From positions 4,210 to 68,209 of the forward strand of contig JANTFX010000005.1 in the NCBI GenBank assembly GCA_024763215.1: a DNA stretch of 64,000 nt, given 5' to 3'. This document shows, one piece after another, positions 1 through 64,000 of this stretch (position 1 is the first letter of the stretch; each line of letters begins with the position of its first letter). A program made the translations under genes and the position numbers. Under the pieces are notes generated by a model. It did no database searches. It worked only from the letters and a program-made list of their open reading frames with translations, and was not told the origin of the DNA. The stretch comes from Candidatus Krumholzibacteriia bacterium. Lineage in GTDB: Bacteria > Krumholzibacteriota > Krumholzibacteriia > LZORAL124-64-63.

Positions 1-435
1 TATTTCGTCTGGCTGCTGCTTGGGCTGTCGGGGCCGGCGTTGCTCGGCCTGCTGATCACCGGGAGCTGGTGGGGAGCCCTGGAAGGCTTCCTGTGGGGCG
101 GGCTGGGCCGCATCTTCCTGGTGCACCACGCGGTTTGGGGCGTCAACTCCCTGTGCCACATCTTCGGCAGCCGTCCCTTCGCCACCCGTGAACAGAGCCG
201 CAACCTCTTCTGGCTGGCGCTGCCGTCTTTGGGCGGCGCCTGGCACAACAACCACCACGCCTTCCCCCGCACCGCCGACAACCGCCTGCGATGGTGGCAG
301 TTCGATTTCTGTGGCCTGGTCGTGCGGCTGCTGGAGCGCGCCGGCCTGGCCCGGGATGTCCAGTACGCCGACGAGGCGGCATTCCGGGCGGCAGGAAAAA
401 ACAAGGACACCCCCGACATGGTCATGGAGGGTTGA
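1..435 (+). CDS. membrane fatty-acid desaturase, 5'-partial (C-terminal 144 aa in window)
   Basis: Frame-1 ORF running off the window start. Translation carries the third His box NNHHAFP typical of acyl-CoA/acyl-lipid desaturases. Clearly paralogous to the next gene. Confidence 0.7.
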   Translation, partial: YFVWLLLGLSGPALLGLLITGSWWGALEGFLWGGLGRIFLVHHAVWGVNSLCHIFGSRPFATREQSRNLFWLALPSLGGAWHNNHHAFPRTADNRLRWWQFDFCGLVVRLLERAGLARDVQYADEAAFRAAGKNKDTPDMVMEG

Positions 436-436
436 C

Positions 437-1414
437 ATGCTGAATCAGGAAAATGTCGCGGCCATGGGCAACGTGCAGGATGAAGCTCCCTACACCGTGG
501 CCGGACCCGTCGAGCACCGCAGACTGCGGATCATCGCCGGGCTGGTGGTGGTCGTGCCCCTGCTGGGAACCATCCTGGCGCTGTGGCTGGCGGTGACCCG
601 CGGGCTGGGGGCGGTGGAGATCTGGTCCTTCGGCGTCAGCTATGTCCTGACCATGATGGGGCTCACGGTGGGGTTCCACCGCCACTTCGCCCATCGCTCC
701 TTCCGGACCGGGACCGCCATGCGGGTGATCCTGGCCGCCCTGGGATCCATGGCGGGGCAGGGGCCGGTGATCTGGTGGGTCGCCACCCATCGCCGGCATC
801 ACCGTTTGAGCGACCAGGACGGGGATCCCCATTCCCCGCAGCTTGCCGAAGGCACGGGGATCGCCCGGGTGGTCAAGGGCCTCTGGCAGGGCCACATCGG
901 CTGGCTGTTCTCCGACCGCATCAGCAACTGGAGCCTGTTCGCCCGCGACATGATGAACGACCGCCTGGTCGTCAGGATGCACCGGCTTTATTTCCCGTTC
1001 TTCTTGCTGGGCCTGATCCTGCCCGGGGTGGTCGCCGGCCTGGTGACCGGATCCTGGTACGGAGCTTTCCTGGGTTTCCTGTGGGGCGGCCTGGTGCGGG
1101 TCTGCATCGTCGATCACGTGCTGTGGTGCGTGGGGTCGGTCTGCCACATGTTCGGTTTGCGCCCCTACCGCAAGCGCACCCGGGATCACAGCGCCAACAA
1201 CCTGGCGGTGGCCTTCCTCGGCTTCGGCGAGGGTCTGCAGAACAACCACCACGCCTTCCCCCGCGACGCCTTCCACGGCTTCCGCTGGTATGAGCCCGAT
1301 CTGGGCGCCCAGATGATCCGCCTGCTCAAGGGGCTGGGGCTGGTCTGGGACGTGGTCGCGACCCCCCACCAGGACCTGAAGCGGGCCGAGGACCGCCGCA
1401 CCGAGGCCGCCTGA
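437..1414 (+). CDS. membrane fatty-acid desaturase (acyl-CoA/acyl-lipid delta-9-type), tandem paralog
   Basis: ATG at 437, 1 nt after the upstream stop. His boxes HRHFAH, HRRHH and NNHHAFP, with hydrophobic transmembrane stretches. The longer ORF 188..1414 is an upstream in-frame extension that overlaps the previous gene. Confidence 0.8.
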   Translation: MLNQENVAAMGNVQDEAPYTVAGPVEHRRLRIIAGLVVVVPLLGTILALWLAVTRGLGAVEIWSFGVSYVLTMMGLTVGFHRHFAHRSFRTGTAMRVILAALGSMAGQGPVIWWVATHRRHHRLSDQDGDPHSPQLAEGTGIARVVKGLWQGHIGWLFSDRISNWSLFARDMMNDRLVVRMHRLYFPFFLLGLILPGVVAGLVTGSWYGAFLGFLWGGLVRVCIVDHVLWCVGSVCHMFGLRPYRKRTRDHSANNLAVAFLGFGEGLQNNHHAFPRDAFHGFRWYEPDLGAQMIRLLKGLGLVWDVVATPHQDLKRAEDRRTEAA

Positions 1415-1434
1415 AATTCTTTGCGCCCCAACCG

Positions 1435-1788
1435 ATGGGAGTTCATGACATGTTGGAAAAAGTACTGAATCTGCTGGGCCTCAAGCGCCGGAAAAAGGAG
1501 GTCGTCTTCGACAGCCAGCCGCGCACCGAAGCGGAAATCCATGCCGGGCTGGTGGCGGCGCTGGCGCAGCGGGCGGGCGTCGACCGCGCCGGGGTGGACC
1601 CCACACGGACCTTCGCCCAGCTGGGATTCGATTCCCTGCAGGCCATGAAGTTCACCGGGCAGCTGGAGAAGGATCTGGGCCTGGACCTGGATCCCACCCT
1701 GATGTGGGACCACCCCACGGTGGAACGCCTGACGGTCTTCCTGGCCGGGCAGATGGGGCTGGCCGGCGACAAGCGGTCCATCGCGTGA
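1435..1788 (+). CDS. acyl carrier protein (phosphopantetheine-binding)
   Basis: 117 aa with the Ser attachment motif LGFDSL, acidic overall. Sits immediately before the FAAL. Confidence 0.8.
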   Translation: MGVHDMLEKVLNLLGLKRRKKEVVFDSQPRTEAEIHAGLVAALAQRAGVDRAGVDPTRTFAQLGFDSLQAMKFTGQLEKDLGLDLDPTLMWDHPTVERLTVFLAGQMGLAGDKRSIA

Positions 1789-3557
1789 GGGGGGCAGCGG
1801 CGGCAGACGGCCTGCAGCAAGGGGCGAACGATCTGGGGGAGGTGTTGCGCCTGCGGGCGGCGGCCCATCCGGACCGCCGGGCCTATGCCTTTCTGCGCGA
1901 TGGTGTGAATGAGAGCGCAGCCCTGACCTACGGGCAGCTGGACGCGCAGGCGCGGCGGATCGCCGCGCACCTGCAACAGCGGTTCTCGCCGGGGGATCGC
2001 CTGGTCATGCTGTACCCGCCCGGCCTGGAATTCGCCGCGGCGTTCTTCGCCTGCCTCTATGCGGGCGTGGTCGCCGTGCCGGCCTACCCTCCCCGGCGCG
2101 GAAAGGCCGACAAGAGGCTTGCCTCCCTGGTACGCGATTGCCGGCCCGCCGGCTTCCTGACCGTCGCGGCTGCCGGGGCGGATCTGAAACCCCTGCTGGA
2201 TCCCCTGGGGGCGGCCGCCCCCCTGGTCGTGGCCACCGATGCGGTCGACGGCGTCGGAGCGGGGGATTTCACACCGGTGCCCATCGCTGCCGACGGCCTC
2301 GCCTTTCTGCAGTACACCTCCGGCAGCACCGCGGCGCCCAAGGGGGTCATGGTCACCCACGCCAACATGATGGCCAACGAGCTGGCCATCGCCGCGGCCA
2401 TGGAGCACGACTCCTCCCTGGTGGGCCTGGCCTGGCTGCCGGTCTTCCACGACATGGGGCTGCTGGGCAACATGCTGCAGCCGATCTTCGTCGGCGGCAG
2501 CAGCGCCTTGATCCCGCCCCTGACCTTCCTCAAGAACCCCCTGTGCTGGCCGGCGGCGGTCTCAAAGTACCGGGCCACATCCAGCGGCGGCCCCAACTTC
2601 GCCTTCGACCTGTGCGCCCGGATGGCAGGGGCCCAGGGGCTGCCCCCGGACCTGGACCTTTCCTGCTGGAGCGTCGCCTATGTGGGGGCCGAGCCGGTCC
2701 GGCCCGATACCCTGCGCCGGTTCGCAGCCTGCTTCAAGGGCACCGGTTTCCGGGACGAGGCCTTCTTCCCCTGCTATGGCATGGCCGAAGCCACCCTCAT
2801 CGTCACCGGGGGCCCCAAGGCCGCCCGGCCGGTGACGCCCCGCATCGGCACGCGGGCCCTGCTCGAAGGTCGCGGCGAGCCGCGCCGTTTGCCGGGACCG
2901 GGATCGCGCCGCATCACCGGCTGCGGAAAGGCCGTGCCCGCCCACGAGGTCCTGGTCGTGGATCCGGAAACCCGGGCCCCGTGCGCCGAAGGCGTCGTGG
3001 GGGAGATATGGGTCCGGGGGCCGAGCGTGGCGGCGGGCTATTTCCGCAACGCGGAGACCACCGCCGAGATCTTCGCCGCCGCAACCCGCGACGGCCGGGG
3101 GCCGTTCCTGCGTACCGGCGACCTGGGATTCCTGCGGGACGGCGAGTTTTTCATCACCGGGCGTCTGAAGGACATGCTGGTCATCCGCGGGGAGAACCAC
3201 TACCCCAACGACATAGAGATCACCGTCGAGAGCGCCCACGCCGGGATCCAGCCCGGGGGGTGCGCGGCGTTCGCCGTGGAGGCCGGCGGCGAGGAACGGC
3301 TGGTGGTGGCGGCGGAACTCTCGCGCGCCCTCTACAGCCGGTTGCGGGGCCAGGGCGATCCGGCCGCCGGGGTGCCCGTGGCGGAGCTGGGCGAGGCGGT
3401 CAAGGAGCGCGTCTCCGGCGAGCACGAGATCCCCGTTCACCAGCTGGTGCTGCTCAAACCCGGTGCGATCCCCCGCACCTCCAGCGGCAAGATCCGCCGT
3501 GGGGCCTGCCGCAGCCTGCACCAGGGGCGGAAGCTGGAATCCCTTGCCGTCATCTGA
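1785..3557 (+). CDS. fatty acyl-AMP ligase (FAAL), AMP-binding superfamily
   Basis: Motifs LQYTSGSTAAPKGVMVTHANMMAN, GDLGF and the C-terminal PRTSSGKIRR. The N-terminus ...LRLRAAAHPDRRAYAFL is typical of FAALs. GTG at 1785 overlaps the ACP stop by 4 nt, so the ORF 1704..3557 is an upstream extension. Confidence 0.8.
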   Translation: MRGAAAADGLQQGANDLGEVLRLRAAAHPDRRAYAFLRDGVNESAALTYGQLDAQARRIAAHLQQRFSPGDRLVMLYPPGLEFAAAFFACLYAGVVAVPAYPPRRGKADKRLASLVRDCRPAGFLTVAAAGADLKPLLDPLGAAAPLVVATDAVDGVGAGDFTPVPIAADGLAFLQYTSGSTAAPKGVMVTHANMMANELAIAAAMEHDSSLVGLAWLPVFHDMGLLGNMLQPIFVGGSSALIPPLTFLKNPLCWPAAVSKYRATSSGGPNFAFDLCARMAGAQGLPPDLDLSCWSVAYVGAEPVRPDTLRRFAACFKGTGFRDEAFFPCYGMAEATLIVTGGPKAARPVTPRIGTRALLEGRGEPRRLPGPGSRRITGCGKAVPAHEVLVVDPETRAPCAEGVVGEIWVRGPSVAAGYFRNAETTAEIFAAATRDGRGPFLRTGDLGFLRDGEFFITGRLKDMLVIRGENHYPNDIEITVESAHAGIQPGGCAAFAVEAGGEERLVVAAELSRALYSRLRGQGDPAAGVPVAELGEAVKERVSGEHEIPVHQLVLLKPGAIPRTSSGKIRRGACRSLHQGRKLESLAVI

Positions 3558-3564
3558 AGCCCTC

Positions 3565-4686
3565 ATGAACCCCACCGCCCGGGACAGCTACCACGTGCGC
3601 CGTTTCCGGACCGGCGACCGGCCCGCCATCATCGCCCTGCTGCGGCAGGTGTGGGGGGAGGACTTCGCCGCCCTGATGGACGAGCTGTGGGACTGGAAAT
3701 ACGACCGCAACCCGCACAACCCGCCCGGTGGCCACAACTCCATGATCCTGTGCCGGGGCGATGAGCCCGTGGGTTTTCTGGGCATGATGTCGGCCCGGCT
3801 CAAGGTGGGTGACCGGGTCGTGCCCATGGCCTGGGGCTCGGAGCTGGCGGTGCACCCGGAACACCGGGGCCAGGGGTACCGGGTCTTCGTCAACATCGGA
3901 AAGGATGCCGAGAAGCTCATTGCCGGCACCGCCCGCACACGCGAGCTGGCGGGGCTGCCGCTGGGGTTCGGCGCCTTCGACATCACGCGGATGATCAGCC
4001 ACAAGCTCATCCTGCGTCCGCGCCGTTTCCTGACCGCCAAGACCGGCAACGCGGTTCTGGGCGCGGTGGGCGCGCCGCTGGTTTCCCTGGCGGTCACCGC
4101 TGCCAGCCTGCGTGCACGCGGCTGGTCCGGGGCGAAGGACGATCTGGAGCCGGTGGGTGATTTCGGCCCCGCCTTCGACGACCTGTGGGACGAGGTGGCG
4201 CCCGGATACGCGGTGATCCCCGTGCGCGACCGCGCCTTTCTGCAGTGGCGTTTCCGTGCTTGCCCGCTGCGGCGGCACACCGTGCTGGCCGCCTATCGCG
4301 GGGGCAACCTGCGCGGGTATGCCGTGCTGCGCCGGGAGGACCGCGGCGGGTTGCGCCGGGCCTACGTGGTCGACATGCTGGCTGGCGCCGGGGACAGGCA
4401 GACCTGGGACCGGCTCCTGCGGGGGGCTGCAAGGTACGCCCGCGGTGAGGGCGCGGATATCCTGACCTTCACCACCGCCGCCGCCTGGGATCTGGGCGCG
4501 ACCTTGCGCCGGCACGGGTACCTGTTCCGTTCCCGCCGGGTCTGGATCACCGGCCACGGCGGGTGCCGCCCGGAGTACGAATCCCTGCGGGAGCACCTTG
4601 AACATGCGGCCTCGCTGGTGATGACCCGGGCCGATACGGACCTGGATTTCAACTACCGGCTGGAGGAGGGAACCGATGGGGATTGA
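3565..4686 (+). CDS. GNAT-superfamily acyltransferase, 374 aa with a two-domain architecture
   Basis: ATG at 3565, 8 nt after the FAAL stop. The N-terminal GNAT-like core reads ...AVHPEHRGQGYRVF. Placed in the lipid operon. Confidence 0.6.
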   Translation: MNPTARDSYHVRRFRTGDRPAIIALLRQVWGEDFAALMDELWDWKYDRNPHNPPGGHNSMILCRGDEPVGFLGMMSARLKVGDRVVPMAWGSELAVHPEHRGQGYRVFVNIGKDAEKLIAGTARTRELAGLPLGFGAFDITRMISHKLILRPRRFLTAKTGNAVLGAVGAPLVSLAVTAASLRARGWSGAKDDLEPVGDFGPAFDDLWDEVAPGYAVIPVRDRAFLQWRFRACPLRRHTVLAAYRGGNLRGYAVLRREDRGGLRRAYVVDMLAGAGDRQTWDRLLRGAARYARGEGADILTFTTAAAWDLGATLRRHGYLFRSRRVWITGHGGCRPEYESLREHLEHAASLVMTRADTDLDFNYRLEEGTDGD

Positions 4687-5557
4687 GCGCCGGCCGAGGC
4701 CGGTGGCCTTCGTGCATCTGCCCAAGGCGGCCGGGACCACCCTGCACGGGATCCTGATGCGCCAGTATCCGGCCGACCGCACCCTGATCCTGGACGTGCA
4801 ACGGCCCGGGTACCGGGAAACCCTGGATGCCATCACCGAGCGGCAGAAGGCCACGGCGCTCTGCCTGCGCGGGCACATGCCTTTCGGCCTGCACAGCATC
4901 ACCGGCCGCGAGTTCGCCTGCATCACCGTCCTGCGCGATCCGGTGCGGCGCTTCATCTCCAAGTACCGCAACCTGGCCCGGCGCCCGGAACGCGCCCTGG
5001 AGATGGGCTTCCCTCTGGAGCGGCTGGGCTCCCTCGAGGACTTCATCACCATGCAGGTCGAGCGCAACGCCATGAACTTCCAGACCCGGATGATCGCCGG
5101 CTGGGTGGACCTCGAGGCCCCGCTGTTCCCCTACGCGGAGCCCGTGCCTGACGAGGCCCTGGCGCGGGCCCAGGCCAACATCGAGCAATATTTCACGGTG
5201 GCCGGGCTGGTCGAGAAATTCGACGAGTCGGTTGCGCTCATGCAGCTTGCCCTGGGCTGGTCCCCGGTCCGCTATGCGCGGCGCAACGTGGCCCCGGGTG
5301 CCGGCTCCAGCCCCGGCCCGGGGGGCGGCGTGCAGGATCGCCTGAGCGAGAGGATCCGCAGCCTCAACCACCTGGACGTGCAGCTGGTCGCCTTCGCGAC
5401 CGCGCGCCTGGAGCACCAGATGCAGGCCGCGGGGGAGGAATTCACCCGCGCCCTGGCCGGCATCCGGCGCCGCAGCGGCATGCTCTCGCGTCTGCAGGGC
5501 CTGGCCCGGAGCATGGGGCTCGGGCGGATGGCCCCTCTGGCACGCAGGTTCCGCTGA
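4676..5557 (+). CDS. sulfotransferase-family protein (PAPS-dependent)
   Basis: The N-terminal PAPS-binding P-loop-like motif HLPKAAGTT matches the sulfotransferase 5'-PSB motif. Overlaps the GNAT gene by 11 nt. Confidence 0.7.
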   Translation: MGIERRPRPVAFVHLPKAAGTTLHGILMRQYPADRTLILDVQRPGYRETLDAITERQKATALCLRGHMPFGLHSITGREFACITVLRDPVRRFISKYRNLARRPERALEMGFPLERLGSLEDFITMQVERNAMNFQTRMIAGWVDLEAPLFPYAEPVPDEALARAQANIEQYFTVAGLVEKFDESVALMQLALGWSPVRYARRNVAPGAGSSPGPGGGVQDRLSERIRSLNHLDVQLVAFATARLEHQMQAAGEEFTRALAGIRRRSGMLSRLQGLARSMGLGRMAPLARRFR

Positions 5558-5674
5558 AGGACCTGACCCTCTCCCCGGATCAGAAACGCATGGCCCCCAC
5601 CGGGTTGGCACCAGGGGGACCGTATGCTAGACTGCGGCCTTCTCGCCCTGCGCATCTTTTCCCGGAGGCCCGTC

Positions 5675-7435
5675 ATGACACCTTCCAGCCTGCCGCTGCA
5701 ACCCTGGCCCCTGCGGATGCTCCTGCAGCGCGTCGACCACGAGTGGCGCACGCGTCGGCAGATCTTCAGCCTGGCCGGGAGGCGGTTCTTCCGGCCCGAT
5801 CCGGCGGTGGATGTGGGCTGGGAACTGGATGGGGTGCGCGCGGCCACCCCGGTGGGCCCGGCCGCCGGACCGCACACGCAGCTGGCCCAGAACATCGCCC
5901 TGGGTTGGCTGGCCGGGGCCCGCAGCTTCGAGCTGAAGACGGTGCAGGTGCTGGACGAGCTGGAGATCCCGCGGCCCTGCATCGACATGGAGACCGTGGG
6001 CTACAACGTGGAGTGGAGCCAGGAGCTGCCGTTGCCCCTCTCGCTGCGGGAGTACGTCAAGGCCTGGGTGCTGCTGGCCGTGCTGCGCCGCTGGGAACCG
6101 TTGCAGGAGGTGCTCGGAGAGCCCGGGGATCACTTCTTCGAACTCTCGGTGGGCTACGACCTGCCGGGCGTCCAATCGGAGGCCGTCGGCGCCCTGATCG
6201 CCGGTCTGCGGGATGCTCGCGTCATGATTGACGAGCTGCGCGCCGAGATCGGCGGCCCGTTCGCGCACCTGCGGGATGTCCCGATCCCGTCGCGGATCGT
6301 GCGCACCGCGACCATCAGCACCTTCCACGGGTGCCCGCCCGACCAGGTCGAGACCATCGTCCGGCACCTGATGACCGCCCACGGCCTGGATGTCACCGTG
6401 AAGCTGAACCCGACTCTGCTGGGCCTGACGAAGGTGCGGGAGATCCTGCACGACCGTTTGGGCTACCGGGACATCGCCCTTTCGCCCGAGGCCTTCGCGC
6501 AGGATATGCAGTTCGACCAGGCTCTGGAGATGATCGCACGGTTGCAGGAATTCGCCGGCCGCAGCGGGCGGCGTTTCGGCATCAAGCTGACCAACACCCT
6601 GGTGGTCGAGAACCGGCGCGGGGTCATGCCGGGCAAGCAGATGTATCTGAGCGGCCCGCCCCTGCACGTGCTGGCGGTCACGCTGCTGGACAGGCTGTGC
6701 GCGGCCTTGCCGGGCGTGCTGCGCCTGGGCCCGGCCACTGAGGCTCCCGTGCCGGTGGCCTTCAGCGCCGGCATCGACAAGGACAACCTGGTCGATGCGG
6801 TGGCCCTGGGCCTCGGTCCGGTGACCATCTGCAGCGACCTGCTGCGGCCCGGCGGCTACGGGCGCATGGCCCAGGGGCTGCGCAAGCTGGTGCGCCACCT
6901 GAAGGACAACTGCCTGGGCGATCTGGCCGCCCTGCGCGGGCAGGTCCACCGGCAGGCCCAGGCCGCAGGCCACCGCGACGCCGTCGCCGCCTACGCCGAC
7001 CGCTTGTCCGGGGCCGAGGGCGCCGACCGCTACGGCACGGCCGGAGGCTGGAAACCGCCCCGCCACCTCGACCATGACCTGCAGGTTTTCGATTGCGTGG
7101 CCTGCACCAACTGCGTGACCGTCTGCCCCAACAACGCGTTTTTCAGCGTGCCGACCCCGCCCGGCAGCGGCCTCGATGCGCGCGAGCAGTACTTCGTGCT
7201 GGCCGAGCTGTGCAACGATTGCGGCAACTGCACCACGTTCTGCCCCGAATCCGGATCGCCCCAGCGGATCAAGCCGAGGCTGTACACCCAGCCGGAGGTG
7301 TGGCGCACCAGGGGCCGGGAGGGTTTCCTGCTGAACCAGGGTGATCAGGGGGTGGAGATCCAGGGGGAGCCGGCCCTTGCCCGCCGCCTGGAGCAGATGC
7401 TGACCCCGGAGAACCTGCCCTGGCTCAGGGGCTGA
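5675..7435 (+). CDS. DHOD/DPD-family flavoprotein with a C-terminal 2x[4Fe-4S] ferredoxin domain (PreA-like)
   Basis: TIM-barrel motifs of the dihydroorotate/dihydropyrimidine dehydrogenase family: PVGPAAG, ELKTV, STFHGCP, DVTVKLNP and SAGIDKD...AVALGLGPVTICSDLL. Two Cys clusters, CVACTNCVTVCP and CNDCGNCTTFCP. GGAGG lies 5 nt upstream of the ATG at 5675. Confidence 0.65.
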   Translation: MTPSSLPLQPWPLRMLLQRVDHEWRTRRQIFSLAGRRFFRPDPAVDVGWELDGVRAATPVGPAAGPHTQLAQNIALGWLAGARSFELKTVQVLDELEIPRPCIDMETVGYNVEWSQELPLPLSLREYVKAWVLLAVLRRWEPLQEVLGEPGDHFFELSVGYDLPGVQSEAVGALIAGLRDARVMIDELRAEIGGPFAHLRDVPIPSRIVRTATISTFHGCPPDQVETIVRHLMTAHGLDVTVKLNPTLLGLTKVREILHDRLGYRDIALSPEAFAQDMQFDQALEMIARLQEFAGRSGRRFGIKLTNTLVVENRRGVMPGKQMYLSGPPLHVLAVTLLDRLCAALPGVLRLGPATEAPVPVAFSAGIDKDNLVDAVALGLGPVTICSDLLRPGGYGRMAQGLRKLVRHLKDNCLGDLAALRGQVHRQAQAAGHRDAVAAYADRLSGAEGADRYGTAGGWKPPRHLDHDLQVFDCVACTNCVTVCPNNAFFSVPTPPGSGLDAREQYFVLAELCNDCGNCTTFCPESGSPQRIKPRLYTQPEVWRTRGREGFLLNQGDQGVEIQGEPALARRLEQMLTPENLPWLRG

Positions 7436-7898
7436 GCAGGCGCTGCAGCTTCTCCAGACGGGTGCGGACGCCCGCCCGGGTGTAGGGGTCTTCCGGGTCG
7501 GCCGGCCGGCCCGGGGCCTCGAAATATGGCTTCTCCTGGTAGAGACGCCCCCAGTGGGCATCGGTTTCCCGCACCAGCTCGGACAGGGCCTCGTCGGTGC
7601 CGAGGACGCGCTCCAGGAAGTCACGGAGCAGGTCCCGGGGCGCGCCGAAATGTCGCGCCACCAGGGGCGGATTGCCGTCCAGGCGCTGCAGGATGATCGT
7701 GCGCAGGGCGCCCTCGGTGTCGGGCAACAGGTTCCGTAATAGCTCTTTGACCTGAAATATGGTTTGATCGTGGGCGGCGACGGGCGAGGCGCCCTTGAGG
7801 GCCCCGCCGGAAGCCCGCAGCAGGGCTTCGTTGGCGTCTACGGTGTGCCCGCGCAGGATTTCATGCTCCGGGGGCAGCTTGTCATCATCTTTGCTCAT
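7425..7898 (-). CDS. hypothetical protein (157 aa)
   Basis: Starts MSKDDDKLPPEHE... The composition is non-repetitive and well mixed, unlike the surrounding GC shadow ORFs. Converges on the previous gene and overlaps it by 11 nt. Confidence 0.45.
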   Translation of the reverse strand: MSKDDDKLPPEHEILRGHTVDANEALLRASGGALKGASPVAAHDQTIFQVKELLRNLLPDTEGALRTIILQRLDGNPPLVARHFGAPRDLLRDFLERVLGTDEALSELVRETDAHWGRLYQEKPYFEAPGRPADPEDPYTRAGVRTRLEKLQRLLSP

Positions 7899-8015
7899 GA
7901 CCTGACCGTAACAGAAGGAAAGCCCGCATTGAACCGGAATCCTGATCCAGGCCGGCCCGCGCATCTGGCCGGCGGCAAGCCGGCCGACCAGGGGCAGTTC
8001 CTGCTCGGGCGGCGT

Positions 8016-8678
8016 GTGCGCCTGCTGCGCGAGCTGGCGCCGGATACACGTGGGCATGTGGTGGATTTCGGCTGCGGCAACGGCGCCCAGACGGTTCTGC
8101 TGGCCGCGTTTTGCGACCGGGTCACCGGGGTGGACGTCGACCCGGTGTTCCTGGCGGATTTCCGGGCCCGGATCACCGCGGCCGGGTTGCAGGGCCAGGT
8201 CCGGGCCGAGGTCCTGGCCGACGGCCGCATCCCCCTGCCGGACGGCGGCGCGGACGTGGTGACCTCGTTCACCGTGCTGGAGCACGTGCCCGACGAGGCG
8301 GCGGCCCTGGCGGAGATGCGCCGCGTGCTACGCCCCGGGGGCCGGCTGGTCGTCAGCGTGCCCAACCGCTGGTGGCTGTTCGAAACCCACGGGGCCGACC
8401 TGCCGTATCTGCCATGGAACCGCGTGCCCCTGGTGAGCTGGTGGCCCAAGAGGCTACACGACCGCTGGGCGAGGGCGAGGATCTATCGCCGGCGGGAGAT
8501 CGTCGCCCTGGTGGAGGCCGCCGGTTTCACGGTGACCGGCACCGCGCGCATGACCGCCCCCATGGATATGATCCCCTGGCCGCCGTTGCGCAGGCTGGTG
8601 CGGGGTGTTTTCTTTGGGCGCGACCGCGCCCTCCTTCCTTTTCTGGCCACGGAGATCCTGGTCAGTGCCGAGAGGTGA
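8016..8678 (+). CDS. class I SAM-dependent methyltransferase
   Basis: Motif I VVDFGCGNG, then acidic motif II and RPGGRLVV. The start is uncertain. GTG at 8016 is chosen so the gene does not overlap the divergent gene. Alternative ATGs are at 7863 and 7764. Confidence 0.6.
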   Translation: MRLLRELAPDTRGHVVDFGCGNGAQTVLLAAFCDRVTGVDVDPVFLADFRARITAAGLQGQVRAEVLADGRIPLPDGGADVVTSFTVLEHVPDEAAALAEMRRVLRPGGRLVVSVPNRWWLFETHGADLPYLPWNRVPLVSWWPKRLHDRWARARIYRRREIVALVEAAGFTVTGTARMTAPMDMIPWPPLRRLVRGVFFGRDRALLPFLATEILVSAER

Positions 8679-8682
8679 TTCG

Positions 8683-10797
8683 ATGTCCAAGTATGCAAAG
8701 GCGATGCTGATCATGAGTCTGACCGTCGGGATGATCGCAGGTTGTTCGCGGGGGCCCAAGCCACCGGAAGCGGCCGTCAAACCCCATGAGATCGTGGCTC
8801 CGGCAGGCACCCGGGTCGATGACTACTACTGGCTCAACCAGCGCGACGACCCCGAGGTGCTGGCCTACCTCAACGCCGAGAACGCGTACCTGGACGAGGT
8901 CATGGCCCCGACCCGGGCGCTGCAGGACACCCTGCTGGCCGAGATGAAGGGCCGCATCAAGCAGGATGACGCCTCGGCGCCCTATTTCCTGAAGGGCTAC
9001 TACTACTACACGCGGTACGAAAAAGGCGGTGAGTATCCGCTGTACTGCCGGCGCCAGGGCAGCATGACCGCCCCCGAGCAGGTCATGCTCGACGGCAACG
9101 CCATGGGCAAGGACGAGGGCTATTTCGCCCTGCGTGGGGTGGAGGTCAGCCCCGATACGAAGCTGGTGGTCTACGGGGTCGATACCGTGGGGCGCCGGTT
9201 CTACGACCTGCACGTGCGCGACCTGACCACCGGCCGGGATCTGCCCGACGTGATCGCTCAGGTCACCGGCAACGTGACCTGGGCCATGGACAACCGGACC
9301 CTGTTCTACGCCCGGCAGGACCCCGAGACCCTGCGTTCGTACCAGATCCTGCGCCACGAGCTGGGCACAGACCCCGGCCAGGACGTTCTGGTGTACCAGG
9401 AGGACGACGACACCTTCACCTGCAGCGTCGACCGCACCAAATCCGACCGCTACCTGGTGATCGACTGCGAGCAGACCCTCAGCACCGAATCGCGCATCCT
9501 GGAGGCGGACAATCCCACCGGGAAGTTCCGGGTGTTCCAGCCGCGCACGCGGGATCTCGAGTATCACATCGACCACCAGGGCGACCGCTTTTTGATCCGC
9601 ACCAACCTGGACGCGGCCAACTTCCGGCTCATGGAGTGCCCGCTGGACCGCACGGATTTCGTGGCCTGGCACGAGGTGATCCCCCACCGGCAGGACGTGC
9701 TGCTGGAGGACTTCGATGTGTTCGCCGACTGGATCGCCCTGGAGGAGCGGTTCGGGGGCCTGACGCATATCCGGGTCAAGTCCGATGACGGGGCGCTGGA
9801 CAAGATCCTCGACTTCGACGACCCCACCTGGGCCGCCTGGATCGGCTACAACCCGCAGATGAAGACCGACGTCCTGCGCTACGGCTATTCGTCCCTGACC
9901 ACGCCCTACACCACCTACGACTACGATCTGGGCACCGGCCGGCGGACTCTCGTCAAGCAGCAGGAGGTTCTGGGCGGGTTCGATCCGGCGAACTACCAGT
10001 CCGAGTACCTGATGGTGCCTGCCCGGGACGGGGTGAAGGTGCCGGTCTCGCTGGTCTACCGCAAGGGCTTCCAGCCCGACGGCACCCACCCGTTGCTTCT
10101 GTACGGCTACGGCTCCTACGGCATCAGCATGAGCGCCCGCTTCAATTCCCAGGTGCTCAGCCTGCTCGACCGCGGCTTCGTCTACGCCATCGCCCACGTG
10201 CGCGGCGGCCAGGAGATGGGCCGCTGGTGGTACGAGGACGGCAAGCTGCTGAAGAAGAAGAACACCTTTTACGACTTCATCGACTGCGCCAGGTACCTGG
10301 CCGACCACAAGTACACCGCCACCGACCGCATGTTCGCCATGGGCGGGTCGGCCGGCGGCCTGCTCATGGGTGCGGTGGTGAACATGGCGCCGGACCTGTG
10401 GCGGGGCGTCATCGCCCACGTGCCGTTCGTGGACGTGGTCACCACCATGCTGGACGAGTCCATACCGCTGACGACCGGCGAGTTCGACGAGTGGGGCAAC
10501 CCCAAGGAGAAGGTCTACTACGACTACATGCTGAGCTACTCGCCGTACGACAACGTCACCCGGCAGGAATACCCGGCCATGCTGGTCACCACCGGCCTGC
10601 ACGACAGCCAGGTGCAGTACTTCGAACCCGCCAAGTGGGTGGCCAAGCTGCGCAAGCTGAAGAAGGGTGACAACATCCTGCTGCTGAAGATCAACATGGA
10701 AGCCGGCCACGGCGGCGCCTCGGGGCGCTTCCGGCGCCTGCAGGAGACGGCCCTGAGCTACGCGTTCATGCTGGATCAGCTGGGCATCGAACAGTAG
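8683..10797 (+). CDS. ptrB: oligopeptidase B / S9 prolyl-oligopeptidase-family serine peptidase, lipoprotein
   Basis: N-terminal lipobox LTVGMIAGC. DDYYWLNQRDDPEVLAYLNAENAY matches the PtrB propeller N-terminus. The catalytic region GGSAGGLLMG carries the GxSxGG serine motif. Confidence 0.8.
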   Translation: MSKYAKAMLIMSLTVGMIAGCSRGPKPPEAAVKPHEIVAPAGTRVDDYYWLNQRDDPEVLAYLNAENAYLDEVMAPTRALQDTLLAEMKGRIKQDDASAPYFLKGYYYYTRYEKGGEYPLYCRRQGSMTAPEQVMLDGNAMGKDEGYFALRGVEVSPDTKLVVYGVDTVGRRFYDLHVRDLTTGRDLPDVIAQVTGNVTWAMDNRTLFYARQDPETLRSYQILRHELGTDPGQDVLVYQEDDDTFTCSVDRTKSDRYLVIDCEQTLSTESRILEADNPTGKFRVFQPRTRDLEYHIDHQGDRFLIRTNLDAANFRLMECPLDRTDFVAWHEVIPHRQDVLLEDFDVFADWIALEERFGGLTHIRVKSDDGALDKILDFDDPTWAAWIGYNPQMKTDVLRYGYSSLTTPYTTYDYDLGTGRRTLVKQQEVLGGFDPANYQSEYLMVPARDGVKVPVSLVYRKGFQPDGTHPLLLYGYGSYGISMSARFNSQVLSLLDRGFVYAIAHVRGGQEMGRWWYEDGKLLKKKNTFYDFIDCARYLADHKYTATDRMFAMGGSAGGLLMGAVVNMAPDLWRGVIAHVPFVDVVTTMLDESIPLTTGEFDEWGNPKEKVYYDYMLSYSPYDNVTRQEYPAMLVTTGLHDSQVQYFEPAKWVAKLRKLKKGDNILLLKINMEAGHGGASGRFRRLQETALSYAFMLDQLGIEQ

Positions 10798-10843
10798 CCC
10801 ATAGCCGAGCCGCCTGCCGGCGGCCTGGTCTTCAAACCTGAGA

Positions 10844-10873
10844 GCACGGGCCGGAATAGGCCCGTGCTTTTTT
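10844..10873 (+). terminator. rho-independent terminator after ptrB
   Basis: A 9-bp GC stem gcacgggcc / ggcccgtgc with a 6-nt loop, followed by TTTTTT. Confidence 0.55.
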
Positions 10874-10940
10874 GTGGGGGCAGGAATGAGTTTTTAGAAT
10901 AATTTTTGTAAATAAAAAATATATCGTGTCGATAATCATA

Positions 10941-10968
10941 TGTTATAATAGATAAGCAATTATTGCTT
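10941..10968 (+). promoter_or_regulatory. extended -10 (TGtTATAAT) plus a perfect palindrome AAGCAAT-T-ATTGCTT inside an AT-rich island upstream of the S8 protease gene
   Basis: Positions 10880-10970 are about 80 % AT in a 67 % GC genome. tgttataat lies at 10941-10949. The 7-1-7 inverted repeat lies at 10954-10968, between the -10 element and the start codon. Confidence 0.35.
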
Positions 10969-11004
10969 CCAATCATGCAACCTGAAGCTGGACAAAAGGA
11001 TGTG

Positions 11005-14000
11005 ATGATGAAGGGATGGGCCGTGCGGGGGATCGTTTGTCTCGGTTTGGGATTGGTCATTTTTCCACTGGTTTGCCTTGCTGAACCCGTTGCCGGGACC
11101 ACCGAGGAGGCCGCCAACCGGGTCTGCATCCAGTTGACCCCTTTGGCCGCCGTGGACGCGAACAAGGCGCTGGCCGCCTCGCGGTCCCCGTCCAGCAGAA
11201 CCGGCATATCCTCCCTCGATGGGGTGACGTCAGCCATGGGGCTGAACCGCGCGCGCCGGATCTTCGATGTCTCCGCGGGCAAGTCCGCCAAGGACCGGTA
11301 TGGCCTGGACCGCTTCCTGGTGCTGGAATTTTCGGGTCCGGTGACCGATGCGGACCTTGCGAGCATCAAACGGGATCCCGCGGTGGCGGACGCCTGGCGG
11401 GATCATCGGGCGACCCCGGCCACAGTGCCCACCGATTCCCTGTACGCCGCCAACTGGGGCCACCACAACACGGGCCAGTTCGTGACCGACGCGGGGGATA
11501 CCGTCGGCACGCCGGGATTCGACGCCGGGGCTCCGGTGGCCTGGGACCAGGGCTACGGCGACCCTGCGGTGGTCGTGGCCCTGCTCGATACCGGTGTGGA
11601 TACCGGTCACCCGGACCTGCGCTTGACCTCGGGATACGACTTCGGTGACGACGACCAGGACCCCATGGATGATTGCGGCACCTCCTCCATGGGCCACGGC
11701 ACGGCCACCGCGGGTATCATCGGCGCCATGGCCAACGGCGTCGGCGCCGTGGGCGCGGCTCCCGGTTGCACCATCATGCCCATCAAGGTCATCCGGACCG
11801 GGGCCATCTCCGATGACATGAGCGCCGTGGCCGCGGGCATCCAGTACGCCGCCGACCAGGGGGCGGATATCGCCTGTCTGAATCTCGGGGTGCTCTCGGG
11901 CGCCTCGGATCCTGCCACCGACGCGGCCCTGCAATATGCCCACGACGCCGGCCTCGTGCTGATCTCGGCCACCCACAACCAGGACAACAACTGGATTTCC
12001 TATCCGGCGAACAACGCCCATGTCATCGCTGTCGGGGCCGCTTCTCCTTGCGGGGAGCGCAAGAGCCCGGCCAGTTGCGACGGCGAATCCTGGTGGGGAT
12101 CCAACTACGGATGGAACATCCAGGATGATCCCGGGGCGGTGGACCTGCTGGGGCCCACGATTCTGCCCACCACCGACATCACCGGACCGGCTGGTTACGA
12201 CGCCGGCGATTACACAGGCAGGTTCAACGGTACCTCCTGCGCCACGCCCTATGCCACCGGCGTGGCCGCCCTGGTCCTCTCGCAGAACCCCGGCTTCACC
12301 CCCGACATGGTCAGGTCGCGTCTGTGCGTCACGGCCACCGATGTGGTCAGCAGTGAAAGCGGGGTGGGGTGGGACCGCTACAGCGGCTACGGCCTGGTCA
12401 ACGCCGCCGGGGCGGTGGATCCCGCCTTGCCGTCGTTCCCGACAGCCCACTTCGCGGTGGACCAGACCTATGGATGCAAACCCTTCGTCGTGTCGTTCAT
12501 GGACCAGTCCTCCGGGGTCATCGATTCCTGGCTGTGGGACTTCGGGGACGGCGCGACCAGCACCGAGCAGAACCCCACCCACGCCTATTCCTACCGTGGC
12601 ATCTACCATCCGACCCTGACGGTGGCCAACGCGGGCGGCAGCGCCTCGTGGACCCTGCCCGATTCCATCGATGTCGGCAGCACTCCAACGCCCTACTGGT
12701 ACTTCAGCACCTCCAACGAGGGCACGGCGCCCCTGACCGTGGGGGTGCACAACGGCTCGTCGCCGGATCCGTTCACCTCGTCCTGGGATTTCGGGGACGG
12801 AAGTCCCGCCGACACCACCTTCGAGCCCACCCACACCTACACCCAGCCGGGGACCTACCAGGTGGTCCTGACCGTCAGCAACGAACGCTGCGGCTCGGCC
12901 GCGTCCCACGCCAAGACGGTCACCGTGTCCGCGCCACCCCCTCCGGGCGCGTCGTTCACCGCGGATGTGACCTCGGGCTGCGCCCCGCTGGCGGTGGCCT
13001 TCACCGATTCCATGGGCACCGACGCCGTGGCCTGGTGGTGGGAATTCGGCGACGGGAGCCCGGCCGATTCGACCCGCAGCCCCACGCACATCTACGCCGC
13101 TGGCGGGGTGTACTCGGTGAGCCTGACCGTCCGGGACGCTTATGGGCAGACCACAACCTTCACCCGCGCCGATTATCTCGCGGTGGATCAGGCGCCCGCA
13201 GCAGGGTTCGCGGCCGCCCCGACCAGCGGCGATTTCCCTCTGGCGGTGGCCTTCACCGACTCCTCCGCCGGCACGGTGGTGTCACGCCGGTGGGATTTCG
13301 GCGACGGCAGTCCGGTCGACACCACCGTCGCGCCCATCCATGTGTACACCCAGGCCGGGGCCTATTCCGTCCGCCTTGTGGTCAGCGGCGCCTGCGGAAC
13401 CGACACCCTGCTTGTTCCCGGCCTGGTCAACGTTTCCACCCCGGCGCCCCCCGTGGCGGCCTTCGGGGCGAGCCCTGCGTTCGGATGCGCCCCGCTGACG
13501 GTGGCCTTCAGCGATTCGTCCACCGGCGCGGTGACCTCCTGGCTGTGGGATTTCGGCGACGGCAGCCCCGCCGACACCACCCGGAATCCCATGCATACCT
13601 ATCTTACCGAGGGGTCGTTTACCGTGATCCTGACGGTGACCGGTCCCGGCGGTTCGGACACGCTGACGGTTCCGGACATGATCGGTACCACGGGTCTGCA
13701 CGCGGATTTCACCGGCTTCGTGCTGCCCGAGGACCCGCGCCAGCAGCCCTACACCCCGCCCATCGGCTGTGCGCCACTGATGGTGGGCTTCGCCGACTCC
13801 ACCGCCGGTCCGGTCATGGGTTGGCTGTGGGACTTCGGGGACGGCAGCCCCGCCGACACCACCCAAAATCCCCTGCACATCTACGGCCAGCCCGGCCTGT
13901 ACGATGTGACCCTGATCGCCACCGGGCCCTGCGACGCCGACACCCTGACGCGGGCGCAGTACGTCAACGTTGTGCCGCCGACGCCCATCCACGCGGATTT

Positions 14001-14526
14001 CAGCGCCACCCCCACGGTGGGGCCGGGTCCCCTGGCCGTGGCCTTCCATGACAGCAGCACCGGGTTCGAGGGCATGTACCACCTGTGGGACTTCGGGGAC
14101 GGTTCGCCTCCGGATACAACGGCCAACCCGGTTCATATCTATGACGGCGAACCCGGCAGCTACACCGTGACCCTGGTGGTGTTCGCGCCCTGCAGCACCG
14201 ACACCCTGACCCGGGTGGATTACATCACGATCATGGATCCCAGCGGGGTGGGGGATACCCCCGCGCGGTTCGCCCTGGACCGGGCGTATCCCAATCCGTT
14301 CAACCCCACCACGACCCTTTCGTTCGCCCTGCCCACGGGCCGGCACGCGACGCTGGAGATCTACGACGTCTCGGGGCGCAGGGTGGCGACCCTGGTGGAC
14401 GCGGACTTTCCGGCGGGCCGCCATAAGGTGGTCTGGCAGGCCGGGGCCGAGGCCTCGGGGGTCTACTTTGCGCGCTTGCGGGCAGGCCGTGACCAGGCGG
14501 TGGCCAGGCTGGTCCTGTTGAAGTAG
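11005..14526 (+). CDS. subtilisin-like S8 serine protease with 7 PKD domains and a T9SS C-terminal sorting domain
   Basis: AAGGA is followed by ATGATG at 11005, and the N-terminus is a signal peptide. The catalytic triad contexts are DTGVD, HGTATAG and GTSCATPYATG. Seven repeats of ...W.WDFGDGSPADTT.NP.H.Y... follow. The C-terminus is ...PNPFNPTTTLSF...GVYFARLRAG... Confidence 0.8.
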   Translation: MMKGWAVRGIVCLGLGLVIFPLVCLAEPVAGTTEEAANRVCIQLTPLAAVDANKALAASRSPSSRTGISSLDGVTSAMGLNRARRIFDVSAGKSAKDRYGLDRFLVLEFSGPVTDADLASIKRDPAVADAWRDHRATPATVPTDSLYAANWGHHNTGQFVTDAGDTVGTPGFDAGAPVAWDQGYGDPAVVVALLDTGVDTGHPDLRLTSGYDFGDDDQDPMDDCGTSSMGHGTATAGIIGAMANGVGAVGAAPGCTIMPIKVIRTGAISDDMSAVAAGIQYAADQGADIACLNLGVLSGASDPATDAALQYAHDAGLVLISATHNQDNNWISYPANNAHVIAVGAASPCGERKSPASCDGESWWGSNYGWNIQDDPGAVDLLGPTILPTTDITGPAGYDAGDYTGRFNGTSCATPYATGVAALVLSQNPGFTPDMVRSRLCVTATDVVSSESGVGWDRYSGYGLVNAAGAVDPALPSFPTAHFAVDQTYGCKPFVVSFMDQSSGVIDSWLWDFGDGATSTEQNPTHAYSYRGIYHPTLTVANAGGSASWTLPDSIDVGSTPTPYWYFSTSNEGTAPLTVGVHNGSSPDPFTSSWDFGDGSPADTTFEPTHTYTQPGTYQVVLTVSNERCGSAASHAKTVTVSAPPPPGASFTADVTSGCAPLAVAFTDSMGTDAVAWWWEFGDGSPADSTRSPTHIYAAGGVYSVSLTVRDAYGQTTTFTRADYLAVDQAPAAGFAAAPTSGDFPLAVAFTDSSAGTVVSRRWDFGDGSPVDTTVAPIHVYTQAGAYSVRLVVSGACGTDTLLVPGLVNVSTPAPPVAAFGASPAFGCAPLTVAFSDSSTGAVTSWLWDFGDGSPADTTRNPMHTYLTEGSFTVILTVTGPGGSDTLTVPDMIGTTGLHADFTGFVLPEDPRQQPYTPPIGCAPLMVGFADSTAGPVMGWLWDFGDGSPADTTQNPLHIYGQPGLYDVTLIATGPCDADTLTRAQYVNVVPPTPIHADFSATPTVGPGPLAVAFHDSSTGFEGMYHLWDFGDGSPPDTTANPVHIYDGEPGSYTVTLVVFAPCSTDTLTRVDYITIMDPSGVGDTPARFALDRAYPNPFNPTTTLSFALPTGRHATLEIYDVSGRRVATLVDADFPAGRHKVVWQAGAEASGVYFARLRAGRDQAVARLVLLK
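12440..14220 (+). repeat. seven tandem PKD-domain-encoding repeats (about 255 nt each) inside the protease gene
   Basis: Recurrent WDFGDGSPADTT / APLAVAFTDSS peptide blocks in the translation. This is a coding repeat. Confidence 0.5.
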
Positions 14527-14555
14527 TCCGCGCCGGGTCGATGCTCAGGTGGTGA

Positions 14556-15668
14556 TCAGGAAGATTCCGCGGCTTTCCCCAGGGAGTCCAGCAGCGCCTC
14601 GTTGGTAGGATGCCGGTCCAGGAGCTTGAGCAGCCCGGCCATGGCCCGCATGGGATCGCTCGCGGCCGCACCGCGCCGCAGCAGGGTCAGGGCCCGGTAT
14701 TCCTGCTCGGTGTAGAGCAGCTCGTCGCGGCGGGTGGCGCTCTTGCGCATGTCCAGGGCGGGGAAGATCCTCTGCTCGGCCAGCCGGCGGTCCAGGACGA
14801 GCTCCATGTTGCCGGTGCCCTTGAACTCCTCGAAGATCAGGTCGTCCATGCGCGAGCCGGTCTCGACCAGGGCGGTGGCCAGGATGGTGACCGAACCGCC
14901 GCCTTCGATGTTGCGGGCCAGGCCGAAGAAGCGCCGGGGTATTTCCAGCGCCTGGGAGTCCAGGCCGCCCGAGAGGGTGCGCCCCGAACCGCTGCCGTGC
15001 CGATTGAAGGCCCGGCCCATGCGGGTCAGGCTGTCGACCAGGATCACCACGTCGTGCCCGCACTCGAGCTCGCAGCGGGCCTGGGCCATGCACATGCCCG
15101 TCAGCCGGATCTGGGTGGTGTTGTCCTGATCGCTGCTGCTGGCCAGCACCTCGGCCGGCACGCGGCGGCGGAAATGCGTGATCTCCTCGGGCCGCTCGTC
15201 CACCAGCAGGGCCACGACCCGGGCCTCGGGGTCGTCCGCGGCGATGGCCACCGCGAAATCCTCCAGCAGCTGGGTCTTGCCCGTCTTGGGCGCGGCCACG
15301 ATCAGACCGCGGGTGCCGTGGGCCACCGGCGCCAGCAAATCGACCAGGCGCATGGAGGTGTTGCCGCCTGCGCCAAGGTTGAAGCGCCGCTGGGGGTTGA
15401 CCACCGTCAGGTCGGCGAACCGGGTGCGGGCCTTGAAGGCCTCGGGGGAAAGACCGCAGACCGAGTCCACCGCCCGCAGAACACGCCCCCGTTTGCCCGC
15501 TGAAGCTTTGCCCTCGACCACTGCGCCGGTGACCAGTCCGTGCTGCTTGATCAGCGCCGGGGGCACGGCCACGTCCGTGGGTGCAGGTTGCAGAGAGCGG
15601 GCCGGGTCGCGCAGGAAGCCCTTGCCTTGGCGCAGGACTTCCAGGATGCCGGTGACGGTTTCGGTCAT
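14556..15668 (-). CDS. rho: transcription termination factor Rho (370 aa; the N-terminal helix bundle is absent)
   Basis: Walker A GLIVAAPKTGKT. The Q/R-loop region, ...VDSLTRMGRAFN and the OB-fold start GILEVLRQGKGFLR all match Rho. Confidence 0.85.
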   Translation of the reverse strand: MTETVTGILEVLRQGKGFLRDPARSLQPAPTDVAVPPALIKQHGLVTGAVVEGKASAGKRGRVLRAVDSVCGLSPEAFKARTRFADLTVVNPQRRFNLGAGGNTSMRLVDLLAPVAHGTRGLIVAAPKTGKTQLLEDFAVAIAADDPEARVVALLVDERPEEITHFRRRVPAEVLASSSDQDNTTQIRLTGMCMAQARCELECGHDVVILVDSLTRMGRAFNRHGSGSGRTLSGGLDSQALEIPRRFFGLARNIEGGGSVTILATALVETGSRMDDLIFEEFKGTGNMELVLDRRLAEQRIFPALDMRKSATRRDELLYTEQEYRALTLLRRGAAASDPMRAMAGLLKLLDRHPTNEALLDSLGKAAESS

Positions 15669-15685
15669 GGCGGTTCCACCAGGGT

Positions 15686-18600
15686 TCAGGTCTTCAAAAG
15701 GGCAAGAAATTCCGGGAGGCGGTACCGGGCGTCCGCGGCGTGCTGGAGCAACAGCCCGCGTGCGTCCAGCACCGATACCACGTCAATATCGGGCTTCGCG
15801 GCCAGGGCCGCCACGCTCACGACCAGCAGCCATTCCTCGAATTGCTCCGCGTTGAAATATGTGACGCCCTCGTGTTCGTTCACCCCCAGGAGGATCCCGG
15901 CTTCCGGGGCTTCGAAGACAGCGGCCATCCAGGCAATTCGGCCCGTGGCCATCTCCTCCGGGGCGGAGGGGAGCGCGGCCAGCAACCGGGCGGCCAGGGC
16001 GGCGCGTGTGGCGGCGTGTTCGTGGCCGATCCATTGGCGCAGGGCTGCAGCGGCATCCTCGCCGACCAGATCCGCCGCTTCCGGGGGCAAACCGGTTGCG
16101 GGTTTGCGCGCCTCGGCGATCAGCCGCGCCAGGTAGACCGTCTGCAAGGTGCGGCTATGCGGCAGGGCCGCCTTCAGGGCTGCCAGTTCCCTCCTGGTGC
16201 CGGGCCCCAGCTCCGGGGGGATCTCCAGGCCGGACAGGTCGCAGAGCCTGCGGGCCAGCCGGTGCAATGAGTCCGGCAGCTTGTCCATCAGGGCCATGGC
16301 TTCGGACCCGGTGGCGTCCCCCTCCGTGCTCGCGGCGCACTCCAGGGCGCCGAGGATTTCCGGCGTCATCCAGCCGCGCACCCGGGCCAGCTCGGGCTCC
16401 AGTTCGAGGCGCAACCGGGCCCGGTGCAGGTCGGGCGCGCCGCCCCCCTGGAGGAATCCGGCCAGTTCGGCCCACCGCGCGCTGTCTCCGTCCAGCCGCT
16501 CGATGGCGGTGAAGGCGCGGTACTGGTAGCCGCGCAAGGCCGTGTGGAAGCCGTGCTCGCACAGCTCGCGGCCGTTGCGCAGGTACTGCAGGCCGTCCGC
16601 CCGGTCATGGAGGGCGTACCAGACATCGGGTTCGCAATCGAGGTTCAGCGCCTCGGCCAGGGTCATCTGCCTCAGATCGGGCTGGTCGGCGCCGCCGCGG
16701 TTGATGGCGCTCGATAGCCGGATGCGGCCGCTGGTAGCCTCGTAGGCGTTGTTGAAGATGATCAGCGCCCGCTCGTTGCCTTGGCCGTTCACATAGGCGT
16801 ACACGTTCTCGTCCACCCAGCCGTCGTCGTGGATGAAGTCGAACAGGGCGAAGTGTTCGGCGCCGCTGAACAGCCGGCGCAGCCGCATCAGCGGGAAGAT
16901 CTCGCGCTCGTGGCGCGCGACCATGTCCTGGTCGATCTGCTCGTCCCAGTAGGCCTTGCGGTACTCCATGCCGTACTTTTCGGTGAAACCCTCGATCTGG
17001 CCGTGGCCGATCATGGGCAAACCGGGCAGGGTCACCAGCAGCACCATGCAGCCGAAGTACTTGTCGCCACGGCCGAACTGCTCGACGGCGGTGCGCTCGT
17101 CGGGATTGTTCATGAAGTTCACGAAGCGCTGCAGGATGCCTGGGCTGAATTCCAGCACGTTCTTCAGCGTTTGCCTGTACTTCTGGTTGTCCTCCATCTT
17201 GAGCATGTTCATGAACGCGGAGTTGTAGACCCGGTGCATGCCCAGGGTGCGCACGAAGTAGCCCTCCATGAGCCAGAAGGCCTCGGCCAGCAGCAGGGTG
17301 TCCGGCGCCTCGGCGGCAACGCGGTCGACGACCTCGCGCCAGAATTCCACCGGGAAGACGCGGTCGAACTCCTGCTTCGTCATGCCGTGCTCGGCGCGCG
17401 AGGGGATGGCGCCGGCGTCGCCGGGGGCGGGGAACCACAGCCGCTGGTAGTGCTTCTTGGCCAGGGTCATGGCCGCGTCGAACCTGATGATGGGGAAGCG
17501 GCGGGCCACGTCCAGGATCACCCGGATCACGGCTTCGCGCACTTCGGGCAACAGGAAGTTCAGCTGGGCGGTGTCGTTCCAGGGCATGCTGGTGCCGTCG
17601 TTGCCGTGGTAGATGTAGCGCACCTGGCCGGTGTGGTCATCGATGCGCTGGAACACGACGGCGGCGTCGCGCTTGTCCCAGTACCCGTCCTCGATGCGCA
17701 CGGTCACCCCGGGGGTGGTGCACAGGTTGCCGCAGGTGAAGCGGTAGGACGGGTAGGGCGGATGGTCCAGCTGCAGGAAGTACTCGGGGTGTTCGACCAC
17801 CCAGCGGCTGTCGATGCCCATGTGGTTGGGGACCATGTCGCTGGCCAGGCGGATGCCGCGGCGGCCGGCGCGTTCGCTCAGGTCGCGCCAGGCGTCCTCG
17901 CCGCCCAGGTCGGCGGCGATGGCGTAGTCGTACAGGGAATAGGCGCTGGCGGCGGCCTCGGGGTTGCCCAGCCACTGCTTGATGGTGCGCGAGGCGGTCG
18001 AGCGCTCCCACAGCCCGATCAGCCACAGGCCGTTGACGCCCCAGCGCGCCAGCTTGTCCAGCTCCTGGTCGGGGATCTCCGCCAGGGTGCGTATGGGCCG
18101 CCGGTACCACCTCGACAGCTGGTCCAGCCACACGTAGACGCTCTTTGCCATCAGGACGACATCGGCCATCCAGGCGGCGTCGTGGCTGAAGGCCTCGGGC
18201 TCGTCCACGGCCTCGGGCCCCGGAAACTCCAGCACCGGCGGCGGGCCGGGCTCGCCCCCGCGGGACACGTCGGCCTCCTTCAGGACATCCAGGGCGAACT
18301 GCAGCCGCTCGAGCAGCTCGTCCGGCAGCAGGTGGGCCCAGTGGTCGCGGATCCAGGCCAGCTGGCCGGCCAGGGAATCGGGGCTGGCCAGCAAAGGCTC
18401 GCGCAGCAGATGGGTGATGGACGAACCCTGGCTACCGGGAGGTTCGAACTCGGTCAGATAGTCCTCCAGCCCAGTGACGAACGGCAGGAAGGAGGCCCGG
18501 CGGCGCAGATCCCCGTCGTCGAACAGGTGCTCGGCTTCCCGGGCGGCGGGGTTGGTGACGTTCAAAAACAGCAGGAACATCTCCAGGGTGGCCAGATCGA

Positions 18601-19048
18601 GCCCGGAAAGGCCGGCCTTGCCGGCGGCCAGGAAATCCTCGGGGGCAATGGTGCCGCGCTTGAGGTCGAGGGGGGGGAACAGGGTCACGAACGTGCGGTG
18701 CAGGTTGGTCACGTTGTCCGGGCCCAGCTTCTGGCTCGCCCACTGGCGGCAGCGGGCCAGGGCGCCGGGGTTCTCGTCCAGGAAATAACGCAGGGCCACC
18801 CACTGCAGGGCCTGGTTCAAGGTGCGCAGGGCCAACAGGGTCTCCGCGTGAAGCGGCGGCCGCCCGGTGGCCGCTCCGGCGGGGTCGCTGTTGACGGCGG
18901 CGGCGAGCTTGCGGATGGCGTAGGCCGCGGCCGCCGGTTCGGTTTCCGACGGCAGCAGGGAGCCCACGGCATAGCGCTGCCACGCCTGTTCCGACAGGGG
19001 AAAGTCGAACACGAAGTATTTCAACTCAAAGGGGCTGTTGCTGGCCAT
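15686..19048 (-). CDS. GH13 alpha-amylase-family glycoside hydrolase, large multidomain protein (1120 aa)
   Basis: GH13 regions ASDMVPNHMG (I), IIRFDAAMTLAKK (II) and LLAEAFW (III). The internal ATG at 19048 (MASNSPFELKYF...) is chosen because the 1676-aa upstream extension overlaps the plus-strand AtuA gene. Confidence 0.7.
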   Translation of the reverse strand: MASNSPFELKYFVFDFPLSEQAWQRYAVGSLLPSETEPAAAAYAIRKLAAAVNSDPAGAATGRPPLHAETLLALRTLNQALQWVALRYFLDENPGALARCRQWASQKLGPDNVTNLHRTFVTLFPPLDLKRGTIAPEDFLAAGKAGLSGLDLATLEMFLLFLNVTNPAAREAEHLFDDGDLRRRASFLPFVTGLEDYLTEFEPPGSQGSSITHLLREPLLASPDSLAGQLAWIRDHWAHLLPDELLERLQFALDVLKEADVSRGGEPGPPPVLEFPGPEAVDEPEAFSHDAAWMADVVLMAKSVYVWLDQLSRWYRRPIRTLAEIPDQELDKLARWGVNGLWLIGLWERSTASRTIKQWLGNPEAAASAYSLYDYAIAADLGGEDAWRDLSERAGRRGIRLASDMVPNHMGIDSRWVVEHPEYFLQLDHPPYPSYRFTCGNLCTTPGVTVRIEDGYWDKRDAAVVFQRIDDHTGQVRYIYHGNDGTSMPWNDTAQLNFLLPEVREAVIRVILDVARRFPIIRFDAAMTLAKKHYQRLWFPAPGDAGAIPSRAEHGMTKQEFDRVFPVEFWREVVDRVAAEAPDTLLLAEAFWLMEGYFVRTLGMHRVYNSAFMNMLKMEDNQKYRQTLKNVLEFSPGILQRFVNFMNNPDERTAVEQFGRGDKYFGCMVLLVTLPGLPMIGHGQIEGFTEKYGMEYRKAYWDEQIDQDMVARHEREIFPLMRLRRLFSGAEHFALFDFIHDDGWVDENVYAYVNGQGNERALIIFNNAYEATSGRIRLSSAINRGGADQPDLRQMTLAEALNLDCEPDVWYALHDRADGLQYLRNGRELCEHGFHTALRGYQYRAFTAIERLDGDSARWAELAGFLQGGGAPDLHRARLRLELEPELARVRGWMTPEILGALECAASTEGDATGSEAMALMDKLPDSLHRLARRLCDLSGLEIPPELGPGTRRELAALKAALPHSRTLQTVYLARLIAEARKPATGLPPEAADLVGEDAAAALRQWIGHEHAATRAALAARLLAALPSAPEEMATGRIAWMAAVFEAPEAGILLGVNEHEGVTYFNAEQFEEWLLVVSVAALAAKPDIDVVSVLDARGLLLQHAADARYRLPEFLALLKT

Positions 19049-19111
19049 GGGCCGCAGGGTCCTTCCGTCTGGCTTCCTTCCGGGGTTTGCAGCTATTATG
19101 GTTGGGAACCA

Positions 19112-20941
19112 ATGGAATGCAAGTTCACTCTGGGCGAGGAGCACGTTTTGAAGCAGATGATCCGCATCGGCAACGCCGGTGGTTACTGGGGCGACGACCT
19201 GGACGCTTTGCGGCGGCAGCTGACCGGCGGCCGGCTCGACTACATCACCATGGATTTCCTGGCCGAGATCACCATGTCGATCCTGCGCAAGCAGCAGCTG
19301 AAGAACCCCGAGCTGGGCTACGCGCGTGACTTCCTGACCCAGCTCGAGACCTGCCTGCCCCTGATCGTGCAGAAGAAGGTCAAGGTGATCAACAACGCCG
19401 GCGGCATGAACCCCATCGGCCTGGGCCGGCAGATCCGCGCCCTGGCCCGGCGCATGGATCTGGACATCAAGGTGGGGGTGGTCTACGGGGATGATATCAG
19501 CGGGCGTCTGTACGAGCTGACCGCCGCGGGCGAGAAGTTCACCAACATGGAGACCGGCGAGGATTTCACGGACGTGCGCGGCCGGGTCACCTCGGCCAAC
19601 GTCTACCTGGGGGCCGAGCCGGTGGTCGCGGCCCTGGATGCCGGCTGCGACATCGTGGTCACCGGACGGGTGACCGACACGGGCATCACCCTGGCGCCCA
19701 TGATCCACGAGTTCGGCTGGTCCATGACGGACTGGGACAAGATGGCCGCGGGCATCATCGCCGGGCACGTCATCGAATGCGGCGCCCAGGGCAGCGGCGG
19801 CAACATCACCGACTGGCAGGACGTCCCCTCGTTCGATGACATGGGCTACCCCATCATCGAGATGCGCCGCGACGGGGAATTCTTCGTCACCAAGCACAAG
19901 CGCACCGGAGGCCTGATCAACGAGAAGACGGTCAAGGAGCAGCTCGTCTACGAGATGGGGGACCCCGGGCAGTACATCTCGCCCGACGGGGTGGCCTTCT
20001 TCAACACCATCAAGGTGTCCGAGGCGGGCCCGGACCGGGTCAAGGTCAGCGGTGTGCGCGGCGGTCCGGCGCCGACCTCGTTCAAGGTCTCGATGGCCTA
20101 CCAGGACGGCTGGAAGGCCGAGGGAGAGATCCTGATCTGCGGGCCGGACATCGAGGCCAAGGCCGCGGCGGTGGCCGACGCCTTCTGGAGCAGGGTCGGC
20201 CACCAGTTCGAGGACACCGCCACCGCCCTGGTCGGCGCGGGATCCATCTGGCCGGCGCGGCTTTCGCCGTACAGCCCCAACGAGATCTACCTGCGTTTCG
20301 GGGTGCGGGACCATGACCTGGCCAAGGTCCAGGATTTCGCCAAGGCGGTGCCGGCCATGATCCTGGCCGGCCCTTCGGGGATGGCCGTCAGCACCAGGGG
20401 TCGCCCGCGGCCCCAGCAGGTGGTGGCCTACTGGCCGGCCCTGATGCGGCGCGACGGCGTCTCGGCCAAGGTGCTGACCCTGGGCACCGACTGCAGCGAG
20501 GAGTTCCAGGAGATCCACTTCCCTCTGCGCGGCCATGAGGGTGAGCCCGCGCATAACCGTGTCAAGTCCCAGCCTCCGCGCCGCGACTGGCCCCGGGCAA
20601 CGGTGGAGGTCCCTTTGCGCCGGCTGTGCTACGCCCGCAGCGGGGACAAGGGGGACACCTGCAACATAGGCGTGCTGGCTCGCAGCCCCCTGATCTACGA
20701 GTGGATCAAGGGCCATCTGACCGCCGCCAGGGTCAAGCGCTTCTTCGGGGCCAAGGTCTCCGGACCGGTCACACGTTACGAACTTGACAACCTGCAGGGG
20801 CTGAATTTCCTGCTTGCGGGCGCCTTGGGCGGGGGCGGCACCCGCAGCCTGCTGGTCGATCCCCAGGGCAAGACCATGAGCCAGGCCCTGCTCCAGATGA
20901 CCGTCAAAGCCCCGAAGGCGCTGTTGCGGGGGTTGGGCTAA
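19112..20941 (+). CDS. acyclic terpene utilisation AtuA-family protein (DUF1446) with a fused C-terminal DUF4387-like domain
   Basis: N-terminus MECKF...IRIGNAGGYWGDD, the AtuA signature. The C-terminal 100 aa, RLCYARSGDKGDTCNIGV..., resembles the small DUF4387 partner that is usually a separate gene. The ORF 16781..20941 is an upstream extension on the antisense of the GH13 gene. Confidence 0.75.
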   Translation: MECKFTLGEEHVLKQMIRIGNAGGYWGDDLDALRRQLTGGRLDYITMDFLAEITMSILRKQQLKNPELGYARDFLTQLETCLPLIVQKKVKVINNAGGMNPIGLGRQIRALARRMDLDIKVGVVYGDDISGRLYELTAAGEKFTNMETGEDFTDVRGRVTSANVYLGAEPVVAALDAGCDIVVTGRVTDTGITLAPMIHEFGWSMTDWDKMAAGIIAGHVIECGAQGSGGNITDWQDVPSFDDMGYPIIEMRRDGEFFVTKHKRTGGLINEKTVKEQLVYEMGDPGQYISPDGVAFFNTIKVSEAGPDRVKVSGVRGGPAPTSFKVSMAYQDGWKAEGEILICGPDIEAKAAAVADAFWSRVGHQFEDTATALVGAGSIWPARLSPYSPNEIYLRFGVRDHDLAKVQDFAKAVPAMILAGPSGMAVSTRGRPRPQQVVAYWPALMRRDGVSAKVLTLGTDCSEEFQEIHFPLRGHEGEPAHNRVKSQPPRRDWPRATVEVPLRRLCYARSGDKGDTCNIGVLARSPLIYEWIKGHLTAARVKRFFGAKVSGPVTRYELDNLQGLNFLLAGALGGGGTRSLLVDPQGKTMSQALLQMTVKAPKALLRGLG

Positions 20942-20973
20942 GCCGTGTTAATCAAAAAAAAACACAAAACAGC

Positions 20974-21002
20974 TTGATTCTGGTGTATCATTGAGATATA
21001 AG
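20974..21002 (+). promoter_or_regulatory. sigma70-like promoter: TTGATT, 17 nt, TATAAG
   Basis: Lies in the AT-rich intergenic region about 90 nt upstream of the 21089 ATG. GGAGG sits 7 nt before that ATG. Confidence 0.35.
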
Positions 21003-21088
21003 TTGACGGATTCCCATCTCCGGGTTCGCTCACCGGGCAGGGGGATAGTCGTCATGCAACATCAGCTCACGTCTTCAGGAGGTTTACC

Positions 21089-21778
21089 ATGAAGCGCCTT
21101 GCCATTGTTTTCGCCCTCTTGCTGGTCACCCTGGGTGCCCAGTCCGTATTCGCCGTCGCGGCCCCCACCATCTTCGACATCCAGAACGGCATGTACGCCG
21201 AGGGTGACACCCTGACCATCGAGAACGTGACTGTCGTGGCGACGCGCTACAACGGCATCTGGGTCGCCGAGGCCCCCTTCGGCGCCTACAACGGCATCTG
21301 GGTCTACATGGGCTCGACGACCAACGTGCCCGGTGACATCGTGGACGTCACCGGTGTCTACAAGGAATACTACGGCCTGACCGAGTTGAGCAGTGCCACT
21401 GCTACCGTGACCGGTTCCGGCCCCGTGCCCGCACCGACCTACATGAGTGCGGCGTCCCTGGTTGCCGATCCCGAGCCCTGGGAAAGCTGCGCGGTTCAGA
21501 TCTTCAACGGTCTGGGCGTCGTTGAGACCAGTGACGTGCTGGGCCACGGCTACTGGACCTGCCAGGCGTTTGATGGCAGCGTCGTGAATTTTGACGACTA
21601 CTTCTACGATGACACCACGGTGCTGAAGGGCCAGTGCTACAACAACGCCACCGGTATCTGGGAGTACACCTGGGGCGAGTTCCGCATGGAGCCCTTTGTC
21701 GACGGGTTCCCCCTGGTCGATTGCGCAGTTGACAACGATGCCGCCAGCTTCGGCGCGGTCAAGTCGCTGTTCCGGTAA
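21089..21778 (+). CDS. secreted hypothetical protein (229 aa) with a signal peptide and an internal YNGIWV repeat
   Basis: Strong ribosome-binding site GGAGG and signal peptide MKRLAIVFALLLVTLGAQSVFA. A terminator follows the gene. Confidence 0.6.
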   Translation: MKRLAIVFALLLVTLGAQSVFAVAAPTIFDIQNGMYAEGDTLTIENVTVVATRYNGIWVAEAPFGAYNGIWVYMGSTTNVPGDIVDVTGVYKEYYGLTELSSATATVTGSGPVPAPTYMSAASLVADPEPWESCAVQIFNGLGVVETSDVLGHGYWTCQAFDGSVVNFDDYFYDDTTVLKGQCYNNATGIWEYTWGEFRMEPFVDGFPLVDCAVDNDAASFGAVKSLFR

Positions 21779-21799
21779 AACCTGGTTTACCTGCTTTCG

Positions 21800-21827
21800 G
21801 GGCCCGGCCACGTGCCGGGCCCTTTTT
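21800..21827 (+). terminator. rho-independent terminator
   Basis: Stem ggcccggc / gccgggcc, 5-nt loop, then TTTTT. Confidence 0.55.
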
Positions 21828-21918
21828 GGCAATAAACGAGAGGCAGGCGGGGTAGAATTCCTGTTGAGCGCGGCTGCTTTTGCACCGACAATCCCCGGAT
21901 GCGGGACAGCAGGAAGGG

Positions 21919-22599
21919 ATGCCCATGCCGCCTCTCGGCTTTTTCATCGTCTTGGCCGCCATTGCCGCCTTCGGCATCTATTCGTGGCGCAAGGATCAAC
22001 AGCGCAAGCAGGCCCTGCAGGAATGGGCCGCCGGCCGCCGCTGGCGGTATGCAGCCAAGGGCTTGCGTGATTTGCGTACCCGGTTTGCGGGCCTGAAGAT
22101 CCTGGATCGGGGCCACTCCCGCGGCAGCGGCAATGCCATCACCGGCAACCTGGACGGCCATGAGGCCATCTGTCTGGACTACAAGTACGTCACCGGTTCG
22201 GGCAAGAACCGCACGACCCACCGGATCGGCATGGTGATCCTGGACTGCGGGTTCCCCACCATCCCCCTGCTGATCCGCAGGGAGCACGCCTTCGACAAGG
22301 TGGGCGAGTTCCTGGGCGCCGACGACATCGATTTCGAGTCGGGCGAGTTCAGCCGCAAGTTCTACGTCAAGTCCAACGACCGCAAATGGGCCTACGACAT
22401 CATCCACGGCCGGACCATGGATTACCTGATGCAGGCGCCGGCGGTGAGCATCGAGTTCGGCATGGGGGAGATCGCGGTCTACAGAAACGGGTACAACGAC
22501 CCGGCCCGGCACGAGGAGGCCCTCGCGGTCGCCCGCAGGATGCTGGATTTGATTCCCGATTACGTGATCAAGCAGATGAAAGGCGGATCCAAGCCATGA
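21919..22599 (+). CDS. DUF3137-like membrane protein (LemA partner)
   Basis: AGGAAGGG ribosome-binding site before the ATG at 21919. N-terminal transmembrane helix PLGFFIVLAAIAAFGIY. The stop overlaps the LemA start (ATGA). Confidence 0.55.
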   Translation: MPMPPLGFFIVLAAIAAFGIYSWRKDQQRKQALQEWAAGRRWRYAAKGLRDLRTRFAGLKILDRGHSRGSGNAITGNLDGHEAICLDYKYVTGSGKNRTTHRIGMVILDCGFPTIPLLIRREHAFDKVGEFLGADDIDFESGEFSRKFYVKSNDRKWAYDIIHGRTMDYLMQAPAVSIEFGMGEIAVYRNGYNDPARHEEALAVARRMLDLIPDYVIKQMKGGSKP

Positions 22600-23168
22600 T
22601 CCGGATTATCCTGATCCTCGCCCTGGTGATCCTGGGCTGGGCGGCGCTGAACTACAACCTGCTGGTGCGCATCCGGCAGCAGGTCAGCGAGTCGTGGTCC
22701 AACATCGACACCGAGCTCAAGCGCCGCTACGACCTGATCCCCAACCTGGTCGAGGCCGTCAAGGGCTACGCCGCCCATGAGCGCGAAACCCTGGCGGCGG
22801 TCACCGAGGCCCGCGAGAAGGCCCGCAACTCCCATGGTTCGCCGGCCAGCCAGGCGGCCGACGAAAAGCAGCTGGTGGGCAGCGTGCAGAAATTGCTGGC
22901 GGTGGCCGAGGCGTACCCGGATCTTAAGGCCAGCGATAATTTCCTGGCCCTGCAGGAGGAGCTGGCCAACACCGAGGACCGTATCCAGGCCGCCCGCAGG
23001 TTCTACAACGCCAACGTGCGCGATCTGAACACCCGCATCGAGGTCTTCCCCTCGAACATCATCGCCTCGCTGTTCAATTTCCGCCCTGCGGAGTTCTTCG
23101 AGGTCGAGAGCGCCGTGGTACGCAAGGTCGTGGATATCTCTTTCAACCCCGAGGGGGAGGACGCATGA
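22596..23168 (+). CDS. lemA: LemA-family protein
   Basis: N-terminal transmembrane helix, then YNLLVRIRQQV...RRYDLIPNLVE...RRFYNANVRDLNTRIEVFPSN, the canonical LemA sequence. Confidence 0.8.
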   Translation: MIRIILILALVILGWAALNYNLLVRIRQQVSESWSNIDTELKRRYDLIPNLVEAVKGYAAHERETLAAVTEAREKARNSHGSPASQAADEKQLVGSVQKLLAVAEAYPDLKASDNFLALQEELANTEDRIQAARRFYNANVRDLNTRIEVFPSNIIASLFNFRPAEFFEVESAVVRKVVDISFNPEGEDA

Positions 23169-25111
23169 GCGGACGGTTGCCGTTTTTTACCCCGTTTGCC
23201 CGCCGGGCCGAAGAGCTGGTGCTGGATGCGGCGCTGGTCGAAGAAGCCGGTCTGGCCGGATGGGCGGACTCGTTCAAGCTGGGCACAGCCGGCTACCGCG
23301 ACCTGCTTGATCCTGACGACCTGTTCAACCTCCAGGTCCCGTTCAACGCCCTGACCGTGGCGCTGATGCTGGCCGCCAGGGCCCAGCTGGCCGCCGAACA
23401 CGGGCTGGGTTCCCTGCACATCGGGGGCGAGGTCAGGCCCCATACCCAGGAATTCATCGACCTGGCCGCGCGGATCTACGCCGCCAGGGGCATCGAGGTG
23501 CACCTGCGGCCGGCCGATCAGCGGACCACCCCCATCTGGCTGTCGTCCTTCGGGGTGTTCTGCGACGAGCTGGACGGCGGCGAGAATTTCACGGCCAGCC
23601 ACAGCCAGAGCTACAAGGGCGGCTGGAAACCCATGGACGCCAGCGGCGGGCAGCTGTTGGAGATGGCGGATCTGATCGCTGTGCGCGTGCGGGAGCTGGT
23701 GGGGCAGGCGGCGTCCTCGGGGTTGAAGATCGCCCTGGCTTCCGCTGACGACCCCCTGATCCGCCGGGATTTCGATCCGGTGGACGCCTATGTGGATTAC
23801 CTGCAGCAGGTGGTGCCGGCGCCCCTGCTCGCCGAGCTGCCACCTTCCTTCGCCGACGGTTTCCGGGCCGGATTCTGCACCGAAGGGGGCTCCATGGGGC
23901 CGGCCGCCCGGCGGATCTTCGGCGCCCTGGGCATTCCGGTGGCCGAGCAGGAGGGCGTGTTCCTGACCCACGAGCAGGAAAACTCCAGCTACCACGGCAT
24001 CGGCGTGCTCGACGGGGTGAATTACGGCGTGGACCCCGGCAAACCGCAGATCTACAAGCATGTGGGCGCCCAGGAACTGCTGCAGTCCGGTCGTTGCCAT
24101 GTATTCTTCATCTGGGATCCGGACGGCGACCGCTTCAACATGGTGACCACCGCGCCGGCGGTCCTCGCTTCGCGGGCGCAGGAAGCGGGGCTGGAGGTCG
24201 ATGCCCTGGACCGGGAGCGTTGCCTGGTCTTCTTCAAGCCCAACCAGATCTACTTCATGCTGACGGCCCTGAAGATCTCGTCCCTGCAGGAGGCGGGCCA
24301 GCTCGACCGTTACGACTGGATCGTGGCCACGACCTTCCCCACCAGCTTGAGCATCGGGGAGATCGCGCAGAAGACGGGCGGGCTGAAAACCTTCCGGGTG
24401 CCGGTGGGGTTCAAGCATTTCGCCGCCCTGGTCAGGGATCTCGAAGGGCAGATCGCCGCCGGAGCCGACCCCTGCCGGGCCACCGACGTGACCGGGGCGA
24501 CCACCGGGTTCGGACCCCGGCCGCGCCTGCTGATGATGGCCGAGGAGAGCGGGGGGGCGGCCATGGGGCCGGCCGAACCGGTCACCAGCCGCGGCGGCCG
24601 GCGGACCAGCCTGGCGCCCAAGGAGAAGGACGGCATGCAGATCGGGCTGATGGCCCTGTGCCTGGGGGCCCGGCTGCACCGTACCGGGGGCAGTTTCGCC
24701 GCCTACTATCTGGATCTGCTGGAGCGCTACCGGACCCGCTACCGCTTCTACCAGCGGCTGGACGTGACGCTGTTCGATGAATCCCTGCAGGGGGAGGCCA
24801 GGGAGCGGGCTCGCGACCAGGGAAACCGGCGCAAGGAAGCGGTGGTGGCCTGGTTCGCCGCCCTGGAAGACCTGCCCCTGTCCGAGGCGGCCGCGCGGTT
24901 GGCCGCGGCTCTGCCTGCGGATGTGGAGCTGCCCCCGCTGGAGAAGGTCTTCCACGCCGGGGACGGCACCTACATCGAGTTCGAGGGGCAGTGGTTCGAA
25001 CTGCGGGCCTCGGGCACCGACGCGGTGCTGCGCTACTACATGGAAGGCCGCGATCGCAGCACGGTCACGGCCCTCAACGAGGCCTTCACGCGGCTGGCGA
25101 TCGAGGATTGA
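23165..25111 (+). CDS. phosphoglucomutase/phosphomannomutase-family protein (divergent, 648 aa)
   Basis: LGTAGYRD matches the FGTSGLRG phosphate-binding region. TASHSQSYKGGWK matches the TASHNPxxYNGxK phosphoserine loop. The start overlaps the LemA stop (ATGA). Confidence 0.55.
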   Translation: MSGRLPFFTPFARRAEELVLDAALVEEAGLAGWADSFKLGTAGYRDLLDPDDLFNLQVPFNALTVALMLAARAQLAAEHGLGSLHIGGEVRPHTQEFIDLAARIYAARGIEVHLRPADQRTTPIWLSSFGVFCDELDGGENFTASHSQSYKGGWKPMDASGGQLLEMADLIAVRVRELVGQAASSGLKIALASADDPLIRRDFDPVDAYVDYLQQVVPAPLLAELPPSFADGFRAGFCTEGGSMGPAARRIFGALGIPVAEQEGVFLTHEQENSSYHGIGVLDGVNYGVDPGKPQIYKHVGAQELLQSGRCHVFFIWDPDGDRFNMVTTAPAVLASRAQEAGLEVDALDRERCLVFFKPNQIYFMLTALKISSLQEAGQLDRYDWIVATTFPTSLSIGEIAQKTGGLKTFRVPVGFKHFAALVRDLEGQIAAGADPCRATDVTGATTGFGPRPRLLMMAEESGGAAMGPAEPVTSRGGRRTSLAPKEKDGMQIGLMALCLGARLHRTGGSFAAYYLDLLERYRTRYRFYQRLDVTLFDESLQGEARERARDQGNRRKEAVVAWFAALEDLPLSEAAARLAAALPADVELPPLEKVFHAGDGTYIEFEGQWFELRASGTDAVLRYYMEGRDRSTVTALNEAFTRLAIED

Positions 25112-25123
25112 TCCGCGCCGGGG

Positions 25124-27043
25124 TCAGTAGCGGAAGGTGCCGTACATCTCGACGCCCGTGAAGGCCGGCTCGAACTTGCAGACCCCGCCGGAGCAGAGGA
25201 AGCCTTCCTGGCGCTGCCCGAACCAGATGTTGAAGTTGCCGCCGTCGCTGAAGGTATAGGTGACCTGCCCGGCGGGGAACGGGCCTTCCTTCTCGCTGGG
25301 ACCGCGCTGCTCAGGGTACTTGTTGTTGGTTTCCAGCATGGCCACCAGCGCCCAGTGGGGCGGGGTTTCCAGCTCCAGCTTGAACCACTGCACATCGTAG
25401 GCGCCCAGGCTGAAGCCGGGGCCGCCGCCCAGCCGCACGTGCTGTTGCTCGGCCTGCAGGGTCCAGGATACGGCCGGCGACTTGCGCCAGATCAACTCCC
25501 CGACCACCGTCTGCCTGCGGCCCTCGTTCTCCTGGTAGGCGAAGCCGCCGCGCCAGGCCCAGGGCCCGCCGGTGTCCCGCTTGACCTCTCCGTAGGCCAG
25601 ATCATACACGGTGGCCCCGGCCTGGTTCTCCAGGTGGGCGCCGGTGGCGCTCAGGTCCCATGGGCCGGCATGGTAGATCACGTCGAGGTTGTTGCCCTGC
25701 TCGTTGTCCGGGTTGAGGTTGTGGGGGGCGCGGTTCAGCAGGGTCCAGGTCAGCTCACGGGCCAGGGCCGGCGGCCGGTTCAGGGTGGTCTTGCCGTCGG
25801 CGCGGTCCAGGACCGCGAAATGGTCGTAGTCCATGGTCTCCCAGGAGACGGACCAGGGACCGTGGTAGAGGTTCAAATTGCCGTAGAAGGCGTTGCCGTA
25901 GCTCTGGTCGTAGGTGCCGGTGTCGGCCAGGAAGTCGTAGCGGTTCTTCCAGGCGCCCTCGACGTAGAAATCACCGCCGGAAAAATGCCGGCTGGCCCGC
26001 ACCCCGGCGGCCCATTCGCGGTTGACCTTGCCGTCGGGGGCCACGTAGTCATCCGGCCTGAAGGTCAGGCCGGAAACACCCAACCGCAGCAACCCGGGCA
26101 GTTCGTACTGGCCGTCCAGGCCGCGGATGTCCACCTCGCGGGCCAGGGGGGTGCCGGAAAACGCGGTGGCCCGCCAGCGCGGCCCGTGGCCGCTGACGAT
26201 CAGCCCGTCCAACCGGGTATCGATGCGGACGGTGCGATCCTCGTAGGCGTTGAAGATCAAACCGCGTCCGAACAGGCCGTAGAAGTGCCCCGCCCGCACG
26301 TTGAAGTCGCCCCGGTCGAAGCTGACGAAGCGGTGGGCGATCTTGTTCTCGCGGACGCCCTCCTCGCTGGGGGCGCGGCTGTTCAACAGGATCCCGGTGC
26401 GCAGGTTGCCGAAGGTGTAGGCCACGTCCAGCCAGTTCTCGACGATCTCGCGGCGGGTGTCGGTGTCGTAGGAGTATTCGAAGCGGTCCGAGGCGGTGGC
26501 CACGCCGGCTGAGGACGGAGCCCGCACGCTCACCGCGGGGGCGGCGGTCTCCAGCAGGGCCTTGACCCTGGCCGCCAGCTCCAGCTCGTCCCCTTCCTTG
26601 TAGCCGATGTGGCGGTAGACCTCGTTGCCCTGCCGGTCGAAAAGGACCAGGAAGGGGATGCTGCCCACGTGCAGGCGCTCCTGCAGGTCGGCCGCGGTGT
26701 CCATGGCCACAACGACGTGGTCCAGCCCTTCGGCCTGGACGATGGGCAGGACCTTGGCCACGGCCTTGGGACCGTCGGTGTTGACGGCCATCACCGTCAG
26801 CCGCCCCTCATACTGCTCGGCCAGGGCTTCGAGGTGGGGCAGCTCCTTGCGGCAGGGGCGGCACCAGGTGGCCCAGAACGAGATGAGCACGGGGCCTTGC
26901 TGCAGCGAGGCGGCGTACGAGACCCTGCCGCCGTCGGCGGTCGGCAGGGACCAGTCCTGGCCGGCGGCGGCGTTTCGGCCCAGGCCGGACAGGCTCAGCA
27001 GCAGGATCAGGACGGGCAGATGACAGCGACGGTTCCGGGTCAT
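25124..27043 (-). CDS. TlpA-like thioredoxin domain fused to a large C-terminal beta-barrel-like domain, secreted
   Basis: Signal peptide, the WCRPC thioredoxin CxxC motif, then about 480 aa of alternating-pattern beta strands ending ...GTFRY. Start ATG at 27043 (MTRNRR...). Confidence 0.6.
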   Translation of the reverse strand: MTRNRRCHLPVLILLLSLSGLGRNAAAGQDWSLPTADGGRVSYAASLQQGPVLISFWATWCRPCRKELPHLEALAEQYEGRLTVMAVNTDGPKAVAKVLPIVQAEGLDHVVVAMDTAADLQERLHVGSIPFLVLFDRQGNEVYRHIGYKEGDELELAARVKALLETAAPAVSVRAPSSAGVATASDRFEYSYDTDTRREIVENWLDVAYTFGNLRTGILLNSRAPSEEGVRENKIAHRFVSFDRGDFNVRAGHFYGLFGRGLIFNAYEDRTVRIDTRLDGLIVSGHGPRWRATAFSGTPLAREVDIRGLDGQYELPGLLRLGVSGLTFRPDDYVAPDGKVNREWAAGVRASRHFSGGDFYVEGAWKNRYDFLADTGTYDQSYGNAFYGNLNLYHGPWSVSWETMDYDHFAVLDRADGKTTLNRPPALARELTWTLLNRAPHNLNPDNEQGNNLDVIYHAGPWDLSATGAHLENQAGATVYDLAYGEVKRDTGGPWAWRGGFAYQENEGRRQTVVGELIWRKSPAVSWTLQAEQQHVRLGGGPGFSLGAYDVQWFKLELETPPHWALVAMLETNNKYPEQRGPSEKEGPFPAGQVTYTFSDGGNFNIWFGQRQEGFLCSGGVCKFEPAFTGVEMYGTFRY

Positions 27044-27099
27044 GGATGGGAACTTTCGGTTAAGGCTCCGGCCGCGGGGCAAATCCCGCAGCAACGGCG

Positions 27100-28473
27100 T
27101 TACTTGGCCATGACGAGCTTCACTGTGCGCCTGCTGCCGGACAGCTCCACCTGCGCCAGGTAGAGGCCGCCCGCGGCGACGGCGCCTTTCCGGTCCCGAC
27201 CGTCCCAGGCCAGCTCCACCGGGCCGGGCTGGAAGATGCCCGTGCGCAGGGTGCGGACCAGCCGGCCCTGCAGGTCATAGACCTTGACGGCTCCGGAAAC
27301 GGGGTCCTGGCCGCCGACGGTGAAACGGATACGCGTGCGCGGGTTGAAGGGGTTGGGGGCGGCCACCGGGTCGGTGATGAACAGGGAGGGCGCGATCTCC
27401 GGCGTGGAGGTGACCGCCGGGGACTGCAGGTAGGCCAGGATATCGCCCATCAACCCCTGGCGGTCGGCGGCGGAGCTGATGTTCTCGAAGCCGAAGGCCA
27501 TGAAGTAGCTGCGGCCCAGGTTCCAGCCGTTGCGCACCGCGGCAACTGCACCTGGTGAATATTGGAAGCTGGGGACCCCGGCCACGACGCCGGTGATGAG
27601 GTCGGGGCTGGTGTTGGCGCCGGCCCCGCTGCCGCCCGCGAGGGTCAGCAAATAGCCGCCGGCCACGGGGTCGCCGGCCACACCCGCGATGGTGTCGTCG
27701 CCGACGTCGTCGGCCAGGAAATCAGCCCCCAGGACATGGTTGAACAGGGTCCTGGCCTCGGGGCTGTACTGGGCGCCGCCGGGGTTGCAGAAGTTCCGGG
27801 CCAGGTCCTGGCCCGACAGGACCGCGACCCCGCCGTCGTGGAGGAAGGACTGCAGCGAAAAGAGGTCGGCGGCGGTCATGGCATCCGGATTGCCACCGGC
27901 CACCCAGATGATGACCTCGAACGAATCCATCTCGGCCTCAGAAAGGGTGCCGATGGCGTCCCGGTTCCAGTAGCCGTAAGCAAGGCCCTGCCCCGTCAGC
28001 GCGTCCTGGTAGTAGGTCTCGAAGTCCTGGCCACCGTCCCCGTCGACCAGCAGGCCGTCCAGGCCGGGGGTCACCACGGAGAAAACGCGGGTTTCGCTCA
28101 GGCCGGGGTTGCCCTGGCTGGTGAGGGTCAGGGTGCTGGTCCCGGTGCCGAGGTCGGTCAGGGGGGTGATGTCCATGAGCAGATCGGTGGTGTCGCCGGC
28201 GGCAAGGGTGAAGTTGATCTCGGTCACGAACGGCGGATAGCACAGGGTGCCTTCGCAGAGCGAACCGACCCAGTCCTGCGGCATGTCCTTGACGATGGTC
28301 ACGGTGTAGGTGTCTTCCACGCTGCCGGTGTTGATGACCTCGTTGTGGAAGGAATGGATCTGCACCAGGTCCGAGACGGCGCCCTGTTCGGGAACCTCGA
28401 AATGGAAGGCGTACTGGGCGGCCACGGGCGTGGCGGCCAGCAGCAGGCAACAGGCGAGCATCAGGTGCTTCAT
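27100..28473 (-). CDS. T9SS-secreted hypothetical protein (signal peptide plus Por C-terminal sorting domain)
   Basis: N-terminus MKHLMLACCLLLAATPVAAQ. C-terminus ...PNPFNPRTRIRF...VKVYDLQGRLV...GGLYLAQVEL. Confidence 0.6.
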   Translation of the reverse strand: MKHLMLACCLLLAATPVAAQYAFHFEVPEQGAVSDLVQIHSFHNEVINTGSVEDTYTVTIVKDMPQDWVGSLCEGTLCYPPFVTEINFTLAAGDTTDLLMDITPLTDLGTGTSTLTLTSQGNPGLSETRVFSVVTPGLDGLLVDGDGGQDFETYYQDALTGQGLAYGYWNRDAIGTLSEAEMDSFEVIIWVAGGNPDAMTAADLFSLQSFLHDGGVAVLSGQDLARNFCNPGGAQYSPEARTLFNHVLGADFLADDVGDDTIAGVAGDPVAGGYLLTLAGGSGAGANTSPDLITGVVAGVPSFQYSPGAVAAVRNGWNLGRSYFMAFGFENISSAADRQGLMGDILAYLQSPAVTSTPEIAPSLFITDPVAAPNPFNPRTRIRFTVGGQDPVSGAVKVYDLQGRLVRTLRTGIFQPGPVELAWDGRDRKGAVAAGGLYLAQVELSGSRRTVKLVMAK

Positions 28474-28474
28474 G

Positions 28475-29770
28475 CTATCGGGTCCCTTCTTGCGGGTTGG
28501 CAGGGGCGAAGGCGGCTACGGGCGTGACCATGGTGGAGCCGGCCTGGAGGATCGCTTGGTCGGCATCGTCCTGGACGTAGGCGATGACCTCGACGGTGGC
28601 CGGATCCCAGTCGTCTCGGGTCAAGGTGGTCTGGAAGTCGACGGGCGTTGCGGGGGCGATGATCCCCAGCCCGGTGATGTCGGGGGCCTGGTCGCGGAAC
28701 ACCCAGTAGAAGGTGGTCTCGCCGAGGTTGGGCTCGACCGGGGGCTCCGGGTAATCGACCTCGCTCTGGACCAGGGAGACGCGCAGGGCCTTGCCCGTCA
28801 AATCCACCGCGCCGTCGAGCGCGGTCAGGGTGACGGTGACCGGCACGGTCAGGCCGCTCACATCGGCGGTGACGTCGATCAGGAAACCGGGCGCCGGGTC
28901 CAGATCGGCGGTCACCGCATCCTTGATGCCCTGCATGTCCGGCGGATTGCCGGCGCTGCCGGCCATGGCCCCGTCCACGTAAAGCGAGGGCAGTGCGCTG
29001 ATGTTGGCGAAGCCGTAGTAGAACAGCCGCGCGTCGTTCTCGGCGGTGTTGTACTGGTAATGGGGGTCGGTCACCAGGGGCCACTGCATGCTGTACTTGA
29101 GGATCACCACGCGCTGGGGCCCGAACTCGGGGTCGGCCTGCATGTCGTGCAGGTCGGCCGAGAGCTGGGGGCAGCCGTTGCAGTAGATGTTGGTGAACCC
29201 CTCGCACAGCACGGTGTGGTCGGCGCGGATCAGGAACGAGGCGGCCGGGATATCCAGAACCTGGCCCTCGGGCACATCCAGTTCCATGGCGGCCGGGAAG
29301 ACGTGGTGGCCGGCCAGCTCCAGGTGCAGGAGGTGGGTGCCGGGGGTGATCCCGGCCAGGCTGGCGGGGGTGACCTGCCCGGTGTCCCGACCATCCAGGA
29401 AGATCGCCGCGCCCGCAGGGTCGGATGCGATCTGGAGGCCGGTGCTGCTCAGGGTGAAGCTCAGTTCGCGCTCGGCCAGGGGGGCCAGCTGCACCAGCTC
29501 GCTGCCGGGAGAACTGACGAATCCGTCCAGCTCGACGGTCACCTCGTAGGAGCCGCTGTCCAGGTCCTCGAAGGTGAACGGGGTGGTCTGCCCGGTATCC
29601 TCGCCGTCCAGGAAGATCGCCGCGCCTGCGGGCACCGAAGTCACCGTCAGGGTGGCCGGTGCGAAGTACGGGGCTTCGCGCCCGCAGCCGACCGCCGCGG
29701 CCATGAGGGCGGCCAGGGTCAGGGAAAAAAATAGCCGGGTGGCGACCCGGAAAGCGGGATTTCCGTTCAA
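28475..29770 (-). CDS. PEGA-domain lipoprotein (two PEGA repeats of the form PAGAAIFLDGxDTGQ.TP)
   Basis: TTG at 29770 is chosen as the start. The ATG at 29833 lies upstream of a near-consensus promoter -10 element, and the lipobox signal peptide (...LAALMAAAVGC) must be preceded by the start. Confidence 0.55.
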   Translation of the reverse strand: MNGNPAFRVATRLFFSLTLAALMAAAVGCGREAPYFAPATLTVTSVPAGAAIFLDGEDTGQTTPFTFEDLDSGSYEVTVELDGFVSSPGSELVQLAPLAERELSFTLSSTGLQIASDPAGAAIFLDGRDTGQVTPASLAGITPGTHLLHLELAGHHVFPAAMELDVPEGQVLDIPAASFLIRADHTVLCEGFTNIYCNGCPQLSADLHDMQADPEFGPQRVVILKYSMQWPLVTDPHYQYNTAENDARLFYYGFANISALPSLYVDGAMAGSAGNPPDMQGIKDAVTADLDPAPGFLIDVTADVSGLTVPVTVTLTALDGAVDLTGKALRVSLVQSEVDYPEPPVEPNLGETTFYWVFRDQAPDITGLGIIAPATPVDFQTTLTRDDWDPATVEVIAYVQDDADQAILQAGSTMVTPVAAFAPANPQEGTR

Positions 29771-29834
29771 GAAGGCACCATTTTCAGAAAGTGTGGCCGG
29801 TGATGATCGGAGCCATGCCCCTCCCTCAGGCACA

Positions 29835-29864
29835 ATTATACGAAAAATCGGGATAAAACGTCAA
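29835..29864 (-). promoter_or_regulatory. sigma70-like promoter on the minus strand: TTGACG, 18 nt, TATAAT
   Basis: The reverse complement of 29831-29864 reads ttgacgttttatcccgatttttcgtataat. Drives the PEGA and downstream exoprotein genes. Confidence 0.4.
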
Positions 29865-29902
29865 CAGGGGCGGCTTTCCCCCCTGGGAGGAAGCCGCCCC
29901 TG
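29865..29902 (-). terminator. rho-independent terminator of the beta-oxidation operon (12-bp perfect stem)
   Basis: caggggcggctt, a 14-nt loop, then aagccgcccctg. On the minus strand the hairpin is followed by a U-rich tract, ttgacgttttatcccgatttttcg. Confidence 0.5.
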
Positions 29903-29928
29903 GACTGGCCGCAAGGTCATCAGCCGGG

Positions 29929-31719
29929 CTATTTCAGGGTGTAGCCTTCGGCCTCGATCACCCGCGCGGCGATGGCGTCGTGCAGCCGGCTGCGGTCGAC
30001 CGGGTCGTGCTTGGCCAGCCGCCGCAGCCCCGCGGCGTAGGTCCGCAGCTCGTCGCCCTCGACGGTGGCCGACAGGACGTTGCGCGCCAGGACGGCGACC
30101 TTGTCCATGGCGTCGTGGGTGAACAGGGTCATCATGTCGGCCATGCCGGCGGCGCTTTCCTCGCCGTCTGCCGCGGCCTTCTTCAGCGTCCGCAGCCAGC
30201 CGCTCTCGCAGGCGTAGGCCTGCATGATGATGTCGGCGCAGTCGGACAGCACCTCCTGCTTGTTCTTCAGGTCCTTGCCGAACTTCTGGGCCGCCAGGCC
30301 GAGCACCGCCAGCACCACTTTCTTCATGTTGGCGATGAGCTTGCCCTCGGTCTCCAGGAACTCGGGTTCGCCCGGTTCCGAGAAGGAGGGCAGGCCGGTC
30401 AGCTCTTCGGCCACCGCCTGGGCCGCCTGCAGGAAGGGCAGTTCGCCCTTGAGGGCCTTCTTCATGATCATGCCGGGGATGATCAGGCGGTTGATCTCGT
30501 TGGTGCCCTCGAAGATGCGGTTGACCCGCTCGTCCCTGTAGACCCGCTCCAGGGGGTATTCCTGGCAGTAGCCGTAGCCGCCGAGCATCTGGACGCCCTC
30601 CTCGGCCGCGTGGGCCAGGGCCTCCGAGGCGAACACCTTGATCATCGAGCACTCGATGGAGAACTCCTCGACCTTCTTGATGCTCTGGTAATCGAAGTCC
30701 TCGGCGTTCTTGTCCAGGGTGCCGATGGCCAGATCGAACAGGCCGGCGGTGCGGTACACCATGGACTCGGCCACGAAGGTGTGGGCGGCCACGTCCGCGA
30801 TCTTGCGGCGGATAAGGCCGAAATTGCACAGGGGCTGGCCGAACTGATGGCGCTGCTTGGTGTAGGGCACGGCGTGCTTCAGGACGTACTTGCAGCCGCC
30901 CACCGTGCTGGCGCCCAGCTTGAACCGTCCCACGTTCAGGATGTTGAAGGCGATGCGGTGGCCCTTGCCGATCTCGCCCAGCAGGTTCTCCACCGGCACC
31001 TTGACGTCCTCCAGGGTGATCGAGCGGGTGGACGAGCCCTTGAAGCCCATCTTCTTCTCCTCGGCGCCGAGGGTGACGCCTTCGCTGGAGAGGTCGACGA
31101 TGAAGCCCGTGAAATGCTCGCCGTCGATCTTGGCGAACAGGATCACGATGTCGGCGTAGCCGGAGTTGGAGATGTACTGCTTGCTGCCGTTGAGGATGTA
31201 GTATTTCCCGTCCTCGGTCAGCTTGGCGGTGGTCGCGGCCGCCAGGGCGTCGCTGCCGCTGCCCGGTTCGGTCAAGGCGTAGCAGGTCAGGATCTCGGCG
31301 GTGGCCAGCTTGGGCAGGAAGCGCTGCTTCTGCTCGGGCGTTCCGAAGTACACGATGGGCAGGGTGCCGATCCCCGAGTGCGCGCCGTGGGTCACGGCGA
31401 AGCTGCCGCTCTCGGACATCTTCTCGCTGATGAGCATGATGGTGGCCTTGTCCGAGCCCATGCCGCCGTAGGCTTCGGGGATGTCCACCATGAGCAAGCC
31501 AGTTTCGGCCGCCTTTTTCAGGAGTCCCGCACCCAGCATGGTGTTGCCCTCGTATTCGAGCTCCTCCTGGACCGGCACGATGTTCCGTTCGATGAAGTCC
31601 TCGCAGGTGGTGGCGAACATGCGCTGGTTCTCGTTGAAATCCTCGGGGGTGAACACGTCCCGGGGATCGGTTTCGCCGAGCAGGAACTCGCCTCCGGTGG
31701 GATATTTTTTCTCTGCCAT
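29929..31719 (-). CDS. acyl-CoA dehydrogenase (long-form, about 596 aa)
   Basis: ACAD N-terminal, middle and C-terminal regions with FAD and substrate motifs, for example [16 protein letters not shown]. Preceded by thiolase and HADH/ECH genes. Confidence 0.85.
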
Positions 31720-31761
31720 GGTCTACTCCTTGACTGGGACCGGGCCGCGGCCCGCCCGGGT

Positions 31762-32946
31762 TCAGATCGCCTCGAAAATGCCGGCCGCGCCCATGCCCGT
31801 GCCGATGCACATGGTCACCAGGGCGTACTTGCCGCCGCGTCGTTTGAGTTCGTACAGGGCGCTGGTGGTCAGCTTGGCTCCGGTGCAGCCAAGGGGATGG
31901 CCCAGGGCGATGGCGCCGCCGTTGGGGTTCAGGCGCGGGTCCTGGGGATCCAGGCCCAGGCGCTTGCAGACCGCCAGGCTCTGGGCCGCGAAGGCCTCGT
32001 TGAGCTCGATCACATCCATCTGGTCCAGGCTCAGCCCTGCGGCGGCCATGACCTTGGGCACCGCGGCCACCGGGCCGATGCCCATGACCTCGGGTTCCAC
32101 GCCGGCCACCGCGTAATCCACGAAGCGGGCCAAAGGCTCGGCGCCCAGCTCGGCCGCCAGCTCGGGTGTGGTCAGCAGCACGGCCGCCGCCCCGTCGCTC
32201 ATCTGGCTGCTGTTGCCGGCGGTCACGGTGCCGCCCTGCTTGAAGGCCGGCCGCAGGCGGGCCAGGGCCTCGACGGTGGTGTCGGCGCGGGGGCCCTCGT
32301 CCACCTTGAATTCGACCTCCCTCGTGACGGGGCGGCCCTTCTTGTCGGTGCCTGGCAGCTGAGCCATGACCGGCGTGATCTCGTCGGCGTACCGGCCCTC
32401 GTTGATGGCCGCCGCGGCCTTCATGTTGCTGTGGTAGGCGAACTCGTCCTGGGCCTCGCGGCTGATCCCGTCGCTGGCTGCGACGTTCTCGGCGGTGATG
32501 CCCATGTTGGTCAGGAACTGGGGGTTCTCGGCGGCCAGGGTGGGGTTGGGCAGGTAGCGCAGCCCCCCCATGGGGACCATGGTCATGGTCTCGACCCCGC
32601 CGGCGATGACGAAATCCGACTGCCCGGTCATGATCTGCCGGGCGCCGATGTCGATGGTCTGCAGACCCGAGCTGCAGAACCGGTTGACGGTCATGCCGGG
32701 CACCGAAACGGGCAACCCCGCCAGCAGGGCGATGTTGCGGCCCACGTTCATGCCCTGTTCGCCCTCGGGCATGGCGCAGCCCATGATCACGTCCCCGATG
32801 CGCTCCGGATCCAGGTCGGGGAACCGGGCCAGGATGTCCTTGACCACGGCGGCCCCCAGGTCGTCGGGACGGGTGTAACGAAGGGTCCCCTTGATGGCCT
32901 TGCCCACGGCGGTGCGGCGGGCGGCGATGACAACGACTTCTCTCAT
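31762..32946 (-). CDS. acetyl-CoA C-acyltransferase (thiolase)
   Basis: N-terminus [13 protein letters not shown]..., active-site Cys contexts NRFCSSGLQ and C-terminus [10 protein letters not shown]. Confidence 0.85.
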
Positions 32947-32965
32947 CTTGCTCTCCTTCTGCCCG

Positions 32966-35338
<2,373 letters not shown>

Positions 35339-35410
35339 GCAATCCGCCTTTCGTGGGTGGGCCCGCACGGATGCCTGCGGGCCGGACCAGGGTTCCGTCT
35401 GGATGTGTAA

Positions 35411-35457
35411 AATGAATGCCTATTCATTATCCTAAACAGTATCGTCCGGGATGTCAA
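35411..35457 (-). promoter_or_regulatory. beta-oxidation operon promoter with an overlapping FadR(TetR)-type operator
   Basis: On the minus strand: TTGACA, 17 nt, TAGGAT, then immediately the palindrome AATGAATAGGCATTCATT at 35411-35428. The palindrome resembles Bacillus-type TetR-family FadR (YsiA) operator boxes of the TGAATGA...TCATTCA form. Confidence 0.45.
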
Positions 35458-35587
35458 CCCATTTAGATTTATCCGAAAATTTCATTGTTTTGCTCAATAA
35501 ATGGCAATATTATCCGATAAGAAGGTTCCGTGCCGCCGCCGCAGCTTTGCGGGCGAGCGATGATCGGTAGTGAATGGGTGTTCATAT

Positions 35588-36181
35588 ATGGCGCGAAAAG
35601 ACGAGCATGACAAGAAGGAACGCATCCTGGACGCGGCGACCATGGAGATCGCCCGCCGCGGTTACCACCAGACCACCGTGGCGGTCATCGCCCGCCGCGC
35701 CGGGGTGGCCGACGGCACCATCTACCTGTACTTCAAGAACAAGGAAGAGATCCTGGCCTCGCTGTTCGGGCGCGCCCTGGACCGGTTCATCGCCGAGGGC
35801 CGGCGGAAGCTGGAGGGGCTGTCCGGGGCCGAGGCCAAGCTGCGGGCCATCGTCGAGCTGCACCTGACCCTGGTTGGCCAGGACCGGGACCTGGCCATCA
35901 TCACCCAGGTCGAGCTGCGCCACAGCCTGCATTTTCTGGAGGAGCTGTCCCGCGCCAAGGTGGGCCGCTACCTGGGCATCATCGCCGAGGTCATAGCCGA
36001 GGGGGTCGCCGGGGGGGAGTTCCGTACGGACCTGGATCCGGTGCTGGCGGCCAAGGCGGTGTTCGGAGTGCTGGACGAGATGGCCACCGACTGGGTCCTC
36101 TCGCGCCGCAACATCCGCCTGGAGGCCAAGGCGCCCGAGGTGACCGCGCTGGTGATGGCGATGGTCAGGCCCGTTTCCTGA
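35588..36181 (+). CDS. TetR/AcrR-family transcriptional regulator (FadR-like), divergent from the beta-oxidation operon
   Basis: N-terminal HTH RILDAATMEIARRGYHQTTVAVIARRAGVADGTIYLYFKNKEEIL. ATG at 35588. Confidence 0.8.
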   Translation: MARKDEHDKKERILDAATMEIARRGYHQTTVAVIARRAGVADGTIYLYFKNKEEILASLFGRALDRFIAEGRRKLEGLSGAEAKLRAIVELHLTLVGQDRDLAIITQVELRHSLHFLEELSRAKVGRYLGIIAEVIAEGVAGGEFRTDLDPVLAAKAVFGVLDEMATDWVLSRRNIRLEAKAPEVTALVMAMVRPVS

Positions 36182-36190
36182 GCGGGGCCC

Positions 36191-36529
36191 CTACATCTTT
36201 TCCAGCTTGCCGTCCTTGTACGCCGCGTACGCCTCCTTGGCGGTCATGTTGCCCGCGCCCACGTAGATGGCGATCTCGGCGGTGGCGACCACCGCGGCCG
36301 CGTTGCCGCCGGGGCCGTTGCCGGTGATCAGGACCTGCGGGGCGGCATCGAGCAGCTTGCGCGCGGTCAGCGGCCCGGCGCCGTGGGCCTCGTTGTCCAC
36401 CGCGCGGTTGTCGATGGCCGTCAGCTCGTCGGTGTCCTCGTCGTAGATCAGGATGTAGGGGGTGCGCCCGAAGCGGGGGTCCATGGCCGAGTCCCAGTGG
36501 GGACCCTGGGCGGTCAGTGCGATCTTCAT
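36191..36529 (-). CDS. NifX/NifB-C-terminal-like (dinitrogenase FeMo-cofactor-binding fold) small protein
   Basis: MKIALTAQG...VLITGNGPGGNAA...IAIYVG is the typical DUF/NifX-NifB-family signature. Start at 36529. Confidence 0.6.
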   Translation of the reverse strand: MKIALTAQGPHWDSAMDPRFGRTPYILIYDEDTDELTAIDNRAVDNEAHGAGPLTARKLLDAAPQVLITGNGPGGNAAAVVATAEIAIYVGAGNMTAKEAYAAYKDGKLEKM

Positions 36530-36546
36530 ACCTTGTTCTCCTTTGT

Positions 36547-37419
36547 TCATGCGGTTTGCTTGATCTTTTCCCAGCAGTCTTTCAGTTGCAGGGCCAGGGG
36601 GCCGTCGTTTTCCTCGACGATGGTGCGCCCTGCGACCATGGCCCTGGTGAAGGCCTCGTCGTAGGGGAGCTCGGTCAGGGCCACGATGTTGTTTGCGGTG
36701 AGGAACTCGCCGATGGCGGCGGTCACCTCGAGATTCAGGTCGGCCTTGTTGATGATGCAGCCGCAGCGGATGCGGAACCTGGCGACCAGTTCATGGACCC
36801 GCTGCAGATCGTGCAGGCCCGAGACGGTGGGCTCGGTGACCAGAACCACGAAGTCCGCTCCCGAGAGTGACGAGACCACGGGGCAGCCCACCCCCGGCGA
36901 GCCGTCCACCAGGATGAACTCCTTGCCCTGTTCGGCGGCGATGCGCTTGGCCTCGTTCTTGACCTTGGCCACCAGCTTGCCGGAATTCTCCGCGCCGATG
37001 CCCAGGCGGGCGTGGACCATGGTCGCCCCGGTCCGGATCCTGGATACGAACCACTGGCCGGAAAGCCGGTCCTCCATGACGATGGCCTCGGTCGGGCAGA
37101 CCCGGGGGCAGTAGCCGCAGCCCTCGCAGGAGATGGGGTCAACCGCGTAGAAGTCGTTACCCGGAGTGATGGCGTCGAAGCGGCATACCTCGGCGCAGGC
37201 TCCGCAGGCGGTGCAGACATCCTGGTCGATGAGGGCGACCTGGCCGCCGTGGAAATCCTCGGCGCGGGCGAAATCCGGCTGCAGCAAGAGGTGCATGTCC
37301 GCGGCGTCCACGTCGCAGTCGGCGACCACGATGTCCGCGCCGGCCAGCCAGGACAAGGCCGCCGTGAGGGAGGTCTTGCCCGTGCCGCCCTTGCCGGAGA
37401 TGACCACGATTTCCTTCAT
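36547..37419 (-). CDS. MinD/Mrp-superfamily P-loop ATPase with an inserted 2x[4Fe-4S] ferredoxin domain
   Basis: Walker A SGKGGTGKTS, and CTACGACAEVCRF...CEGCGYCPRVCP. Start at 37419 (MKEIVVISGKGG). Overlaps the upstream gene by 4 nt. Confidence 0.75.
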   Translation of the reverse strand: MKEIVVISGKGGTGKTSLTAALSWLAGADIVVADCDVDAADMHLLLQPDFARAEDFHGGQVALIDQDVCTACGACAEVCRFDAITPGNDFYAVDPISCEGCGYCPRVCPTEAIVMEDRLSGQWFVSRIRTGATMVHARLGIGAENSGKLVAKVKNEAKRIAAEQGKEFILVDGSPGVGCPVVSSLSGADFVVLVTEPTVSGLHDLQRVHELVARFRIRCGCIINKADLNLEVTAAIGEFLTANNIVALTELPYDEAFTRAMVAGRTIVEENDGPLALQLKDCWEKIKQTA

Positions 37420-38270
37420 GAGGCGGCCTCCTTGATGGCATCCATGATCGCGGCCAGCTGCCGGCGGACCACCGGGAAGTGCTCGTAGATCCGCTGCCCG
37501 CGGGCGTAGCTCTCTGCGATGCGCCGGTCGTTGGGGATGCGGGCCAGCAGGGGGATGCCTTCGGCGGCGCAGTAGGCCTCGACCCTGTCGTCGCCCAGGC
37601 CTTGGCGGTTGACGACCACGCCGAACTTCTTGTCCAGATGTCGCATGGTCTCGACCGCCAGCTTCAGGTCGTTCAGACCGAAAGGCGTGGGCTCGGTGAC
37701 CAGCACCACGAAGTCGGCCTCCCTGGTCGCCTCGATCACCGGACACGAGGTGCCGGGCGGGCAGTCGTAGATGCGGATCGGGACCGCGGCGTGGCGCTCG
37801 TCCACGAAGGCCAGGGTCTGCTTGATCAGCGGCACGGCCTGTTCCTGGCCGATGTCCAGCCGGCTCTCGACGAAAGAGAGGTTGCCCGCGCTCAGCCACG
37901 ACATCCTGCCCATCTTCACCGGCTGCATGGGCAGCGACGAGGTGGGGCACAGTTCGCTGCAGGCGTAGCAGCTATGGCAAAGTTCAGGGAAGATCATCAC
38001 CTGGTCGGGCAGCGCGATGATCGCGTGGAAGTTGCACACTTCCTGGCACTGGCCGCAATGGCTGCAGGTCGTGCTTTCCCAGGCGGGGATCATCTTGAAG
38101 GTGTCCCGGCCGTCCGTGGCCTCGGCCCCCAGGAACAGGCCGGAGTTGGGCTCCTCGACATCCAGGTCCACCAGCACGACCGGACGGGTCTCGGCCAGGT
38201 ACGAGGCGAGGTTCACCGCGACGGTGGTCTTGCCCGTGCCTCCCTTGCCGCTGGCGATGGCAATCTTCAT
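37416..38270 (-). CDS. MinD/Mrp-superfamily P-loop ATPase with an inserted 2x[4Fe-4S] ferredoxin domain (paralog)
   Basis: Walker A SGKGGTGKTT, and CSHCGQCQEVCNF...CHSCYACSELCP. Start at 38270 (MKIAIASGKGG). Confidence 0.75.
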   Translation of the reverse strand: MKIAIASGKGGTGKTTVAVNLASYLAETRPVVLVDLDVEEPNSGLFLGAEATDGRDTFKMIPAWESTTCSHCGQCQEVCNFHAIIALPDQVMIFPELCHSCYACSELCPTSSLPMQPVKMGRMSWLSAGNLSFVESRLDIGQEQAVPLIKQTLAFVDERHAAVPIRIYDCPPGTSCPVIEATREADFVVLVTEPTPFGLNDLKLAVETMRHLDKKFGVVVNRQGLGDDRVEAYCAAEGIPLLARIPNDRRIAESYARGQRIYEHFPVVRRQLAAIMDAIKEAAS

Positions 38271-38360
38271 GGCGCCTCCGCGGGGCTGAAGTCTACGCAG
38301 TGATACCATGAATTATGCACATATGCCCAAAATAGCAAGGTCCGAAACGCCTGCGCGACG

Positions 38361-41111
38361 CTACCGCAGGATCTGGGTGACCTTGGCCACCAGGTCGCGG
38401 GGGGAATAGGGCTTCTGTATGAATCCGGCCAGGCCCTTGCCCGCCAGCTTCTGGGTGGCGGTCTGCTCGTTGTAGCCGGAGGAGAGGATCACTTTCAGCC
38501 CGGGCTTGACCCGCGCCAGCTCGGTGAAGGCCTGCTCGCCGCCCATCCTGGGCATGGTCATGTCCAGCAGCACGCCCACGATTTCCTCCGCGTTCTCCTT
38601 CAGCATGGCCACGGCCTCGATCCCGTCGCAGGCGGTCACGGTCCGGTAGCCGGCCCGCTGTAGGGCCAGGGCGGCGATGTTGCGGATGGTCTCCTCGTCG
38701 TCGACGACCAGGATGAGCCCGGTTCCTTCTTGGGCGGCTGAGTCACCGGCCTCGTCGTCCGCCAGGGGCAGGGCGGGAATATCCACGGCCGGAAAAAACA
38801 CCTTGAAGGTGGTGCCCTTGCCGACCTCCGAGTAGACCTTGATGGCGCCGCCGTGCCCGCGCACGATGCCCTGGACGGCGCTCATTCCCAGGCCGCGTCC
38901 GGTGAACTTGGTGGTGAAGAAGGGCTCGAACAGGTGCTCCAGGGTTGCGGCGTCCATGCCGCAGCCGGTGTCGCTGATCTCGATGAACACGTGCGGGCCG
39001 GGCTTGATCCGGTCTCCCTGCAGGTAGAGCGAGGCCATGTAATCCCGGTCCACCTGGATCAGCCCGGTGGCGATCATGATGTTGCCGCTGCGATTGTCGA
39101 GGGCCTCGTTGGCGTTGAAGACGAGGTTCATGATGATCTGCTGGATCTGGGTGCGGTCGGCCTTGATGGCCGGCAGGTTCGGGGCCAGGTCGTACCGGAC
39201 CACGACCTTCTTGGACAGGGTGACCTCCAGGAGCCTGACCATGCCCTCGACCAGCTCGGAAAGGTTCAACGGCTGGACCAGGAACTTCCCCTTGCCCGAG
39301 TAGGCCAGCATCTGGCGGCAGAGTTCGGCCGCCCGCCGGCTGGTCTCCTCGATGGCGTGGAAATGGTCCGCCATGCGATCGGGGGAGCCGGCTTCGCCTT
39401 GGCCCATGGAGGCATGGCCCATGATGGCGGTCAGCAGGTTGTTGAAATCATGGGCGATGCCCCCGGCCAGCACGCCCAGGCTCTCCAGCCTCTGGACGTG
39501 TTCCATCTTCTGCTGTTGCCTTTCCTTTTCCTGCTCAGCCAGGATCCTGGCGGTCACATCTTGTACCGTGCCCAGGGAGCGCAGGGCGCGGCCCTGCTCG
39601 TCCCGCTCGGTCCGGCACTTTTCCTGGACGTATTTGATGCGCTCGGTGCCGCCGGGTTCTTCCAGCAGCAGACGGTGGACGATGTCGTAGGGGGCATCAT
39701 CCTTGATATGGCGGGAGAACGCCTCGTCGACGGCATCGCGGTCGGCGGGGTGGATGACGGCCAGGAAGGCCTCGTAGGAGGCGCCGAACTGTGCCGGGTC
39801 GATCTCGAAGATCCGGTAGACCTCCGGGGACCACCACAGGTCTCCGGAGGCAAGATCCAGCTCCCAGCTGCCGATCTTGGCCAACCGCTGGGCCTCCTGG
39901 AGATTGCGCTGGAGCTGTTTGATCCGGGTGATGTCCACCTCCGAGACCACCGCACGTTTCCAGTCCTGCTGGCAGCCGGGCATCAGGAAGGTGTTCACGA
40001 TCACATCCACCGAGGTGCCGTCCATGCGGCGGACGCGGCCCTGGACTTCGGTCCCGCTTTTTCCCGACGCCAGGCCCACGATCTCCTGCCTGAAGGCGGT
40101 CAGGGACTCCTCGGTGAAGATCTTGTCCAGGCCCTCCAGCAGGACCTTCTTGTCGGTGGTTCCGTGCAGGGCGAGGGCGGCCCGGTTGACGTCGAGGATC
40201 TTGGCCTGAAGGCTGCATTCGAGGAGGGCTTCGGGATGCGCGGTGAAGAACGCATCCAGATCCGTCACGCCTTCGCCCCGCCAGCGGTCGATGAGCGCCT
40301 TGACCCCGGAGAAATCTTCCTCCCACAGGGCCACCGGGGACAGCTCGAACAGGCCACGGTAACGCTGCTCCAGGGCCTTGAGGGCCGAAAGGTCCCGGAC
40401 GATGCCCTGGGCCAGGGGCCGGCCGTCGATATGGATGATGGCGGAGGAAACCTCCGCGGGGAAAACCGTCCCGTCCCGACGCTGGAACAGGGTCTCGAAC
40501 CTGACCGACCCCTCCTGCAGGAACTTTGCGAATTGCCTGCGGGAATTTTCGAGTTCCGATTCCGGGTGGAGGTCCTTTACGGTCAAGTGGTCAGGATCGT
40601 CGCCGGTGAACCCGAAGATTTCCATGGCCTTGCTGTTCAGGCGGATGAACTTGCCTTCGAGGTCGTGGATGAAGATGGCGTCGTTGGACTGTTCGAACAG
40701 GGTGCGGAACAGTTCCTCGCTGGTGGCCCGTTCGGTTTCGGCGGCGATGACCGGCGTGATGTCCCTGAAGATCACCAGGGCCAAGTGGCGGCCCTCCATC
40801 TCCACGGGATGGCCTGTAACGTCCACGGGCAGGGCCGAACCGTCCTTACAAAGGACCTCGCCCCGCCAGGGGCCGGGGCAGCCCCGGGTCAAGGTGCCCT
40901 GGATGAGATCCTGATGCTTGGCCGGGAACAGATCCCGAACCCCCATGGCCAGCAACTCATCGCGGGAATACCCGGTCAGCTCGCAGAGGCGCGCATTGGC
41001 CAGGACGCAATCCCCGCCGCGGGCGGCCATGCAGAAACCATCGGAGGATCCCCCGACGATGGCCTCGAAGAGCTCGGCATCAAAATCCATGGCTTCTCCC
41101 AGGGTGGCCAA
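38361..41111 (-). CDS. multi-PAS hybrid sensor histidine kinase / response regulator
   Basis: At least four PAS/PAC-like segments. HisKA H-box [14 protein letters not shown] and HATPase G-boxes. The C-terminal receiver reads [13 protein letters not shown]...[11 protein letters not shown]. Confidence 0.8.
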
Positions 41112-41322
41112 AGATTGGTTTCCTCTGCATTTTCACGGCTTCCCCGGCAGAATGCAACCGAAACCCTTGCCGCCGGGGTCTGTCGGGCTCGCTGGTGTAG
41201 GTAATGATAATAATTTAACAAAATCGCCGGGCCCCCTTGACTTGAGACCAGGCCGGTAACGATTTTCTGATCTGCGTAGATGTGTTAGGTTGCGGCCAAC
41301 TTCATGCCAAGGATGATGATTC

Positions 41323-43394
41323 ATGACTGATGCTTCCCCGAAGCGCGATCGGCGTCTGCTGGCTGAATTTCCGGTGCCGGATCTTGGGCAGTGGCGGGCC
41401 GAGGTTGAGCGTTTGCTCAAGGGTGTGCCTTTCGCAAAGGCGATGCTCACCCGCACCCTCGAGGGCCTCACGATCCAGCCCATGCCGACGGCCGCCGAGA
41501 CCCGGGATCTGCCCTGGATTGATGCCTTGCCCGGTCAGGTCCCCTACAGCCGTGGTTCCCGCCCCGGCGGCCGCAGCGAAGCCCCCTGGCTGGTGGCGCA
41601 GGAAATCCCCTTGCCGTTGCCCGCTGATTTCAACGCGGCCTTGCGGCATGATCTGCAGCGGGGGCAGACGGCGGTCCACCTGGTGCTGGATGCCGCCGGC
41701 CAGGCGGGCCAGGACCCCTTGAGCGCCGCCGCCGGTGCCGTGGGGGCGAGCGGCACGTCCGTGGCCGATCTTCAGGATCTGCAGGCCGCCCTGGAGGGCG
41801 TCGATCCGGCCGGCACGCCGGTGATGACCGATGGGGGAGCCGCCGCCCTGCCGCTGGCGGCCATGCTGGCTCTGTGGTGGGAAGGGGCGGAGGTCGCTCC
41901 CGGCCAGAGGTGCGGTTTCCTAGGTTGCGACCCGGTGGCGGGTCTGGCGCAGCAGGGCCGTCTGCCCGTGCCCATGGGAAGGCTCTACGACGACCTGGCG
42001 TTGATCACCGGTTGGGCCGCCGATGCCCCCCGGGTGCGCACCTTGCCCGTGCGCGAGACCATCTGGCACGAGGGCGGCGCCCACCACGCCCTGTCCCTGG
42101 GGCTGACCCTGAGCGGGGCCCTGCACCTGCTCAGGGAGATGGAAGCCCGGGGCATCGCGCCCGACGCCGCGGTTGCCCGGGTCCATTTCCACATTTGCGT
42201 CGACACCGATTTCTTCATGTCCCTGGCCAAACTGCGCGCCCTGAGGTTGCTGTGGAGCGGGGTCCAGGCTGCGGCCGGCCTCGAGCCGCTGCCGGCCTTC
42301 ATCCACGCGCGCACCGGCGGGCGCATGATGGCCGCCGTGGAGCCGTACCCCAACCTGCTGCGGGTCACCACAGCGACCATGGCCGCGGTCCTGGGCGGGG
42401 CCGACAGCATCCAGACCGGTTGCTTCGACCGGGCGTTGGGGCTGCCTGACGAGTTCAGCCGCCGCCTGGCGCGCAACGTGCCGTTGATCCTTGCCCACGA
42501 GGTGCATCTGGACAAGGTGGCCGATCCGGCCGGCGGCGCCTGGTATCCGGAGAGGCTCACCGCCGACCTGGCCGCCCGGGCCTGGGAGCATGCCCGGGCC
42601 GTGGAGCAGGCCGGCGGCATCGTTGCGGTTCTGGAATCCGGCTGGGTGCAGGAACGGATTGCCGCCGTGGCGGCGGAACGACGCCGGCGCCTGGCCGTCG
42701 GCAAGGACGCCATGGTGGGGGTGAACCGCTACTGCGACCCCCAGGCATCCCCGATGCCGTCCCGTAAGAACGATGATGCCGGGATCGAGGCCGCGCGCAA
42801 GGCCGAGCTGGACGGCCGCGCTCCCTGGGGCAGCGGCCTGGCCACCGGATTCGACGGGATGATCCAGGCCGTCAGGGCGGGCGCCCGCCTCGGGGCCCTC
42901 ATCGATCCGGGGCCGGATGATCTGATGGTCGACCCTGTGCCCGCGCGCCGGGATGCCGAACCCTTCGAGGCCATCCGCCAGCGGGTGTTGTCCGGCGGCG
43001 ACCTGCCTGCGACACGCGTGTGCTGCGCCTGCCTGGGCGATCCGGCCCGCTACATGCCGCGGCTGGATTTCGTGCGCGGTTTCTTCGCAAGCGGAGGTTT
43101 CCAGGTGCTTGCCCATGGCCATCACGACACGGCCGCAGCGGCCGTCGCTGCGGCCCAGGATGCCGGGGCCGCGACGGTTGTGCTGGTGGGCCTGGACGAT
43201 ACCTACGCCCGGCTGGCCACCGAAACCGCGCGCGGGATGGCCGCGCTTGCCCCGCCGCTGCGGATCATCCTGGCCGGCAAGCCCGGCACGCTGGAAGACG
43301 AGCTGCGTGCTGCGGGGGTGGCGGAGTTCCTGCACGCCCGCAGCGACATGCTGGATGTGCTGGGCCGTTTGGCCGGGGCCGTGGAGGTGACATC

Positions 43395-43398
<4 letters not shown>
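41323..43398 (+). CDS. mutA: methylmalonyl-CoA mutase small (beta, non-catalytic) subunit
   Basis: N-terminus ...[37 protein letters not shown] matches MutA. The protein has the TIM-barrel-like body but lacks the large-subunit catalytic signatures. Confidence 0.7.
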
Positions 43399-45546
<2,148 letters not shown>

Positions 45547-45560
<14 letters not shown>

Positions 45561-47637
45561 ACCCCGCCATGTCCAGCCCTTGCGGCAGATGCCTGATGGC
45601 CTCCACCAGCGCCTGCTCGTCCGGGTGGATGGCGTTTTCGGGCCCGTTGTCCAGAACCCCCGCCGAGGTTATGTACATCAGATAGCCGGCCCGTGAACAC
45701 GGGGAATGGCCGGCGATCCCGATGACGTGCCCCAATTCGTGCAGCGCGACCTCCGCCACCCGCTGTGCGGAATCCATGGTGCTGTGCAGGTAGACCTCCA
45801 TCCGTTGCGGGATGATGTTCCCCACCACGTAGCCTCCACGGGGTTCCAGGATGGATACCTGGCCGTTAAGGGTGGGATACTGATCCGAGTAGACGAACAC
45901 CACATCGGCAGTCTCGGGAGCGTCGGTTTCGACGAAATAGGGTTCGGGCATGGTCGTGTTCCATATCTCCAGAGCCCACCGGCTCTGGGCCTGGAAGTCG
46001 ACTTCGACGGGGGTGTCGTCGGCGGGAAGATATACGGTCAGCGGCCAGTGGTCCCACTTGTAGAGCTTGGTGTCGGGACGGTTGTCCGTCGGGAGGTTCG
46101 TCTTGGTCATGGCCCGCAGATAGGTCATGAAATCAGGAGTGGCCAGGGTGCAACGGGAGTCCATCTCGTGTTGCTCGACCAGGGGCAGGGGCAGGTCCTC
46201 GAGCGGGGAACCGACCGGCAATTCCAGGGTGTAGTCGAACCAGCGACCGGGATCGGTTTCGCCTGAAACCGTCCTGAGGGAGATGGGGAGGTTGTTCAGG
46301 ATTGCCGAGAACGCGAAAGCGCCGTCGATGTCCGTCGTCGTGCGCAGCGGCGGTTTCCCTTCTCTCGAGAGTTCCACCGGGACACCTGCCTGAAGCTGGC
46401 CATCGGCGGCGATGACCCTGCCGGTGACCGCTCCTGTCTGGGTGGGGACGGTACCCCATTGGCCTTCCAGAGGTGACGGTTGCCCAGCGCCATCCCACGC
46501 CCTGACGCCGAACCAATTCATGACGCCTGGGACCATGCCGTCTTCAGCTACGGAAAAAGTCCGGGTGTAGGATTCCTGGTTCGCAACGGCAGCCTGTTCG
46601 GAGAGCCGGCGGGCCTGGTTCCAGTTGGCATCGGTGAGGGGACCGTCGGGGCTGGTTCTGATCTCGTAGGTGGTGACCGGGTAAAGCGAGTCCTGCACCC
46701 ACTGCCAGGACACATCAACCAGCCCTGGACCATCACCGGGACGGACCTGGATGCCCTTGACCGATGCCGGGACCTGCCTGCGGTACTCGCCCGTGAAGGT
46801 GATGATCTGGTGTGGGCCCATGTGGAGGTCGAACTCGGTTTCCGGAACCAGGGAAAATTCCGGTACCTCGGCCCAGGAAATATGGTAGTCACCCGGTACC
46901 AGGTAGTCGATCGCCTGGTTTCCCCATCCCGTGATGGGGTTGCCGGGCCCTGTGATCTCCCAGAAGGCATTGAGACCCAGGGGATAATTGATGACCTCGA
47001 TGCGGCCATGCTGCGAGAGATCCGCCTCGATGGTGGCACTGAGGATACCGGTTTCTCCGGTGGAAACGGTGGCGGTTGGGGTCTGGGTGAGGAATCTGAA
47101 CCCCTCAGGAGGCGCCCACTGGATCCGGTACTCCCCCGGTGGGATCATGTCCAGGTAGGCGGTTCCCTGGCCGGTGAGGGAAAAATCATCAGGTCCGGAC
47201 AGGGTCCACGGTACGCTGAGGGAGGCAAACTGCTCATCGGCAAAAAGGATGTTGATGACCAGCTTTCCGCATGCCTGCGGCTGGGCGGCATAGGCCTGGT
47301 AAAAGACGGTGGTGTCGCCTGCGGTTGCGGTGGCCACACTGTCGGCGGATGCCGACAGGGACCAGCATGGAGGGCTGGCCCAGTGGATGGAGTAGGTTCC
47401 GGCCTGGAGGTCGGGCAAGGTCGAGGTTCCCCTGCCGAGCAGGAAAAAGTCGGCCGGTCCGCTCAAGGTCCAGACTTCCTGGATGGAATCGGGATCAACC
47501 GTGACGATGACGGTCGCCTTGGCCGCTGGTGGGGGTTGCACGGGGTTCTGGTCCTGGCAGGATGCGACCAGAACTCCCCAGACGGCAGCAGGCAGGAGAA
47601 GGCCGAGCCAGGAGGGAATGCTTCGTTGGCGGTGCAT
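45547..47637 (-). CDS. lipoprotein with repeated beta-sandwich-like modules and a C-terminal metzincin-like zinc protease domain
   Basis: Lipobox LVASC. Recurrent WTLSGPADF / TYSIHWA blocks. The zinc site is [12 protein letters not shown], an HExxHxxGxxxH motif. The last 14 nt converge on and overlap the mutB 3' end. Confidence 0.55.
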
Positions 47638-47829
47638 GGAACCGACTTTTCTATGCCCCGGGGAAGGAGAATTGACTCCTGAATGTCAGGCTACGGATTT
47701 CTTTGGCCGGGGTCAATCCCGAATCAACGCATTCGGTATCAACTCGTGTTGCCTGGATATTCGGCACCGTGGTAGCCTTCCCGAAGCGGACAGCGGCTAT
47801 GAGGCTGGGCAACGGAAAGGCGACCGGAA

Positions 47830-48963
47830 ATGGCAGGGGATAGGTCCCGGGATCAGGATGATTTCAAGTCCGCCCTTCACATCCGCAAGGGCGTTGCCGG
47901 GGGCCATGACGGCTTGCCGGGGGCAGGCGGGGGCAACGGTGGCGGCAACGGTGGCGGCAACGGCGGCCCACCGCGCCGCGTCCTGACGGCCCGGGAATAC
48001 ATTGACGGCGTGCGGGCAGGCGACCGGGTGATCCTCGGCCGTGCCATCACCCTCATCGAATCGGGCGCTCCGACGCACCAGGAGCTTGCGCGTGAAGTCC
48101 TGACGGCGCTATTGCCCCACCGCACCGAGGCCGTGCGCGTGGGCATCACGGGGGTGCCGGGGGCCGGCAAGAGCACCCTCATCGAGGCGCTCGGGGGCCA
48201 CCTGACCGCCTCCGGGCACAAGGTGGCCGTCACCGCCGTCGACCCTAGCAGCAGTCTGAGCGGCGGCAGCATCCTGGGCGACAAGACCCGCATGGAGAAG
48301 CTGGCCGCCGACCCGGGCGCCTTCATCCGGCCCTCACCGTCGGGCGGCACCCTGGGCGGGGTGGCGCGCAAGACCCGCGAGACCATCGTGCTGTTCGAGG
48401 CTGCCGGTTACGACGTGATCCTGGTCGAGACCGTGGGGGTGGGCCAGAGCGAGGCCCTGGTGCGGTCCATGGTGGATTTCTTCATGCTGGTGCTGCTGGC
48501 CGGGGCCGGGGACGAGCTGCAGGGCATCAAGAAGGGTGTCATGGAACTGGCCGATCTGATCGTGATCAACAAGGCCGACGGCCCCGGGCGCAAGGCGGCC
48601 GCGGCGGCCCGCGCCGATTTCGAGCAGGTGCTGCACTACCTGCGGCCGGCCACCGAAAGCTGGAGGACCCGCGCCGTGATGTGCTCGGCCCTGCAGGGCG
48701 AGGGGGTGGCCGAGCTGTGGGATCTGGTCACCGAGTTCATGGACACCGGGCGCGCCAGCGGCGCCTTGGCCGCCCGCCGCGCCGACCAGGAACGCGCCTG
48801 GTTGCGCGATCTGGTGCGCGAGGGCCTGGAAAACCTACTCCTGTCCAGGCCGGGGGTGAAGCAGCAGCTGAAGGCCCTGGAGGACGATGTGGCCGCCGGA
48901 CGCCTGCCCGCCACGGAGGCCGCGCGGCGGCTTCTCGAGGCTTTTTCCCGGGGCGACGCCTGA
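47830..48963 (+). CDS. meaB: methylmalonyl-CoA-mutase-associated G-protein chaperone MeaB/ArgK, with an N-terminal Gly/Asn repeat insertion
   Basis: GxxGxGKST P-loop GVPGAGKST, GDKTRM switch and NKAD. The motif RAITLIES is typical of MeaB. The start is uncertain, since about 50 aa precede the conserved core. Confidence 0.8.
   Translation: MAGDRSRDQDDFKSALHIRKGVAGGHDGLPGAGGGNGGGNGGGNGGPPRRVLTAREYIDGVRAGDRVILGRAITLIESGAPTHQELAREVLTALLPHRTEAVRVGITGVPGAGKSTLIEALGGHLTASGHKVAVTAVDPSSSLSGGSILGDKTRMEKLAADPGAFIRPSPSGGTLGGVARKTRETIVLFEAAGYDVILVETVGVGQSEALVRSMVDFFMLVLLAGAGDELQGIKKGVMELADLIVINKADGPGRKAAAAARADFEQVLHYLRPATESWRTRAVMCSALQGEGVAELWDLVTEFMDTGRASGALAARRADQERAWLRDLVREGLENLLLSRPGVKQQLKALEDDVAAGRLPATEAARRLLEAFSRGDA
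47926..47967 (+). repeat. 12-bp tandem repeat (ggcggcaacggt, about 3.3 copies) encoding GGNGGGNGGGNGG inside the meaB 5' region
   Basis: Directly visible as ggcgggggcaacggt ggcggcaacggt ggcggcaacggc ggc. Confidence 0.7.
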
Positions 48964-49047
48964 TCCCGGTTGGTGCCGGGGCCTTTACCCTGTTAAATTG
49001 CCGCGGTAACCGGCCCCATCCCTTTTGCCCGTGGTGAGGATGATACG

Positions 49048-50655
49048 ATGAGCGATGCACCGATAACCGCGCCTGTACCCGTCGAACTGCACGATACCCT
49101 CAGCGGGAAGAAATGCCCCCTGCAGACCATCGCCCCGGGCAAGGTGGGCATGTACTGCTGCGGCCCCACAGTGTACGACTTGACCCACGTCGGCAACGCG
49201 CGCGCCGCCCTGGTGCCCGATGTTATCGTGCGTTTCCTGCGGCATGAGGGCTACCAGGTCAAGTACGTGCGCAACATCACGGACATCGACGACAAGATCA
49301 TCGCGCGCAGCAGGGAAGCCGGTGTCCCGGCGAGCGAACTGGCCGACCGCTACGCCGACGAATACCATCGCGACATGGAAGCGCTGAACATCCTGCCTCC
49401 GGATGTCGAGCCGCGGGTGCAGGACCATATCCCCCAGATCATCGCGCTGGTCGCGACCCTCGTGGACAAGGGGCTGGCCTATGCGGTGGACGGGGACGTT
49501 TACTACCGGGTGGCGGCGTTCAAGGGCTACGGCAAGCTGAGCAAGCGCCACCTGGAGGAGATGCTCGAGGGCGCCGGCAGCCGCATCGACGTGGACGAGC
49601 GCAAGGAGTCGCCCCTGGATTTCGCGCTGTGGAAGGCAGCCAAGCCGGGCGAGCCTTCATGGGACAGCCCGTGGGGCGCGGGCCGGCCCGGCTGGCACAT
49701 CGAGTGCTCGGCCATGAGCTCGACCCACCTCGGTGACAGCTTCGACATCCACGGCGGCGGCCGGGACCTGGTGTTCCCGCACCACGAGAACGAGATCGCC
49801 CAGAGCCAGGGCGCCCACGGCGAGGACACCTTCGCCCGCTACTGGGTGCACAACGGGTTCATCAACTTCGCCGGCGAGAAGATGTCCAAGAGCCTGGGCA
49901 ACTTCTTCACGACCCGCGAGATCACCGCCCTGTACCCGCCCGAATCCCTGCGCTACTTCCTGCTGACGGTGCACTACCGCAGCGGCCTGAACTTCGAGGT
50001 CGAGGTGCCGTGCCCGGCGTGCGGGGCGCTGCTGGGCAAGAGCGAACAGGAGTCCGGCGTGTGCGAGGCCTGCGGCGCGCATACCGAATCCGATGTCCTG
50101 CGCCGGCGCGTGCGCTTTCCCGGCCTGGAGGAGGCCGACGACCGCCTGGCCTACATTTATCGTACCTTGCGCCAGGCGCGCGCTTTTCTGGCCGCGGCCA
50201 AGAAACCCGGTGGTGAGGAGCCCGTGACCGAGCACATCGCCGGCATGCTGCCCGCCTTCGTGTCGCACATGCGCAACGATTTCAACACCGGCGGCGCCCT
50301 GGGCGCGCTGAGCAAGCCCCTGGCCGAGGCCAACAGCCTGCTTGCCTCGGGCAAGGGCGTGGGCAAGGCGGCCCGCTACCTCAGCCTGGAGCGGTTCGAG
50401 ACGGATATGGCCCAGGTGGCCGAGGTCCTGGGCTGCTTCGGGCAGGATCCCGACCAGTGGTTGCAGCAGCGGCGCGACATGAAGGCCGCGCGCACCGGCC
50501 TTGACATCGACCAGGTCGAGGCGCTCGTCCGGAAGCGCCAGGAGGCGCGTGCGGCGAAGGACTGGGCCGCGGCCGACGCCATCCGCGACGAGCTGGCCGC
50601 TTTGGGGGTGGCGGTCATGGATGGCCCCGAGGGCTCGGTCTGGGATTTCAAATAA
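49048..50655 (+). CDS. cysS: cysteine--tRNA ligase with a Cys4 zinc-ribbon insertion
   Basis: [16 protein letters not shown] (HIGH region), KMSKSLGN, and the zinc ligand contexts of CysRS. An extra segment [22 protein letters not shown] lies between the catalytic and anticodon domains (535 aa versus about 465). Confidence 0.85.
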
Positions 50656-50713
50656 GATTTTTCGGCCTGGCTGCGGAGGCACCGCGGCGGAAATCTGTGT
50701 TGATTGTTTGGTA

Positions 50714-50757
50714 TGAATTTTAGCGTGAAATATTAGAACACCCGCATATGTGTATGT
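50714..50757 (+). repeat. left direct repeat of the HNH cassette
   Basis: See the mobile_element entry. Confidence 0.6.
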
Positions 50758-50826
50758 CTGACCCTCGTACAGGTCTTGCTTGATCTGGGAAGGACCCCTT
50801 CCTTCCCGGAAATGTGACACCGAAAG

Positions 50827-51903
50827 ATGACGGACAAGTTATTTCCCGACGCTGTGGCGAGTCATGTCGAATCCCTGGCACTGACCCCGGCTGAAGCCAG
50901 CCTCCACAACAACTTCGTGGTTTCGGCGAAATCCTTGCGAAGGGATTTCGTGCGCATGGTTTATTACCTGTTGCAGATCAAGGAACATTTGATCTATCGC
51001 AAGCTTGGCTTCAAGACAATGTCAAATTATGGAAAGGCCGTGGCCGGGCTGACTCCACGCCAGGTTTCAGACTTCCTCACGCTGGCGCGCCGCCTGCCCA
51101 GATTCCCCGAAGTTGAGGCGGCCTTGGCCGAGGGGAACCTGTCCTGGTCCCATGCCCGGATCATCACATCCAAAGCCGATCCTGAGCAACAATTGGAATG
51201 GATCAAGGCAGCCGGCACCTTGACCGTCGAGCAGTTGGCAGCTACGCCGTCGCATTCGGTTCCCAATGTTTTTCCGGAAAAGAAATCGCCGGAGTCGCAG
51301 CCTTCTCGTGATGGAGGTCTGCCCATGAAGCCAAAGCCCCAAAAGCCGAAAGTATTACCTGAAACGACCCTGCAGTATGTCAATCTGCGGCTGACGGGCA
51401 GCCAATATGCCGAATTGTCCCGCCTGCTGGAACAGGGGCAAGCCGCTACCGGCCTGTCCCGTGAAGAGATCGTTCTTCAAGCCCTGGAAAACGCAGCAAC
51501 GGGAAAAACGCAGCATGAACAATCGGCCTACTTGCAGGTGATCCTCGTGTGTCCTGATTGTGGTGAGGCGGTGTTACCGACCAGCCGGGGCGAGATCCGC
51601 GCGCCTCAGGCCTTGCTGAAGGCAGCTCATTGCGATGCGATTATCGAGGATTCCACTGGGGCACGCAAACATACCATCCCGCCGCGTATACGTCGGCAAG
51701 CACTGAAACGCGCCCGTTACCAATGCGAAAGGCCTGGATGTTCCAATACCGGGTTTCTGCAGATCCACCATCGCGTGCCCAGAGCTGGTGGTGGTAGCCC
51801 AGACCTGGACAATCTGGTGGTTCTTTGCTCTCGGTGTCATCAGCAATTGCACCATGATGAGGAATCAGCAAGGGCAGCCTTGAAACAGGTACCGGATATT
51901 TGA
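50827..51903 (+). CDS. DUF222-like N-terminal domain plus C-terminal HNH endonuclease
   Basis: C-terminal HNH zinc-finger nuclease motif CERPGCSNTGFLQIHHRVPRAGGGSPDLDNLVVLCSRCHQQLH. A second Cys pair, CPDCG, lies upstream. Confidence 0.7.
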   Translation: MTDKLFPDAVASHVESLALTPAEASLHNNFVVSAKSLRRDFVRMVYYLLQIKEHLIYRKLGFKTMSNYGKAVAGLTPRQVSDFLTLARRLPRFPEVEAALAEGNLSWSHARIITSKADPEQQLEWIKAAGTLTVEQLAATPSHSVPNVFPEKKSPESQPSRDGGLPMKPKPQKPKVLPETTLQYVNLRLTGSQYAELSRLLEQGQAATGLSREEIVLQALENAATGKTQHEQSAYLQVILVCPDCGEAVLPTSRGEIRAPQALLKAAHCDAIIEDSTGARKHTIPPRIRRQALKRARYQCERPGCSNTGFLQIHHRVPRAGGGSPDLDNLVVLCSRCHQQLHHDEESARAALKQVPDI

Positions 51904-51928
51904 GCGGGACGCATCATGATCGATGGGA

Positions 51929-51973
51929 CGAATAATTAGCATGAGGTATTAGAACACCCGCATATGTGTATGT
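51929..51973 (+). repeat. right direct repeat of the HNH cassette
   Basis: See the mobile_element entry. Confidence 0.6.
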
Positions 51974-51991
51974 TTCGAGCTTTATTCCGGG

Positions 51992-53296
51992 TCAGGCAGT
52001 CGGCGGTATGGGCTCGGGGACGGTCACGGTTTTCAGCGCGGCGTCGATGTCTTTCAGGCCGTTGCCGGTGACCATGACCGCGACCTGATCGTGATCGCCG
52101 ATCAGGCCCTGAGCACGGGCGGACAGCGCGCCGGCCAGGCCCGCGGCGCCGCTGGGCTCGGCGAATACCCCGGCCAGGCGCGCCAGCAGGCCGATGGCCT
52201 CCAGGATGGCTTCATCGGGCACGCTCAGGAAGGCGCCGCCGGTGCGGGCGACGTACTTCCAGGCCTTCACGCGGTTGCGGGGGATGCCCACGCTGATCGA
52301 GTCGGCGAGGGTGTTGGGTTGCACCGGCTCGATGGCCGCGAGGATCTCCCGGCCGCTCATGGCGGCGGGCTCGGCGGTGCATGCGCCCCACGCGGTGGCC
52401 AGGGGCGCGGCGCCCGCGGCCTGCACCCCGATCACCCGCGGCAAGCGGTCGATGACTCCCAGGGTGTGCAACTCCTGTAGCCCCTTGGCCACCGACGAGA
52501 TGATGCACCCGTCGCCCACCGGCACCATGACCACGTCGGGAGCAGCGCCGGCGGTTCCCGGGGCGCCGCCCCAATCACGCACCAGCTCCAGAATTGCTGT
52601 TTTCTTGCCCTCGACCAGCAGGGGGTTGTGGGCGCAGTTGCGGCTGTACCAGCGGTTCGCCGTGATTTGCCCCAGGGAAATCTCGAAGGTCTGGTCGTAG
52701 GTGCCGTCCACGCGCACCAGGTTCGCGCCGTGGATCAGCAGCTGGGCGAGCTTGGCGCGCGGGGCGGCCGCGGGCACGAAGATGCTGCTGCGCAGGCCGG
52801 CGCGGGCGGCCAACACCGCCAGGGAGGCCGCGGCGTTGCCGGTCGAGGCGCAGGCGATGTGATCCAACCCCAGCTGCACGGCGCGCGCGACGGCCACCGC
52901 CGCGGCGCGGTCCTTGAGGCTTCCCGAGGGCAGCCGGGTGTCGTCCTTCAGGACCAGTGTGCGCAGGCCGAGGTGGTCCGCAAGGCGCGGCGCGGCCACC
53001 GGCGGCAGCCCGGCCACGTTCCAGCCGTGATGATCAGCTTCCGGCTGCACCGGCAGCAGGTCGGCGAAGCGCCACAGGCCCGATGCACCGGGGTGGGCGG
53101 ACCACGCCGCTGCTTCGGTCCGCGTCAGCGCCGCCAAGGCCTGCAGGTCGTATTCCGCGTCCAGGATGCCGTCGATGCCGCAGTCCTCGCACACGAAGCC
53201 CTCGTAGTCGGTGCCGTACATGCGGCCGCAGACCACGCAGCGGCAGCCCCGCCAGTGGGGGTTGGTGTGGACGGCGGGAAGGCGTGCGGCGGTCAT
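51992..53296 (-). CDS. ThrC-family (fold-type II) PLP-dependent enzyme with an N-terminal Cys4 zinc ribbon
   Basis: The PLP-lysine motif PSGSLKDRAAA matches the ThrC SFKDRG motif. Gly-rich loop GNAAASLA. N-terminal CRCVVCG...CEDCG. Sits 5 nt downstream of the YgeW-like gene. Confidence 0.65.
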   Translation of the reverse strand: MTAARLPAVHTNPHWRGCRCVVCGRMYGTDYEGFVCEDCGIDGILDAEYDLQALAALTRTEAAAWSAHPGASGLWRFADLLPVQPEADHHGWNVAGLPPVAAPRLADHLGLRTLVLKDDTRLPSGSLKDRAAAVAVARAVQLGLDHIACASTGNAAASLAVLAARAGLRSSIFVPAAAPRAKLAQLLIHGANLVRVDGTYDQTFEISLGQITANRWYSRNCAHNPLLVEGKKTAILELVRDWGGAPGTAGAAPDVVMVPVGDGCIISSVAKGLQELHTLGVIDRLPRVIGVQAAGAAPLATAWGACTAEPAAMSGREILAAIEPVQPNTLADSISVGIPRNRVKAWKYVARTGGAFLSVPDEAILEAIGLLARLAGVFAEPSGAAGLAGALSARAQGLIGDHDQVAVMVTGNGLKDIDAALKTVTVPEPIPPTA

Positions 53297-53301
53297 GGCG
53301 G

Positions 53302-54279
53302 TTACATCGTCAGGGCCATGATGCCCTTGGCCGTGTGCAGGCGGTTCTCGGCCTGGTCCCAGACCACCGACTGGGGGCCGTCGATCACCGCGTCGGTGAC
53401 CTCCTGGCCGCGGGTGGCCGGCAACGGGTGCATGTAGATGGCCTCGGGGGCGGCCAACCCCATGCGCCGCTCGTCGCAGATCCAGTCGGGGTATTTCTCG
53501 ATGTGCTGCACGGCGGCCTCACGGTCGGGCTCGTGCACCAGGCAGCCCCAGCTCTTGGGGTAGACGATGTGGGCGCCCTCGAAGCCCGCATCCATGTCGT
53601 CGGTGACCTCGAACTTCGTCCCGGCGGCCCTGGCGTTGGCCTCGGCCTGGGCCAGGATCTCCGGCTGCAGCTTGAACTCGGGGGGATGGGCCAGGGTCAC
53701 ATCCAGGCCGAAACGGGTCATCAGCAGGATCTCGCTGTGGGGCACGCTGATGGGGCGCACATAGCTGGGCGCGTAGGTCCAGCTCACGGTGATCTTGCGG
53801 CCGCGGACCTCGTTCAGGAACTTCTCGCGGATGGTCATCAGATCGGCCATGGCCTGGAACGGATGGTAGATGTCGCACTGGGCGTTCATGACCGGCACGC
53901 GGCTGATGCCGGCGATCTTGCGCATGAAGGCGTTGCCCACACCCCAGTCGCAGTTGCGGACGCAGATGCCGTGGCCCATGCGGCTGAACACGCGCGCGGT
54001 GTCCTCGGCGGTCTCGCCGTGGCTCAGCTGCAGCTTGCCGGGGGTCAGGTCGTGGGCGTGGCCGCCGAGCTGGGTCATGCCCGCCTCGAAGGAGTTGCGG
54101 GTGCGCGTGCTCTGCTCGTAGAACATCATGAACAGGGTCTTGTCGCGCAGCAGGGCGTGGGGCTCGTCGCGGTAGAACTTGCGCTTGAGATCCCAGCTGG
54201 TCTGCAGGGCGAGTTCCAGCTCGTCGGCGGACCAGTCCTGGGTGGTGATGAAATGACGTCCCTGCAGGGGTTTGCTCAT
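53302..54279 (-). CDS. YgeW-like knotted carbamoyltransferase (OTC/ATC superfamily)
   Basis: STRTR motif, HPFQ (HPxQ) and HPLP (HCLP-like). Long stretches are alignable to the E. coli YgeW sequence as I recall it, for example LSHGETAEDTARVFS..., NAQCDIYHPFQAMADL and SWTYAPSYVRPISVPHSEILLMTRFGLDVTLAHP. Start ATG at 54279. Confidence 0.7.
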   Translation of the reverse strand: MSKPLQGRHFITTQDWSADELELALQTSWDLKRKFYRDEPHALLRDKTLFMMFYEQSTRTRNSFEAGMTQLGGHAHDLTPGKLQLSHGETAEDTARVFSRMGHGICVRNCDWGVGNAFMRKIAGISRVPVMNAQCDIYHPFQAMADLMTIREKFLNEVRGRKITVSWTYAPSYVRPISVPHSEILLMTRFGLDVTLAHPPEFKLQPEILAQAEANARAAGTKFEVTDDMDAGFEGAHIVYPKSWGCLVHEPDREAAVQHIEKYPDWICDERRMGLAAPEAIYMHPLPATRGQEVTDAVIDGPQSVVWDQAENRLHTAKGIMALTM

Positions 54280-54424
54280 GGCGGGGCCTCTTTCTCGCGG
54301 AAGGTTTCCGGTGCCGGTTTTGTACCCTGCAATGGTAACCCCTACGCATGGCGCGGTCCAAGCCCGAACCTGAAAAAGCCGCCCGCGCGGTGGCGGGCGG
54401 CACGGAAACAGCAAAAGCCGGTTG

Positions 54425-55051
54425 TTATCTGAAGGTCGCCTTCAACGCGCCCCAGCCGGTGGCCTCGTCCGCCACGCTGCCGCAGTTGTCGTGGTGGCTG
54501 CCGAGGTAGGTGAAGGTGTCCACCGCCTCGAAGGACCATTCCAGGCACGGGTCGAACGCGTCGTCGATCACCGCGTCGCCGCTGCAGATGCTGGGCAGGC
54601 GGATCAGGGTGTGGTTCTGGGTCGTGCCGTCGTTGCAACCCCAGTAGCTGCCCGGATCCTCGCCGACCCGGCCGATGCTGTCGACGGGCTGGCCGGCGTA
54701 GCTGAGGACCAGGGCGTCGTTGCCGCTGAACGCCAGCTCCGCGTCGGCCAAGTCGGCCAGCGCCAGCAGGGTCGATCCGGCCAGGGAGTTGACCACGACG
54801 AACACGCCGCCCGAAGGCAGGCTGACCGCCGGCAAGGCGACCGAACCCGCCGCGCCCGCGGCGCCGTTGGGGTAGCGGTCGATGGCGTAACCGGAAAGGT
54901 TCACCGCGTCGGCGGTGCCGTTGTAGATCTCGATGGCCTGGTTGTCAGCGGATCCTTCCACGTATTCGGAGATCAGCAGATCCGAGACCTGGGCCATGGC
55001 CGAGCCGGCCAACAGCAGGAGCAGGCCGAGCATCGTTAACGATTTCATCAT
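54425..55051 (-). CDS. secreted lamin-tail-domain (LTD) protein
   Basis: AGGAGT ribosome-binding site and signal peptide MMKSLTMLGLLLLLAGSAMA. LISEYVEGSADNQAIEIYNGT is the LTD hallmark. Confidence 0.6.
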   Translation of the reverse strand: MMKSLTMLGLLLLLAGSAMAQVSDLLISEYVEGSADNQAIEIYNGTADAVNLSGYAIDRYPNGAAGAAGSVALPAVSLPSGGVFVVVNSLAGSTLLALADLADAELAFSGNDALVLSYAGQPVDSIGRVGEDPGSYWGCNDGTTQNHTLIRLPSICSGDAVIDDAFDPCLEWSFEAVDTFTYLGSHHDNCGSVADEATGWGALKATFR

Positions 55052-55192
55052 AGAACTCCTGATTCGGTTGGGGTCAAACCGTACCCTCGGCAGGGCAAGC
55101 CCTGCCCATGACCAGGAATCCGTCACAGATTCATCCTGGGCGATGGTGAGATTATATCAAAACAATGGCATAAATGTCAAACTTATTCGCGC

Positions 55193-56401
55193 TTACCCTG
55201 GCCCGGCCGCGGCCCAGCGGGCCGGCAGGGCCGCGTAGACGGCGCACGCCTCGATGACATGGGAGGCCGGGCAGTGCTCGTTGGCGCGGTGGGCCTGTTG
55301 CTCGGGTCCCGGGCCCAGTCCGATGCACGGCACCTGGTGCAGGCCCATGATGGCCACGCCGTTGGTGCTGAAGTTCCAGCGCGAGATCTCGGGCTCGCGG
55401 CCCAGGGCCGAGGTGTAGGCCTGGCGCGCGGCATCCAGCACCGGGTGATCTTCGTCCAGCACCCAGGTGGGGAAGTACTTGTCCATGGGGTAGACGAGCC
55501 CCGTCCAGCCCGGTTCGCGGTAGGTCAGGGTGAAGACCTCGGCCTCGACCCCGGCCGCGGACAGGGCGGCTTCGACCTCGGCCAGGGCCGACTCGCGGGT
55601 CTCGCCCCGGGTCAGGCGGCGGTCGATGTGGAACTCGGCCTGGTCGGGCACGGCGCACAGGCTGGGGGTGTTGCAGCCGATCCAGCTCACCGCGCACGTC
55701 CCCTTGCCCAGGAAGGGGTCGTCGGCGAGCTGCTCGTTGAGCTGTTCTATGGCCGTGATCGCCGGGGCGATCTTGTACACCGCGTTGTCCCCGAGGTGGG
55801 GCATGGCGCCGTGGCAGCTGCGGCCGCGCGTGCGCACGCGGATCTCCATGCGGCCGCGGTGGCCGCGGTTCAGGCGCATGTTGGTCGGTTCGGTGGATAC
55901 CACGAACTCTGGCGCCAGCTCCTTCTCCTGCAGGATGTAGTGCCAGCACAGGCCGTCGCAGTCCTCTTCCATGACCGAGCCCACCATCCACACCTGGACG
56001 CCATCGAGCAGGCCCTGCTCCTTCATGATCGCTCCGGCGTGTACCATGGCTGCCATGCCGGCCTTCTGGTCCACCGCGCCCCGGCCGTAGACAAGGCCCT
56101 CTTCCAGCTTGCCTTCGAAGGGATCGCACTCCCACTGGTCCCTGTCCTGCACGTCCACGGTGTCGATGTGGGCGTCGAAGGCCACCACGCGCGGCCCGTC
56201 CCCGATGCGCCCAAGGATGTTGCCGAGGGGGTCGATGCGGACCTCGTCGAACCCGACATCGCGCATCTCCTGCTCGATGCGCCGGATGACGGGCTCTTCC
56301 TGCCCGCTGAGGCTGGGGATGGCCACGATGTCGCGCAGAAAGCCGATGATGCGGTCGCCGCGCGCCTGGGCGGCGACCATGGTGTTGCCGGGCTTGGTCA
56401 T
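55193..56401 (-). CDS. M20-family metallopeptidase / deacylase, YgeY-like
   Basis: AIPSLSGQEEP, HIDTVDV and GAVDQKAGMAAM are M20 metal-ligand regions. GGAG ribosome-binding site. The start at 56401 overlaps the SsnA-like stop (ATGA). Confidence 0.75.
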   Translation of the reverse strand: MTKPGNTMVAAQARGDRIIGFLRDIVAIPSLSGQEEPVIRRIEQEMRDVGFDEVRIDPLGNILGRIGDGPRVVAFDAHIDTVDVQDRDQWECDPFEGKLEEGLVYGRGAVDQKAGMAAMVHAGAIMKEQGLLDGVQVWMVGSVMEEDCDGLCWHYILQEKELAPEFVVSTEPTNMRLNRGHRGRMEIRVRTRGRSCHGAMPHLGDNAVYKIAPAITAIEQLNEQLADDPFLGKGTCAVSWIGCNTPSLCAVPDQAEFHIDRRLTRGETRESALAEVEAALSAAGVEAEVFTLTYREPGWTGLVYPMDKYFPTWVLDEDHPVLDAARQAYTSALGREPEISRWNFSTNGVAIMGLHQVPCIGLGPGPEQQAHRANEHCPASHVIEACAVYAALPARWAAAGPG

Positions 56402-57777
56402 TTCCTCATCTCCATCATTTTCCAGATCCTGGCGGCGGTGTCCTGCAGGAAGGCCGCGTCCGCCGGGGGGGCGTCGCCGCGGGTGTAGATGCGCTTGCCG
56501 CCCACGTACACCGAGGCGATGTCCCAGGGGTGGAAGCAGAACAGCAGGTGGCTGAGCCAGTTGTCGCCGGCCAGGGGTGTCTTGCGGAAGGTGTCCAGGA
56601 CGATGAAATCGGCCGGCGCGCCCGCATCCAGGCTGCCGAACGGCTCGCCGAAGACCTCGCGGGCCAGGCGGTAGTTGCCCAGCCAGAAGCGGGCGGCGCC
56701 CTGGTGGCCCAAGGGCCCGCGGCCGCCCTCGTTGCCGCGGAAATAGGTGGCCCGCAGCTCGCCCCACAGGTTGTCGTCCAGGCCGTCGGTGCCCAGGGCG
56801 CAGCGGGACGGGAAGCGGTCCACCGGCGCGCGGCCCACCCCGTTGTTCATGTTGGACCGCCCGCAGTGCACCAGCCAGCAGCGGTGATCCTCCAGCGACT
56901 GCATGTCCAGGGGGGACAGGTCCACGCCGTGGACGAAGAGGCTGCCCGGATGCAGCAGCCCGTTCTCCTCGAGCCGTTCGAGGGGATCCTTCCAGCCGCG
57001 CTCCCGGCTGACTTCCCGGTCGGTGGGGCCCTCGGCCAGGTGGATGTGCAGGCCGGTGTCGTAGCGGCTGCAGATATCCCCCAGCAGCTTCAGGGTCTTG
57101 TCCTCGAGGGTGAAGCTGGCGTGGGCGCCCACCAGGCCGCGGAAGCGGGGGACGCCGCCGGGGCGCTGCTCGGCGAGCTTCATCAGGTAGCGCTCGTTCT
57201 CCTCCAGGGTCATGTCGCGCTGGCCCTTGCCGCCCCGGTCGGTGGCCTCGTAACAGAGGCAGCCGCGCAGGCCGATCTCGCCGAGGCCCTGCTCGATGCG
57301 GTCCAGGGAGCCGCCGACGGCGGCCAGGCTGGCGTGGTGGTCGAAGATCATGGTGGTGCCGCAACGCACCGCGTCCCAACCGCCGGCCAGGGCGCTCAGG
57401 TACACGGCCTCGTTGTCCAGGGAGCGGTCCAGGGGCCACCAGACCTCGGTCAGGATGTCGGTGAACGTTTCCAGGGGGGCGGTGGGCTGGGGCATGCCCG
57501 CGGCGAGGGTGGCGTACAGGTGCCCGTGGGCGTTGATATTCCCCGGCAACAGCGTCACCCCGGACAGGTCGACGACCTCCTCACCCGCCTGCGGCTGCAG
57601 ATCCTCGCCACGCTCGACGACGCGCTCTCCCTTGATGCGCAGATCCCCGCGGACGACGCGGGGGTCCGGTTCGGCATCCATGGCCACGGGGAAGTAGTCC
57701 AGGATGATCCCGTTCTTCAGGAGCAGGGAATGTTCCTGCGCCGAGGGGGGGCTTCCCGCCGATTCCTTGTCGCTCAC
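56398..57777 (-). CDS. SsnA-like amidohydrolase (chlorohydrolase/aminohydrolase superfamily)
   Basis: Metal-binding HxH (NAHGH) and downstream HLAE and DHH motifs. LLLKNGIIL is the typical SsnA N-terminus. GTG at 57777 is preceded by GGAGG at the canonical spacing. Confidence 0.7.
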   Translation of the reverse strand: MSDKESAGSPPSAQEHSLLLKNGIILDYFPVAMDAEPDPRVVRGDLRIKGERVVERGEDLQPQAGEEVVDLSGVTLLPGNINAHGHLYATLAAGMPQPTAPLETFTDILTEVWWPLDRSLDNEAVYLSALAGGWDAVRCGTTMIFDHHASLAAVGGSLDRIEQGLGEIGLRGCLCYEATDRGGKGQRDMTLEENERYLMKLAEQRPGGVPRFRGLVGAHASFTLEDKTLKLLGDICSRYDTGLHIHLAEGPTDREVSRERGWKDPLERLEENGLLHPGSLFVHGVDLSPLDMQSLEDHRCWLVHCGRSNMNNGVGRAPVDRFPSRCALGTDGLDDNLWGELRATYFRGNEGGRGPLGHQGAARFWLGNYRLAREVFGEPFGSLDAGAPADFIVLDTFRKTPLAGDNWLSHLLFCFHPWDIASVYVGGKRIYTRGDAPPADAAFLQDTAARIWKMMEMRK

Positions 57778-57959
57778 GATATTTTCCTCCTGCCCGCTTC
57801 CAGGCGGCCACATCCACCGGCGACCAGGGCCGATGGTCGTCGAAAACTTAACACATGAAACCGGGTGAGGGAAATCCCCAGAACATCCCCGGAACATCCG
57901 CCGACCCGGGGTGGGGCAGGCCCCCGCACGGGGCGGGGGCCCGGCTGGATGGGCAGGTG

Positions 57960-59003
57960 CTACTTGTCGCTCGGCAGAAGGTCGTCGACCTGCTTGAAGA
58001 TGTTCTTGGTGGTGTAATCGGTCACCACCCAGAGGGTGTCCTGGCCCCGGACGCGCATCCAGGTGCCGGCCGGGTGATCGCCCTCGGCCTCGCGCTTGTC
58101 ACCAAACTCCAGCACGACCTCGCTGCCGTCCTGCTTGACGAGGGTGGCGGTGCGGGACGGCTTGTCCAGGCCGATGGCGGCCAGGTCCTGCCCGGGATCG
58201 CCCACGTCGGTGGCGCGGATGCTCACCAGGGTGCCCATCACGCCGTCGGCCTTGGTCTTGGCCAGGGCCTCCTTGCGGGGCTTGATGAGCTTCCACTCCC
58301 AGACCGAACGGTCCGGCTTGGGCTCGGCGCCGGTGGTATCGGACGAGTCCACCTCGGTCACGGTGAATTCCTTCTGCATCTCCAGGACGTGCTTGCCGTC
58401 CTTGAGGATAATGCGGTCGATGGCCAACCGGTCCTCCTTGACCGCCTGCAGGTCCAGGAACTGCTTGTTCTTGGGCGCGCTGATATCGCCGTAGATGCCC
58501 AGGGGCGACAGCAGGCTCACGGTGCTCAGATAGACCGCGTGGCTGCCGTCCAGACGGACGAAGTTGCCCGGCTGGCCCTGGGACCGGTTGCCGACTTCCA
58601 GGGCGATGACCGGCTTGCCGTCCTTGTAGCAACGGATGTGCACCGCGGTCGTATCGGCCAGGCCGTAATCAGCCACGACGTCGGCCTTGTCCGAGCGGAA
58701 CTCCCCGCTCAGGTTGCTGACGGCCTTGAGCAGGCCGTCGATGCGGTTGGCGGCCGCCTTGACGTTCCAGGCCGTGGCGACCTTCCAGCCGTCCGGATCC
58801 CGGACCAGGTCCACGGTCACGTCCTGGGCGCCCTGGCCGAGGGTGATGCGGTCCAGGTCGTCGGCGGCGTACTCGGTCGGGATCAGGGTCTCGGTGGCCG
58901 CGCGGTTGGTCTCCTTGTGATGGCTGGCGCGCTGCAGCAGGCTGATGCCGCCGAGCACCACCAGCACCACCACCAGGATGATGAGATTGCGGGTGTTGTT
59001 CAT
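57960..59003 (-). CDS. DUF4340-domain protein, the terminal gene of the GldG-type ABC operon
   Basis: N-terminal transmembrane anchor LIILVVVLVVLGGISLL followed by a soluble domain. The gene order ABC ATPase, ABC-2 permease, GldG, DUF4340 is the canonical arrangement. Confidence 0.6.
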   Translation of the reverse strand: MNNTRNLIILVVVLVVLGGISLLQRASHHKETNRAATETLIPTEYAADDLDRITLGQGAQDVTVDLVRDPDGWKVATAWNVKAAANRIDGLLKAVSNLSGEFRSDKADVVADYGLADTTAVHIRCYKDGKPVIALEVGNRSQGQPGNFVRLDGSHAVYLSTVSLLSPLGIYGDISAPKNKQFLDLQAVKEDRLAIDRIILKDGKHVLEMQKEFTVTEVDSSDTTGAEPKPDRSVWEWKLIKPRKEALAKTKADGVMGTLVSIRATDVGDPGQDLAAIGLDKPSRTATLVKQDGSEVVLEFGDKREAEGDHPAGTWMRVRGQDTLWVVTDYTTKNIFKQVDDLLPSDK

Positions 59004-59025
59004 GTCGTATCCTCCTCCCGTGTCC

Positions 59026-60759
59026 TCAACCGTGGTGGTGCAGGTTCGCGGCGTAACGGGCGGCGTCCTTGCGCCGCATGCCGGCGCGCATGATGCCGTA
59101 GATGGCCAGGATGACCGGCACCAGCAGGACCACGAACAGCCGCCAGATCATCTTCTGCGCGGCCTGGACCGGGCGGATCACCCGCTGGGTCAGGCTCTTG
59201 GCGCGGATGTTCAGCAGGTCGTGGGAGCCGGCCACGAAGTCCACGGCGTTGCGCATCAGGTCGCTGTTCTGGGGGGCGTCCAGGATGTTGTCGTCGAACA
59301 TCTTGGCGCTGCCTATGACCAGCAGGGTCGACGGTTCGGGCTGGACCTCGGGCTCCGGTGCGGCCGCGGCCGCGGTGGTGTCGCCGTCGGCCGGCCACTC
59401 GGGGACGCCCTGATCGGCGAAGGCGTCGGGGAAGACGCCCTCGGCCTTGACCATCAGCGGCTGGGGGCCGAGCATCTTCTTGCCGTGCGGGTCCATGGCG
59501 CTGCCCGGAAGCGGCGCGGTGTCGAATTTCATGGCCCAGCAGTCGGGGCTGCTGACGATGAGGTTCGTCGCGCTCAGGCCGTTCTTGGACAGGACATCCG
59601 GATCGGGCTGGACGGGGGTGCCCCACAGGTAGAACAGCTGGCTGATGTGGTTGACCAGCGGGGAGTCCTTGAGCATCTGGTTCTCGGTCACGCGGATCTG
59701 GATGGGCAGCTTCACCGGCTCACGGGTCTGCATGCGCAGGCCCCCGATGTTGACCTCGCGCGGCAGGTCGATGGTCTCCATGGAGCTGTCGAAGAAGTGG
59801 TCCTGGGAAACCCCCAGGCCGCACTTGTCCAGCATGGGCTCCAGCCCCGTATCCAGGTCGCTGCCGGAGATGGTCCAGCCGCCGCTGCGTCCGGGGGCGT
59901 AGTTGTACTCGTGGGCCTGCACGCCCATGATCACCGGCACCCCGCTACGCAACAGGCGGTTGATCTCGTAGACCTGCCGCTCGTTGAACTTGGTCAGGGC
60001 CATGACCACGAGGCAGTCCAGGTCGTCGGGCACGGGTTCGCTCTTGGTGAAAGTGACCGGCACCACCTCGTAGTGGGCCTGCCGGATCATGTCGGCCAGC
60101 TTGGTGTACTGGTCCTGGGGCTCGGGCGGCTGCATGCCCTGCTGCAGGTACATCATGGCCAGCTGCCGGTCCACGTCCTTCTTCGGGGCGAAGATCCCGA
60201 TCCGGGGGGTCTTCTCGCGGGTCAGCCGGTAGATGGGGTCGATGACATCCTGTTCGAGGGACGCCAGATCCTGGGGCAGGATCCGCGGCAGCACCTCCTC
60301 GGGCTTGTCCTTGTAGGCGATGGTCATGGCGCTCCAGATCACCTTGATGCCCATCTCGTCCTTGTCGATGGACTGGACCTGGAACGGCTGGATGTTCTTG
60401 GCCGCCAGGTTCTTCTGCATGTCCGGGTCGTCCTGGGGGTTGTGGACCGAGAACTGCAGCATGCCGTGGCTGACCTGGGAGAAGTTGCGCATCTGCTCGG
60501 TGATGTCCCGCTCGAGGTTGCGCAGCTGGGTGGGCATCTTCTCGGAGGGAGTGATGTAGAGCTTGACCTGGACGGGCACCTTGAGGCCCTCGAGGATCTT
60601 CACCGCCGAGGGCGACAAGGTGAAGAGCTGGTCGCTGGTCATGTCCACGCGGGCCCCCTGCATGTTGCCCAGCACCGAGATCAGGAAAAATACGATACCG
60701 GCCAGCAACACCGTAGCGATGCTGAAGGTCAGACGGAAGTTGCGTCGTTTGCTGCTCAT
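59026..60759 (-). CDS. GldG-like ABC-transporter-associated protein
   Basis: N- and C-terminal transmembrane helices flank a large periplasmic domain. Its size and its position after the ABC-2 permease match GldG. Confidence 0.65.
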   Translation of the reverse strand: MSSKRRNFRLTFSIATVLLAGIVFFLISVLGNMQGARVDMTSDQLFTLSPSAVKILEGLKVPVQVKLYITPSEKMPTQLRNLERDITEQMRNFSQVSHGMLQFSVHNPQDDPDMQKNLAAKNIQPFQVQSIDKDEMGIKVIWSAMTIAYKDKPEEVLPRILPQDLASLEQDVIDPIYRLTREKTPRIGIFAPKKDVDRQLAMMYLQQGMQPPEPQDQYTKLADMIRQAHYEVVPVTFTKSEPVPDDLDCLVVMALTKFNERQVYEINRLLRSGVPVIMGVQAHEYNYAPGRSGGWTISGSDLDTGLEPMLDKCGLGVSQDHFFDSSMETIDLPREVNIGGLRMQTREPVKLPIQIRVTENQMLKDSPLVNHISQLFYLWGTPVQPDPDVLSKNGLSATNLIVSSPDCWAMKFDTAPLPGSAMDPHGKKMLGPQPLMVKAEGVFPDAFADQGVPEWPADGDTTAAAAAPEPEVQPEPSTLLVIGSAKMFDDNILDAPQNSDLMRNAVDFVAGSHDLLNIRAKSLTQRVIRPVQAAQKMIWRLFVVLLVPVILAIYGIMRAGMRRKDAARYAANLHHHG

Positions 60760-60760
60760 G

Positions 60761-61486
60761 CTAGTACTTCCTCCCTTCCAGCCAGAGGGTGTTGAGGGTC
60801 AGGAACAGGCCGGTCAGGCCCAGGAAATAGGCCAGATCCCCCAGGGAGATCACGCCCTTGAGCATGGTGTCGTAGTGGCCCGACAGGCCCACGTAGTTCT
60901 GCAGGAAGGAACCCAGCCCCGGCAGCCAGCCGTCGATGGTGGCGGCCACCCCGCCCACGCCCAGGATGAAGACCAGGAAGCAGGCCATGATCCCCAGGAT
61001 CACCGCGGAGATCTGGTCGCGGGTCAGCCCGCTGGTGAAGGTGCCGATGCCCAGGTACAGCCCGCCGAGCAGGACGCTGCCGATGTAGCCGCTCCAGATG
61101 GCGCCCATGTCGGGGTTGCCGAGCGCGGCCACCATGACCACCAGGGGCAGGGTGCCGGCCAGGGCGATGAGGTAGAAGGTCAAGGCCGCCAGGTACTTGC
61201 CCAGCATGACGTCGCGGGCCTTCATGGGCAGGGTCATCAGCAGCTCGAAGGTGCCGGTGCGCTTGTCCTCGGCCCACAGCCGCATGCTCACGGCCGGGAT
61301 GAAGAAGATCAGGAAGAAGGGCAGGTTCCCGAAGAAGGCCCGTAGGTCTGCCGTCTCGTTCAGGAAGAAGCCCGTCATGAACAGCCCGCTGTTGAGCACC
61401 AGGAAGGCGATGATGAAGATGTAGGCGATGGGGCTGTTGAAGTAGGCTGAGAACTCGCGCTTGAAGACCGTCATGATGTTCCGCAT
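60761..61486 (-). CDS. ABC-2-family transporter permease (GldF-like)
   Basis: Six predicted transmembrane segments. Typical ABC-2 composition. Confidence 0.75.
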   Translation of the reverse strand: MRNIMTVFKREFSAYFNSPIAYIFIIAFLVLNSGLFMTGFFLNETADLRAFFGNLPFFLIFFIPAVSMRLWAEDKRTGTFELLMTLPMKARDVMLGKYLAALTFYLIALAGTLPLVVMVAALGNPDMGAIWSGYIGSVLLGGLYLGIGTFTSGLTRDQISAVILGIMACFLVFILGVGGVAATIDGWLPGLGSFLQNYVGLSGHYDTMLKGVISLGDLAYFLGLTGLFLTLNTLWLEGRKY

Positions 61487-62467
61487 CTAGGCCACCCCCC
61501 TTGCCCGGTCGTGGTTCCCCCGCAGGGAGCGCCGGGTCAGCTCGATGAAGGTGTCTTCCAGGGAGAACACGGCCTCGCGCAGCTCGGTCAGCTCCCAGCC
61601 GTGCTGCTTACACAGGCGGTCCAGGGCGCCGATCAGGTCGCGGTCGAAGGGGCCGCGCACCTCGAAGCGGCTGCCCCGGTTGGCGTCCAGGTCGCGCACG
61701 GTCAGGGCCTTGACCTCGGTGACCTCGTCCAGGCCGCGCAGGGCCTCTTCCACGCCGCCGGGCGCGTTGCGCACCGCGAGGATCACCCGGTCGCTGCGCA
61801 TGGCTTCGCGCGCGAGCTTGTCGATATGACCGTCGGCGATGATCCGGCCCTCGTTGATGATGGCCACCCGGTCGGTCACCGGGCCGACCTCCTGCAGGAT
61901 GTGCGTGGAGAAGATGATGGTCTTGTGCCCGGCGAGGCTCTTGATCAGGTCGCGGATGCCGAGGATCTGCAGGGGGTCCAGACCGCTGGTGGGCTCGTCC
62001 AGGATCAGGATGTCCGGGTCGTGGATCAGCGCCTGCGCCAGGCCCGTGCGCTGCTTGAAGCCCTTGGACAGGTCGCCGATGGGCTTCTTGAATTCGGTGA
62101 CCAGGCCGCAGGCCTCGACGCACCAGTCCAGGCGCTGCTTCAGGCGCGCGCCGTCCAGGCCGCGGGCCCTGCCCACGAACGTCAGGTATTCCTGGACGTT
62201 CATGTCGGGATACAGGGGAACGTTTTCGGGCAGATAACCTATGCGGCCGCGCACGGCCAGCGGCTGCTCCAGGACGTCGATCCCATCGACCTTCACGGTG
62301 CCGGCATCGGGCGCGATGAAGGTGGTGATGATCTTCATGGTCGTGCTCTTGCCCGCGCCGTTGGGACCGAGGAAACCGAGGATTTCCCCCTTTTCGATCC
62401 TGAACGACACGTCATCGAGCGCGAGCGTTGTCCCGAAGCTCTTCGTGATGCCTTGGACTTCGATCAT
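61487..62467 (-). CDS. ABC transporter ATP-binding protein (GldA-like)
   Basis: Walker A GPNGAGKST, signature LSKGFKQR, Walker B ILILDEPTSGLD. Confidence 0.85.
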   Translation of the reverse strand: MIEVQGITKSFGTTLALDDVSFRIEKGEILGFLGPNGAGKSTTMKIITTFIAPDAGTVKVDGIDVLEQPLAVRGRIGYLPENVPLYPDMNVQEYLTFVGRARGLDGARLKQRLDWCVEACGLVTEFKKPIGDLSKGFKQRTGLAQALIHDPDILILDEPTSGLDPLQILGIRDLIKSLAGHKTIIFSTHILQEVGPVTDRVAIINEGRIIADGHIDKLAREAMRSDRVILAVRNAPGGVEEALRGLDEVTEVKALTVRDLDANRGSRFEVRGPFDRDLIGALDRLCKQHGWELTELREAVFSLEDTFIELTRRSLRGNHDRARGVA

Positions 62468-62610
62468 GACGAAGGCTCCTCAGGGGTTGGAAGAAGAACT
62501 GGGAAAACAGCAAAAAGGCTGCGCCAGACTACCAGCGCAACCGCGGGATAACAATGGGGAAAGGGGGAAGTTCCCGGGTGAGGTGGAAAAATTTCGGGCC
62601 TGCGGCGGCC

Positions 62611-64000
62611 TCAGCCGGATGTCCGGTCAATGATATCCCGGCCCTCCTGCAGGTAGTAGGCGCCGGCATGGGGGATGTCTATGTTCTGGCGGGATCCGCT
62701 GGGCCAGGTGACCGTGGCGCGGTACGGTCCGGAATCGGTGTTCACGCCGAAATGAACCGGCGCGACGGTGGAATTCCAGTAATGGGCCACACTCCGGACC
62801 TGCCGCGTCTGGATCCCGGCCGAGGTCCGCAATTCGATGCGGGCGCCCATGCCGTGGGGAGCCCATTTCCCGGTGGCCAACTCCAGGGTGATCCCCTTGT
62901 GGGCCGCATGGTTGGCGTAAAGCAGGCACAGGCCATCCCGCAGGGGGAAATCCTCCCGGCCACGGATCAGGACCAGATCCAGGTCGCCGTCGCGGTCCAG
63001 ATCCAGCGGCCAGGCTCCGCAGGGCAGGGCTGCCACATCCCCGCGGCCGCCCCAGGAGTCCGATACATCCTGGAAATTTCCGTCCCCGGTTCCTCTGGCC
63101 AGCAGGCTCGGCCGGGAATGGAATTGCCGGTCCTGCATCAGGACGTACAGGTCGAGGATGCCGTCGTTGTCGAAGTCCGCCAGCAGGGCCGAATCGAGTT
63201 CCTCCGCCAGGGGCAGGTGCTTCAGGTCCGGGCCGGGCCGGAAGCTCAGGTGGTTCGGGGTGCTCTCGTTCAACATGATCTGAACGCCGCCGAACCAGCG
63301 AAAGAGATACAGGATGTCCAGGTCCCCATCGTTGTCCACATCGCCCAGGACCACCTCGAGCAGGGTGTTCGCACGCCGGGGCAGACCGGCCTGGGCCGTC
63401 ATGTCGGTGAGGTTCCCTTGCCCGTCGTTGTGGAACAGGAAATGCCCGTCTCCGGCGAGGACAAGGTCGGTATAGCCGTCGTTGTCCATGTCTCCGGCAG
63501 CGGCTGCGGTGAGCCAGAAGCCGTGCCCGTCCTTCAGGTGGGCGCGCGGTGAAGCGGGGTCGAGGTAGGGGTTGACCATGGGGCTCCAGTTTTGCCAGGA
63601 CGAGCCGTCGAAGTGGAACAGCCGCGCCGGAGTCCGGTAATTGAGCACCAGGAGCTCGGGATACCGGTCGCCATCGAGGCGGACCCAGAGGGCCCCCCTG
63701 CCTCGCCCCCGGGGATCGCCCAGCGGATCGCCCACCCCCAGGGTGTCGTGGTATTTCCCGTCCCCGCCCCGGGACCATAAACGATTCACGCCGATGCCCT
63801 GGCCCCGGTGCGCCCCCAGGGTGGCGTACAGATCCCAGTCGCCGTCGCAATCGAAATCGCAGGCGGCGGTGCCGTGCTGGTCGACATCGAGGCAGGGCAG
63901 GACCGCGCAGCTGTCCATACGGGCGAAGGTGAGGCCGGGACGGGTCAGGTACACGCCCATGCCATGGCCGTGATGGTCGAGCAACAGGTCGAGCCGGCCG
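62611..64000 (-). CDS. CRTAC1-family protein (FG-GAP/VCBS repeats plus C-terminal ASPIC/UnbV domain), N-terminally truncated by the window edge
   Basis: Repeated DxDxDGDxD calcium-binding FG-GAP loops. The C-terminal block ...RQVRSVAHYWNSTVAPVHFGVN...TVTWPSG matches UnbV_ASPIC. The ORF is open to within 16 nt of the window end. Confidence 0.55.
   Translation of the reverse strand, partial: GRLDLLLDHHGHGMGVYLTRPGLTFARMDSCAVLPCLDVDQHGTAACDFDCDGDWDLYATLGAHRGQGIGVNRLWSRGGDGKYHDTLGVGDPLGDPRGRGRGALWVRLDGDRYPELLVLNYRTPARLFHFDGSSWQNWSPMVNPYLDPASPRAHLKDGHGFWLTAAAAGDMDNDGYTDLVLAGDGHFLFHNDGQGNLTDMTAQAGLPRRANTLLEVVLGDVDNDGDLDILYLFRWFGGVQIMLNESTPNHLSFRPGPDLKHLPLAEELDSALLADFDNDGILDLYVLMQDRQFHSRPSLLARGTGDGNFQDVSDSWGGRGDVAALPCGAWPLDLDRDGDLDLVLIRGREDFPLRDGLCLLYANHAAHKGITLELATGKWAPHGMGARIELRTSAGIQTRQVRSVAHYWNSTVAPVHFGVNTDSGPYRATVTWPSGSRQNIDIPHAGAYYLQEGRDIIDRTSG

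Follow-up and report, generated by a model that had tools for sequence, protein, structure and literature searches.

Organisation and extent of the operon

The window (the whole 64,000-nucleotide stretch of Candidatus Krumholzibacteriia DNA analysed here) opens on a run of co-directional genes, raising the question of where the operon ends and what it makes. Seven open reading frames are found on the forward strand at the positions given in a sequence-only reading of this DNA, and the third-position GC of 0.85–0.92 is a coding signal for all seven. Profile matches uphold the families assigned in that reading. Its seven-gene operon stands as to the open reading frames but not as to the last gene: the unit is six genes, at window positions 1–5557, encoding two desaturases, an ACP, a FAAL, a tandem-GNAT protein and a sulfotransferase. 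It had also been claimed that every junction measures 11 nt or less. This is correct for the two desaturases (1 nt), ACP/FAAL (a 4-nt overlap, GTGA), FAAL–GNAT (7 nt) and GNAT/sulfotransferase (an 11-nt overlap), both overlaps being present as reported, but not for desaturase 2 to ACP, where the gap is 20 nt (35 nt if the ACP starts at the ATG at 1450, as 112-residue homologues favour), or for the sulfotransferase to the seventh gene, where it is 66 nt, or 117 nt counted from the ATG at 5675, the likely true start, at which homologues begin. The only sigma-70-like promoter match in positions 1–8800 falls at 5605–5633, between the sulfotransferase and the seventh gene.

That seventh gene (5624–7435, + strand), previously counted into the operon as a DHOD/DPD-like Fe-S enzyme, encodes a 603-residue protein combining the N-terminal 400 positions of TIGR03315 (YgfK; residues 25–429, 1.9e-124, below the cut-off) with two 4Fe-4S motifs, the C-terminal flavin/NAD part of YgfK being missing. 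Homologues of 71–74% identity occur in four related loci (L003–L006), 1.3–4.7 kb from the sulfotransferase and with unrelated genes between, some on the opposite strand, while L002 has none; the gene instead stays linked to a downstream 161-residue gene, a methyltransferase and an S9 peptidase. Being separated in four loci and missing from a fifth, it is a neighbour of the unit rather than a member.

The remaining six genes recur as a collinear block in six more loci (L002–L006 and L020), in which the GNAT is 53–72% identical, a recurrence that exceeds chance. The sequence-only reading had staked its operon on homologues being syntenic, which they are. DNA immediately 3′ of the sulfotransferase is rearranged and differs between these loci. 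The operon is rare among bacteria, and the clear six-gene loci all seem to belong to a single lineage of Krumholzibacteriota-like MAGs whose flanks are shared, so part of the synteny may be inheritance.

Probable loading and desaturation of the acyl chain

Homology suggests that the FAAL (1785–3557, + strand, 590 residues, its GTG start lying over the ACP stop) would begin the pathway by adenylating a free long-chain fatty acid and loading it onto the dedicated ACP. Its best NCBIfam matches are all FAALs (PRK05850, 2e-126; FadD32; FadD21; FadD28; MbtM, 2.5e-65), and in the PDB it matches 7r7f (1e-152, residues 18–577) as well as 3kxw, FadD23 (1e-97), FadD32 and FadD28. The ACP (1435–1788, + strand, 117 residues, or 112 from the ATG at 1450; PF00550, 1.9e-16) is a PP-binding protein with the serine motif GFDSL, and its nearest relatives are PKS-type ACP domains. 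Compared with their counterparts in alkyne/polyyne-type cassettes, the ACP is 29–40% and the FAAL 36–45% identical.

Both desaturases belong to PF00487 and are of SCD1 type. Desaturase 1 ('A-type'; 1–435, + strand; PF00487, NF049918) is cut by the window start, leaving the C-terminal 144 residues with a third His box HNNHH, and its full-length orthologues in L003 and L005 have 313–316 residues. Desaturase 2 ('B-type'; 437–1414, + strand; PF00487, 1e-17) is a membrane di-iron protein of the SCD1 family with 325 residues that matches PDB 4zyo at 5e-28 and carries the His boxes HRHFAH, HRRHH and QNNHH, the last a Q variant also seen in desaturase B of the polyyne cassette from Streptomyces sp. 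Mg1. A simple neighbour-joining tree built on 17 sequences groups desaturase 1 with desaturase A of the Mg1 cassette in 125 of 200 bootstraps (62%, moderate) and desaturase 2 with desaturase B in 146 (73%, moderate), while the two operon desaturases form a group in none of the 200. The two are accordingly predicted, from their sequences, to be an old A/B pair that the operon shares with bacterial alkyne/polyyne cassettes. The best plasmid matches of desaturase 2 are 'acyl-CoA desaturase' genes (36–47% identity in the loci inspected), and include the full Mg1 cassette; an ACP adjoins the desaturase in six of the seven loci inspected, joined in five of those six by an annotated FAAL, the exception being a Ralstonia locus with no FAAL within the stretch viewed.

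The earlier statement that no characterised pathway resembles this enzyme set was thus too strong, since the alkyne/polyyne cassette (PMC8406139, PMC9828172) contains homologues of the desaturase pair, the ACP and the FAAL. Like the operon, JamABC-type alkyne and cay/pgn polyyne cassettes place genes for SCD-family membrane desaturases alongside those for a FAAL and a dedicated ACP, and in them the acyl chain is desaturated while ACP-bound (PMC9828172, PMC8406139). The Mg1 cassette has two JamB-like desaturases, each pairing with one of the operon's, and the identical order desA-desB-ACP. The seven-gene polyyne cassette is defined by a third (delta-12-like) desaturase, a thioesterase and a rubredoxin (PMC8406139), whereas neither the first two nor an electron donor such as that rubredoxin is present with the operon, where release would instead fall to the tandem-GNAT and a sulfotransferase gene follows. 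Its Krumholzibacteriota-like host also lies outside the phyla of the polyyne-cassette survey (PMC8406139). From homology and context, the operon desaturases would likewise act on the ACP-bound chain, introducing double and possibly triple bonds; the degree and position of unsaturation are not predictable from the operon.

Proposed release of the chain by a tandem-GNAT

The tandem-GNAT (3565–4686, + strand, 373 residues) is the proposed enzyme of acyl transfer from ACP to an amine. It belongs to a large tandem-GNAT family with its own conserved C-terminal ADSD.D motif, and its Pfam match is restricted to the N-terminal ~105 residues. The predicted fold, from a model of moderate quality (pLDDT 75) in which an acyl pocket is not identifiable, is nearest to Eis-like tandem GNATs, MshD and N-myristoyltransferase at 10–17% identity, and a sequence search of the PDB gave zero matches. 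At such distances we do not count the protein among the aminoglycoside or peptide acetyltransferases, a grouping that had been preset as a refutation of the sequence-only reading. Eis-like acetyltransferases, MshD, N-myristoyltransferase and FemX use CoA thioesters or aminoacyl-tRNA, whereas members of the operon GNAT family are fused behind carrier domains.

Nine such fusions occur among the top 150 representatives of the family, and in all nine the GNAT is C-terminal, directly behind a PP-binding domain of a PKS or NRPS line (FAAL-ACP-(KS-AT-KR-ACP)x2-GNAT, ...C-A-PCP-GNAT, A-PCP-GNAT and KR-ACP-GNAT). This terminal position supports acyl-ACP as the probable donor and fits the earlier proposal of a FAAL-to-ACP hand-off with the GNAT as sole off-loader. 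In L012 and L015, free-standing distant GNATs have a small carrier protein and an AMP-binding enzyme next to them, and in L032 an AMP-binding fragment lies just upstream. Taking the domain fusions together with gene adjacency, we suggest that the tandem-GNAT would take the chain off its ACP thioester and attach it to an amine, freeing the ACP; the operon contains no thioesterase. These three steps by themselves, FAAL/ACP loading, desaturation on the ACP and GNAT release to an amine, we regard as probable on the sequence evidence.

The same stepwise logic characterises mycobactin mbt-2 (MbtM FAAL, MbtL ACP, MbtN acyl-ACP dehydrogenase and MbtK GNAT), a second precedent against uniqueness. Part of the mbt-2 lipidation logic reportedly comes from the study of Krithika et al. 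2006. In mbt-2 the FAAL loads the dedicated ACP, the chain is desaturated on it and a GNAT-fold enzyme passes it to an amine (PMC11633376, in part).

The sphingolipid loci of Caulobacter also carry an ACP and an acyl-ACP synthetase, as would suit a sphingolipid-like route with a GNAT acting like the bacterial ceramide synthase bCerS to N-acylate a long-chain base that is sulfated later. Described as a soluble acyltransferase, bCerS adds the second chain (PMC11087976), but the window and all related loci lack both a serine palmitoyltransferase and a CerR-like reductase, and we think such a route very improbable.

Predicted sulfation and the probable acyl acceptor

The PAPS-type sulfotransferase (4676–5557, + strand, 293 residues, its start overlapping the GNAT stop) passes PF03567 (24 bits, cut-off 22) and falls slightly below the cut-off of PF06990; by fold comparison its model is nearest to heparan-sulfate (glycosaminoglycan) O-sulfotransferases. 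Compared with the heparan-sulfate 6-O/2-O-sulfotransferases (Sulfotransfer_2; Gal-3-O-sulfotransferase family), it is a bacterial, soluble enzyme of 293 residues, and its Pfam scores lie at the family thresholds. Homology and fold suggest that this heparan-sulfate-O-sulfotransferase-like enzyme would use PAPS to sulfate a sugar hydroxyl on the same molecule that receives the acyl chain. Sulfation could alternatively serve as leaving-group chemistry, as in olefin synthase or the CurM ST-TE, a chain hydroxyl being sulfated and eliminated to give a hydrocarbon or alkene, and a FAAL-ACP followed at a distance by a sulfotransferase is indeed the outline of cyanobacterial olefin synthase (PMC11837247). 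With no KS/KR to make a beta-hydroxyl, no thioesterase, and a sulfotransferase that accompanies the GNAT in polysaccharide loci, we give this chemistry scarcely any credence.

Those loci bear on the acceptor. In L016/L017 a GNAT–sulfotransferase pair (39% and 50% identity) lies inside a Wzy-type polysaccharide locus with Poly_export, MurJ, polysaccharide deacetylase, Wzy_C, GT2 and Sulfotransfer_3 genes, and L019, a short contig, repeats the sulfotransferase-proximal half of this arrangement, pair included. The six-gene block of L002 abuts orthologues of L016/L017 genes (GH42-like, 44%; MurJ, 40%; ST3, 48%; GT2, 35%), and in L037 a FAAL-PKS-GNAT fusion stands beside two sulfotransferases of the same family, Wzy_C, Poly_export and a deacetylase. 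In 9 of 13 distinct loci, a distant homologue of the GNAT has a PF01522-type deacetylase next to it, and NodS-like methyltransferases adjoin family members in L009, L011, L012 and L033. Judged purely from gene context, the amine is most probably that of a de-N-acetylated amino sugar in a glycan or glycolipid precursor. The relatives behind this glycan link are 39% (L016) and 23–33% identical (the distant loci and the L037 fusion), distances across which acceptor specificity can shift.

The earlier proposal was of a sulfated N-acyl lipid; on this reading the GNAT would acylate a small amine or amino acid such as serine, ethanolamine or ornithine and the head group would be sulfated, giving a free membrane lipid or signal. 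It draws on the identical FAAL, ACP and GNAT evidence. Genes for a deacetylase, glycosyltransferase, flippase or PAPS synthesis are missing from the window and from the L003–L006 stretches (up to 10 kb to either side of the GNAT), so the neighbourhood is most simply read as a self-contained six-gene pathway, and a glycan acceptor pathway would have to sit elsewhere in the genome. Furthermore, relatives of the sulfotransferase (36%) adjoin a giant FAAL-PKS in L018, a locus without evident polysaccharide-assembly genes bar one multi-GT gene at its edge. Against such a lipid, the GNAT shows no similarity to the N-acyl amino-acid synthase/OlsB family and no PF13444 match, and the pairing with a sulfotransferase in Wzy-type loci, the fused form in L037, the polysaccharide genes abutting the L002 block, the sugar de-N-acetylases beside distant GNATs and the glycosaminoglycan-type sulfotransferase fold all favour an amino-sugar or glycan acceptor. 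The small N-acyl lipid is therefore not the best reading; we consider it less likely than a lipoglycan or glycolipid, and on the whole rather unlikely.

The block might also join two unrelated modules, the desaturases, ACP and FAAL remodelling or scavenging fatty acids for some other acceptor while the GNAT and sulfotransferase acetylate (from acetyl-CoA) and sulfate a polysaccharide with no hand-off between them. L016/L017 have the GNAT–sulfotransferase pair with no FAAL, ACP or desaturase within 10 kb, the pair is likewise without them in L019, and a GNAT relative in L007 (41%) has neither neighbour. Yet the FAAL–GNAT gap of 7 nt in the window becomes a 1-nt overlap in L020, the gene order is unbroken in seven loci despite the rearranged DNA after the sulfotransferase, the FAAL and ACP would have no alternative release enzyme, and the carrier-GNAT fusions include a FAAL-started line at an L016-equivalent locus, all of which makes separate modules improbable. 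The whole model, an N-(unsaturated acyl), O-sulfated amino-sugar lipoglycan or glycolipid with its glycan acceptor, is the likeliest of these readings, and we see its sequence-based case as evenly poised.

Relation to known sulfated lipoglycans

The literature yielded neither this combination of desaturase pair, ACP, FAAL, tandem-GNAT and sulfotransferase nor such a product. Nod-factor synthesis strips a sugar of its N-acetyl group, puts a new chain on the free amine from a special unsaturated acyl-ACP and uses PAPS to O-sulfate the glycan. The chemistry proposed for the operon would be like that of NodB, NodF/E, NodA and NodH, and of LpxC/LpxD in lipid A, but the enzymes are unrelated: none is orthologous, NodA is absent, and the proposed acyltransferase has the tandem-GNAT fold, not that of NodA or LpxD. 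Unsaturation would come from desaturases in the operon and comes from the NodE ketosynthase in the Nod pathway, and neither a deacetylase nor a glycan synthase is encoded in the window itself. The deacetylases adjoining the GNAT family in the 9 of 13 distant loci are of the NodB family, and such enzymes share the locus in L016 and L037. Mycobacterial sulfolipid-1 (FadD23 FAAL, Pks2, PapA1/2 and Stf0) resembles the operon proposal in joining a FAAL-started lipid to a sulfated sugar, and its FadD23 is among the proteins that the operon FAAL matches in the PDB.

Gene content and extent of the operon

Seven co-directional ORFs lie on the plus strand of window 1–7435, and we take them as real genes because their third-position GC bias is strong (0.85–0.92). 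Profile searches bear out the family calls that an earlier, sequence-only reading had made for all seven: a desaturase truncated by the window start (desaturase 1, 1–435), a second desaturase of SCD1 type (desaturase 2, 437–1414), an ACP with the serine motif GFDSL (1435–1788), a fatty acyl-AMP ligase (FAAL, 1785–3557), a 373-aa GNAT protein (3565–4686), a sulfotransferase (4676–5557) and a 603-aa YgfK-like protein (5624–7435) that joins the N-terminal 400 positions of YgfK to two 4Fe-4S motifs. Its description of every junction as 11 nt or less was inaccurate for two of them; in gene order they measure 1 nt, 20 nt (or 35) between desaturase 2 and the ACP, a 4-nt overlap, 7 nt, an 11-nt overlap, and 66 nt (or 117) between the sulfotransferase and the seventh gene.

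The same reading had placed all seven genes in one operon. Its first six stand, since the order desaturase-desaturase-ACP-FAAL-GNAT-sulfotransferase is uninterrupted in six other, homologous loci (L002–L006 and L020; GNAT identity 53–72%), all of which appear to come from one lineage, but in L002–L006 the YgfK-like gene is separated from them or absent. The DNA 3' of the sulfotransferase varies, with a 401-aa gene on the opposite strand in L003 and L004, an M3 peptidase and other genes in L005, L006 and L020, and a quite different gene set in L002. The YgfK-like gene lies 1.3–4.7 kb from the sulfotransferase in L003–L006 and is missing in L002; where present it keeps the company of a small minus-strand gene, a methyltransferase and an S9 peptidase, as in the window, where the only sigma-70-like promoter match of positions 1–8800 falls just upstream of it. 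On the synteny, the persistent downstream partners and the promoter-like site we exclude this gene from the operon and treat it as a neighbour. No terminator-like site was found between the sulfotransferase and the seventh gene, and the RNA fold of this intergenic stretch is no better than that of shuffled sequences (z 0.12).

The seventh gene itself matches TIGR03315 over profile positions 4–399 of 1012 (416 bits against a cut-off of 835) before its 2x[4Fe-4S] domain, and does not have the full-length YgfK/dihydropyrimidine-dehydrogenase-like architecture with its C-terminal FAD/NAD(P) part. It amounts to a 'half YgfK', the TIM-barrel-like N-terminal part of a putative selenate reductase subunit followed by two [4Fe-4S] clusters, which is 71–74% conserved in related MAGs, where the same three genes invariably follow it. 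Two of the ORFs beyond it, of 286 aa (7425–8285, minus strand) and 304 aa (a methyltransferase, 7764–8678, plus strand), overlap by about 520 nt; the gene calls of L003 (161 aa and 248 aa) indicate shorter real genes with no overlap, at about 7425–7916 (minus strand) and with a methyltransferase start near 7930. The 161-aa protein matches no Pfam family, and its gene converges with the Fe-S gene, the end of which its stop overlaps by 11 nt.

The upstream context of the block was read from L003–L006, where a thiolase and a HAD hydrolase occur in all four loci, an HMG-CoA-synthase-like gene in L004–L006 and a called DUF35 (DUF35/ChsH2-type) gene in L003 and L006 (L003 37–2295, L004 2414–5736, L005 and L006 2243–5636). 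These genes look like housekeeping functions, the thiolase, HMG-CoA synthase and DUF35 genes forming an archaeal-type set. The HAD gene, 170–250 nt 5' of desaturase 1, is a candidate for either side of the operon boundary.

The GNAT has very few close relatives: a search of 5.8 billion clustered proteins found about nine, in a 'bacterium CG_4_9' MAG, a MAG of Candidatus Krumholzibacteriia and MAGs without classification. Exact look-up of desaturase 2, the ACP and protein P0001 returned no match, and that of the sulfotransferase only L001, a contig of 6 kb; a metagenome scan added two near-duplicates of known loci and distant members, and nothing else new.

A probable lipid-tail module of the alkyne-cassette kind

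Solved FAALs match the window FAAL from end to end, 7r7f best (1e-152; residues 18–577, no large gaps), then 3kxw and FadD23/32/28. Its top NCBIfam matches are all FAALs (1e-126 to 1e-89), acyl-CoA ligases following at 1e-44 or worse, so that by sequence it is a predicted FAAL, nearer to that family than to the acyl-CoA ligases. The desaturases are of SCD1 type (PDB 4zyo, 5e-28). When desaturase 2 was searched against annotated plasmids the matches were 'acyl-CoA desaturase' genes, 36–47% identical among the loci inspected, and six of these seven loci have an adjoining ACP. Five of the six also carry an annotated FAAL (Burkholderia gladioli, Streptomyces sp. Mg1, Polaromonas, Thalassospira and Pseudonocardia), the sixth, from Ralstonia, showing none in the part inspected.

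Streptomyces sp. Mg1 has the full polyyne cassette at this locus (FAAL, two desaturases, ACP, third desaturase, hydrolase, rubredoxin and P450), with a gene order desA-desB-ACP identical to that of the window. A neighbour-joining tree of desaturases (307 columns, 200 bootstraps) places the desaturase-2 group with Mg1 desaturase B in 146 of 200 replicates and the desaturase-1 group with Mg1 desaturase A in 125, which is moderate support; the two groups are never joined to each other (0/200). The third histidine box follows the same division, being QNNHH in desaturase 2 and Mg1 desaturase B and HNNHH in desaturase 1 and Mg1 desaturase A. The window FAAL and ACP are 36–45% and 29–40% identical, respectively, to those of alkyne/polyyne-type cassettes.

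In such cassettes a FAAL loads a dedicated ACP, desaturases act on the ACP-bound chain and a thioesterase frees the acid (PMC9828172). A three-gene alkyne cassette encodes a FAAL together with an ACP and a fatty-acid desaturase; a polyyne cassette builds on this set and is defined by three desaturases, a thioesterase and rubredoxin (PMC8406139). The window holds the jamABC-type combination in one co-directional block, with PF00501/FAAL, PF00487 (in two genes) and PF00550. Unlike the seven-gene cay/pgn polyyne cassettes, which add two more desaturases, one of them delta-12-like, as well as a thioesterase and rubredoxin, it has just two desaturases, both JamB-like; neither an alpha/beta-hydrolase nor a rubredoxin was found in window 1–12000 or in L002–L006. 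Judged by its genes, the tail module is a putative member of the alkyne-type kind of cassette and would introduce double and possibly triple bonds.

A tandem-GNAT family probably fed by carrier proteins

A GNAT-family profile built on A1, with the window protein as seed, was searched against 1.84 billion representatives and retrieved 16,847 at E<=1e-3 and 1,289 at E<=1e-30; the wider tandem-GNAT family is large, and only the branch of the window is rare. Fusions account for nine of the best 150 members, and in all nine the tandem-GNAT is the last domain, directly behind a phosphopantetheine carrier domain. They comprise FAAL-ACP-(KS-AT-KR-ACP)x2-GNAT proteins (P0116, P0131), PKS-NRPS lines ending in C-A-PCP-GNAT (P0143, and P0170, whose contig ends without informative context), A-PCP-GNAT (P0114), KR-ACP-GNAT (P0110, P0149) and PCP-GNAT (P0105, P0145). 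Among unfused distant relatives, the GNAT adjoins a small carrier protein and an adenylating enzyme in loci L012 and L015, and in L032 an AMP-binding fragment lies directly 5' of it. Both the fusions and these adjacencies offer good, if indirect, evidence from which we infer that carrier proteins supply the family with its acyl donor.

The window GNAT falls within this putatively carrier-dependent off-loading family as we define it here. Generic GNAT models match its residues 11–105 only, NCBIfam gives none, and a PDB sequence search with it returned no matches; nor does it match PF13444 of the N-acyl amino-acid synthase/OlsB family, or show sequence-level homology to Eis-type/aminoglycoside N-acetyltransferases or their C-terminal SCP-like domain. 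Its donor would be the ACP charged by the FAAL, a hand-off that agrees with the 7-nt FAAL-GNAT spacing and with the lack of a thioesterase. We consider it highly probable that the chain passes from FAAL to ACP, is desaturated there and is released by the GNAT.

Across the family, the tandem-GNAT ends PKS, NRPS and FAAL-PKS megasynthases, always behind the last carrier domain (the nine fusions, and L037 8001–20258), and looks like a type of chain-release domain for which we found no description in the literature. About 126 of the 150 members carry an acidic motif, (F/W)xT.ADSD.D, 0–5 residues from the C-terminus; in the window protein (motif at 4630–4660) and its two closest relatives a tail of 9–12 residues follows it. 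The top Foldseek match of the GNAT is N-myristoyltransferase, in which the C-terminal carboxylate serves as catalytic base, and by analogy a similar role for the ADSD.D motif is conceivable.

The acceptor and sulfation

The GNAT-sulfotransferase pair (39% and 50% identity, respectively) also occurs without FAAL, ACP and desaturases, in L016/L017 and L019. Around it in L016/L017 are the Poly_export, GH42-like, MurJ, polysaccharide deacetylase, Wzy_C, GT2 and Sulfotransfer_1/3 genes of a polysaccharide locus, of which L019, a short contig, repeats only the sulfotransferase-proximal half. L019 (2–1848) comes from the Fibrobacteraceae MAG CAZJGK01, which holds a second copy of the close GNAT branch (L007 2346–3422), alone behind a large FG-GAP-like membrane protein. 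In L002 the six-gene block itself stands beside orthologues of the GH42-like (44%), MurJ (40%), second sulfotransferase (48%) and GT2 (35%) genes. L037 is a counterpart of L016 (orf597 and TSP3 common to both, Wzy_C 48%, deacetylase 54%) in which a 4085-aa FAAL-PKS-GNAT fusion replaces the free GNAT and is followed by two sulfotransferases of the window enzyme's family. Among 13 distinct loci with distant relatives, a PF01522 (NodB-family) deacetylase adjoins the GNAT in nine, and several have a NodS-like methyltransferase.

These polysaccharide loci and deacetylase neighbours suggest that the acceptor is likely a sugar amine, which we favour: the deacetylase would free the amine, the GNAT would re-acylate it from the carrier protein, and the glycan would then be O-sulfated. 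This glycan-context evidence is drawn from relatives at 23–39% identity. No L016-type polysaccharide gene was found in the 64-kb window at E<1e-6, and no glycan or PAPS gene in the window or the fetched L003–L006 stretches (up to 10 kb each side of the GNAT). We give the full model, glycan acceptor included, about an even chance; the small sulfated N-acyl lipid that the sequence-only reading had proposed as product seems to us rather unlikely.

The sulfotransferase is of the PAPS-dependent Sulfotransfer_2/HS O-sulfotransferase type, with the 5'-PSB lysine, the 3'-PB arginine and serine, and the fold. Sulfation of the olefin-synthase type, in which an OLS-type sulfotransferase and then a thioesterase act on a beta-hydroxyacyl substrate as in CurM ST-TE, was rejected on the grounds of fold distance and of the missing TE, KS and KR. 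The loci examined contain no spt- or cerR-like genes of the bacterial ceramide synthase (bCerS, CCNA_01212) route.

Comparison with known systems

Mycobactin mbt-2 has the same overall logic as the window, with a FAAL, an ACP, desaturation on the ACP and transfer by a GNAT. Nod factors and LpxC/LpxD share the logic of deacetylation and re-acylation, but their enzymes are unrelated to those of the window. NodA, NodB and NodC are all missing from the window, a NodB-family deacetylase occurring only in related loci (L016, L037 and the nine distant ones), so the likeness to Nod factors is one of logic and not of membership. Tandem-GNAT release, its pairing with a glycosaminoglycan-type sulfotransferase and the link to Wzy-type loci appeared in none of our literature searches, which covered this set of enzymes, sulfotransferases in Krumholzibacteriota, the GNAT as a C-terminal release domain, and tandem GNATs combined with ACP and deacetylase, and gave nothing relevant.

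Our broadest proposal is a tentative one: the tandem-GNATs may form an undescribed class of release enzymes of FAAL, PKS and NRPS lines that graft chains onto de-N-acetylated sugars of Wzy-type polysaccharides, the window version placing an alkynyl or polyunsaturated tail on a sulfated, glycosaminoglycan-like glycan. If true, this reading implies a sulfated lipoglycan of a new type, its lipid 'clickable' from the outset, and would bring lipid-tailed sulfated polysaccharides, a chemistry that to our knowledge has not been reported for bacteria, to poorly known FCB-group phyla. FAAL/ACP/desaturase cassettes, described until now for free alkyne and polyyne fatty acids, could then release their product through an amide-forming tandem-GNAT and not a thioesterase. 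A large unannotated family (at least 1,289 sequence clusters at E<=1e-30), with members that also end PKS/NRPS lines, would gain a testable role, and bio-orthogonal labelling could profit from an enzyme that shifts chains, possibly alkyne-tagged, from an ACP onto amines.

Other observations

Two loci place relatives of the window enzymes in other settings. L012 2974–12862, from an Acidobacteriota MAG, is a separate cluster with two copies of the GNAT family, encoding a Lys/Orn-monooxygenase-like flavoprotein, a MetY-like PLP enzyme, a MetA-like homoserine acyltransferase, a GNAT, a 100-aa carrier-like protein, an AMP-binding enzyme, a second GNAT and a NodS-like methyltransferase; its product may be an amino-acid-derived amide. 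In L018 1–9938 two tandem sulfotransferases, 36–37% identical to that of the window, adjoin a 5599-aa FAAL-ACP-PKS (its C-terminus outside the fetched stretch), with a sulfatase nearby.

Elsewhere in the window, positions 29929–36181 (minus strand) hold a fatty-acid beta-oxidation set of acyl-CoA dehydrogenase, thiolase-like and FadB-like 3-hydroxyacyl-CoA dehydrogenase/enoyl-CoA hydratase genes, with a divergent TetR-like gene alongside and no evident link to the six-gene operon. A 1187-aa subtilase at 10963–14526 has seven PKD domains and, weakly matched, a C-terminal sorting domain for type IX secretion, which fits an FCB-group host.

Follow-up and report, generated by a model that had tools for sequence, protein, structure and literature searches.

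REP13E12, a repeat of Mycobacterium tuberculosis and other Actinobacteria, is the closest described counterpart of the locus reported here. It is a unit of ~1.3–1.5 kb with essentially one gene, whose product carries an N-terminal helical domain of the DNA-binding type and a C-terminal zinc-finger HNH domain, and it is dispersed and multi-copy in some genomes. Our searches recovered 550 clusters of 13E12-type DUF222/HNH genes at E ≤1e-30 and 5,868 at E ≤1e-10, with a single match for classical DUF222 genes on plasmids. To our knowledge, these abundant genes have after 25 years no known function or mode of spread, and a literature search for the mechanism or function of DUF222/REP13E12 found none. 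In the present study, we analyzed a cassette of this general type in a window of 64,000 nucleotides, the term being used for the whole stretch of DNA under analysis. The cassette shared with REP13E12 the size, the single gene, the domain plan and, in its relatives, the dispersal. Unlike REP13E12, it occurred in another phylum, its DUF222 similarity was only sub-threshold, its own branch was low-copy, it had flanking direct repeats and palindromes, and it showed no prophage link. Such flanking repeats and palindromes are, as far as we know, no part of the published description of REP13E12.

Three further systems were compared. Free-standing homing endonuclease genes, such as the mob/seg genes of phage T4 and the gene for the HNH nickase I-HmuI, are likewise lone nuclease genes with their own control signals, wedged between conserved genes and present or absent at a fixed site; they also have a foreign composition and include decayed copies, and their divergence beyond that of their flanks has a probable parallel in relatives of the cassette. 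The HNH domain of the cassette belongs to the homing-endonuclease class of nucleases, and presence or absence at a fixed site between conserved genes was observed here (sites L090, L092 and L093 are empty). Unlike homing genes, the cassette lies on a bacterial chromosome, not in a phage or organelle, and has direct repeats on both sides, a feature that homing does not leave. REP-RAYT units (REPtrons) resemble it as low-copy, vertically kept nuclease genes flanked by their own lineage-specific palindromic repeats, and a palindrome of the sister branch, TTGCGCCGGCGCAA, occurs away from the gene too; however, the cassette encodes an HNH enzyme in place of an HUH/Y1 transposase, its flanking copies run in direct rather than inverted orientation, and the repeat of the window is not dispersed within the 64 kb. 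The dimeric HNH restriction endonucleases KpnI, Hpy99I and PacI, together with McrA, have in common with it the ββα-metal HNH core with a Cys4 zinc site, and a link to DNA sequences of dyad symmetry. The cassette differed from them in its N-terminal HTH architecture and in having its palindromes next to the gene itself; no partner methyltransferase was found either.

The features of the locus are as follows.

49048–50655, + strand: cysS, encoding cysteinyl-tRNA synthetase, the left host flank (PF01406, 422 bits; 83–84% identical to cysS at the L090 and L092 empty sites)
50656–50689, no strand: G+C-rich leftover of the host intergenic spacer, read from the sequence, right limit approximate
50690–51975, + strand: inserted AT-rich cassette, of low G+C and absent at the junction in relatives, limits approximate (~15 nt)
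50720–50757, + strand: left repeat copy, exact part 50731–50757, with a degenerate dyad centered on CATATG
50785–50811, + strand: leader hairpin GGGAAGGA-CCCC-TTCCTTCCC, 16–42 nt ahead of the ATG, overlapping the family-wide motif CCCGGAA
50827–51903, + strand: HNH nuclease gene, 358 aa, intact, with HTH, linker, zinc ribbon and HNH
51936–51973, + strand: right repeat copy, exact part 51947–51973, 32 nt past the HNH stop codon and 18 nt before the convergent PALP stop
51992–53296, − strand: PALP/threonine-synthase-like gene, the right host flank (PF00291, 220 bits; orthologs 75–80% identical adjoin cysS in relatives)

The preliminary description had placed the cassette in a low-GC pocket, and the composition agreed: the G+C content was 0.49–0.59 over 50600–52000 and 0.68–0.75 on either side in a genome of roughly 70%, with the cassette 12 points under its flanks. 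The cysS and PALP genes are convergent around it. In three relatives whose flanking proteins were 76–90% identical to those of the window, the same junction contained no HNH gene, the spacer being 30 nt in L090 and 150 nt in L092 and L093; in L091, a different gene occupied the junction. Because cysS and the threonine-synthase-like gene are directly adjacent in close relatives, the cassette is an insertion. These results supported the conclusion that a single-gene, compositionally foreign HNH cassette was inserted at this site. The proposed insertion beside cysS and the expected empty sites were thus recovered, and a single-copy repeat and ORF in an arrangement conserved across distant relatives, which would have spoken against the description, was not seen, since the arrangement is not conserved across relatives. 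By eye only, the first bases of the leftover spacer, GATTTTTCGGCC, resemble AATTTTTGTAAGGCC past the cysS stop at the L092 empty site.

The product of the gene is ordered as an N-terminal HTH domain (residues ~20–135), a Pro-rich linker, a two-helix segment, a CxxC zinc ribbon and an HNH domain that holds a CxxC...CxxC zinc site. The DUF222/HNH architecture first proposed was confirmed in its HNH part (PF01844, 40.2 bits; cut-off 21.4), whereas the DUF222 match (PF02720) reached 17.0 bits and stayed under the Pfam cut-off of 24.4. Weak DUF222 matches were found in 10 of 22 close relatives (best E 1.3e-5), and the cut-off was reached only by some more distant relatives (P0207, 26.0 bits). All catalytic and zinc residues were invariant among the 22 relatives, the invariant positions being H314, H315, N329, H338, H342, C300, C305, C334 and C337. 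The orthologs at L010 and L011 were 92% identical at codon positions 1 and 2, compared with 73% at fourfold sites. The nuclease is therefore intact and under selection.

The protein matched HNH- and HTH-type families only, with no recognized transposase (DDE, HUH, serine or tyrosine recombinase) and no match to an HUH/Y1 nuclease of the IS200/IS605 type. The IscB/HEARO RNA-guided nucleases, which have RuvC and PLMP domains and a structured guide RNA, were rejected, as NF040563 hit the HNH segment alone (45 bits; cut-off 175) and the cassette contained no match to any Rfam family. The sole RNA-family match was a sub-threshold guanidine-III element within cysS. A ribbon-helix-helix in the middle segment was considered and received no Pfam support. 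The leader hairpin had a folding energy of −19 kcal/mol (z −3.5), and 0 of 200 shuffles folded equally well. Motifs of the CCTCCCGGAA type were present upstream of the start at 10 of 27 group A loci and 20 of 53 group B loci, compared with 0.11 per window in the background.

The two copies of the direct repeat, at 50720–50757 and 51936–51973, were identical at 35 of 38 nt. They included the exact 27-mer TATTAGAACACCCGCATATGTGTATGT at 50731–50757 and 51947–51973, a match that appeared in 0 of 100 shuffles. A repeat of 44 bp with 25 identical had been described; this was near right, although the reliable stretch measures 38 nt, of which 27 nt are exact, and identity in the register extended 5' was 9 of 20 by count, which was not significant. 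Allowing up to 3 mismatches, the 27-mer matched nowhere else in the 64 kb of the window, and no further repeat copies appeared there even when 6 mismatches in 23 were allowed. The JGI metagenomes also contained no match to this repeat. No second copy of the HNH gene was detected in the window either. The dyad of the repeat is degenerate, with 7 of 10 pairs counted from the sequence. When the left copy was tested as an RNA hairpin or terminator, the result was not significant (z −1.4), and neither sigma-70-like promoter matches nor convincing terminator matches were found.

The protein family spans the Krumholzibacteriota and stands at the edge of Pfam DUF222. We identified 379 relatives in GTDB genomes, and two branches were distinguished in the family. 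The branch of the window has 1–2 copies per genome, at differing sites and in differing contexts in different lineages. In the second branch, genomes carry many paralogs, 65–98% identical and at up to 10 loci in one genome, and the sequence shared by paralogs within a genome extends beyond the gene by ~200 nt upstream and 100 nt downstream. The likeness to REP13E12 as a dispersed family was thereby upheld, as related genomes hold a dispersed, multi-copy gene family. Frameshifted copies were found at L042, L072 and L081. No target-site duplication was present at the precisely mapped ends of sister-branch paralogs; terminal inverted repeats were also absent, the terminal repeats of the cassette being direct. 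Some members were retained at the same site across species (L010/L011/L098 and L019/L020/L022). Fourfold-site identity between L019/L020 and L022 was 0.55–0.61 in the cassette and 0.82–0.87 in the flanks, and between L026 and L072 it was 0.37 and 0.61–0.67, respectively, a contrast in part confounded by GC3, which is much higher in the flanking genes. When L019, L020 and L022 were compared, the edges of the blocks coincided sharply with the ends of the host genes. The apparently greater divergence of the cassette than of its flanks, seen in relatives since the window's own copy has no close one, fits horizontal replacement.

Flanking repeats and palindromes were then compared among relatives. 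A significant flanking direct repeat (score ≥17) was found at 6 of 21 loci of the window's branch (the window itself, L011, L012, L023, L024 and L083) and in 1 of 142 pseudo-gene control windows. No clear repeat flanked the gene at the other 15 loci, so the gene can be kept without one. Perfect palindromes with no loop and a length of ≥16 bp occurred in 14 of 55 flank windows and 7 of 337 controls, an enrichment of ~12-fold. The repeat was different in sequence in every element, and its length, from 17 to 59 nt, tracked the palindrome length. L098, whose protein is 79% identical to that of L011 and which lies in the same context, retained the L011 framework GGAA..TTG..AAAC-[palindrome]-TTTyGGTCAC, while 5 compensatory pairs turned the palindrome core CCCCGTCCGGACGGGG into TGCCTGACGTCAGGCT. 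Between L010 and L011, the 120 nt upstream were 90% identical, compared with 73–81% at fourfold sites of the HNH gene and of a long flanking alpha-amylase gene; among L010, L011 and L098, the downstream copy was present in L011 only. Judged by this conservation, the upstream module is constrained and part of the element.

Related palindromes also recurred beside related genes whose contexts were unrelated (L018/L021, L024/L077, and L026 upstream versus L027 downstream). For three group A palindromes, no copy away from HNH genes was found in 93 loci. The one metagenome match of the L024/L077 palindrome was an unrelated gut hairpin and was discarded. In the sister branch, one 14-nt palindrome was written inside the gene in two reading frames. 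These observations indicated that nuclease cassettes of this kind form a large, uncharacterized family in Krumholzibacteriota, in which matching border palindromes are frequent. The upstream region of the window gave no significant alignment with any other element (z ≤1.5). MAFFT had suggested that the window's repeat was homologous to the L010/L011 upstream module; the shuffle test gave z 0.4, so this claim was dropped, and homology of the repeat to the modules of relatives is an assumption on our part. As the window's repeat has a degenerate dyad and no significant hairpin, the palindrome argument rests on the relatives.

With evenly balanced confidence, we interpret the locus as a selfish HNH cassette of ~1.3 kb of the 13E12/DUF222 superfamily, with element-borne repeats, dyads bound or cut by the nuclease, and homing-like spread. 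The cassette was acquired through insertion in the spacer between the convergent cysS and threonine-synthase-like genes. Its sole product would be a sequence-specific nuclease, with HTH as the DNA-binding domain, the zinc ribbon, and HNH as the catalytic domain, from a family that appears distantly allied to the DUF222/HNH '13E12' proteins. Both direct repeats would belong to the element and not to the target: the upstream copy may form its 5' control module, with a probable promoter region and a dyad-symmetric site, and the downstream copy may be a secondary duplicate of that module. The border repeats are probably sites for the element's own nuclease. Acting as a dimer, the nuclease might itself bind, and possibly cut, the dyad sites, which would provide autoregulation and insulation from the flanking genes. 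As to the mode of movement, we infer that breaks or short homology supplied at these sites could lead to copying of the cassette to new or allelic sites by recombinational repair, so that it would spread much as in homing, then persist vertically and in the end decay. We know of no HNH enzyme that acts as a transposase, which counts against a mobile cassette. A bolder form of this proposal, which we regard as speculative and very doubtful, is that the HTH-HNH protein and the dyad border sites make up a self-propagating unit of an as yet undescribed kind. The nuclease would cut or nick its own cognate palindromes, which lie beside the gene and in the sister branch even within it, and recombinational repair would copy both the cassette and solo palindrome modules.

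The repeat might instead be a target-site duplication, the cassette having landed in a palindromic bidirectional terminator common to the convergent host genes; staggered cuts flanking the hairpin would duplicate it, and each host gene would retain a terminator. This would suit the dependence of repeat length on palindrome length and the placement of the elements, as four of the six repeat-bearing ones (the window, L012, L023 and L024) sit between convergent genes and the downstream copy lies 8–44 nt from the stop of the convergent gene in five of six (the flanks of L083 were unreadable). There was also a weak likeness between the right repeat with its flank, GCATATGTGTATGTTTCGAGC, and the L092 empty site, GCATACGTG--TGCGTCGAGC (p ~0.09). 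However, the repeat has a cassette-like G+C content of 37%, counted from the sequences, against 57–58% in host spacers, and no significant match to it was found at any empty site (best p ~0.09–0.14). In the L010/L011/L098 group, the upstream module is conserved along with the gene while the downstream copy is confined to one lineage, and the upstream neighbor of L011 is divergent, so that no terminator is needed there. With the same palindromes following related genes into unrelated contexts, we consider a target-site duplication distinctly unlikely. Chance or an assembly artefact, to which we give next to no credence, has only the metagenome-assembled origin of the contig to commend it; the 27-nt exact match is absent from the shuffles, and the same architecture was found again in independent assemblies of other genomes.

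A different question is whom the nuclease serves. A possible, though unlikely, answer is the host, with a horizontally acquired, domesticated and now immobile enzyme, for example of the McrA-like type IV restriction or defense kind, and with repeats whose sole part would be that of operators or terminators, keeping a toxic gene tightly controlled. Purifying selection, the same-site retention across species, the limit of 1–2 copies per genome in the window's branch, and a strong leader hairpin with a conserved 5' motif, both suggestive of regulation, would all agree with such a role. The defense connection was not borne out by the matches, since those from PADLOC and PDB cover only the HNH core of ~40–60 residues, and neither a modified-base reader domain nor partner defense genes were found. 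Moreover, the sister branch proliferates within genomes, the cassette appears in relatives to have diverged beyond its flanks, and frameshifted copies together with presence/absence polymorphism are typical of selfish genes. A role as phage attachment site, which the preliminary description had drawn from REP13E12, fared worse and appears extremely improbable. The 38-nt copies would then be attL/attR-like scars of site-specific recombination by a phage or integrative element; integration does leave direct repeats around a foreign segment, and a distant DUF222/HNH kinship with 13E12 proteins exists. Yet the segment contains one gene, the neighbors are housekeeping genes, each element has a different repeat sequence, and searches of 50,697 phage and 72,556 plasmid records yielded no relative of full length. 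Neither an integrase nor any further gene of phage type is present between the repeats or next to them, although on its own the lack of phage genes alongside tells only that nothing occupies the site.

The locus and its relatives offer a cleaner system than the mycobacterial repeats. The insertion is a dated one whose empty sites are known, the border modules are element-borne with co-varying palindromes, and the sister branch carries a 14-nt palindrome within the gene in two reading frames. Recognition and movement by these nucleases are now experimentally approachable, with the protein assayed on the sites at its own borders. Should the cautious reading hold, the locus would be one more selfish nuclease gene, of practical use for tracing genome plasticity in a phylum about which little is known. 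If the self-propagating unit is real, HNH enzymes would have their own equivalent of the REP-RAYT relationship, and the widespread DUF222/13E12 family would gain a function.

Between the cysS stop codon (50655) and that of the PALP (threonine-synthase-like) gene (51992), which is convergent with cysS across this stretch, the G+C content was 0.49-0.59, compared with about 0.70 around it. This confirmed the low-GC pocket claimed in the preliminary description. A single ORF lay inside the pocket and was bracketed by a direct repeat:

50720-50757, left copy of the direct repeat, 38 nt
50827-51903, + strand, HNH nuclease ORF, 358 aa
51936-51973, right copy of the direct repeat, 38 nt

The two copies were identical at 35 of 38 nt and shared the exact 27-mer TATTAGAACACCCGCATATGTGTATGT. 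A 44-bp repeat with 25 identical positions had been described; the repeat bracketing the ORF was upheld, but because only 9 of 20 positions agreed in register further 5' (our own count), its solid length was revised to 38 nt, with 27 exact. With up to three mismatches allowed, TATTAGAACACCCGCATATGTGTATGT had no further match in the window, and 100 shuffles produced none. Within the 64-kb window, the proposed search for further copies yielded neither a third repeat (BLAST, k-mers, up to 6 mismatches in 23) nor, by relaxed searches, a second HNH gene. The G+C content of the repeat was 37%, like that of the remaining cassette, versus 57-58% for host spacers (our own counts). Its dyad, centered on CATATG with 7 of 10 complementary pairs by our count, was the weakest palindrome among the repeat-bearing elements, and the folding of the copies did not stand out from that of shuffles (z -1.4 and +0.2). 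The leader hairpin was strong (-19 kcal/mol, z -3.5) and overlapped the motif CCTCCCGGAA. Elsewhere in the window, a guanidine-III riboswitch match inside the cysS coding region (50489-50553, - strand; 27.7 bits, gathering score 36) was probably spurious, and the 1-kb bins 10001-11000 and 21001-22000 had G+C contents of 0.605 and 0.612, against a window average of about 0.67.

The cysS/PALP site was compared with that of the nearest PALP orthologs (75-80% identical). PALP was followed directly by cysS in L090 (30-nt spacer), and the two genes were adjacent in L092 and L093 (150-nt spacers), so that the empty sites sought in the preliminary description were found; in L091, an unrelated FlgD_ig-domain gene lay between them. 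The order of the other genes was kept on both sides, with flanking proteins 76-90% identical. The window's arrangement, whose conservation across relatives had been named as counterevidence, differed from all four junctions. These comparisons show that the cassette is an insertion, with ends that the diverged host spacers do not fix to a single base; at the empty sites, the best match to the window repeat did not reach significance (p about 0.09-0.14). FlgD_ig genes filled similar spacers in L091 (7378-9291, the cysS/PALP junction) and L001 (6739-6933, beside an HNH gene), and junctions of this kind seem to be general landing sites.

Pfam analysis of the 358-aa protein detected an HNH domain (40.2 bits), a ParB-HTH match (18.4 bits) and a DUF222 match of 17.0 bits, under the cut-off of 24.4. 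The HNH half of the DUF222/HNH architecture proposed earlier was thus retained, and the DUF222 half fell short; weak DUF222 matches also occurred in 10 of 22 close relatives. Alignment of 22 relatives revealed invariant HNH residues (H314, H315, N329, H338 and H342), invariant zinc cysteines (C300, C305, C334 and C337) and a second invariant CxxC at 242/245. The AlphaFold model (mean pLDDT 70; 80-94 in the N-terminal and HNH domains) had four parts. The N-terminal domain is helical; after it come a Pro-rich, disordered linker and a segment of two helices, and the fourth part comprises a zinc ribbon and, behind it, the HNH domain. An IscB identity was rejected, as there was no RuvC domain, the match, at 45 bits, lay under the cut-off of 175, and the cassette had no Rfam match.

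About 22 relatives were 38-53% identical to the window protein, all from Krumholzibacteriota or MAGs labeled 'bacterium'. A scan of one genome per species gave 379 relatives, and a profile search of 1.84 billion representatives gave 550 with E-values of 1e-30 or below and 5,868 with 1e-10 or below; the DUF222 threshold was reached by some of those at greater distance. No full-length relative was found among 50,697 phage and 72,556 plasmid records. All-against-all comparison of the loci defined two branches. Members of group A, the branch of the window, were 40-55% identical to one another and present in 1-2 copies per genome. Those of group B were about 30% identical to the window protein, with many paralogs per genome at 65-98% identity (L054/L061, 98%; L053/L059/L066, 89-93%; L034/L035/L037, about 85%). 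Homology between group B paralogs ran from about 115-205 nt 5' of the ATG to about 100-120 nt past the stop codon and therefore delimited a unit of 1.3-1.5 kb. Among the loci of the family, L042, L072 and L081 carried frameshifted copies. Taken together, the comparisons show a foreign single-gene HNH cassette inserted between housekeeping genes and belonging to a dispersed family.

To score border repeats, the best ungapped match between 450 nt upstream and 600 nt downstream of each gene was used. Scores of at least 17 were observed in 6 of 21 testable group A loci (window, 29; L011, 28; L012, 17; L023, 24; L024, 47; L083, 23), in 1 of about 50 group B loci, and in 1 of 142 pseudo-gene controls placed elsewhere in the same loci and the window. 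Border repeats therefore recur in the family above chance. The single high control scored 338, reflecting a large direct duplication in the flanks of a locus within L010-L089. The six repeats differed in sequence, each contained a palindrome, and the longer the palindrome, the longer the repeat. Perfect stems of at least 8 bp occurred in 21 of 55 group A flank windows versus 40 of 337 controls, and were zero-loop in 14 of the 21 versus 7 of the 40. Dyad symmetry unbroken at the center is to be expected if a dimer reads the site as double-stranded DNA or if a process acts at the DNA level; an RNA hairpin is not expected to show it. The two copies in L083 (1743-1768 and 3007-3030) differed only at the central four bases, TTGA versus TCAA, which are reverse complements, as if a hairpin tip had been flipped. 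In L095 (group A), the palindrome GCCGCACGTGCGGC occurred in codons of the conserved C-terminal 'AARAA' and again 31 nt past the stop codon, there preceded by TGATTGG (4017-4037 and 4090-4110).

It is attractive to regard the repeats as target duplications: convergent genes surround four of the six repeat-bearing elements, and the distance from the downstream copy to the neighbor's stop codon is 8-44 nt in five of the six. The weight of evidence, however, goes the other way. L098, L010 and L011 share one context, encode proteins 79-86% identical and have alignable upstream regions, in which a conserved framework (GGAAwAwTTG...AAAC, the palindrome, then rTTTyGGTCACrAAGmTGTGA) encloses differing palindrome cores, CCCCGTCCGGACGGGG versus TGCCTGACGTCAGGCT; five changes on one arm are each matched by a complementary change opposite. 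Between L010 and L011, the 120 nt upstream are 90% identical, above the 73-81% at fourfold sites of the HNH gene and the long alpha-amylase gene. The downstream copy is present in L011 alone of the trio, L010 and L098 having another gene there; the downstream copy is thus a duplicate of the 5' module that arose later. Its resemblance to the upstream copy, in L011 and in the window alike, is greatest over the palindrome and its 3' side and least on the 5' side.

Where related genes occupy unrelated contexts, related palindromes also go with them: TTGCAGCCGGCTGCAA in L018 and L021; a 46-59-nt palindrome, GGCCCCAGAAAGT..., in L024 and L077, with inner arms that differ yet stay complementary; and GGTACCACGTGGTACC upstream in L026 with GGTCCCACGTGGGACC downstream in L027. 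In both branches, the start is preceded at 15-45 nt by the motif CCTCCCGGAA. These patterns strongly support the view that, in the relatives, the border repeats are part of the element and under selection for dyad symmetry. The window's upstream region aligned significantly with no other element, and an element-borne origin may be extended to its repeat from composition and architecture rather than demonstrated homology.

In group B, a perfect 14-nt palindrome, TTGCGCCGGCGCAA, occurred 1-5 times per locus in 27 loci (among them L029, L033, L038, L039, L046, L051-L053, L059, L065-L067, L069, L071, L073, L074, L078, L079, L082, L085, L088 and L089). It occupied 2-3 conserved places in the HNH gene in two reading frames ('LAPAQV' twice, 'QLRRRKS' once), as well as non-coding places just past the stop codon and upstream. 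Its density per kb was 0.62 in the gene, 0.38 within 300 nt and 0.012 elsewhere, which indicates that the DNA sequence is itself under selection. In L053 (2438-2599), L066 (5045-5277) and L065 (5135-5285), the DNA just past the stop codon held a degenerate duplicate of the 3' segment of the gene, copied between its first and second internal palindromes. L052 carried two solo modules (6760-6800 and 8245-8285), each TTTTTGAyGT, 6-7 nt and then CACTTGCGCCGGCGCAAG, in direct orientation 1.5 kb apart; they flanked ORFs lacking Pfam matches, adjoined an AbiEii toxin gene and lay 1.8-3.3 kb from the HNH gene.

Group A genes had different neighbors in different lineages, namely cysS/PALP in the window, nucleotidyltransferase/alpha-amylase in L010, L011 and L098, acetate kinase/PhzF in L012, and a murA-like gene with a translation-factor-like gene in L019, L020 and L022. 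Inside one lineage, the same site was kept across species, and the gene thus persists vertically. The L010 and L011 HNH genes were 92% identical at codon positions 1+2 and 73% at fourfold sites, which shows that the gene is under purifying selection. At fourfold sites, the cassette of these relatives was more diverged than its flanks, a contrast that is inflated because GC3 is far higher in the flanking genes; the identities of cassette and flanks were 0.55-0.61 and 0.82-0.87 for L019/L020 versus L022, 0.37 and 0.61-0.67 for L026 versus L072, and 0.73 and 0.81-0.88 for L010 versus L011. In L019/L020/L022, a sliding window placed sharp edges of the diverged block at the ends of the host genes; replacement of the cassette at the same site by a more distant allele is suggested, and only suggested, here. 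A divergent nucleotidyltransferase gene lay directly 5' of the HNH gene in L010/L011 (3226-3665) and L098 (2025-2745), paired in L098 with a HEPN gene as a toxin-antitoxin-like pair; its fourfold identity (0.65) was below that of other flanking genes (0.81-0.88), so it has diverged as the HNH gene has.

Several known systems were compared. An insertion sequence was rejected, as transposase, inverted repeats and target duplication were lacking. The border sites are reminiscent of REP-RAYT units, but the cassette is not such a unit, nor a demonstrable restriction system. It resembles the mycobacterial REP13E12/DUF222-HNH repeats, for which the literature searched held no description of function, in size, gene content and dispersal, and to that extent the likeness drawn earlier stands; it differs in that DUF222 is under threshold and nothing was found linking it to the phage attachment site that had been suggested. 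We classed it among the selfish HNH gene cassettes of the 13E12 superfamily and did not count it as REP13E12.

We propose that the HTH-HNH protein, as a dimer, would recognize dyad sites. Placed between a likely AT-rich promoter and the leader hairpin, the site upstream of the gene could serve to autoregulate or insulate a nuclease that is potentially toxic. Copying of the cassette by recombinational repair might be promoted by nicks or breaks in cognate sites and by the short homology of the repeats, either from one allele to another once DNA has been taken up or, on occasion, into new sites. Because the catalytic steps are predicted, no HNH enzyme is to our knowledge a transposase, and most group A loci keep the HNH gene without a clear flanking repeat, we hold the whole package of selfish cassette, element-borne sites and mobility to be about evenly balanced, and the mobility mechanism by itself to be less probable. 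The proposed life cycle of invasion, persistence and decay would be like that of a homing endonuclease.

Follow-up and report, generated by a model that had tools for sequence, protein, structure and literature searches.

A four-enzyme cluster of Candidatus Krumholzibacteriia as a putative reduced variant of the bacterial 2,8-dioxopurine pathway

A cluster of four enzyme genes in a Candidatus Krumholzibacteriia bacterium appears to encode the lower, hydrolytic part of the reductive uric-acid (2,8-dioxopurine) pathway in a reduced and variant form, in which a lyase derived from threonine synthase (ThrC) would replace YgeX. We place the probability of this reading, which is drawn from sequence comparison and genomic context, at roughly 60%. 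The cluster occupies positions 51992-57777 of a 64,000-nucleotide stretch (GCA_024763215.1 JANTFX010000005.1:4210-68209), referred to here as the window. The locus would thus be a variant of an already known pathway, with unusual versions of two enzymes, a short carbamoyltransferase and the ThrC-derived enzyme.

The 2,8-dioxopurine pathway is the route by which bacteria break down uric acid without oxygen (PMC12507026; bioRxiv 10.1101/2025.04.24.650524). Its genes in E. coli form the cluster ygeW-ygeX-ygeY-hyuA-yqeA / ygfK-ssnA-ygfM-xdhD, which was reconstituted in 2025 by two studies as a reductive uric-acid pathway (Li et al. 2025, PMC12507026; Liu et al. 2025, bioRxiv 10.1101/2025.04.24.650524). 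An earlier note on this DNA had called the E. coli island enigmatic and its pathway poorly defined, a description that these studies have made outdated, and its idea of a role for oxamate is superseded by the same work. The roles of the E. coli enzymes are experimentally established: SsnA opens the ring, YgeY is a ureido hydrolase and YgeX converts diaminopropionate (DAP) to pyruvate, while YgeW carries out a phosphorolysis of diureidopropionate that is thermodynamically unfavourable alone and is coupled to carbamate kinase.

All of the features that the earlier note had placed within 51992-57777 are found at its coordinates, and the minus-strand gene order, the overlap, the intervening exoprotein gene and the short intergenic gap that it described are all seen in the sequence. 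The order on the minus strand is an SsnA-like metal amidohydrolase (56398..57777, 459 aa), a YgeY-family M20 hydrolase (55193..56401, 402 aa), a secreted lamin-tail-domain (LTD) protein (54425..55126), a carbamoyltransferase (53302..54279, 325 aa) and a ThrC-like fold-type-II PLP enzyme (51992..53296, 434 aa). The GTG start of the SsnA-like gene is preceded by the ribosome-binding site GGAGGA, and its TGA stop overlaps the ATG of ygeY as ATGA, by which the two genes are translationally coupled; the TAA of the transferase gene is separated by 5 nt (CCGCC) from the start of the ThrC-like gene. The third-position GC content of all five ORFs lies between 0.89 and 0.91, as in real genes of a genome with 67% GC, and we therefore regard them as real genes. 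Because the same four-gene synteny recurs in nine related loci, and the gene families co-occur over many phyla, the arrangement is not due to chance.

Names of the kind used in public annotation would make these genes ordinary biosynthetic neighbours, namely ArgF, ThrC, a deacylase of the ArgE/DapE type and a generic amidohydrolase. We consider this very improbable, and the M20 enzyme is one argument against it. As the earlier note had proposed, it is a YgeY: it passes both curated models (NF009555, 529 bits, cut-off 321; TIGR03526, 512 bits, cut-off 321.5), shares 52% identity with its E. coli counterpart and carries the M20 catalytic (PF01546, 89.5 bits) and dimerisation (PF07687, 63.2 bits) domains, whereas ArgE/DapE models reach at most 181 bits. 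For the amidohydrolase, no other family comes close to SsnA, the runner-up reaching only 121 bits. Its full-length identity to E. coli SsnA is 33%, and in a neighbour-joining tree without bootstrap values its clade falls inside the SsnA sequences, apart from 8-oxoguanine deaminase and GuaD. The label "SsnA-like" thus holds for homology and clade placement, but the protein stays below both curated SsnA cut-offs (NF005540, 326 bits against 444; TIGR03314, 306 against 455.5). Since it also forms a long branch in the tree, its substrate may have changed.

The carbamoyltransferase is, by its sequence features, related to YgeW but a member of a distinct short subfamily. YgeW corresponds to the YTCase group of Barba et al. 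2013 (PMC4016543). The 325-aa protein passes no NCBIfam model: it scores 265 bits against the ornithine carbamoyltransferase (OTC) model NF001986 (cut-off 306), 256 against TIGR00658 (cut-off 281), 228 against the AOTC model (cut-off 288), 203 against the YgeW model NF005538 (cut-off 453) and 192 against TIGR03316 (cut-off 500), the YgeW-model alignment ending at residue 289 of 325. At full length its best NCBIfam and PDB matches are OTCs, and the family carries the name "ornithine carbamoyltransferase", both of which favour the biosynthetic naming. Against it, the protein lies below every OTC cut-off and its second-substrate domain is of the YgeW type: residues 150-290 match the YgeW structures 3q98 and 2yfk with 105 and 93 bits, AOTC with 71 and OTC with 40. 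This domain has the YgeW-type proline-rich loop (W-x-Y-x-PSY-x-K/R-P-x-SVP) and YPKSW. The DxxxSMG ornithine loop of OTC is absent; in its place is PKSWG, the segment Y-P-K-S-W-G-C aligning with D-V-W-A-S-M-G of OTC.

Invariant across the short-transferase family are STRTRN, CDxYHPxQ, W-x-YAPSY-x-[RK]P-x-S-x-P and KSWG. The transferase thereby shares with the knotted AOTCase, SOTCase and YgeW enzymes the STRT and HPxQ carbamoyl-phosphate motifs, the proline-rich loop after W-T-Y and the KSW that replaces the SMG loop of OTC. It differs from them in its third motif, which is HPLP in the Krumholzibacteriota-type lineage and H[CA]LP in relatives (HCLP in OTC), and in a C-terminal helix region that is OTC-like. 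Compared with E. coli YgeW, to which it is 35% identical with the same proline-rich loop and YPKSW motif, it is about 70 aa shorter (YgeW has about 390-400 aa) and lacks the insertions after KSW. In a Foldseek search with its AF2 model (pLDDT 80 overall, about 62 in the loop region), ranks 1-10 are knotted AOTC structures with TM scores of about 0.77, marginally above OTCs. The description of this enzyme as YgeW-like is thus borne out for the second-substrate domain, which is closest to YgeW, but the protein as a whole fails the curated YgeW models. It falls outside ArgF and PyrB and its synteny is widespread, the reverse of the findings that the earlier note had named as speaking against its reading.

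The PLP enzyme is likewise closest to a biosynthetic family. It matches PALP with 220 bits, its best PDB match is M. tuberculosis ThrC, and it scores below the cut-offs of the threonine synthase models (NF006050, 231 bits, cut-off 303; TIGR00260, 156 bits, cut-off 167), which its Anoxybacter orthologue passes (305.5 and 232 bits, respectively). With ThrC it shares the fold-type-II catalytic domain at about 35-40% identity, judged by eye, and retains the PLP lysine motif GSxKDR and the STGN motif; unlike ThrC, it has an added N-terminal Cys4 zinc ribbon (CxxC...CxxC), five changed ThrC-invariant positions and a purine-catabolic genomic context. DpaL (YgeX) has the same PLP fold type and the same proposed place at the end of the pathway, but is not an orthologue: E. 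coli YgeX is about 21% identical to the ThrC-like proteins, and the window enzyme scores 41.7 bits against DpaL model NF006058, where the cut-off is 276. The earlier characterisation of this enzyme as threonine-synthase-like rather than DpaL-like, with a Cys4 ribbon, therefore stands.

The pocket residues argue against threonine synthase function. T88, N154, S155, R160 and N188 (Thermus numbering) are invariant in four solved ThrCs (2d1f, 2zsj, 1uim, 6cgq), and the corresponding residues in the window enzyme are A, C, A, L and D. T88, N154 and S155 are replaced in every aligned syntenic ThrC-like sequence, including that of the window. R160 is replaced in all except L068_2, which keeps Arg, and position 188 differs from ThrC in all, with Asp in each of them apart from a few outliers (L026, L068, L076). 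The usual replacements are T88A, N154C/A/T, S155A/G, R160L/T/M and N188D. From the Thermus ThrC structures, we take these five positions to form the phosphate site for O-phosphohomoserine; on this assignment, their replacement would mean that the phospho-substrate pocket has been lost and an acidic residue gained. We propose, from context and pocket residues alone, that the ThrC-like family is a diaminopropionate-type lyase. The databases have probably mislabelled these two unusual enzymes as ornithine carbamoyltransferase and threonine synthase.

The genomic context was taken from 85 non-redundant short-transferase loci from many phyla. YgeY is a neighbour in 58/85, lying directly upstream in 40, and the ThrC-like enzyme in 55/85; carbamate kinase (44/85), SsnA (37/85), xanthine dehydrogenase (19/85) and hydantoinase (13/85) follow. 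Synteny with these last four across phyla would be unexpected for arginine or threonine genes. Nor is the ThrC-like enzyme confined to the window: in hundreds of genomes it is the standard partner of the short transferase. A YgeX orthologue was found in none of the 85 loci (best match 29% identity, 58 bits), which fits its non-orthologous replacement by the ThrC-like enzyme. Transferase orthologues with 54-90% identity sit in complete purine clusters: in Anoxybacter fermentans, the transferase is accompanied by the ThrC-like enzyme, YgeY, a bona fide SsnA (668 bits, above the cut-off) and 8-oxoguanine deaminase, as well as by a PydA-like reductase and subunits of xanthine dehydrogenase. Three further loci (L008, L039, L055) contain orthologues of xanthine dehydrogenase, hydantoinase and YgfK, and another (L006) contains carbamate kinase, YqeB and YqeC. 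Chloroflexota (Anaerolineae) contribute many of the loci with a short transferase.

From homology and gene context, the following steps may be proposed. The SsnA-like amidohydrolase would open a ring of the reduced purine ureide; the short transferase would then use phosphate to split one ureido group from 2,3-diureidopropionate, yielding carbamoyl phosphate, and YgeY would hydrolyse the remaining ureido group to give 2,3-diaminopropionate. The ThrC-derived PLP enzyme, in the role of YgeX (DpaL), would complete the sequence by eliminating the beta-amino group to release pyruvate and ammonia. The upstream redox steps (urate dehydroxylase and ring reductase) lie outside the window, as do carbamate kinase and the hydantoinase step; all of these would be encoded elsewhere or supplied otherwise.

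This absence speaks against the main reading and in favour of another. Searching the 64 kb by tblastn with pathway proteins of related clusters, and scanning the other ORFs with Pfam, we found no carbamate kinase, hydantoinase, xanthine dehydrogenase or PydA/YgfK-type reductase, in agreement with the earlier note as regards the first two. Redox enzymes, hydantoinase and carbamate kinase were also absent within +/-10 kb of nine related Krumholzibacteriota-type loci. The gene context typical of YgeW, with YgeY, carbamate kinase, SsnA and xanthine dehydrogenase, is found family-wide across the 85 loci, and from that set the window holds only YgeY and the SsnA-like gene. The four genes persist in the Krumholzibacteriota-type lineage as a minimal unit, and together with the long-branch, sub-threshold SsnA-like protein this could indicate a self-contained route for another ureide or carbamoylated amino acid, uncoupled from purine reduction in this lineage. 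Candidate substrates are hydantoins or compounds of the dihydropyrimidine type, albizziin or another beta-ureido amino acid taken up from outside; ring opening of a monocyclic substrate would fall to the divergent SsnA-like enzyme, and the remaining three would complete the breakdown. We consider such a route possible but rather unlikely, given that each of the four families is elsewhere associated with purine clusters and that pathway genes are often split, carbamate kinase being located elsewhere in C. sporogenes and Collinsella. Many Chloroflexota short-transferase clusters also lack a nearby xanthine dehydrogenase, yet have been published as urate degradation clusters.

The lack of a carbamate kinase in the 64 kb to pull catabolism could also be taken to mean that the enzymes run in the biosynthetic direction, from carbamoyl phosphate to a carbamoylated diamino acid or cyclic ureide that would serve as a natural-product or osmolyte precursor, with the ThrC-like enzyme making the diamino acid as a beta-replacement synthase. 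Carbamoyltransferase reactions are reversible, the phosphorolysis by YgeW is unfavourable alone, and replacement or addition is normal chemistry for ThrC-type enzymes. We give this reading very little weight: the pocket that would accept the phosphate of O-phosphoserine or O-phosphohomoserine for such a replacement appears to be lost, the families co-occur with catabolic markers such as carbamate kinase, xanthine dehydrogenase and 8-oxoguanine deaminase, and adjacent NRPS, ligase or export genes were not found.

A reduced 2,8-dioxopurine cluster is consistent with what is known of variation in this pathway. The window resembles the E. coli island in its SsnA-type amidohydrolase, its YgeY and its terminal fold-type-II PLP enzyme, and through orthologous short-transferase clusters elsewhere that carry xanthine dehydrogenase, a YgfK/PydA-like reductase, hydantoinase, carbamate kinase and YqeB/YqeC. 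It differs in clustering only four of about ten genes, in the exoprotein gene that splits them, in its sub-threshold SsnA-like protein and in having a ThrC-derived enzyme where YgeX (DpaL) would be. In the C. difficile variant UacX replaces YgfK and UacY replaces YgeW/YqeA, and the Chloroflexota variant has a putative F420-dependent reductase and no XdhD/YgfK (PMC12507026); the pathway thus tolerates non-orthologous replacement, and xanthine dehydrogenase or YgfK may be missing nearby. The published scoring of neighbours was made at the Pfam level, with PF00185 counted as "YgeW" and PF00291 as "YgeX", and sets apart neither the short form of the transferase nor the enzyme derived from ThrC (PMC12507026). 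Krumholzibacteriota is absent from the phyla listed in that study.

The LTD exoprotein gene that lies between the two gene pairs appears to be an unrelated, stand-alone cassette inserted with its own promoter and terminator. Its product matches Pfam LTD (54 bits) and, in its N-terminal part only, NCBIfam ExeM (94 bits, cut-off 1300). The likely true start is the ATG at 55051, which is followed by a signal peptide. Among related loci, the gene is absent from L007, L011, L012, L014 and L015 and present in L003, L009 and L013. Ahead of it on the same strand is the only promoter-like site within 51700-58100, a perfect sigma-70-type consensus (55151..55180; TTGACA-N18-TATAAT with TG, 12/12 matches). 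Directly past its stop codon is an intrinsic-terminator-like hairpin (54378..54401, minus strand) of 9 G-C pairs and a T tract, and a weak, sub-threshold Rfam match near the stop is this hairpin itself. This terminator counts against our main reading, since with it the four enzyme genes would not form a single transcript.

The window has a GC content of about 67%, its genuine genes are recognisable by a GC3 of about 0.9, and the minus strand carries five such high-GC3 ORFs in tandem from 57777 down to 51992. Reading the gene junctions directly from the sequence, we found an SsnA-like amidohydrolase (56398-57777, GTG start with GGAGGA 7 nt before it), an M20 hydrolase (55193-56401, its ATG and the preceding TGA overlapping as ATGA), a 233-aa lamin-tail-domain (LTD) protein (54425-55126), a 325-aa carbamoyltransferase (53302-54279) and, starting 5 nt past the transferase stop, a 434-aa PLP enzyme resembling threonine synthase (ThrC) with an N-terminal CxxC...CxxC motif (51992-53296), all on the minus strand. 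The earlier note had presented these genes as a homologue of the enigmatic E. coli ygeW-ygeY-ssnA island with a ThrC-family PLP enzyme, and the gene set and arrangement that it described are confirmed in every particular. It was also right that the window lacks carbamate kinase and hydantoinase genes: tblastn of the 64 kb with queries from related clusters found neither of these, nor xanthine dehydrogenase subunits, PydA/YgfK-type reductases or YqeC, and Pfam scans assigned the remaining ORFs unrelated functions only (beta-oxidation, methylmalonyl-CoA mutase/MeaB, proteases, ABC-2 transporter and similar), with no further purine genes. Upstream, 182 nt from the SsnA-like start, lies an ABC-2 transporter operon encoding an ATPase, a permease, an ABC_transp_aux/DUF7088 protein and a DUF4340 protein (57960-62467, minus strand), which occupies the identical position in two loci of other genomes that hold a transferase homologue (L003 and L007). 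Downstream of the cluster are an HNH endonuclease gene, cysS, meaB and the gene for methylmalonyl-CoA mutase.

The LTD gene sits between the M20 hydrolase and the carbamoyltransferase as a self-contained cassette (54378-55180, minus strand) with its own promoter, signal peptide and strong terminator. The promoter is a perfect sigma-70 site, TTGACA-N18-TATAAT with an extended -10 TG, and is the sole promoter-like site in the region; it is followed by a ribosome-binding site, an ATG at 55051 and the signal peptide, and directly past the stop codon is a hairpin of nine G-C pairs together with a T tract. In NCBIfam the protein matches only ExeM, an extracellular nuclease, and of that model only the N-terminal portion. 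Among related non-redundant loci, three besides the window carry the gene (L003, L009, L013) and five are without it (L007, L011, L012, L014, L015), which indicates an insertion that splits the SsnA-like and M20 genes from the transferase and ThrC-like genes rather than a pathway component. In L014 (11113-14199) and L015 (12494-15592) the gene between those for the carbamoyltransferase and the ThrC-like enzyme encodes a secreted protein of some 1030 aa that has an FlgD_ig domain at its C-terminus. The cluster seems to be repeatedly interrupted by exoprotein genes. We had considered these ORFs as YgfK, which is of equal length, and rejected this as they encode secreted FlgD_ig-type proteins. 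Rfam scans of the locus in E-value mode found no riboswitch or other RNA element that would hint at a ligand, the sole match being sub-threshold and corresponding to the LTD terminator, and scans in gathering mode returned no match in the window, the Anoxybacter fermentans locus (L001), L007 or L039.

Against curated NCBIfam models the four enzymes fare unequally. As the earlier note had proposed, the M20 enzyme is YgeY (529 bits, cut-off 321), with 52% identity to the E. coli protein. For the amidohydrolase, SsnA is the sole strong match, the next family scoring 121 bits, but the score of 326 bits is under the cut-off of 444. The protein is 33% identical to E. coli SsnA, and in a neighbour-joining tree without support values its long branch falls inside the group of bona fide SsnA sequences, at a clear distance from 8-oxoguanine deaminase and GuaD.

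The description of the island's pathway as poorly defined, and with it the suggestion of oxamate as an inducer, is out of date, as two studies from 2025 have reconstituted a reductive urate pathway (Li et al., PMC12507026; Liu et al., bioRxiv 10.1101/2025.04.24.650524). According to these studies, XdhD-YgfM reduces urate to 2,8-dioxopurine, which YgfK then dearomatises; SsnA opens a ring to yield ureidomethyl-hydantoin, and HyuA opens the hydantoin to give 2,3-diureidopropionate. YgeW takes off one ureido group by phosphorolysis, its product being used by the carbamate kinase YqeA to form ATP, YgeY hydrolyses the other ureido group, and YgeX turns 2,3-diaminopropionate into pyruvate and ammonia. 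The papers disagree on which ureido group YgeW attacks, and they do not distinguish the short transferase and ThrC-like enzyme of the window from their canonical counterparts, because both were scored at the Pfam level. Our literature search found no earlier description of either protein in urate clusters, and no metabolic information on Krumholzibacteriota.

Calling the transferase YgeW-like, as the earlier note did, was imprecise, since it scores 203 bits against a YgeW cut-off of 453 and reaches no other NCBIfam cut-off (ornithine carbamoyltransferase (OTC), 265/306; putrescine carbamoyltransferase, 245/500; N-acetylornithine carbamoyltransferase (AOTC), 228/288). At full length, it scores nearly equally against archaeal and bacterial OTCs (194 bits), YgeW (3q98, 181 bits) and AOTC (180 bits). 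The second-substrate domain alone (residues ~150-290) is nearest to YgeW, with 105 bits for the E. coli protein and 93 bits for its Enterococcus homologue 2yfk, against 71 bits for AOTC and at most 40 bits for OTCs. Both proteins share a proline-rich loop (W-T-Y-A-P-S-Y-V-R-P-I-S-V-P in the window, W-A-Y-S-P-S-Y-G-K-P-L-S-V-P in YgeW) and have V-Y-P-K-S-W at the site of the D-x-x-x-S-M-G ornithine loop of OTC, and the residues of both motifs are invariant in a 12-member alignment of the transferase family. The window protein differs from YgeW in lacking the two insertions past KSW and in having an OTC-like C-terminal helix region, which together explain why it fails the YgeW model and why its full-length scores lean towards OTC. 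The ten best Foldseek matches of its AlphaFold model (pLDDT 80) are knotted AOTC structures, by a narrow margin over OTCs; E. coli YgeW is absent from the top 50 of a search that separates knotted from unknotted folds poorly. Judged by its sequence, the protein is a short relative of YgeW and not an OTC, and such compact transferases are a distinctive subfamily. Its motif set, STRT / HPFQ / HPLP, exactly fits none of the carbamoyltransferase groups for which Barba et al. (2013, PMC4016543) tabulated motifs. UGTCase, pseudo-ATCase group 1 in that scheme, was also considered and rejected, its motifs being different (HPLA and ATCase-like).

The PLP enzyme is, as had been noted, threonine-synthase-like and not DpaL-like: it falls just under two NCBIfam threonine-synthase cut-offs (231/303 and 156/167) and far from that of DpaL (42/276). 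Four solved threonine synthases align with its catalytic domain over the entire length, and both the PLP lysine (GSLKDR) and STGN motif are retained. The four structures agree on T, N, S, R and N at Thermus thermophilus positions 88, 154, 155, 160 and 188, residues that presumably make up the O-phosphohomoserine phosphate site; the enzyme of the window has A, C, A, L and D. All of the syntenic homologues aligned replace T88 (by A), N154 (mostly by C, A or T), S155 (mostly by A or G) and N188 (by Asp in all but a few outliers, L026, L068 and L076), and all but one (L068_2, which keeps Arg) replace R160, mostly by L, T or M. On visual inspection, some three quarters of the family retain the CxxC...CxxC zinc ribbon, the rest having CxxC...CPx[HD]G. 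The orthologue from A. fermentans (L001, 6770-8029) passes both threonine-synthase cut-offs (305.5 against 303 and 232 against 167) though it lacks the five ThrC-invariant pocket residues, and automatic annotation will therefore name these proteins threonine synthase. That the transferase and PLP enzyme are simply housekeeping ArgF and ThrC would suit such scores, yet the exchanged pocket and the YgeW-like second-substrate domain make this reading very improbable.

Homologues of the transferase with 54-90% identity are abundant in many phyla and are named 'ornithine carbamoyltransferase' by their sources. A pattern scan with one genome per species returned at least 599 matching stretches, of which at least 597 encode a relative of the transferase, and the best 80 were taken; the closest relative among the matches listed, at 86%, belongs to a Candidatus Krumholzibacteriia MAG. 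We then mapped pathway proteins by tblastn onto 85 non-redundant loci, within 10 kb on either side of the transferase. As the census draws on the 80 loci most like the query, its fractions describe the short-transferase subfamily rather than all urate clusters: YgeY was found in 58 of the 85 loci (directly upstream in 40), the ThrC-like enzyme in 55, carbamate kinase in 44, SsnA in 37, an 8-oxoguanine-deaminase-like protein in 24, xanthine dehydrogenase subunits in 19, hydantoinase in 13 and a PydA-like reductase in nine. With such neighbours, we give hardly any credence to a biosynthetic reading of the cluster. A CysK/CBS-like PLP enzyme of 460 aa that passes no curated model is encoded alongside the ThrC-like gene in 31 of the 85 loci (L008, 5968-7350, and 30 others).

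The complete genome of A. fermentans encodes, in order, the ThrC-like enzyme, a regulator, YgeY, the transferase, serine hydroxymethyltransferase (SHMT), 8-oxoguanine deaminase, SsnA (668 bits, passing its cut-off), four xanthine dehydrogenase proteins, a PydA-like reductase and adenine deaminase. A Latescibacterota genome has the ThrC-like enzyme, YqeC/MocA-like and YqeB-like proteins, the transferase, carbamate kinase and a nucleoside ABC transporter. Other loci add hydantoinase, reductase subunits of GltD-like and DHO-dehydrogenase-like type, and true YgfK orthologues (46% and 35% identity). The full-scoring SHMT gene directly after the transferase in the Anoxybacter purine cluster (L001, 11107-12330) may point to a serine/glycine connection there. 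Ten loci, mostly of Chloroflexota (L043, L046, L050, L051, L062, L064, L068, L070, L076, L087), have, immediately upstream of the short transferase where YgeY usually lies, a gene for a further carbamoyltransferase of ATCase-like type (TIGR00670, 244 bits), and both ureido groups might there be removed by phosphorolysis. This neighbour recalls the 'pseudo-ATCase group 2' that adjoins a ygeW homologue (Barba et al. 2013, PMC4016543).

No orthologue of E. coli YgeX was found in the 85 loci; the best matches, at 21-29% identity, do not exceed 58 bits and, where their positions are comparable, land on the ThrC-like or other PALP genes. This complementary distribution, the shared PLP fold type and the replacement of the phosphate pocket by one that is hydrophobic and acidic make the ThrC-like protein the best candidate for the YgeX step, beta-amino elimination from 2,3-diaminopropionate to pyruvate and ammonia, and the ThrC-derived enzyme apparently displaces DpaL. 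Such lyase chemistry would be within reach of the scaffold, as threonine synthases have a known deaminase side activity; alternatively, the enzyme may catalyse a replacement, or an elimination from ureido-alanine.

We propose that the SsnA-like enzyme, the transferase and YgeY would carry out the ring opening and both ureido cleavages, one of which would save energy in the form of carbamoyl phosphate, and that the ThrC-like enzyme would perform the terminal PLP step. The earlier interpretation pointed in the right direction, albeit from an outdated premise and with the transferase imprecisely named. The window has no gene for carbamate kinase, for the hydantoinase step or for either reductive step, and the nine Krumholzibacteriota-type loci have precisely the same reduced set, with no other pathway gene. 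Split organisation is common, given that published work describes carbamate kinase encoded away from the cluster and Chloroflexota clusters without XdhD and YgfK nearby, and that hydantoinase is adjacent in so few of the loci above. Such dispersal is compatible with the urate pathway, and a stand-alone route for a different ureide, to which the long SsnA-like branch would lend itself, is in our judgement the less likely reading, though one with a real chance. We give a similar chance to a bolder proposal, in which the ThrC-derived zinc-ribbon enzyme catalyses a reaction new to the ThrC fold, and the four Krumholzibacteriota genes then form a free-standing route from a ureide to pyruvate. In that reaction 2,3-diaminopropionate may be deaminated or undergo beta-replacement, or a ureido or carbamate group may be eliminated directly from a ureido-alanine, and the route would be fed by something other than the canonical xanthine dehydrogenase and reductase steps.

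What distinguishes the locus is the compact YgeW-related subfamily, the ThrC-derived enzyme and the stripped-down four-gene arrangement in Krumholzibacteriota. The risk of misannotation for both families is systematic, and the routine names 'ornithine carbamoyltransferase' and 'threonine synthase' would mislead reconstructions of arginine and threonine metabolism while masking purine catabolism; correcting this widespread misannotation is part of the value of the finding. Should the proposed urate route hold, the anaerobic pathway would reach beyond gut bacteria into uncultivated phyla that are widespread in the environment, among them Krumholzibacteriota, Anaerolineae, Calditrichota, Marinimicrobia, Elusimicrobia and Latescibacterota, which bears on how nitrogen and nucleic acids are turned over in sediments and groundwater. 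The apparent non-orthologous displacement by a threonine-synthase scaffold, giving a putative diamino-acid lyase, offers a clean and testable case of enzyme recruitment, and the compact YgeW and second lyase type are alternative parts for engineering uricolytic strains.

Some features of the surrounding sequence deserve mention. The HNH-endonuclease ORF between cysS and the ThrC-like gene (50827-51903, plus strand) lies in a GC-poor patch (0.60 against ~0.67) and looks like a recent insertion, as in the close relative L003 cysS comes 150 nt after the ThrC-like gene. A 696-aa ORF with a faint CarboxypepD_reg match (45547-47637, minus strand), in a lower-GC stretch (0.63) between the methylmalonyl-CoA mutase and meaB genes, is probably another insertion; in L003 these two genes directly overlap. 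The sole match of a 1676-aa ORF (15686-20716, minus strand) is a weak one to an alpha-amylase catalytic domain. Elsewhere in the window lie a TetR-linked operon for beta-oxidation (29929-36181) and genes for a PKD-rich subtilase, a prolyl oligopeptidase and a PAS hybrid kinase, all apparently ordinary.
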